A stretch of DNA of 64,000 bases. Origin: Heptranchias perlo. Taxonomy: Eukaryota. Where the stretch lies: the NCBI RefSeq assembly GCF_035084215.1, contig NC_090352.1, positions 30,318,001 to 30,382,000 of the forward strand, in the 5' to 3' direction. A program made the position numbers and the translations under genes. This document shows, piece after piece, positions 1 through 64,000 of this stretch (position 1 is the first letter of the stretch; each line of letters begins with the position of its first letter). Under the pieces are notes generated by a model, which saw only the letters and a program-made list of their open reading frames with translations, was not told the DNA's origin and searched no databases.

Positions 1-1131
1 TGCAATAATTTGAGGTCAATTCTAACCATGGCAAAAAGAAAAGTTTTCCATGTTTTTCAATGGGGCTAAGTAATCATTTTTAACCCTCCAGAAGACAAAA
101 TGGTGTTTGGGTGCACTAAACATGCTTCGTGGGTCAGTGCAACATCACAGAATTCTTCCTTTGTAGCTTTCAGTAAATATCACTACCTGGTAGGTTCATC
201 AGTTGCTAAAGTGTCTTCATGTGTATTATTAATGAAATTGATCACAATATCAGTATTAAATCGATCATGTGCCATCTGAGAAGGCAGGAATGGTACGGCC
301 AATGCCACACCTGGAATGGCCACTCGAAGATGTGGAAAGTAGCCAGAGATGGATTAACAGTATGATTTTTCACCCCCATGGAACCATTTCTTAACCTAGA
401 TTGGGCTGCTCATCCTATTTGAGAGAAATTGCAGGAGTGAACTAGTGTGTCTTACCAGCCACACTTTACTCCACCTTGAAATCAAATTATCACCATTTTA
501 TAACATCTCTCGCCAATGAACAAGACTTCATGGCAAGGAAGAGGATACTTGGCCTCCTAGGTTTTAAATTACACATGAAAATCTCTGCTCAAACAGCTCA
601 GCAAGTTTGGTTTGGTCTGAATTTACACGAGGAAAAAAACAATTAGCCTGAGCACTTGTAGGTTTAAATACCAACTGGTTTACCCTTGTGCTAACAATGA
701 TAACTGAAAGACAATCAGAGTGGTCATTTTACATGCAAGGATCTCTGTTATTTTCCACACAAAAGGAAGCACAATCAGATTCAAACCCCTTATTTTCTTC
801 ACATAGCTTAAAATGTTACGTGAACATTTCACATTGTTGCAGTGCCTACCCAGATTGCCTCAAATGAATTGAAAAGAGCACGAGTCAACATTCTGAAACC
901 AAAACTGAAGGGGTTTGAAACAAGGTGGTGGCCTTCCTATGTCCTGGTTGGTTCAATTTAAGATTTTCTTTTAAAGCATTTGAAAAACCATCATATAGAA
1001 AGGGGAATTTAAACCACATTCATATTTGCATTTGTAGATTTATAGCTACAGGAAACATAATTATGATTGGAGGGGAATGGACTAAGTCTCTGGCTCAGGC
1101 AATTTAAATGGCCAGTTATGAAATCTGGACT

Positions 1132-4100
1132 TCAGAGTCCTTGGCCCACAAAATAAGAATTGGAGTGATCCTTAGAGGCTAGTTGCTGGTACTCTTTACT
1201 GGCGATGATATATGGGTTCTCCTTCTGAGATTGAATTTTGGAAAGGTCTTCTTGGCAGAATTGAATATCCCTGCGCATGCTCTTCTGGGCAGCCAGGTAT
1301 CTCGCCTGCCGATTTAGTTTGTAAAGTTTGATCCTTTCCTGTTCTGCCACGGGGTCGTCAAGAACTCCATCCCAGCGCAGAGTCTCATTTATGGAGGTAG
1401 CAAGCTGGTCTACAGAGTAAAAGGAGGAAACACCTGTCTCCTGATCTCCATCGGGTTTATTGCTGATAGCCGTAGGTTTTGGACATTGCTTGGCATCCCC
1501 TTGACTAGCTGACGTTTCAATGCTTGGAGATGCAGAATGAGCATGGCGTTTGCTGCTTTTCCCATGTTTATGAGCTAGAGAGACAGGAAATGTTAGGAGC
1601 TGGACAGCAATAACATTATAAAGAGACAGCATATTTGAGGAGTTTAGTCATTTTTCAGGTAGGCTACTAGAAACAGGTTCCAGCAGCTCAAGCTCATGTG
1701 ATAAAGAAGCACTGATGTGTGTCCCTGGTTGGTTTAGGGTGAAAATTCATTATCATTAAAAGAATCAAGATTTTATTGCAATATCACTGACCCTTCATTT
1801 AATTTTTTGTCAGGCATGGGGAGACTGCTCTCATTATGGCTGTGATATGGAGTGTGATTTATATCTGCTCAACATTTTGTACTTATTTAACATTTAGCTC
1901 CTGCTCAGTGAATCCCTACATGGCATAACTGAAATTAGGAAATAGGCATGTAGGGAATCACTGGATGAACCTGTATCTTACCATTGTGTTCAATCACTTA
2001 TCAATACATTAATGAAGTAGCACCATTGTGCTGTCTTTTTATCTCTTTAATTCCCATCATTCTCCTGATTTCTCTCCAGATTGTGCAAACTCCTCATATC
2101 TGTCCTAAATCCTGATGAGAAAGTAAACAAGCAACCTGCTCCAGGTGTCTGAATTGTTTGAAACAAGTGGGAGGGGGGAGTTTTAGCCCCCAAGAATGGG
2201 TGGGAAGTTAAAATAATAGATTCATCCAGCACAACAGCAACACGGCTCCAATGTGCCCACTTTGGGATTAACAGAGGTGCGTTTGGGTGCAACGAGTAAC
2301 CTACTCGCTGGAGGCGGCTCCATAATTAGTGCAAATGGTCGGATACTTATGGGAGCAATTTACCTCGAGATGTTGAGTAAGTGTTTTTAAATTGAATTTA
2401 AGAGACCTTCAAATTTAACGCCTCCAGCATGGGTTTCCTGGGGCTCGTGAAGCTCGCCAGTGAAACGGATGAGAGAAGGGCTGGATCCATGAGGTAAGCC
2501 TTTATTGCGCTACTTATGGGCCAGGAGGAGCAGGAGTGCTAACCCGCAGCTCACCAAGCTCACCTTTTAAACAGTCGGCCGACCCCCCCCCACGATCGCC
2601 CCCAATACAAACTCCGAAGACTCCAATCTCTACCCAACATCCCCCATACAAACCCCGATCTCTCCCAGCTGCTTTCCCATCCAACAGGCAGCGAGCCTGT
2701 CAATCTGGCTGGCTACCGGGCGCAAGACCTGTTGAAAAAATTTTAAAGACGGCCCAACGTCAAAATTGTCATGATGTGCGGGAAACCCTTACTTCCTGAT
2801 TTCCCGTCTGAAAATTCTCTTCCTGGCTCCAAGTTAATATCCAGGCTGTGGATTACTAATTCCATCTCCCTTATGGGCAGCTGATCATGTCCCTCGGTTG
2901 CTCCACTTAAGTCATGAACTTACTGCCATGGGGAAATTGCAGGGGTGACCCATATCTTAACATTTTACAGTGCAGGGCAGGAATTCATAACATACTAGAA
3001 CAGCTAACTTGTATAGAATATAAAACCTAACCAAGATTGGGAGTGAGTTAACAGCTAAAATTCAATCTTAAATTTCAGCTGACATGTAAAAAATACTTCA
3101 ACCTATGATGTTGCATGAACCCTGTGATTCTGTAAATGTCTTGCGTCATTCTCAGATACCTATTTATTCCGTAACATAGTAAGGGGCGACATAATATTTT
3201 CACCAGGGTTGGTCATTACTAATTCCAAACATCAGGACTCTTATTGTGCTCCGTTACAGTTTGTAATCATAGGGTGCCATCTACTGGAATCCAGCTAAAC
3301 TGCAATAAAATAATCCATATCATAATCAGCACATCAACCAAAAGAATTTGGCTGAATTCTGATAATGATACCTTGCTGTGTGGGTGGTGCTGCTTTCATT
3401 ATTCAGTGACAAGGAGCAAATAAACTGAGATTAAGGAGTTTGCATTGATCCAGAATGGGTCTGAATTCCGCAGGACTTCAGGGAGCTTTACACAGCACAG
3501 TGCAACTCTGACACAAAATGGTAAGCTGGAATCTTGTTGAAACAAATATAAATAAAAGTTTATATATATGCGCTGCCATTATCCTATTTCTCTGTGGAAA
3601 GCTATACAGTGGTCTGGGCAGGTAAATCATCTTGAAATGAACAAATTTGGAGCTGTCTGGGCTTTGTTTTAACTATTCCTTTGCCCACTTTGTGCATCTT
3701 TCTTCATGGTGTATGGCAGACGTAAATGGGATTTACAGTTGTCCATTGGTTTGCAACATGAAGTACAATTCAAATATATTTATTGCCGTAACATCAGCAG
3801 AAGTGGCTCAAGCTTTGCTATGGGGATAAATGCAGTCAGAAAATCATACCATGTGGTTGCTAAATTCTACACCTCTGTGGCTGTAGAGCTTCCACTAGCT
3901 GTGGAGTAAAACTGTGTCGATTGCAGTTTCTGTTTAGGCCATTATAACATTGCTAGGATAAAAGGAAGCAGAGCAAAAATCCACATAGGTGAGACACAAG
4001 AAGCAAAATCTGAAACAAAAACAAAAATTACTGGAAGCACACAGCCGGTCTGTTGGTGCCTGCGGGGAGGGGAGATGGGTTGGCACTTTGGGTGGGTGGA

Positions 4101-4969
4101 GGCCCTTCATTGGAACACAGTGCTGATGTGTAGGGAGGCTATACCCTCCCTGTTGACCTGCTCTGTATCAGTAGGGAGGGAGAAGGCTCGTGTGGAGCAT
4201 AAACACTGGCATGGACCTGTTGGGCTGAATGGCCTGTTTCTGTGCTGTACATTCTATGTAATTTTAGGGCTGGGAGACCCACTGCTCTTTGCCAGAATCT
4301 TCCCTTTTAATTTCAAATCTTTTCCAAGTTTTCCATCTCTCCGATTTTCTTGCCTTTCCTTTAGGCTTTCCACTGCTTAGCTATTCACCTGTACTTTATG
4401 TCTTTAATTTCTTTAATGCTTCTTTCCGTGTCTGAGATGATGTTATATCATTCAGCTGATTATTCCGCTAGTGCTTCCTCTCTGTTTGTCTGTTTTTAAG
4501 TATTTTTTCCTTCCCTCCCCCCTTTTCTGATATATTTGTACATTCCTGAAGAAGTGTAGAAGTCCAAAATGTCAACGGTCTGCTCTCATGACAGGTGCTG
4601 ACTGACCTACTGTTTCTTTCCAGCCTTTTTTGTTTTTGTTACAGCCTCCTATGGTTGGGCTCCAGCTATTAAGTTGCCTGTTTTAAAGAGAATATATACC
4701 TTGTAGTGCTGTAAAAGCCTCAGATATTTTTGAGTATATACTACACATTTTGATTTTAATAATTCAGATACAAATTTTAAATTTGGCCTACCCAAACCAG
4801 TCTCATCTGAAGTCGATGGTGTACTTGAAGAATTTCCTCTTTTCTTACAGGATTTCTTCTTATCCTTATCTCTCTTTTTCTTAATTTTCTTCTTTTCAGC
4901 TGTTGCAGCAGTCAGATTTGTGGTTGACTTTGCCTTATGTTTGCTGGCTGGAATTTTGCGTTCCATCAT
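1132..4969 (-). CDS. LIAT1: LIAT1 (ligand of ATE1, C17orf97 homolog), ~206 aa; coding exons 4969-4792 and 1574-1132
   Basis: Exon 1 encodes a Lys-rich tract (AEKKKIKKKRDKDKKKSCKKR) and ends G|GTAGGC at 4792. Exon 2 follows the acceptor tttcctgtctctctag, joins in phase 1, and contains the Liat1-domain motif ETLRWDGVLDDPVAEQERIKLYKLNRQARY. Human LIAT1 and RAP1GAP2 both lie at 17p13.3. Confidence 0.85.
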
Positions 4970-5479
4970 TAACTATTGGCCTTTCTTATTCCACACTTTA
5001 GCATTAGATTTTTTGGTACTTTTATAATTTCCTCCCTTTTGTTTAAAGCTTTATCTGGGAAATTTCTGTTTCATTTTCCAGAATAACGAATGTCTTCTAG
5101 GGGTAGGGATTTTCAAAAGAATATTTCGATGCACAAATACCCACAGTGAGTTACAGATTCTCAAAGACTCTTGCAGCAGGTTTTGAAGCTGATCACTAGC
5201 TATTTTCAATGCTTTTCTCCTCCAACCGTGCTGGGTTGGATTTTTGTCCTTTCTCCAATTTCTTTAGGGCTCTAGATTATTTTTATATATATCCTCGTTG
5301 TTGAAGCAGTTGCTGTCCAGCTATAGCAGACAGGCCAGCCTGCACTTCATGCTTATTCCATCTGTCTCCTGCTCAATTTCTTTCTCTTTTTTTTTCTCCC
5401 AGCCTGGTTTATGAATTAAATTATTGTTTTCTCTGTGTTTCAGGACACAGGCTCTTTCTAGCCTTTGGCTGCTATGTTT

Positions 5480-6095
5480 TGGCCTCACTCGCTCCAGCCA
5501 CTCGTTCATCACGGCCTCCCAGGGACGCGTTACCATGGAGACGCTCTTCTCCTCCCCTTCGCAACCGAAACACATCCGCCTAGAAACATAGTTCCTTTAA
5601 AAAAAAAACTAAAATGTTGAAAGCACCGATTCAAAAAAAATCGCTGTCTCTGCAACGTTCGAACATTTATTTTGTTCGTGGCTCTGTTTCTGTTTTGAGC
5701 TCACAATTTAGATTTATATATCCTTCCGCGGCCGCACACCGCGTAGTGCTCAGTCTGAGCTCCGGGTGTGAATTCAAAATACGAGGAGGGTTTTCTGGTT
5801 TCCATTAAAAGTTTTAGGCCTTGGCGATCGGCAGGGAACAATGAGGGTCATCGATACAGAGAGTTTAATCTGTGGACAGATTTATGTGCGACTGTTTATG
5901 TGTGTTAAAATTCCAATAGGGAACTGACCTTCGGCATCGACTCTGAGGTTGGTGGAGGGACGGTTGATGGGGTTGCACGGTCGCGGCCGGAAGTTGAATG
6001 GGGGACAATGCAGCGGGATCTGTTTGAGATCAGCGATGCGGAGCTGCTCGCTCTGGATGTGGATCAGTTTTGCACGGACATAGCGGCCAACCGTG
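5480..6095. promoter_or_regulatory. CpG-rich probable bidirectional promoter (LIAT1/EXO5)
   Basis: Locally high CpG density (e.g. ccgcggccgcacaccgcg, tcgcggccgg) between divergent start codons about 1 kb apart (4969 minus, 6008 plus). Confidence 0.6.
5529..5542. promoter_or_regulatory. RFX X-box-like motif in the shared LIAT1/EXO5 promoter region
   Basis: GTTACCATGGAGAC closely matches the palindromic RFX consensus GTTNCCATGGNAAC. Confidence 0.5.
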
Positions 6096-9000
6096 GTATA
6101 TAGTCCATCACTCAATGATAAGGCAACGGGCAGTTGCAGGGGCATTCTGTAAACACCATGTATTGTTCTATATGTATAAATGCGTAGGCTTCGAGGAGCT
6201 CCTGAACATTTACCTGAGGAAGGAGGAAGCCTCCGAAAGCTTGTGAATTTAAAATAAAATTGCTGGACTATAACTTGGTGTTGTAAAATTGTTTACAATT
6301 GTCAACCCCAGTCCATCACCGGCATCTCCACATCAATGATAAGGCATTACACTGAGGCCTAGTCAGAGCTAGGCCATTCAGGAGAGAAGTTCGGAAACAC
6401 TTCTTCACGCAAAGGGTGGTAGAAGTGCGGAAATCTTACCCACAAAAAGCAGTAGTTGTTAGCTCAATTAATAATGTTAAACCTGCGATTGATAGATTTT
6501 TTTACCAGCCAAGGGTATTAAGGGATATGGAGCCTTGACGGGTGGATGGAGCTACCATACCGATCAGCCATGATCTGGTGGAACAGGCTTGAGAGGCTGA
6601 ATGGCCTACTCCTGTTGCCAGTCTGCCTGTCTAGGTGGACATTAAAGATCCACTTTCGGAAGGAGAGTAGACGAGTTCTCACAGTGTCCTGATCAACATT
6701 CTTTCCTCAACTAACATCACCAAACAAAGATTAACTGGTCGTGTATCTGATTTGCTGTTCGTGGGACTTCGCTGTGTAATTTTGGCTACCACATTTACCT
6801 ACTTAATAACAGTAACTACACTTCAAAAAGTAATTCAGATTCTATTAAAGTGTTTTAGAAGGACCTGAGGACATGGTAAGTTGCTGTCTAAATGCAAGTT
6901 CTTTTTAAAACCCATCTTTTTGACTAAGCTTTTGGTCAGTCCCATAACTCAGCATCTGTTCCCCTCATCTATTTTCAATTTGTGAAATGACTTGAGTTTT
7001 TTTTAACATAAAAGATGCAATATAAATGCTAGATGTTGATTACTAGTCATGACATTTTTTTTCCCCGAATGTATTGTCTCCGTGCTGAGGTGTGGTTCCC
7101 TGAGTTTTGGTTGTCCTCTAGTGCCTTGGTAAAGTAGCCTTTCTTCATGATTGAATTTAGACAGTGTGTCAGCAGCAGTTGGGTGCTGCTCTTGGCCTTG
7201 ACATCCAAAGGCTAGGGAGACGGGAAAAAAAGTAATTCAGAGTTTTCAGCAATAGGGGTCATTACTGCTAAGCACAATTCTGTCGTCCCCTGATGTCCAC
7301 ATATACACTTCCAGCAGGTGTTATTGGAGTGTGATCAGGAACAGGAACACTGTCTTTTTAGCATAGATCAGGGATCCAATTTGGATCTTCTGGTCTGTGT
7401 CTGTCAGTATAAGTTCATTTTGAAGAATTTGGGTATAATTAAACATTTTACATTTCAAACCAAAGTAGTGACCTTTAGGAAAACAAATTGATTGAATGCA
7501 GAATGTTCATTTGAAGGTGGTGACTTCAGGAGTATAGTTGTGAGAAAGATTTAATTTGAAGATACTTTCCTCTTTTCCCCCCCCCAAAAAAAAATCTTAT
7601 CCTGTAAGTCATTCTGTGTGTTTGAACGTATATTAGTTAAATAGTATAAAAGATGTCTTTTGGTTTATGTGTGCAGTGCAGTAGAATAAGAAAGCCCAAG
7701 TAGTTGCCCAAGCTTGGTGATGGCATTTCCATGTTGAGCTGTATACTGACATTTATTTTCTTGTTAGAAATCAGGACTCACTCTGTGACTTTTCTGATAA
7801 AGTCTGTATTGATTAAATATTGATGGTTTATCATTTGGCAAAATATTTGGATTTTACATACATAACTCAGATCTTGCCCAGCTTTTTTGTCTCTAACCCA
7901 TTAGATCCCATAGTATATTCTGTTTATTTAATCCATTGAATTTGTTTATCTTTCTCCTCCCCGCTCCTCTTCTGAAGGTATTCACTGCCTTAATGGGTAT
8001 GGTTCCACCAGTCAACTGTTGCCCTCCAGTACCTCATTAGAGCCTTGGTGGTTAGTGTGAACAGGCTGTCTGACTGTGTGGCTACAGCCATTCCATATAG
8101 GCTTGCACTATGGAAGAATATTTTGATAGTTGCTGTACTTTGATGTAGCCAGAGATGCCTAGAACTAGAAATAGCCGTACCTTGCAGGGAAGGAAAAAGA
8201 AAGAATTTGCATTTATATAGCGCCTTTCACGACTCCAGGAGGTCTCAAAGCGCTTCACAGCCGATGAAGTACTTCTGAAATGTTGTTGCTGTTGTAATAT
8301 AGGGAAATGTGGCATCCAATTTGCGCACAGCAAGATCCCACAAACACCCCTGAGATAAATGACCTGACAATCTGTTTTAGTGGTGTTGGTTGAGGGATAA
8401 ATGTTAGCCAAGTGGGAAGATGTACTGGAATAATTTTGTTGAAAAAAAATCGCACAGGATTGCATTTGAGGTTCTCATTATTGTTACACAGCATTAACTA
8501 TTGTTATTAAACTTTGTGCATCATGCCACTTGTAACAGGTAGTTGTACTCTTTTTTTCAATCTCCCTCAAAAAAAATTGCTTCAAGATGGCAAGTGCCAT
8601 GAGACTATGGCTAGCATTGAAGTGCAAAACGTCCTATTTAGTTATCTGTATACGGTTATAATGTCGGATCCTTCAGATGCGTATTTCCTGAGATCTGATG
8701 TAGATATGTAGTTTATTGTTTTGTAGACAGCCATGTGGATAAGAACCAAGAATGTAGGCCAATTGCAGATTTTCAATCTTAGATCAATTGCAATTTTTAA
8801 TTAATTTGAAAAAAAGAATGTATAGAGATAGGTTTACAGAAATATAGTTAATGATCTGAATTCCTGAATTCATAGAAGGGCCTGAACCATGTGAAGGAGA
8901 CAATGATCACACCTCAAGCCTATCCACTGAGTCTTGCTGTACTGCCCCAGGGACAGCTGAAGCTACCTGCAGGTAATTTTAAGTATTTAATTTTATTGAT

Positions 9001-12000
9001 GTATTATTGGTGCTAATCCTTACAGTGCATTGTAATTACACAAAGTCTTGGCTTGGAAGTGTGGATTAGATTGCACTTTTGTGGTTTATATGGCTGAGTG
9101 TCACATCATGCAATGCATACGGTGTGTTTTTTTTAAAGGGGTTCCTGATGATGGTGCTCCCACTAAGCACTGTGCCTGGCAATAGCAGTGTTTGTGAAAT
9201 CCTTTAATACTTTAGTGATGAAATTACTCTTTTGGTGAAAAATAGAAGAGAGCCTGTTTTTCTTCAGATTTAACAATCTAATTAAAATGCATTCCCAGTA
9301 ATTGCATGTTTTAAAGCCACAAGTCTCCCTGATTTTGATAGTGGGCCGTTAATTACAGAGAAAACCATTAAAAGGTGGAATTGATCCCAAGGTGTTCTTT
9401 CCTTTGTTCTACCTCAGTACTTGAGAGGTAAATTTTGCCAAAATCTTTTCTCCCAGTGGACATGAGCAATCCTCCGATCAGCCATCCGGGTCGGCGAAGG
9501 AAAGTGACCCGCTGTCTGAGGGCAGTGGCACCAAAAGGAGAAAGCGGGACAGGAGGACACCGCTGGAGCAGTTCGGTCGAAAGCACCTGCGTGTCACTGA
9601 CCTGAGTCGACAGGCCTGGTGTGAGCAGCAGGTGGTCTATGGGATGGAACTGCCGCACATTCAACAACTGCGAGAGGAGGTACCAGTTGTGAAAGCTGGT
9701 AGCAGTATACACCTGGCAAGGGGTAACTTATTCGACTTGAATGAAATGTTGCTTGTGGCCCAGTATGGTGGCGAAATAGCCACATACCACAGAATGCAAA
9801 GATGCAGATCTGTACCCATGATTCTGTAAGCAGTGCTTTTCAGATCTCAGCCTCTTTGGGAGACCAATAAGCAGGAGCGAAGTGCTTCCCACAGGGAGAA
9901 AAAAAACCTACTAAGAGCAAGGGTTATCTCCTAAAAGCCAGCTCAAGAGCACCCCATGAGTAGGTTAAGAACATAAGAAATAGGAGCAGGAGTAGGCCAA
10001 TCGGCCCTTCGAGCCTGCTCCGCCATTCAATAAGATCATGGCTGATCTGATCCTAACCTCAAATCTAAATTCATGTCCAATTTCCTGCCTGCTACCCGTA
10101 ACCCCTAATTCCCTTTACTTCTAGGAAACTGTCTATTTCTGTTTTAAATTTATTCAATGATGTAGCTTCCACAGCTTCCTGGGGCAGCAAATTCCACAGA
10201 CCTACCACCCTCTGAGTGAAGAAGTTTCTCCTCATCTCAGTTTTGAAAGAGCAGCCCCTTATTCTAAGATTATGCCCCCTAGTTCTAGTTTCACCCATCC
10301 TTGGGAACATCCTCACCGCATCCACCCGATCAAGCCCCTTCACAATCTTATATGTTTCAATAAGATCGCCCCTCATTCTTCTGAACTCCAATGAGTAGAG
10401 TCCCAGTCTACTCAACCTCTCCTCATATGTCCGCCCCCTCATCCCCGGATTAACTGTTGTCTGTGTTTTTCCTCCCGTCCCACCTGACAAGGGATTGATT
10501 GGCTGGTGTCACTGGGATAATCAAAAAGGGTGTAAAATAGCTTTAAAAATTGGGGCGGGGAAGAGAAGTAAAATGTTCCTGTTCTTCCTAGTAATTAAAA
10601 TGAAGGCTGTCACTGGTGCTATTCAAATTGATGGCAGTTGACTTTATTTAAATCCAGCTCCACAAATGCGCTCTGCACATTTGCAAATCTCACTTTTAAT
10701 TTCCATTTCCAAAGATAAAAACTTTTGTGATATTTGATAAACAAAAATTTGTTAATCCTATAAGCTTATACTATTCAGTGTTACCACCGAGTGCGGAGGC
10801 TATTGAAACCTTGACTGAATAGCCTCACTGAACCTACAGTGGGGAACAGAAAATTGTGGCCAGACTCCCAAATAATAGTTTGAGAGATCTGTTGTCTTCC
10901 CCTCCCACTGGTTTCCCTAGGCTGTGTACACAGCTCATACCTGTATGGTATCAGTTTTCCGTAGTTTTTGTTTTTACTCTCCTTTTCTCTTGTTCTTCTG
11001 AAGGTGCAAACGTGCTGGAGGGGCCCAGTAGCTCATCCAAGTGACCATGGTTCACTTGCGAGTCTAGATAGTTAGTTATAGTAGATTGGCTTGTTATTTG
11101 ATTGTGAGGTGTATCACAGCCAAGTCTGATCCTGTCCGCACACGTGTATTTTTCCAACACGGACACTAAATAGTGATTTAGTTGTGGGAACCAAGGCTCG
11201 TGTTCCTTTTCTCCTCTGCCTATTTTGGCTGAGATAATGTAACTCAGGATAGAGGAGGAATCAAAAATTGGATCTTCCGCATCTGAATGAGTCACCATTT
11301 ATCCACTCATTTTCCTGTGTTTTAACTGATGTTTTGGAAGACACAAAGCTCCTGTTGAGGGAATGACAGTTTGATAAAACCAGTACTGCCCACAGTAGTT
11401 TAAGATCTAGTACCATTTCATTGCTGAATGAGGTGGGCTAGGATTGAACTCCTTGCTCTTAAAGTAGATCCTAGTGACAGGTTTAAAGCCATGGATCTCC
11501 CATGTCTATCCAGTTTCATTCACATGCGTACAGCAATTCTGCTGTGTACTATATATCACAATGTTCCATTGAGGGGTGTGTGTTGATAATATGTATTTGT
11601 GCCTCTTCTTCTATTTTAGAGTTGGAGGTCCATGATATTGTCCCAATAAACGTAAAGAGCCGGGAAGATAGCTGGGCTGTTAAGCTGCTTAATCTTCTCT
11701 CAATGATCCAGTTCTTGCAGACCGGTATGTAAAAAGGCACTGGCAGATCGCTACATAAAAGGCACTTACAGGCAGGGAATTTGTATTTCATCAAAAAATA
11801 TTTGAATGCGTTCACCATTTTTCCACAAAGCATCTCAGACTCCTTCGGCTGGGAAGTTTAGTTTGTAGCCTTTTCCACAGCGGCACCCAGTTTGCCTGAC
11901 TTGCTGGATGGAGTCTGATTTTTTTTTTAACCAGTTGCCTTGCTGCCCTCTTCAGAAGGTAGATAGCCCCACCATGGTGAGCTGCTCCACTTATAAATTC

Positions 12001-14638
12001 AGCTGAGAACTGACAGAATCTAGCAGAAAGGCAGTCGGATTTGAGTGACGGGTCACAGGACTCAAAACCTATAACCTGCTTTAGTAATGAATGCCACAAA
12101 GGCTGTTGGCAGACCAGTCAACTATACAGTATATCTAATGAAGTAACATGGTTATACGTTGTACAGGAGAGCGTGTACGAGAGCTGCCTGTGTTTGGAGA
12201 GCTGGAGGGAATTTTCCTGGTTGGTGTTATTGACGAGCTATGTTATAATTCCAAGGGTGAACTGGAATTGCGTGAACTGAAAACACGTGGTCAGCAAACA
12301 TTTCCCGGTGCAGCCCAAAGAAAGAGTCATCACTTACAAGTAAGTGGGTGGGGCAAGAATAATTTGGAATGGATTAAAACCCTAAAAATCAGTTTTGTAT
12401 TGGACTCACTCTATTAAAATATTCCCATCAAGTTTAACATTCGGAACAAAAATTACTGGTCATTCCAAGACCTCGCTGGAAGGCATGCCCTGTTGTGTTG
12501 ATAACGTGTATAGCACCGGGTTAGATTTGTACCACTCTATATAGGATCGAATCTACACGGCACTAACTCTACAGTTCAACAATGTCCATGGGGACTTTGT
12601 ACTTCAGAGCGAATTCGAAGTTCATATTTTGGGAGTATTTTCATGGACTTTTCCGTCTGGCTTAGTTGGCAGCACTCTCCCCTCTGGGTCAGAAGGTTTT
12701 GGGTTAAAGCCTCACACCAGGACTTTAACACACAAACAAGGCTGATAGTCCAGTGCCGTAATGTGGGTGCACTGCATTGTTGGAGGTGCCTTCTTTCAGA
12801 TGAGATGTCAAAACGAGGCACCATCTGCTTGAACCAATGGTTCAGGTAGACATTAAAGATCTTTTGCCAAAAACATAATAATCTCTATCTTTACTGTTAC
12901 GCTTTTGGCTCCATTCTACCCTTCTTACTCCAGATTTCTTTGGTTTCTGTAGTTTTAGATCACTCTCATAGGTGATTCGTAACTCCCTGTGCCTTTGAGA
13001 GTGTCTTCGCTTGTCGTCTTATCTAAATAAGTGTTCAGTAATATTCCCAAAATAACAAACAGAACAAACTCCCTGTTAATTGTTTAGCTACTGGAAATTA
13101 TCTTGTGCCTCCTCAAGATGATTCTTCAAAAGCGACAGAGCATCACCTCAGACCTCGTTTTAGGTTTATTAAGAGAATTTATTAATCAAACTATTAACAA
13201 ACCATTCTATAACAATAGTATAATATATACAGCAGAAATTCTATTATTTAGATCCTTGAAAGGAAAACAGTAAAAGGAAACCATTTATACCTTAAGGTAT
13301 TCTTTTATAGATTGTGCACAATTCTTTTTTTGTAATCTTTTCTACCTGTAGGAGCTATAGTCTATATTATCTTTCTGTGCAGATTCCAATCGGCGTGATA
13401 AAAATCCACTTAGGATTTGCAGGCTTTGATATCCATCGATCGGTTGCTAGGATTTGTTGGATTTAAATGACGTGACACTCAGATTCAAAAATAATTGTCT
13501 GTTATACTCATAACTGAACCAATTAGACTGTGTGTGTATTTGAAATATGTGGCTTGGTTTCTCTCTCAGGCCTGTAACCTTGGAAACCAATTGAAAAACC
13601 TCATATCATTTGTATCAATATGGGCTGGCTTTTAAACACTTAAGTATTGTTACTGAATTAAAGAGACAGCTACCAGATTCAAATAAGACAGAACTGCTTA
13701 ATTTTTGTCTCACTGACCAGTATTCCTCCCTCAACCAATTTCTCATTACTGATTGTGGGACATGACTGCTGGAGAATTGGGCTGCCGTATTTGTCTACAT
13801 GACAGTTCTTACACTCTTTAAAAAGCGAAATCCTGATGTTTCAATGACATAACCCACTATTTAAATGCAAGTATTTCTTTCTTTGTGCTGTTGTGTTCTG
13901 CATAAATCACATGTCCAGCAAATTGAGTGCCAGTAAGCCTTGCGACATGATCTTGCTCCTGTTCAATTGGGAGGAAGTTGTGGGTTGCTGTTATGTCACT
14001 TTGTTTCATGCTTAATAACCCTTGCACAATCTATGCAGCAATACCAGGGAGCCTGTAATGAGCTCCAGTATGTGAAATGAATAGCAAGCAGATGTTGGAG
14101 TAATGTTGTCTCTGCGATACATAGATTGCATAGCTATCATCTAGTAAAACTAAATACCTTTTATCACCAGGTCATTGTATACAAACTTCTCTTTGAGGCT
14201 ATGATCAAAGGCCAGCTGAACAAGGACACCATCACTCACCATCTTCACTTACGGACAGAGCAGACCTTTGGGTCAGAGGTTATGGTGCAAGCTCAGAAGG
14301 TGGGATTTACCATAAACACATTTGGTGACCTTCTGGATTTAATGTTGTTAAACCTGACATACTCGGAGATCCCTACCATCGACATCATGAAGATAGAATA
14401 CTGTTACCAAGCAGATGCCTCTGTGATCGGAACAGAAGTGGTGTGCTTTGAAGAGGAGAAGGTTAAAAGGGAGCTGAAGTATTACTGCTCCTTCTGGAAG
14501 GGCCAAAGGGAGGCCCTGGGAGTGGATATTGAGGAGGCGTGGAAATGTCGATCATGTGACTTTGCAGACATTTGCGAGTGGAGAAAGAGAAAAGCTGAAG
14601 AAGCTACACAGAAGAATCGAGCAAATCAAAGCAAATGA
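6008..14638 (+). CDS. EXO5: Exonuclease V (EXO5/DEM1), ~398 aa; coding exons 6008-6095, 8876-8972, 9457-9722, 11620-11724, 12167-12339, 14171-14638
   Basis: The spliced ORF stays in frame across all GT-AG junctions (1197 nt). It contains EXO5 motifs [62 protein letters not shown], and the Fe-S cysteines [14 protein letters not shown]. The first two exons are less certain; FEISDAELL resembles the acidic human N-terminus. Confidence 0.93.
6126..6335 (+). mobile_element. Penelope-like element 3' terminus with hammerhead motif, in EXO5 intron 1
   Basis: Flanked by the direct repeat tcaatgataaggca (6112-6125 and 6333-6346). Carries the CTGAGGA-stem-GAAAGCTT core and the same tail as the 17.2 and 62.4 kb copies. 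Confidence 0.75.
6208..6248 (+). ncRNA. Minimal type I hammerhead ribozyme motif (PLE-associated)
   Basis: Stem I atttac/gtgaat, core CTGAGGA, stem II GGAGG-aag-CCTCC, GAAA, and a palindromic AGCT in place of stem III. Confidence 0.65.
9969..10452 (-). mobile_element. CR1/HER1-type LINE 3' fragment (young)
   Basis: ORF 10092-10490 encodes the CR1 RT C-terminus ([40 protein letters not shown]) followed by the typical 3' UTR and tail. Confidence 0.9.
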
Positions 14639-16960
14639 GGATTGTACTCAACTTGTAGTTTTAAACAGGGACCATCACATTTCTCCTCTTGACTCTTAGT
14701 ATGCTAAAGCCAGGGTGCCACACTAGAATGCTAGCACACTAATATCCGAGTGCCTCTCGATAATGCTAGCATGCCAATGCCAGCGTATCACTCGACTGCC
14801 CAGAACACACAGGTGTTTGCTTGACAAAAATGGTTAAATTCATGACAAGCCTTGTTTGCTGCAGAGAAGATTGCTATTAATACTTTACTGCTGCATCACA
14901 GTCCTGTGCTGTCATGTAAAGCAGTTTCCAGCTGTGTTGAATTGAATATATCTTTGGATGTGAAATGCCTCATGATACTGTTATCCGTTAACTTTATGGC
15001 ATTTTGGATAGTGGACTAGGTTTGCCACGAGCTAGTGTTTCTTGCAGTATCAAGCAATGAGATTGCTAGTTCCTTTGTTGAAATTTGTCCAAATGCCTTT
15101 TTTTTTGCATTTAAGAAGAAAACCTGGCCCTTCACATTTTTGGGTGCGAGTCTCCTGACCATGATTAGCTGATGTAAAAGAAAAACTTGCATTTCTGTAG
15201 CGCCTTTCACGACATCAGGACGTCCCAAAGCGCTTTACAGAAAATGAAGTACTTTTGATGTACGTAGTCACTGTTGTAATGTGGGATTATAATTATGTTG
15301 TAATGTACAGGTTATACTAACCGATGTAAGTAGTGATCCAACTTGCATATTTAGAGAAAGTTTACCAAATTCCTCAATTCATAGCTCTTTGCTGTCCTGT
15401 TTAACAGAACTAGAGCTTTATGCACTACAACCCGAGTGTTCTAACTGATATTGTCCAGGGAATCCTGCAATAATCAAGATACCTTCATTATAAATTACAA
15501 GGATGGAGTTTGGAGGGAAAGTAATTTTGTAACTTTAAATGCCACTTAATATGTTTTTCAATCCTCGGTCCCTTTTTTCCCTTCCCTGTTTTGAAAGAAC
15601 TGACTCCTTGGTAAGGCATGGTTTCAGGCATCTACCGGTACCTCATCCAAGTAGCCATTATTCATATGTGAATTATGACACTGGATATCAGCAGGCTATT
15701 CTGTTGGAGCAGGGGCATCACATGCGCACCATTCCCGCTGTCACCCAATGTCCACACACACCCAGCTGGGGTCAATGGATAGTGGGAACTCCAGCACATT
15801 CAACCTTTCCTAACTCTTGCCCGTGAGGCCAGTTGCAGCTTCCCTACTGCTGCTCTGGCTGAGATCAATTAGTTAACTGAACAAAAACTGGGAATTGAAC
15901 ATGGGATTTTCCTGGCGTGGTTCAGCTTTGCACCGGATAAACCCGTGGCGCCATCAGAGAATCCTGGAAAATGATCTTGAAGGCAAAATGCTTCAGGAGT
16001 ATATCTTGGTCTAACTTAATCTTATAATCAGTGCTGGATAGTTATGGAGTTCTAGTCAGAGGGTTTGTATTGTAAATTGTAAAACAGTCCTTTTCAAGCA
16101 GTGCTCTGTCACCGTATGTTGGGGCACCAGCATGTGGTGCCATACAGCGGGGATATCATTTCAATTTCCCCAGTGTTGCTGAATTTCCCCGATACCTGCC
16201 GTCCCGGAAGGGAAGGTTAAAAGAGATTTGTCCATGGGCTGCTATTGTGTGCCATCTGGAGGATGGCACACAAGACCAGCAAAGACAGAGATCTAGGAGT
16301 AGGTCACCTTCCCACTCTTTTGGTTGCAGGAGATACACAGCCTGCGGAAATATGAATGGAGATAAAACTGAGGGGGCAGGGGCCGATATAGTGAAACGAG
16401 AGGTTGATATATCCTGAATGAAAGATTGAGGCCTTGCAGTTACACTGTAGGATATTAACATCTGTAGATATTAACATCCGAATGCTTATTCTGTTCATAC
16501 AAAATTCCTCTATCCAGTATTCTAAAGGAATAATTTAACCCGTTTATTTTAAATGGCAGGAAAAGGAATTTCATATGAACATATTAAGCATTTGCATGCC
16601 AGTATCCCATAGTGTAATTTCAAGGCCTTTGACTTGTTAAAGGAATAAGCTACACTTATTATTAATATAGATATTGCAATATTTTTTAAAAGTTCTAAAC
16701 CAAACCAATACAAAAATGCATAAATTATTTTTTTGATAAAATAGGGTTTATGGTTCTCGCTTTGAAACTCAATGCACTACATAGATATTGCACGTATTGC
16801 ACCTTTACATTTTTTTGCCCTAACCAATCTCTGCTAATATTGTGGTAATGTTTTGTATCCATTCTTCTACCTGGCTTCTTTAGTTTGGAGTATTTTAAAA
16901 GTATAATGGAAAGCATACTTTTTGTGCAGAATCTGCATTAGTCTTTTATAAAACAAAAAT

Positions 16961-16966
16961 AATAAA
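16961..16966 (+). terminator. Probable EXO5 polyadenylation signal
   Basis: AATAAA followed by a GT-rich downstream element (ttgtgtctcttgtggttt). Confidence 0.45.
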
Positions 16967-17220
16967 CACTTTGTGTCTCTTGTGGTTTAGTTAAAAATTG
17001 AATGTTATTTTGCCTGGCTAAAGTGCTGATGTATTCACAGAAGATAATTGTGTTTGCAAAGTTTCCATTGACGGACATTGTATGTCGAATTTTCTTCTTT
17101 TGTAAGGATGCTCCTGGCCTAACTGCAAAAATCTGTAGTTTTAGCAGCATTAGCATGGAAGATATATTTGCTTGTTCCATATATTATTTGCCTCACTGTC
17201 TCCACTTACATTAACATGAC

Positions 17221-17436
17221 ATGATGTGGAGATGCCGGTGATGGACTGGGGTTGACAATTGTAAACAATTTTACAACACCAAGTTATAGTCCCAACAATT
17301 TTATTTTTAATCCCACAAGCTTTCGGGGGCTTTCCCCTTCCTCAGGCCTGAGGAAGGGGAAAGCCCCCGAAAGCTTGTGGGATTAAAAATAAAATTGTTG
17401 GGACTATAACTTGGTGTTGTAAAATTGTTTACAATT
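17221..17436. mobile_element. Palindromic Penelope-like terminus insertion (90-bp perfect arms, no spacer, 36-bp tail)
   Basis: 17257-17346 is the exact reverse complement of 17347-17436. The tail is 17221-17256, and the TSD attaacatgac lies at 17210-17220 and 17434-17444. Confidence 0.8.
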
Positions 17437-17844
17437 AACATGACCGGCAGAGTCAAGTATGCATCCTGGTTTGTTAGGATAAGTGCAACGCATGGCGGAA
17501 CTTCAAACATTCGTGAAATTCCTTTGCCCACTATTTTACTGAGGAGTTAACTCCATCCAAATACACGTATTAGCAAGCAGAGGAACTTAATGCAATTGCA
17601 GTAACGCAATGATGTGCTAATATTGCACAGCACAATTTCATTCTGTTTAAGTCTAAGGTTAGTTATTACATACAAGTGGAGTTAGTGGCAACTTCTTTGT
17701 AATGTAGGCAGCTGCTAAAGGCACATATACAGCCCGCCATTCAATAACATTTCTGGATCCCATGGATGCTTATTACACTGAAATACAAAAGATATCTTTA
17801 ATAAATAATCCATAGCACATTATCGAATATAATTATATAATCGT

Positions 17845-18380
17845 TACAGCACAGAAGGAGGCCTTTCGGTGCATCGAGCCTGTGCTGGCTCTTTGTAAGA
17901 GCAATCCAGTTAGTCCCATTATCCTGCTCTTTCCCCGTAGCCCTGCAAATTTTTTCCCTTCAAGTATTTATTCAATTCCTTTTTGAAAGCCATGATTGAA
18001 TCTGCTTCTACCACCCTTTCAGGCAGCGCATTCCAGATCATAACTACTCGCTGCGTAAAAAAGTTTTCCTCACTCTCTTTGGTTCTTTTGCCAATCACCT
18101 TAAATCTGTGTCCTCTGGTTCTCGATCCATCTGCCAATGGGAACAGTTTCTCTTTATTTACTTTATCTAAACCAGTCATGATTTTGAACACTTCTATCAA
18201 ATCTCCTCTCAACCTTCTCTGCTGTAAGGAGAACAACCCCAGCTTCTCCGGTCTATCCACATAATTGAAATCCCTCATCCCTGGAACCATTCTAGTAAAT
18301 CTTTTCTGCATCCTCTCTAAGTCTTCACATCCTTCCTAAAGTGCAGTGCCCAGAATTGGACACAATACTCCAGTTGTGGC
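17845..18380 (-). mobile_element. CR1-type LINE 3' fragment
   Basis: ORF 17919-18311 encodes QKRFTRMVPG..LRGDLIEVFKIM..FFTQRVV, the CR1 RT C-terminus. Confidence 0.9.
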
Positions 18381-18768
18381 CGATTTATGGTAGACCTGAA
18401 TTCATAACAGCCCCCATTCCTGATGCTTATCCACTGAGCCCAGCTGAAAAGTGCACGTGTACATCAGGAAAGAGTGTAATATCGCCGAGCAGTTGCTTTG
18501 AAAGACTTGAAGTTATTGTATCGCTCCTGACTAGTTGAGCAATGATGACACTCAAAATGTGATTCTAAAATATGTTATGCAGGGAATCTACATCTATAAA
18601 CAAGAACATATCCTGTAATCGTAGCAGTATACTATAATAGAGCCCAGAAATAAACTACTTTTTTTATGAATGGAGAAGAGTTCACATCATCATGTAGCAC
18701 TTTATACTTTTTATTTAAAAATTTAATTTGATTCGGACTGAATGCTACTATCTTAGTGCTCATGTCAC

Positions 18769-19445
18769 CAGGGATGGATTAAAGCACAGGCCTGTGCCCA
18801 GGGGCCCCAGCCAAGTATGGGGTTCCTGGTAACGTTCACCATAATGCAGAAAAACTACACACAACCACTAGATCAGAATATTCTTTAGTATTTAGAAATA
18901 CTGTCAGAAGGGGCGAAGCATTGTTGGCAGAATACTGACAATGTATAAACTTTCTACGGGCCTATTTCTCCATACATTTTACAACAACAACTTGCATTTA
19001 TATAGCGCCTTTAATGTGGTAAAACGCCCCAAGGCTCTTCACAGGAGCATTATCAAATTTTGACACCGAGCCAGATCAGGAGATATCAGGACAGGTGAAT
19101 GAGATTGGTTTTAAGGGGCGTCTTAAAGGTGGATAGAGAGGCGGAGAGGTACAGGGAGGGAATTCCAGAGATGGCAGCTGAAGGCACGGCCACCAATGGT
19201 GAAACGATTAAAATCGGGGATGCGTTAAGAGGCTAGAATTGGAGGAGCGCAGAGATCTTGGAGGGTTGTAGGAGGTTATAGAGATAGGGAGGGGTGAGGC
19301 CGTGGAGGGATTTGTAAACAAGGATGAGAATTTTAAAATCCATTTTTAAAAATGTTAGTGTTTGTGTTTTAACGTGTTTGGGGTTGTAGAGAGGCCCCAT
19401 ATGTTTGTGGTGCACAGGGCCCCAAGAATTCTTAATCGGGCTCTG
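18769..19445. mobile_element. hAT-like non-autonomous DNA transposon with a nested L2 fragment (~18984-19340)
   Basis: Imperfect terminal inverted repeats (TIRs) CAGGGATGGATTAA / TTAATCGGGCTCTG, with 8-bp flanks catgtcac / cacatcac. The internal segment is homologous to the L2 3' end at 61663-62060. Confidence 0.65.
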
Positions 19446-19792
19446 CACATCACAGGTAAACAACTTCCCTGGTTTGCTGAAGCCTGTTCTCCCTTTTCCC
19501 CCCTCCCCTCACTGTTGCCCCCTTCCTCTCCCTCTCCACTCACCCTGCCCCATTGTTTCTCCATGCCTCCCTCAATATTTCCCCCCTTTCCTTCCCACCC
19601 CTCCTCTGACCATTGCGCCTTGCCTCCTTCACTGTTCCCTCTCACTTCCCCATTCCTCCTCCAAACCTTACTTCCCTGCCCCCTCATGCGGCCAGTTGCC
19701 AGCAGCCTTTCATTCCTCTCTGCAGTGGCAATCATCGAAACTGATACTTCTTTCAAACTGAAAATTACCAGAAACTTCCGCATTAGATTCAC

Positions 19793-19804
19793 GAAACCGA
19801 AAGT
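19793..19804 (+). promoter_or_regulatory. ISRE / IRF-binding element upstream of the tapasin-family gene
   Basis: GAAACCGAAAGT fits GAAANNGAAA and lies 65 bp before the ATG. Weaker GAAA repeats occur at ~19737 and ~19755, and a GAS-like TTACCAGAA at 19765. Confidence 0.7.
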
Positions 19805-19868
19805 GTAACCGGCCAACCCCGATATTCCCGGTGATCCGGAATTACAGCGCGCAGAATAAGAATCCACC

Positions 19869-22800
19869 ATGTTTTTGAAGATATTCCTTTTGCACTTTTG
19901 GATTCTTGCTGCCGGTAAGACGATCAGAAGCTTCCAAGCCAAAGGAGCAAAACTGATATTTATTTAATGATTGTATTTGTGTTTGAAATCGGCCGCTCAA
20001 GGGATGCTTCCAATATGAAACTAACAACGCCCATGGGATCCTTGTAATGCAAGCACAGGATAAAATGAAACGTTGATTTGGGTGGCATAACTGCATCGTT
20101 AGGCTCCAAGTAATAGCATGTTATTAGTCTCCAAAAGGGCCGCACTGAATATAAAAACACTATCAACACGCAAGGGCAAGTCAGAGCACCATCAACATAC
20201 GGTGTCAATGAGTTGAGAATAAGATGCTCCTTGGGACTCATCCCCCTTCCAAACAAACCTGCAAACCCGGGGCGGGGTTAAAGGATTAGAAACCCACATT
20301 CAATCCTCCCGGTAAAATGCACCTGAAAACGGCCAATGCGATAAAAATTCCTCTGCTCATTACGTCTTACGACCTTGTAAACTTGTTTTGTGAAGATTTC
20401 CTCTGGAAATTTCCTCAGAGGGGTTGTACTGACCCCTCTGAGGCACAAGGTTGTACTCGAGCACATAATTAAGGCTGACACCAGAGTGCAGTGCTGAAGG
20501 AGTGCTGCATTGTCACAGGTACTGTGCTTTCCATGAGAAATAAAACTGAAAACCCCATTCAGCTGCCAGAGGTTCAGCTAGATGTTGAAAGATCCAGTAG
20601 TACTATTTAAAGAAGAACAGAGTTCTCCCTGGTTTCATGGCCAGCATTTATCCCTTAATCAACATCACCAAAAACAGATGAACTGGTTGCCGTTTGTGAG
20701 ATCTTGCTGTCCGCAAAATGGCTGCAACACTCGCCTACGTAAGAACAATGACCACACTTCAAAATAATTAACTACATATGAGGCAAAGTGGGGGATGTTT
20801 CTGAGACATGTGATCAGGTGCTATATAAAGGCTTCTTTTGTCTATTGAAATCATAAACACTTTCCAAGAGAATGCATTTACAATGTTACTGTGTTTACAA
20901 TGTGTATCCTCATAAACATGTTCACTTAGCATGTATTTACGATTTCACTAGAAATATTAATCTGAGGAGGACTTCACAATTGTATGTACCATGTTCCTAC
21001 ACACAGTGACCCATACGTCTTTTAATGCCTGGAGTCTGAGTTCCAATCTAGTAAAGACTGAGGGAATAAAGTTTACTTCTCTCTATAAAGGTCTTATAGC
21101 AAATATGTTTGGCCCCAAGCTCTCAGCACCAGACTCACCATGATTTGGGACTAAAGACTGGCTGCTGTGGGAAATGGAAATTTCACACTTGTGCAGTAGG
21201 AGGTGCTTTCCTGAGGTTATGAATAAATCGTGTTATTGGGCCGACGTCATGGGAGCTTTAATCGGCTTCACACTCAATGCTATATCTAACCTGGGGGTAT
21301 TTGATGAAGCCATGGGGTACAAAAAAGGAAAATGCACCATTTCATCAGTACATGATGAATGCAAAGATTACCAACATCAATTCCTTCTTATTTATTTTTC
21401 CAAATTCTCTTGCACCTCCTGAAGAGGTTACTTTTTTTCTTGGGATTGATCTATGGACATTGGCAGCCTTCCGGTACCTGCCAAATGCCTATTCTTTATA
21501 TGTGAGCCCAGACAGTGAGTATCAAAGGCTATTTGATCATTGCAGCTAATCCCGTTGCTGTGCACCAGGGAGCAATAGATAGCAATCATTAGCAGAAAGA
21601 CTTGTTGATTTTCCTCCCCACTACCTTAGGGACTCTGAGGGCAGTTGTATCATCCCAATTACTGCCCAGGCACCTTATGGTCTTTGCCTTAGTACTATAA
21701 AAAGGATGCATTTAACCAGTCAGCCACTGGAGGGAGTTCTCCTTCGTATTTCTATTGGTTTTGACATCAGTGTTTTAGTAAATGCAAATCAGGAGTTTGA
21801 ACCTTATATTTGTGATGGGAAATGTTTAACTGAATAGGAGTGAAACACATCAAAGGGACTCTGTGCACTGGTTATAGAGATCTAGGAGTTTTGGTTGGAG
21901 ATTCTCTGTGGGATTGTGGTCCAAATGGACTGGATTTGCAGTGTAGGACAGTCTGGTCCAAAGTTTTTGAAGCCTAGCCTAACTACAACTGGATCTGATC
22001 TGTCGAGACCAGTTCATACTATGTTAGGGTTGAGGCTAGCTGGACCGCACCCAATATTATAATCTAACAGTATTATACATAGACACTTGGATTTAAGACT
22101 GCCCTAATTGCAGGAATAACAAGCAATCTTATCAGCAGACAGCGAGTTAGCTTCAGCATATAACCAAATAATTGAATACTTTTACAGCAGAGCAAAACCC
22201 CAGCTAATATTCTCAAGTTCCACAATCTTACTCTGAAATGGAAAATTGCTTGTTAAAAACTGGACAAATACTTTCAAATTGCAATTTATGTTTTTGAATT
22301 TTAACTTGTAGGCCACTGCAAGATTAAATTACTTGGAGGAGATGGGAGTTAAGAGTTTGATTTTTCAGTGAAGCTGCTGTGTAATGTGCGGAGTGACTGT
22401 TTCCATTCTCTGATAAAATCTTTCTTTGACACTCCTTCATTCCTTTTTTTTTTAGGAATTGTGCAGGCACAGAATGGACATACAATCCCAAACAGAAAGG
22501 TGGACTGCGTGTTTCTAGAAGAGAAACAAAATGAAGAGGCTCATGTGTTTGGGCCCATAATCACCAAGAGGAAGGCATTACTGTTGTTTGGTGATATCAA
22601 TACAAATGAGGAGGCCATTACTTTTAAAGTTAAAGGTAATGTGAAAAGATCAAGCGCATCAGTAAATTAATTTTCTGTGGCAAGTACCTTCTATAGTCAG
22701 GGTGACCGTTCAAAATGGTTTACCCTAAAATTGCTTGTAATAGAAACACCAACCGTGATTATTCCCATGGCACTGCTCATGGTAAATCAGACGATTAATT

Positions 22801-25800
22801 GATTTATAAGGACAGGAGCAATGTATGATGTAAAACACATTATATTCTTCTTCTGCTAAATGTAGGCTACAAAATCTATTTGAATCCACAGAGTGAAGCT
22901 GAGCCAGGAAAGTCACAGGTTCAATCCATGATCAGCATGTGTCAGCACCTTCAAGATAGTGGGGGTGGGGGGTAGAATTACATGCACTGCCTTTTGATTG
23001 TGATTTAATACAGTATTTACACAAATAAATGCTGTCATCGGAGACTCCGGCACGAAGAAATACATCAACCATGGGCTGTATGGCTGGTATTGTCAGAGTG
23101 CACGGAACAAAAAAAAGACAAACAATCTTGCACACCTCAATCCAGTTTGGTGGAAGTGGAGTTTAATGCAGCGAAGCTATGCATTTAATGAGGCTAAGCC
23201 AATAAAGTGCAATGCCAGAGGTATACCTGAGCAGTGTCGCACTGTGTAAATCGCCTATGACAGTTTAAAATGAAGCTGGGAAAGTGACTGATGTTTTGAA
23301 TTGATAATGGCAACTTGGATCTAAATAGCAGAATTTTTTTGTCTACTGAATAGCTAAGACATTGTGATTGTCTGGTAGAATGTAAAAGGCGTGAAGCTAT
23401 GCAGATAAAAATGTATCTTGACGTCTGTAGGGTACTGTATTTAATTGAATGCCGCAGGAAGCTGTTTATATTTTTGAATTGTGATATCATCAGGCTTTGT
23501 CTGTTTGCTCAGGATCCTATCTGCAAGCAACAAAAAGCAATGTCCCCCTCCACTCAAATGGTGATGTCATTGTTTGCTCTTGCCAGAGAAGGAGGCATTG
23601 GAGATGTCTGAGGATGGATGCTCGAATCCCCCAACAGATTAAAAACTGCACAGTTTTACAGTCCACTAGTTCTTAGTTCTGAGATTTGGTCAGATGGTGG
23701 CATCTCTGTAACGTGAGACTAGCACTGTATACACCCTGATTCAAGGGCAACTGACAGAGATTGAAAACTGCAGAATTCATGAATCAGGGGTTATTGTTTC
23801 CCCAAAGACTTTTCTCAAAGAGGATAATTAACCCATTATGGAGTTTGCTCATTACATTTATATAGAATTACATAGAATGTACAGCACAGAAACCGGCCAT
23901 TCGGCCCAACTGGTCCCTGTTGGTGTTTATGCTCCACACGAGCCTCCTCCCTCCATTTATGTTTAATATTTACACTCGGTAGTATTTACCAAATTCCATT
24001 TGTGCTTCACTTTCCATTTAATTAGAAATAAACATTCTTAATTACTTTAGCTCGTTAAAACTTTGCTCCGTATTTTAATATTCCACCAATTCAAAAAGAA
24101 TGATGTCATGCTATCAGACTAAGTAAATCCAGCAAGTAAGGGTAGTTGTTCATTCTCAAGTCATGTGAAGGGCAGATTATTAATAAGAGTACAGCTTCTG
24201 CAACATAGAGGACAAGATACAGGGATGAATCCTTTGAGAGAGAAAACAGTTCTGTACAACATCTGAAATTGTAACAGTGAGAGATTTATATGCACACCTC
24301 CATGCTCGAAACTTGTGCGGACAGGACTAGTTTACTCAGTAAGGGAAACCTCGTTCAATCAAAGATTGAAGTTAATTGCCAGTGATTAGTTTGAAGATGC
24401 CTTTTGGGAGAGACAGAATCCACTGGTTGTTTTGCTCCCTAAGTCAGTCTTTCAAACTGGAATTGTCAACCATTGATGCAATTTATTGGGAGAGGTGGAT
24501 TTTCAGTTTGAAAGGATACACCTCAGGTTGTAGGAGTGATTTCCAATATTTGAATGCCCTGGTTGTTTTTCTTTAAATCACAAGTTATAACAGAAGGATT
24601 TGCAGAATAGTGCTACATCAGAGCGATGTGCTGAGTACTCCATTCCAAATACTTAGCAGAGATTGGAACATAAACAAAGCCAGCTTGCAATCTGAAGAGA
24701 CCCAAAATACTTTAGAGAGATGCATTACATGGAGGCTCCTTATGCTGTGGCATTCAGCAAGCTTGCTGCAATTGGTTATAAAGCAGATTCCTGGATAGAG
24801 AATTCCGTGAAGGAATTCTTTAAATGAGGATATTTTTAAAAACTGAAAGTCTAAATATAAATTCCTGTAGAGTCAGCTGTGCTAAAATCTTTATAAATCA
24901 CGCATTTGAATTCATTACTTCTGCTGGATATTGGAAGCGAGTGTTTTTAGATTTATTGTTACTTCACAGCAGTAGCTATGCTGTGCTGTACAAGTTCGAA
25001 CATTTCCAAGGCTGAGTGACACGGTATCTATCACAGGTTTTCCATTAGACCCCCCTTTTTAACCCCTCCATGTTCACTCCTCTTCTCTCCTGAAGGTGCT
25101 GATTTATGCATGTTCACCCAAGTGAGTGTCGGCACGCTGTTCGACTGTGGGTGCTATCACAGCCAAGCCTGGCTCTGTCCCCGCATGAAGTCCACACACA
25201 CGCACCTTTCAGCTTGGGTCACTGGATAGAGATCAGGAATGGGAAACCTGGCTGATTTTTTTAGTTCTTCCTTCCCCGGCCTAAAGATGCTAAGAAAGAA
25301 AGAACTTGCATTTGTACAGTGCTTTTCACAATGTCAGGACATCCCAAAGTGCTTTACAACCAAAGAAGTACTTTTGAAGTGTACTCACGGTTTAATATAA
25401 GGCCAATTGTAGTGTCCTTCCTGCCCTCCAGTTGGAATCAACCATGTCCTCACAGATTGGGTATTGAACCCTCCTGGACTGTGTGGCTCAGGATCACATG
25501 GAATGGTGCATTTATCCACCAAACCATCGTGGAAGCTCTAGAAATAGTGTTTCCTTCCATGTTTAGTACTGGAACCCTTCTTGATGTAAGTAACCAGCAC
25601 CTCCTTCCATTAACTTGCTGTCTAATCAGTGTTTGAATCTTTCCTTTTATTTACAGAACCTTCATTAGACATATTCCAGCATGTGGATGAGAAACCCGAC
25701 AAACTGGAATGTGAAATTAGCAGGCATTCTACCCTTGGCATCCAGGTGCCATGGCCACATCAGGGTAAAGTGCCCAGTGAGCAGGTAGCGGACATATGGT

Positions 25801-28800
25801 TCACAGTGACTGTAAAGCACGGCAAGGGCAGATTCACCTTAACCAGCTTCATGAGGAAGATCGGAGAACCCGAAAGCCAGAAGGCTGAGAACAGTGAAAC
25901 AAAAACTGATGCTGAAGATTCATCCATCGGCAGTACAGACACACTGTTGGTTCAAGGTAATGTTCTACCGCTGGTAGGAAGCTAACTAGGGGGCATAATC
26001 TTAGAATAAGGGGCTGCTCTTTCAAAACTGAGATGAGGAGAAACTTCTTCACTCAGAGGGTAGTAGGTCTGTGGAATTTGCTGCCCCAGGAAGCTGTGGA
26101 AGCTACATCATTAAATAAATTTAAAACAGAAATAGACAGTTTCCTAGAAGTAAAGGGAATTAGGGATTACGGGGAGCGGGCAGGAAATTGGACATGAATT
26201 TAGATTTGAGGTTAGGATCAGATCAGCCATGATCTTATTGAATGGCGGAGCAGGCTCGAGGGGCCGATTGGCCTACTCCTGCTCCTATTTCTTATGTTCT
26301 TATGTTCTAACCAGCCCAGTACAAGTTGGGACGGAGTGCTGCAAAAATATATGTGGTTGTGGACAATATTTGCCTTTCATTTTGTTTTCTGTCTTTATAT
26401 GGGGTGACAGAGATGGATAATCATTCGGTCCTGAGGATAGATTTGAAACTCTTGCGATTTGTTGTATTTGGAGTTGTGATGGGCTTTGAATTTAATACTT
26501 AACCTTTATTCAGTGGGGTTGCAAAATGGTGGATTTTCAAGAGAGCAGCTAGCAAACACTACACCACCGAGTGAGAGGATGCCACTTTGCCATTCGCCAC
26601 AAAGATTGTAGTTTCATTCCAGGTCTTGGTTGGACTGCAGTGATGAGGCACTTCTCCCACAGTGGAGAAGAGAGAATCGGGCGGCAATCCTCCAGGCAGC
26701 CGGCTGGAGAGAGCAGTATTTGGAGAGGGCGAGGAATAGGTTGGCTGCCCACCGCTATCAGCATGGAAATGATTTGTCATGACCTCAGGACTTTCCAAAG
26801 CACTTCACAGCCAATTAAGTACTTTTAAATAGAAGGGGAGAATTAGGGGCAAAGTAAAAATGCATTAAAAAAAATCTTCAGATGCAATTTAAGATTAAGG
26901 CTAGTCATGTCTAGAGAGAGACATGAGATGTAGCCACAGGGTCAGCAGGTTATGGTTTCAAACCCCACACCAGGGTCTGAGCGCATAAACCAGGCTGACA
27001 CTCCAGTACAGTGCTGAGGGACTACTGCATTATTAGAGGTGAAGTCCTTTGAATGAAACATAAAACCAGGGTTCTCTTTGTTGATGTGGAAAGTTTTGAA
27101 GAAGAGCAGGGAGTTCTCCCAGTGTCTGAGTCAACATTCCTTCCTCAACCAATATCACCAAACAAAACGGATTAATTGATTCTTCACCTCACTGCTGTCT
27201 GTGGGATGTTGCTGGCACAGTATACCCGCCTCGTTCACTGACATAACAAAGGTCACTGGACTGCAAAAGTAATTCACTGTGTGAGGCACTTTGAGAAGTT
27301 TCAGTGACGTGATGATGTGCTACATAAGTGCAAGTTTCTGTTCTAATGGGGAGTGTTAAAGTCCCCTCTATTCCAATAATAATGCAAATGAACAAAAAAC
27401 TGTGTGGCATAAACAGCAAATGAATGGATGTGTGAAATGATGAGCTTATGAGGAATATATCATTTAAGTGGTTTTACATGAGTTACTAATACTGATTACC
27501 TGGTGCGAAATGCAAGATAATGGCTGTTTCTTTTTACTTTTTAGTGACCTACATTATCCGCACCAGCACCCCATTTATCAGAACCAAACTGAGGCAAGAC
27601 CTGGTTTTGGACTGTGGCTACAAAATTGATCACATTACGGACTTTAACATCGAGTGGAGGTACCAGCACAGGGGGACCAAGAAGAAATTGTTCTCCTACA
27701 ATGGGCGGCATCAGCAGGTTGAACACATCGAGAAAGGAATGGAAGTGTTCATGGACCAGATCAAGAACGGAAACGCTTCCCTCCGCATAAAAAATGTTGG
27801 CATTAAAGATGAGGGATCGTACACCTGCTCCGTATATGTCCCTCCACTCTTTGGAACACACACCATCAACTTGGAGATTATGGGTAAAATGCTGTTTAAT
27901 TAAATGGTAAAGAAAATGAGCGGGTTAGGGGAAATGGCGATTAGAATTTATTTGGGTGACGGACTAGCGTGGACTAATTAGCAGAAAATTGAAGGGACAG
28001 TTTTGATCTTGCTGTCTCCTGACGTAAACGAGGGTCTCTGCTCCAGAGATAATGCCTAGATTAATTATTTCAATCTACATACAGCCGAATACATACATTT
28101 GAACATCTGGAAAAATTGTACAGTGCAGGTAGTTAAGATTAGTACCAACACCTGGAAAAAATCTTCTTTAATCTTCAACCTGATGGTCAGCAATCAGCGT
28201 GGTTGGAATCAAGCTCCGCTGAGGACAAGGTTACACTCATTTCTTGTGGCAGGGTGTTTTACAACTGTGCCTGAGATAGTCCTTACGAGAGGTATAATGT
28301 CAGATCTGGGGGGTAGGCGTTCCATTGTGTTCCTCAGGGGTCACTACTTGGATCCCTGTTTTTTCTACTCTACATAAATGACTCGGAAACCAAACATCAG
28401 ATTTGCTGACCACACTAAAATAAGGAGAACAGTAGAGCCAGAGGATGCAGCAAAAGGTTTGCAGAAGAATTGGCAATGCAGCTGGCATAGTAAATTAAGA
28501 AAGAACGATCTTGCAATTATATAGCACCTTTCATGTCCTCAGGACATCCCAAAGTGCTTCACAGCTAATAAAATATTTTTGAAGTGTAGTCACTGTTTTA
28601 ATGTAGACAAATGCTGCAGTCAATTTGTGCACAGCAAGGTCCCAAAAACAAGAATGAAATAAATGACCAAATAATCTGTATTTAATGGTTGAGGGATGAA
28701 TATTAGCTAGCACACCGGGAGAATTCTTCTGCTATTTGTCAAATAGTGTCTTTTCTTGCGTCCACCTGAGAAGGCAGACGGGGCCTCAGCTCAACATATT

Positions 28801-31800
28801 ATCCGAAAGACGGCACCTCCGACAGTGCAGCACTCCCTCAGTACTGCACTAAAATATTATCCTAGATTATGTGCTCAAGTCACTGAAGGAGGGCTTGAAC
28901 CCATGACCTTCTGATTCGGAGGCAGCAGTGCTACCACTGAGCCAAGGTTGACATTCAATTAAATAAAATTTAGCGATGATAAATTGGTTGGACTTCGGTC
29001 AATAAAACGTGTGTCACACGGTAAGTTCTCTGATTCTGTACTCCCAGCTTGAAACCACACTTGAAGAGAGCACGGTTCCCCACTGGGAACACGATCAGTG
29101 AATTTACCCTCATAGGTATGCAATGAATGGAATTGAACTGGCAAAGTTCAACTTGGAAAGGGACATGAGAGTAATGGTAGACTCATCACATTCAATGTCT
29201 GGACATGTGATTGTGTGGGAAAATATTACTATCAAAAAGAGCTTTGTGTAGGAAAAATTAAATAAAGGGATTTTTTTTTAGATTTGCGTTTCCCATATTG
29301 GTTACTTTTTGCTACGGAGACATGTTCATATTCTGGTCCTATGTGGAATACTAGATTATTCCAATTTGATTACAATTAAAAGGGGTGCAAGCTACGAATC
29401 TTAGAAAACCCCAAGCGTCAGAAGGCCTATAAATCATTAATGTATGTCCAGTTGTCGTGACTTATTCTGACAACAGTTATTTTTTGTTTTCTTTGTAGAG
29501 TTGCCCATTGTCTTCATGAACACTGATTCACTTTCCCTTAAGGAAGGGGATGAACAGAAGCTGCAATGTGATGTGGGGCGGTATTACCCACTTGACGTCA
29601 CAGTGAAGTGGCTGCGGCAGCAGAGGGAGGAACATTTGCTGCCTGTCTACATGACCAATGTCGTCTTTTCGCCCCACAAGCAGAACATAGACGGCACCTA
29701 TAATGTAACCAGTTACTTCAGGTTCAAGGCTTCCCTCAATGACAATGGCATTATATACACTTGTCGAGTTGAGCATACCAGCTTGGAGAAACCGATCAAA
29801 CGTTCCGTCCGAGTAACTGTAGAGGGTAAGCAATGAGGAGAATCCTATGATACTGTTGACTTAGAATTGTTCCAAAGTGTTTCACAGAGTCAATATGGTT
29901 GAATATTGGATACCTAAGGATGTTCATGTCTTTTATTTTCCCTCTCAGATTAATATTGAAGTAGCTCCAATACAGTGAAAACATCTAAATGTACTTAATG
30001 TTGGAACAGTTTTGGAACCATCCTGGTTCCTGCGATTACTCAAAGGTTGACTTTTTGTATAAGTTTTCTGCCTGTCAAAAGGCTCATTTCCTCATAATCT
30101 CCTTCAGTTGGGAAGATAGCACTGAACAAATTATGAATTCTGCGCAAATTTGACATGTTTCACTCCAACCTCAGTCAAGTAGAGATGCATCTGTCAGTTA
30201 TTTTCCTTCTTAATTTCCAACTCAGAAAACTTACAAAGGATACTAAGTTCTTCTAATACTTAGTATCTTTGCAAATACCATAGCGTGTAAAAATGATAGT
30301 AACAAAAGTTCTTGTAATACTTTTGTTACTATCAATTTTACACTCTCTGGTATCCTCATTACCATCAGCAACCTCTCCTTTAGCCTGCTAAGATGTGGTA
30401 TTCTGGGCTGAACATTCTCACATGGGTGTTGTCAATGTCACTGCAAGATTTTCTGACAAGAGAGCATAGGTCAGTCTTTCCCCCTTCTCCCCACAATGGA
30501 GCACTCTGCCATTGCCAAGTGAACTGAGCTGTCGGGTCAAGAGCTCCTGAGAACCACCCTTGATGAGAGCCAGTGTCACAGAATGCCAGGGCTTGAGGTT
30601 ATAACCTGTCAGTGAGAATGCACAGCACAACCAGTGCGACCTGTCGCAGTTTTGATTTTGTTCAAACTGGTCTTCTTGCCACATCGCCCTAAATATTATA
30701 AAGGGAGATTTCCACACTCTCTGTCCTGCCTAAGCGTATGTTTAAAACTGCTGGTAAAGAGCAACCGTGACACAGATTCCAAGCCCTGGGTCTCTTCCAC
30801 TACCGGTCATTCACTCTGTGTGAGAATCACAGGTCTGCTCCAAGTCTTGGGTCTCTTCTACTACCAGTCTCCCAATCCTCTCCATGAGAGTGCCCAGTCT
30901 CCTCTGAGAGGCAGGTGTTTACCGTTTCCTGTCTTCCTCTCACATGAATATTAAATAATACAAACATTCAACCTTTATGTGGCAGATTGGATGAATGCAA
31001 TTCAGTAAGGAAGTGGTAAAGAAGAAAGAAAGAACTTGGATTTATATTGTGGGTTTCACATCCTCAGGACGTCCCAAAGCGCTTAACTGTAATTGCTGTT
31101 GTAATGTAGGAAATGCAACAACCAATTTGTGCACAGCAAGGTCCCACTAACAGCAATGAGATAAATGACCAATTGTTTTAGTGCTGTTGATTGAGAGATA
31201 AATGTTGACCAGGACATTGGGGAGAACTCCCCAGCTCTTCTTTGAATAGTGTCATGGGATCTTTTATATCCACCCGAGATTTCAGATAGGGTGTTGGTTT
31301 AACATCTCATCTGAAAGACAGCACCTCCGACAGTTCAGCACTCCCTCAGTACTGCACTGAGGGTCAGCCTAGATTGTATCCTCAATTGTCTGGAGTGGAG
31401 CTTGAACCCGTGACCTTCTGATTCATAGGCAACAGTACCATCACTGAGCCAAGGCTGATACCAGTAGTAATTAAAGGAGCTGACAGGGATATAGGGAGTG
31501 GGTTACAGTGAGGAAAGCTGGCAAGCAACCCAGAAAGAATACAGGAGCAAAGCAGGAAATACCATTAACAAATAGGTTTCAGTGATTGGTTTACACAGGA
31601 AAAGGACCAAGGAATTGAGAAGAAGTCTGAGAAATTTGTTGGCAGTGGTTATTCTAGTGAACAAATCATTGACAATTTGTGATCTTCCGCAGGGTTGGAA
31701 GCAAGAAAGTGTAGTGCCTACGTTTGTAAAGGAAAGATCTCTGACTGAGGCAGTGGCAGGTCCTGGGTAAAATAATAGAAACTCTTGTAAGGATTGGGCT

Positions 31801-34800
31801 GGAGGACTGCCTATATAGTAATATCTGAAGAGTCAGCTAGCATGGATTTAGAAGGGAAAGATCCTGCTTGACACACCTCCTTGAGTTATTTGAGGACATT
31901 ATAAACAAAGCAGTGGAATTCCTTGTGATATAGTTTAACTGGACTTTCAAAAAGTTGTTGGCAAGATTCAACAAGATTTATAACAAAACTAAAACCATGG
32001 GAATCCAGGGTAAAACATGGGGACTGGACACAAAGTTGAATAAATAGTAGGAAATAAAGAATTTGCAGGACGTGTAATGTTAGAGTGGGGGTGGGGATGA
32101 TGAGTGGAGTACCCCAGGGGTCTGAGCTTGGAACCTTGTTTTGCATCAACATAAATGACCTTGGAAGCAGAAACCTAATGTAAGCTTCTTAAATGTTCAG
32201 ACAACTCTAAAATAGCGCAAAAGGGGCAGAGGATACAGTTAACTATTTGAAGAAGTATTTAGATCTGCTATGCAACTGGGTAAACAAATGAAACTTAATA
32301 CCGACAAATGTAGCATATAACATATTGGGTGAAAAATGAGTATGAGCTATCTGTTTTTGGTGGTGTTGGTTTGAAGGATAAATGTTGACCAAGGCACCAG
32401 GAGAACTCCTTTCGCTCCTAATTCTCCTTTTAAGGTAGTTCCAGTTTCCAATGTTTGTAGTGACATGTGACAGAGGTCTCAAAGCACTGACGCTGATGAT
32501 CTTTTCTTTTAATTCCACAGCACAACCTCAGATACTTTTATTTATCCTACTTTCAATTCTGACCCTATTTTTCTTTGCCATTGTGATCATCCTGCTGATT
32601 CACTTGAAAAAAGGTGAGTATTTGCTATTGTGAGTTCTGTGCTGTTAATCAGCACTGGCTGACACAGTGCCTTAATGGTTCCTTTTACAGCCTTCACAAT
32701 AATCAGCTTTACTATTATTTAATCTCTGTAGAAACATTTTTCAATATCACAAGAATCACAGGAATGCACAGAAATAGCAAATGTTTAATTTGGAATATCA
32801 GACAAGAGAGGAACTTTCTTTTATTTTAGGGATACAGACATCACTGCAGGCCCCAACTAGATAGAGCAAATAGCCATGAGCGAAATCAAAGCAGAATTAT
32901 AAATGTGTCATAGCTCGTAACTTTGAACAAGGTATCGAGAGACAGTTATCAGTTGCACAAGATTTGCAGATCTAGTTGGGCTGCCTTATCAAGATTAGTT
33001 TACAAAGACATTTGCTCTATCTTAACAAACAGCTTTATTGGGATCAGATAGAATTTTAGCTATATAACTGGTAATGTTTCAAATCATCTGTATGAATGAA
33101 ACAACGAAAAGAGTCAAAGATACGGACAGATTTACAAAAATGAGTTTTGTGTGACACAAAAACACAGACCCATCTGAACATTGAATGATTCTTTTTCAGC
33201 CAGTATGTTTGAAATCACAACTTCACCTTTTATTGGAATGTTCTGTTAGTGGTTGGCTTTCATTGAGCCCAATTGTGGTCGCTGATTGAATTGATTGCGT
33301 GAGAGGAGCTTGTGGTGGGGTCCAACAGAATGTGTGAGAGGAGCTAGTGGTGATGTGATTATGTCACAGCAGCTTTAACTGGTCTTTTCCCATAGAATGA
33401 CAGCAAGAACAACCAAAAGGGGAATAGCAGCTTCCTGGATGGTATGACCAGGGAGTGCCTTTGACTTTGCTACCAGGTGCACTTAGATACAAGGAGTCCA
33501 GCAAGTTAATAAGCCAGTATCATTGACAACAACCTTTAACATAGTGAAATATCCAAAGGCACTTCACGGGTAGGAATGGAAGGGACACTGAGCAGGAGAT
33601 TGGAAAACAGGGGCTGTGACTGAAGATGTGGCTGAAGAGATATGTTTTCAGGAGACTTTTTAAGATGTGGAGAGATATAGCAGGATGGAGGGGTTCAGGA
33701 GGAGAATTCTAGAGGGCAGGGGTGTGACGGTTGAAGGCTCTGCCACTGATGCTGGAGTGGAGGGAGTGGGGAACGCACAGTAGGCCAGTGTTGGAAAAGT
33801 GCAGGCTGTGAGATGGGACCACGGGCTGGAGGAGGTTGCAGAGGCAAAGCGGGACAGCATCACGGTAGAATTTGTAAACAAAGATGAGGATTTTGAAATC
33901 AGGGGTAACAGTAAGCCGGTGGATGTTGGCAAGGACAGGGGCTTAGTACCAGAAAGGATCTGTGGACTGAAATTTTGGACAAGTTGGACTTGAGTAGAAT
34001 GGCGCTTGGAAGGCCAGAAATGAGAAGTGAAGCCTGGAGGTGACGAAGATATGGTGAGAGTTTTGGTACCAGCGGAGGTGAGGTAGGGACGGAGATAGGT
34101 ATTGTTACAGAGATGGAAATGGGCAGCCTTGTTGATGGATATGATTTGGGGTTTGAAGCTCAGCTCAAGATGCCTACATCAGACGTCTAATAATGTCCAA
34201 TTTATTTTTAAATCAAAAGCCTCCGTGGGAGTGCAGCAGTTAAACAAAAGTTTGTGCTCAAAAGACTCGTGAAGCCAATTCTTTACCTTATCCACTATAC
34301 AAAAGAATGGAAAGGTGCTTGAGTGATATCAGAACTGATATTCTATCTGTTCACTGCATGATATGATTCCAAATGACTCTTTATCCTTTCCTTTGCAGTC
34401 ATCGAGAAAAACAAGGTAAGAGCAATATAATTTGAGTTTTATTAGTGCCACAAAGTCTCACATAGAAAACCTGTGAGAAAATGATAAAGGTCATTTTAGT
34501 CAGATAAATGTATGGGGATCACTTAATATTTTGGATAGTGTAGCGGTGTTTTTTTCCCCCTGACAAACCCTTGCTGTGGCATGGTTCCATGCTCGTTGGT
34601 GAGCCTCCAATATCCTAATTGGCTAATCTGAGCTGGGGCACCAGTAGGGTTCTACAGTTTGGCCCAGCATTCCTGGACTAGAAAGGCTAAAAGTTTCAAA
34701 GTAGTAAGCAGCCCAAGGGATGTCACAGAGTGGGAAACAGATGCCAAGCAGTGGTAGAAGAGTTAGGAGGGACCATTGAAAGCATGATAGGTTTTGAGTA

Positions 34801-35716
34801 GGCTTTTAATGGCTAGGAAAAAGTAGTAAGGTAGTGAGATTTGGGGAGGGAACTCCAGGGAGTAGGACCAAGATGGCAGATGGGCCTGCCACGGCTGGTG
34901 GAGTGGAGGACGGGTAAGATGCACAGGAAAAGAAAGAAAGACTTGCATTTATATAGTGTCTTTTACGACTTCAGATCGTCCCAAAGTGCTTTACAACCAT
35001 TGAAGTACTTTTAAAGGGTAGTCACTGTTGTAATTTAGGAAACGTGGCAGTCAATTTGCGCACAGCAAGGTTCCATCTAGGTGACAGCAATGAGATAATG
35101 ACCAGATAATCTGTTTTAGTGATGTTTGGCTGAGGGATAAATAATGACCAGGATAGGAGGCCAGAGTCAGAGGCCTGAGGGAATGGGCTGGGTTGTAGGA
35201 ATGAAGTTAATTGAAGAGATGGGGGTGTGGTGAGTCCATGGAGGCATTATTAGATGAGGAGGATTTGAAATCAATGCTTTGGGAGACAGGAAGCCTATGG
35301 AGTTTAATGAAGATGGAGGTGATGAGTGAGAGGGACTAACTGCGGGCCAGAATGCAGGTGGTGGAGCTTTGAATGAGTTGTAGGTGAAACTCAGGAGGCC
35401 GGTGAGGAGGACTCTTGAGATTTTGGGTCTGGAGTGGTTAAGGCCTTCCGCAGCAGAGGGGTGAGGTGGGGGTTGAGACGGGTGATGTGGGGGTTTAGTG
35501 ATAGATAGGATGTGGGGTTTGAAATTCAGCTCAGGTTGAATCAACCATTTAGACCAACAAGTAGTGAAAATGAATATGATTTAATAAAGTTTTTTTATTC
35601 CTTTATCTTTTTAATTATACTCCTCAGTCATTAAAACCAACATGTGCTGTTATGTTATGTTATAGTATTTTTCATTGTTCTTCCTTTTATCCTTTCAACA
35701 GAAGAAACCATACTGA
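19869..35716 (+). CDS. TAPBPL: Tapasin-family (tapasin-related/tapasin-like) type I membrane protein, 438 aa; coding exons 19869-19914, 22456-22635, 25657-25956, 27545-27883, 29499-29825, 32521-32613, 34399-34415, 35702-35716
   Basis: Kozak ccaccATG and signal peptide MFLKIFLLHFWILAAGIVQA. The N-terminal domain has VDCVF..LECEISR..PWP..WF. It is followed by an IgV domain (LDCGY..IEWRYQHRG..GNASLRI..DEGSYTCSV), an IgC1 domain (LQCDVGRYYPLDVTVKW..HKQNIDGTYN..YTCRVEHTSL), a TM exon and the tail KKVIEKNKKKPY*. All junctions are GT-AG and in phase (1317 nt). The exact paralog is uncertain. Confidence 0.88.
25984..26307 (+). mobile_element. CR1/HER1-type LINE 3' end, near-identical to the copy at ~10 kb
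   Basis: Reverse complement of ~9969-10290 with only a few substitutions; ends in a ttcttatg-type tail. Confidence 0.9.
28497..28950 (-). mobile_element. tRNA-derived SINE (SacSINE1/DeuSINE-like), near full length
   Basis: The minus strand begins with Pol III A box TGGCTCAGTGG and B box GGTTCAAGCCC, and ends in an L2-like tail. Many homologous copies occur in the window. Confidence 0.75.
31022..31457 (-). mobile_element. tRNA-derived SINE, same family
   Basis: Colinear homology to 28497-28950, including the A/B boxes. Confidence 0.75.
31650..32340 (+). mobile_element. Old, degenerate CR1 RT fragment
   Basis: Recognisable remnants of HGFRRERSCLT, DFQK and SGVPQGS.LG RT motifs, with frameshifts. 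Confidence 0.65.
33528..34170 (-). mobile_element. Degenerate L2 LINE fragment
   Basis: Homologous to the L2 3' ends at 18984-19340 and 61663-62060. Confidence 0.6.
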
Positions 35717-35761
35717 ACATTGGAAAAGAGGATTCAGTGTAAGTATCGGGAAGTGCTAGTA

Positions 35762-36222
35762 AGGAAAGAAAGAACTTGCATTTATGTAGAACCTTATCAT
35801 GTCCTTGGAGCATCCCAAAGTGCTTCACAGCCAATGAATTACTTTGAAGTGCAGTGACTATAGGTAAATGCAGTAGGAAAATTGTGCACAGCAACATCCC
35901 ACAAACAGCAAAGGAGTGAATGACCAAATTAATCTATTTTTAATGGTGTTGGTTGAGGGAGGAATATGGACCAGGACACCGGAACAACTCTGCTCGTCTT
36001 CAAATAGTACCATTGGATGTTTTACATCCACTCAAACTACTTGAAATGGAGGACAGGGCCACGATTTAATGCCTCACCTGAAAGATGACACCTCTGATAA
36101 TACAGCACTTCTTCAGTACTTTGTTGATGTGTCAGTCTAGATTATTTGCTCAAATCCTAGAGCGGGGCTTAACCTACGACTTTCTGACGCAGAGTCAAGA
36201 TTGCTACCGACTGAGCCAAGCT
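35762..36222 (-). mobile_element. tRNA-derived SINE, same family
   Basis: Colinear homology to 28497-28950. Confidence 0.7.
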
Positions 36223-63832: not shown

Positions 63833-64000
63833 CTGTCAAAGAAAAAGAGAAGCTCACTACACAGAGAGACTGCTACATCATTACAGAAAAGGAAGTTAAT
63901 CTGAGGGGGTGAAAAATGGGACACAGAACTGGGACAACAGCAATTGTGGTTCGGATGTCTAGTAGGGTTGCCAACCCTTCAGGATTGTCCAGGAGTCTCC

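What the first reader, a model, noticed from the sequence alone, without database searches (positions are those of the whole stretch)
19869..35716. Tapasin-family gene with a hybrid feature set at a locus matching neither tapasin nor TAPBPR
Seen: the protein ends in KKPY*, a KKxx ER-retrieval motif, as tapasin does and human TAPBPR does not. However, the N-terminal domain has only the two structural Cys, with none in the PW..WF segment where tapasin has ERp57-binding Cys95. The TM helix (ILLFILLSILTLFFFAIVIILLI) lacks the Lys that tapasin uses for TAP binding. Its neighbours are LIAT1 and RAP1GAP2 (human 17p13.3), whereas tapasin is MHC-linked and TAPBPR is at 12p13. Inference: this is probably the third, tapasin-like lineage reported in non-mammalian vertebrates. 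It would be an ER-retained MHC class I chaperone candidate independent of TAP and ERp57, and its function is not established.
Basis: partly seen in the sequence, partly recalled or inferred. Interest (0 to 1): 0.7.

Follow-up and report, generated by a model that had tools for sequence, protein, structure and literature searches.

The report
Shark TAPBPL, third tapasin-family gene
This is an intact, spliced shark copy of TAPBPL, a known but never functionally tested third relative of tapasin (the helper that loads peptides onto MHC class I), and it likely works as an interferon-inducible class I helper held in the endoplasmic reticulum without docking on the TAP peptide pump.

Summary
The gene is real. 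Eight coding exons give a 438-aa protein identical to an NCBI model from Heptranchias perlo. Spliced contigs (4 of 4 runs, one sample) join every exon, including a 17-nt micro-exon and the KKPY exon. In a 56-row tree it lies in a third clade (SH-aLRT 100) with the Xenopus and chicken proteins that Grimholt 2018 named TAPBPL. AU tests reject placing it with TAPBP or TAPBPR. The same genome holds separate TAPBP and TAPBPR genes.

The 'hybrid' reading needs correcting. Missing Cys95 marks nothing, since 32 of 33 non-mammalian tapasins, including this shark's, lack it too, so ERp57 independence is unsupported. No TM lysine plus a dilysine tail was already reported for TAPBPL. EXO5, not LIAT1, is the direct upstream neighbour.

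Added here: an ISRE 76 nt before the ATG, with ISRE cores at all three paralogues. The acidic and Arg residues of the MHC-binding TN6 patch are kept in 14 of 14 cartilaginous-fish copies but 0 of 11 tetrapod copies. The Q261 position is Thr. Function is untested. This scan noted the same gene in other shark and ray genomes.

The parts
19793..19804 (+). ISRE/IRF-E-type element, 76 nt upstream of the ATG
   Evidence: Only strict match in the window (0.31 expected per window, 27 of 100 shuffles had one or more). ISRE cores also lie 114 and 85/96 nt upstream of the TAPBPR and TAPBP ATGs. The consensus is recalled. Two of the three contigs that reach exon 1 begin upstream of it (19682, 19691).
19869..19914 (+). 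Exon 1, coding part: signal peptide (5' UTR reaches at least 19682)
22456..22635 (+). Exon 2: end of signal peptide, N-terminal domain part 1 (Cys33, editing-loop region 37-52)
25657..25956 (+). Exon 3: N-terminal domain part 2 (Cys94, Glu95; no Cys between C94 and W123; Val where many bony-fish and bird TAPBPLs have their extra Cys)
27545..27883 (+). Exon 4: IgV domain (E212, R214, Q216 of the TN6 patch; N252 sequon; T280 at the Q261 position)
29499..29825 (+). Exon 5: IgC1 domain (K349, D353, N357 sequon)
32521..32613 (+). Exon 6: transmembrane helix (32532-32600), no charged residue
34399..34415 (+). Exon 7: 17-nt micro-exon of the cytoplasmic tail; sets the frame of KKPY
   Evidence: Its letters stand between the joint sides in 4 of 4 runs
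35702..35738 (+). Exon 8: KKPY, stop (35714-35716) and 22 nt of 3' UTR
37182..37730 (+). Exon 9: non-coding 3' UTR exon (end not determined; contigs reach 37669-37730)
9425..14635 (+). Neighbour: EXO5 gene exons (outer limits of the two Pfam-matching open frames; gene not fully modelled)
1135..4972 (-). Neighbour: LIAT1-like exons (name recalled; no family match)
   Evidence: open frames; no informative Pfam match
56070..60158 (-). Neighbour: likely 3' exons of a RapGAP gene (RAP1GAP2 by recall), tail to tail with this gene
   Evidence: open frames; Rap_GAP domain exons just beyond the window

Best explanation
The gene is the shark orthologue of TAPBPL, the third tapasin-family lineage, and its protein likely acts as an interferon-inducible, ER-retrieved chaperone or peptide editor for MHC class I that likely does not dock on TAP. 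Shown: gene structure, splicing, clade membership, three separate paralogues in one genome. Predicted: a tapasin/TAPBPR three-domain fold. Inferred: (1) IRF binding to the ISRE induces it with the class I pathway; (2) the KKKPY tail binds COPI and returns it to the ER; (3) the concave N-domain/IgV face (E95, E212, R214, Q216) and the IgC face (K349, D353) hold a peptide-receptive class I molecule as tapasin and TAPBPR do, with T280 in place of Q261 weakening or retuning the alpha2-1 helix contact; (4) with no basic TM residue and no free Cys it makes no direct TAP contact and no disulfide to ERp57 or UGGT1, though the N252 glycan site could still recruit calreticulin.
For: Tree: three clades, each SH-aLRT 100; still three clades (95, 99, 98) with five V+C1 outgroups; AU tests. 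The clade holds Xenopus P0194 and chicken P0218, whose printed segments match Grimholt's TAPBPL sequences. Own genome: TAPBP on C42, 220 kb from DAXX, and TAPBPR on C358. Model: pLDDT 89.1; best structural matches are tapasin and TAPBPR, Z 22-26.6 for the top nine rows over 299-344 residues (3f8u_B: Z 25.4, rmsd 3.2, 317 aligned), against Z 16.6 for B7-H6. Residues whose mutation hurts MHC-I binding in tapasin (E72, E185/R187/Q189, R333, D337) map to E95, E212/R214/Q216, K349, D353. Dilysine tail in 27 of 37 clade rows and in 12 of 14 cartilaginous-fish rows. ISRE. Salmon TAPBPL genes rise 1.5-3.0 log2 on IFN-gamma and also in a second study.
Against: I found no binding, localisation or editing experiment on any TAPBPL (call the function unknown). 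Q261 is kept in 33 of 33 TAPBP and 23 of 24 TAPBPR rows but only 2 of 35 covered TAPBPL rows, and Q261A alone lowers class I surface expression. Tetrapod TAPBPLs lack the acidic+Arg pair (0 of 11), so the family does not need this patch everywhere. By sequence alone the best PDB matches are B7-H6 (E 5e-28) ahead of TAPBPR (7e-26). The strength of a dilysine signal ending in Pro-Tyr was not checked. Residue mapping to human numbering was read from Grimholt's alignment; no human tapasin was in my alignments. Trees are 'quick' (no bootstrap). Transcript support is one sample.
Confidence: 0.6

Rival explanations
1. It is an ER chaperone, but for a different client: a nonclassical class I lineage or another MHC-fold molecule rather than classical class Ia.
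For: The Q261 position is changed across the clade while both other paralogues keep Gln. The patch differs further in tetrapods. This genome holds many class I genes on unplaced scaffolds (43 exon matches).
Against: No client is identified; most contact residues are the same as in tapasin and TAPBPR.
Confidence: 0.2
2. It is a member of an alternative peptide-loading complex, reaching TAP or ERp57 indirectly through calreticulin and the glycan, so it is not independent of them.
For: N252 sequon kept. Shark tapasin also lacks Cys95, so covalent ERp57 linkage is not how sharks build the complex. Grimholt speculates on alternative complexes.
Against: No basic TM residue and no 'IEDA'-type juxtamembrane segment as in TAPBP rows.
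Confidence: 0.1
3. It acts mainly at the cell surface as a B7-like ligand, or has a role unrelated to class I loading.
For: B7-H6 is the top sequence match in PDB. A paper title and abstract start report human TAPBPR as a T-cell co-inhibitory B7-like molecule (PMC8103088, search listing only).
Against: Conserved dilysine tail, full three-domain tapasin fold, ISRE shared with both paralogues.
Confidence: 0.08
4. It is a displaced, divergent tapasin or TAPBPR rather than a third lineage.
For: Automatic names in the databases mix 'tapasin-like' and 'tapasin-related'. Identity to the shark's TAPBP is 29.7% and to its TAPBPR 25.4%.
Against: AU tests reject both placements; true orthologues of both exist in the same genome.
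Confidence: 0.02

Closest known systems
TAPBPL (tapasin-like, third lineage) of Grimholt 2018, PMC5824609; not the human gene symbol TAPBPL, which is TAPBPR
   Same: Same clade. No TM lysine, ER motif, N233-equivalent sequon, 'W...WF' segment without Cys95, and a KPY terminus (gar KKKPY, salmon RKPY, chicken KPKPY).
   Different: Grimholt lists no cartilaginous fish in the passages and supplement parts read. The 'unique' TAPBPL Cys three residues after the Trp is absent in 14 of 14 cartilaginous-fish rows (present in 10 of 36 clade rows). The TN6 acidic+Arg pair is kept, unlike in tetrapod copies.
Tapasin (TAPBP), including this shark's own copy (P0226, C42)
   Same: Fold, exon layout, dilysine tail (31 of 33 rows), N252 sequon, most MHC-I contact residues, upstream ISRE core; both shark proteins lack Cys95.
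   Different: No basic TM residue (29 of 33 TAPBP rows have one), Thr for Q261, different chromosome, 29.7% identity.
TAPBPR (human symbol TAPBPL), including this shark's own copy (P0058, C358)
   Same: Fold, uncharged TM, E/R/Q hairpin residues, upstream ISRE.
   Different: Lacks the extra Cys before the second structural Cys (23 of 23 TAPBPR rows, 0 of 36 clade rows); has a dilysine tail (3 of 24 TAPBPR rows); Thr for the conserved Gln; 25.4% identity.
B7-H6 (NCR3LG1) and B7-H3
   Same: V+C1 Ig pair, 27% identity over about 205 residues.
   Different: No tapasin N-terminal domain; they match only residues 176-394 of the model.

Membership tests
TAPBPL (Grimholt 2018) | Groups with published TAPBPL sequences, apart from TAPBP and TAPBPR | tested here: met
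   anchors P0194 and P0218 match the paper's frog and chicken sequences by eye
TAPBPL (Grimholt 2018) | Six conserved Cys and tapasin three-domain architecture | tested here: met
TAPBPL (Grimholt 2018) | No TM lysine; ER motif at the C-terminus (in some members) | tested here: met
TAPBPL (Grimholt 2018) | Extra Cys 11 residues after the Cys95 position (reported as unique to TAPBPL, but also missing from the paper's own frog, turtle and opossum rows, so not a strict definer) | tested here: not met
   Val126 here; 0 of 14 cartilaginous-fish rows and 10 of 36 clade rows have it
TAPBPL (Grimholt 2018) | Locus shared with other TAPBPL genes | tested here: inconclusive
   Gar TAPBPL is on LG22, which equals chicken 19; that RFLN/LIAT1/RAP1GAP2 lie on chicken 19 and human 17p13.3 is recalled. 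Gene-level neighbours in other species were not read.
Tapasin (TAPBP) | Phylogenetic membership | tested here: not met
   p-AU 1.9e-5
Tapasin (TAPBP) | Basic TM residue for TAP binding | tested here: not met
Tapasin (TAPBP) | Linkage to the MHC region (DAXX as marker; recalled) | tested here: not met
   DAXX lies on C42 beside P0226, not on C31; 0 of 43 class I exon matches are on C31
TAPBPR | Phylogenetic membership | tested here: not met
   p-AU 2.6e-8
TAPBPR | Extra free Cys (C94/C97, UGGT1 link) | tested here: not met
MHC-I chaperones/editors (function) | Conserved class I contact residues (E72; E185/R187/Q189/Q261; R333; D337) | tested here: inconclusive
   Five identical, R333 as Lys, Q261 as Thr
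MHC-I chaperones/editors (function) | Measured binding and peptide exchange on class I | not testable with these tools
   needs bench assays

The most novel reading that the evidence does not exclude
The first jawed vertebrates ran three interferon-induced class I editors, and cartilaginous fish keep the third in its working form: an ER-resident, TAP-free chaperone with a retuned grip (Thr for Q261) that serves its own class I clients, perhaps the expanded nonclassical lineages. The tetrapod copies lost the E/R core of that grip and changed or lost the job before placental mammals dropped the gene. The gene sits outside the recognised MHC paralogons, so it would have been moved or copied there before sharks and bony fish split, not made in place by genome doubling.
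Probability: 0.3. Interest if true: 0.7.

Novelty: new member of a known kind. Interest (0 to 1): 0.4.

Why it matters
TAPBPL has been known since 2018, and reviews and later salmon papers still call its function unknown. Shark, ray and chimaera copies date the three-way split of the family to before the cartilaginous/bony fish divide. They also keep more of the class I-binding surface than tetrapod copies, so a shark protein is the best candidate for a first binding and peptide-exchange test. The gene itself is an expected orthologue, already modelled by NCBI under an uninformative name.

Tried and rejected
Complex prediction of the ectodomain with three exon-encoded domains of a shark class I heavy chain, no b2m: score 0.00 in two runs, controls not folded, no verdict; it bears neither way. 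The careful (bootstrap) tree did not finish in two tries, so quick trees are reported. The branching order among the three clades is unresolved with outgroups; the midpoint root is for drawing only. MHC linkage of C42 could not be shown directly: all 43 class I matches lie on small scaffolds, the class II beta search rang nowhere, and only one proteasome exon match lies on C42, 19 Mb away. The RPH3AL-type FYVE_2 search gave no match near the locus. Exon 3 alone matched nothing in PDB by sequence. The paper on dilysine recognition rules was not held and two searches gave listings I did not read, so the effect of Pro-Tyr after the lysines is unchecked. No run is on record as RNA; I treat the contigs as transcripts because they skip introns at GT-AG ends and the genome search showed no intronless copy. 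Alternative tail exons: an acceptor scan of 32614-37000 gave three candidates; the contigs use two of them and not the one at 35628. Supplement part 10 of Grimholt held nothing on TAPBPL loci. Rejected: 'missing Cys95 = hybrid', and 'ERp57-independent' as a distinguishing claim.
Full report
Gene and protein. Reading splice sites from the sequence gave eight coding exons on the + strand, all GT-AG: 19869-19914, 22456-22635, 25657-25956, 27545-27883, 29499-29825, 32521-32613, 34399-34415, 35702-35716, encoding 438 aa with six Cys and sequons at N252 and N357. A search with exon 3 returned an NCBI protein of Heptranchias perlo named 'tapasin-related protein-like', identical to the model. Pfam finds V-set and C1-set domains. 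Contigs from 4 of 4 runs laid (one sample, one study; RNA is the tool's guess) join exons 1-5 (exon 1 in three of the four), the TM exon, the 17-nt micro-exon and the KKPY exon, then splice from 35738 to a non-coding exon at 37182. The stop lies 22 nt before the last junction, inside the distance that escapes nonsense-mediated decay (recalled rule). No other tail was seen, but contigs drop rare variants, and these runs may not be independent of the NCBI model.

Fold. The AlphaFold2 model built on a 51-row alignment has mean pLDDT 89.1. Foldseek's best matches are tapasin and TAPBPR chains. VIA-align gives Z 26.6 to 18.9 for the twelve tapasin/TAPBPR entries (3f8u_B: Z 25.4, rmsd 3.2, 317 aligned) and Z 16.6 for B7-H6, which covers only the two Ig domains. 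By sequence alone B7-H6 ranks slightly above TAPBPR.

Which lineage. I picked 56 mostly full-length family proteins from the hits, leaving out multi-Ig proteins, most fragments and near-duplicates. The quick IQ-TREE tree has three groups, each SH-aLRT 100. The window protein sits with shark, ray, chimaera, sturgeon, coelacanth, lungfish, amphibian, turtle, bird and marsupial proteins, among them Xenopus P0194 and chicken P0218, whose printed segments match the TAPBPL sequences in Grimholt's supplement. Forcing it into TAPBP or TAPBPR is rejected (p-AU 1.9e-5; 2.6e-8). With five V+C1 outgroups on the two Ig domains the three clades persist (95, 99, 98) and their order is open. The genome holds the other two genes: TAPBP on C42 (P0226), 220 kb from DAXX, and TAPBPR on C358 (P0058). 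Pairwise identities among the three are 25-30%.

The 'hybrid' features, on 94 hand-picked rows (37 third clade, 33 TAPBP, 24 TAPBPR; no mammalian tapasin among them). Cys in the segment that holds human Cys95: 0 of 36 covered third-clade rows, 1 of 33 TAPBP rows (Anolis), 6 of 23 TAPBPR rows. So the shark's own tapasin lacks it too, as Grimholt stated for non-human tapasins. Basic TM residue: 29 of 33 TAPBP rows, Arg in this shark; no charged residue in the TM of the 13 cartilaginous-fish third-clade rows that have one (counted by eye). Dilysine tail: 27 of 37, 31 of 33 and 3 of 24; of the ten third-clade misses two end in KPY with one Lys and eight look truncated or are other isoforms. The TAPBPR Cys before the second structural Cys: 23 of 23 TAPBPR, 0 of 36 third clade. 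The Cys that Grimholt called unique to TAPBPL: 10 of 36, none in cartilaginous fish. The protein therefore has no free Cys.

Class I-binding surface. Tapasin mutants that lose or reduce binding or function include E72K, E185K/R187E/Q189S/Q261S (TN6), R333E and D337A (PMC10040737; TN6 also holds for TAPBPR, PMC7117912). Read through Grimholt's alignment these map to E95, E212, R214, Q216, T280, K349 and D353. The Q261 column is Gln in 33 of 33 TAPBP and 23 of 24 TAPBPR rows but 2 of 35 covered third-clade rows. The acidic+Arg pair is kept in 14 of 14 cartilaginous-fish, 6 of 10 bony-fish (with coelacanth and lungfish) and 0 of 11 tetrapod rows. These rows are related, so the counts reflect a few events, not independent tests.

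Regulation. A strict IRF-type element (consensus recalled) lies at 19793-19804, the only one in the window; window-wide this is not beyond chance (0.31 expected). Its position is what counts: of two strict matches in 361,571 bases (window plus 37 loci), one is 76 nt before this ATG and the other 114 nt before the TAPBPR ATG, and the TAPBP gene has two relaxed cores and a GAS-like site at -85 to -102. The relaxed core occurs at 0.25 per kb in the window, about 0.03 expected per 120 nt. Two contigs start upstream of the element, so it may lie in the 5' UTR of some transcripts. Salmon TAPBPL genes are induced by IFN-gamma.

Locus. Order: refilin gene (PF15068, +, 10 kb before the window), LIAT1-like (-, name recalled), EXO5 (+), this gene (+), RapGAP (-; RAP1GAP2 by recall). 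None of 43 class I exon matches is on this chromosome. Gar TAPBPL is on LG22, the equivalent of chicken 19 and a CLG-G descendant (PMC10115646). That the neighbours map to chicken 19 and human 17p13.3, and that this is not an MHC paralogon, is recalled. If right, the locus is old and argues for early relocation or segmental copying, where Grimholt proposed the second genome duplication.

Mechanism. Shown: structure of the gene, splicing, clade, paralogues. Predicted: fold. Inferred: interferon induction, COPI retrieval, class I binding through a partly conserved surface, no direct TAP docking, no covalent ERp57 or UGGT1 link. I put this at 0.6, a different client at 0.2, an indirect loading-complex member at 0.1, a surface ligand at 0.08 and misplacement at 0.02. 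Membership in TAPBPL itself is about 0.97.

What is known. Grimholt 2018 defined TAPBPL in teleosts, gar, frog, turtle, birds and opossum and described the same feature set (PMC5824609: abstract, passages, supplement parts 9, 10, 26, 27 of 30). Kaufman's review lists three family members in non-mammalian jawed vertebrates (PMC9586880, passages); PMC9372762 says no information exists on non-mammalian MHC interaction with TAPBPL (passages). In the shark MHC paper PMC10751288 'tapbpl' is the CD4/LAG3-linked gene, that is TAPBPR (passages; its supplements were not read and may bear on this). PMC7573153, PMC12234341, PMC10040737, PMC7117912 and PMC10115646 were seen as passages; PMC8103088 as a listing only. 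Four searches of the open library showed no paper describing a cartilaginous-fish TAPBPL or any TAPBPL assay; subscription journals are mostly not held. Earlier notes of this scan report the same gene in other sharks, a sawfish and a skate; I looked them up after my own tests.

Verdict. A correct call on the lineage, an overstated call on the hybrid features. New member of a known, functionally untested family; interest 0.4.

Noticed in passing
window 9425-14635 (+): EXO5 here is spread over several exons; human EXO5 is recalled as having one coding exon on chromosome 1p, so this may be the ancestral intron-bearing locus.
   Followed up: partly
window 19686-19808 (+): A 40-codon upstream ORF in frame with the main ATG stops 60 nt before it; it lies within the longest contig's 5' end (19682) and overlaps the ISRE.
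   Followed up: no
window 35739-37181 (+): An intron in the 3' UTR, 22 nt after the stop codon, used in 4 of 4 runs.
   Followed up: yes
G000:C42:1635721-1661500 (P0226; L013-L016): The shark's tapasin has Arg at the TM position, a KxKxx tail, no Cys95, and a long first loop with Phe, unlike the short human loop; most non-mammalian tapasins look the same.
   Followed up: partly
P0202 (coelacanth), P0072 and P0234 (ducks): Three TAPBPR rows end in KxKxx, so ER-type tails are not confined to TAPBP and TAPBPL.
   Followed up: no
L024-L028 (C1438, C1057, C1161, C1654, C1050): Several near-identical class I genes with classical-looking anchor residues (recalled) lie on unplaced scaffolds; the alpha3 exons of three are identical while alpha1 and alpha2 differ, and one has Leu for the conserved alpha2 Trp.
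   Followed up: no
window 29499-29825; P0226; P0058: All three shark paralogues carry an N-glycan sequon at the N357 position in the IgC domain, next to residues implicated in class I binding; human tapasin has Ser there.
   Followed up: no
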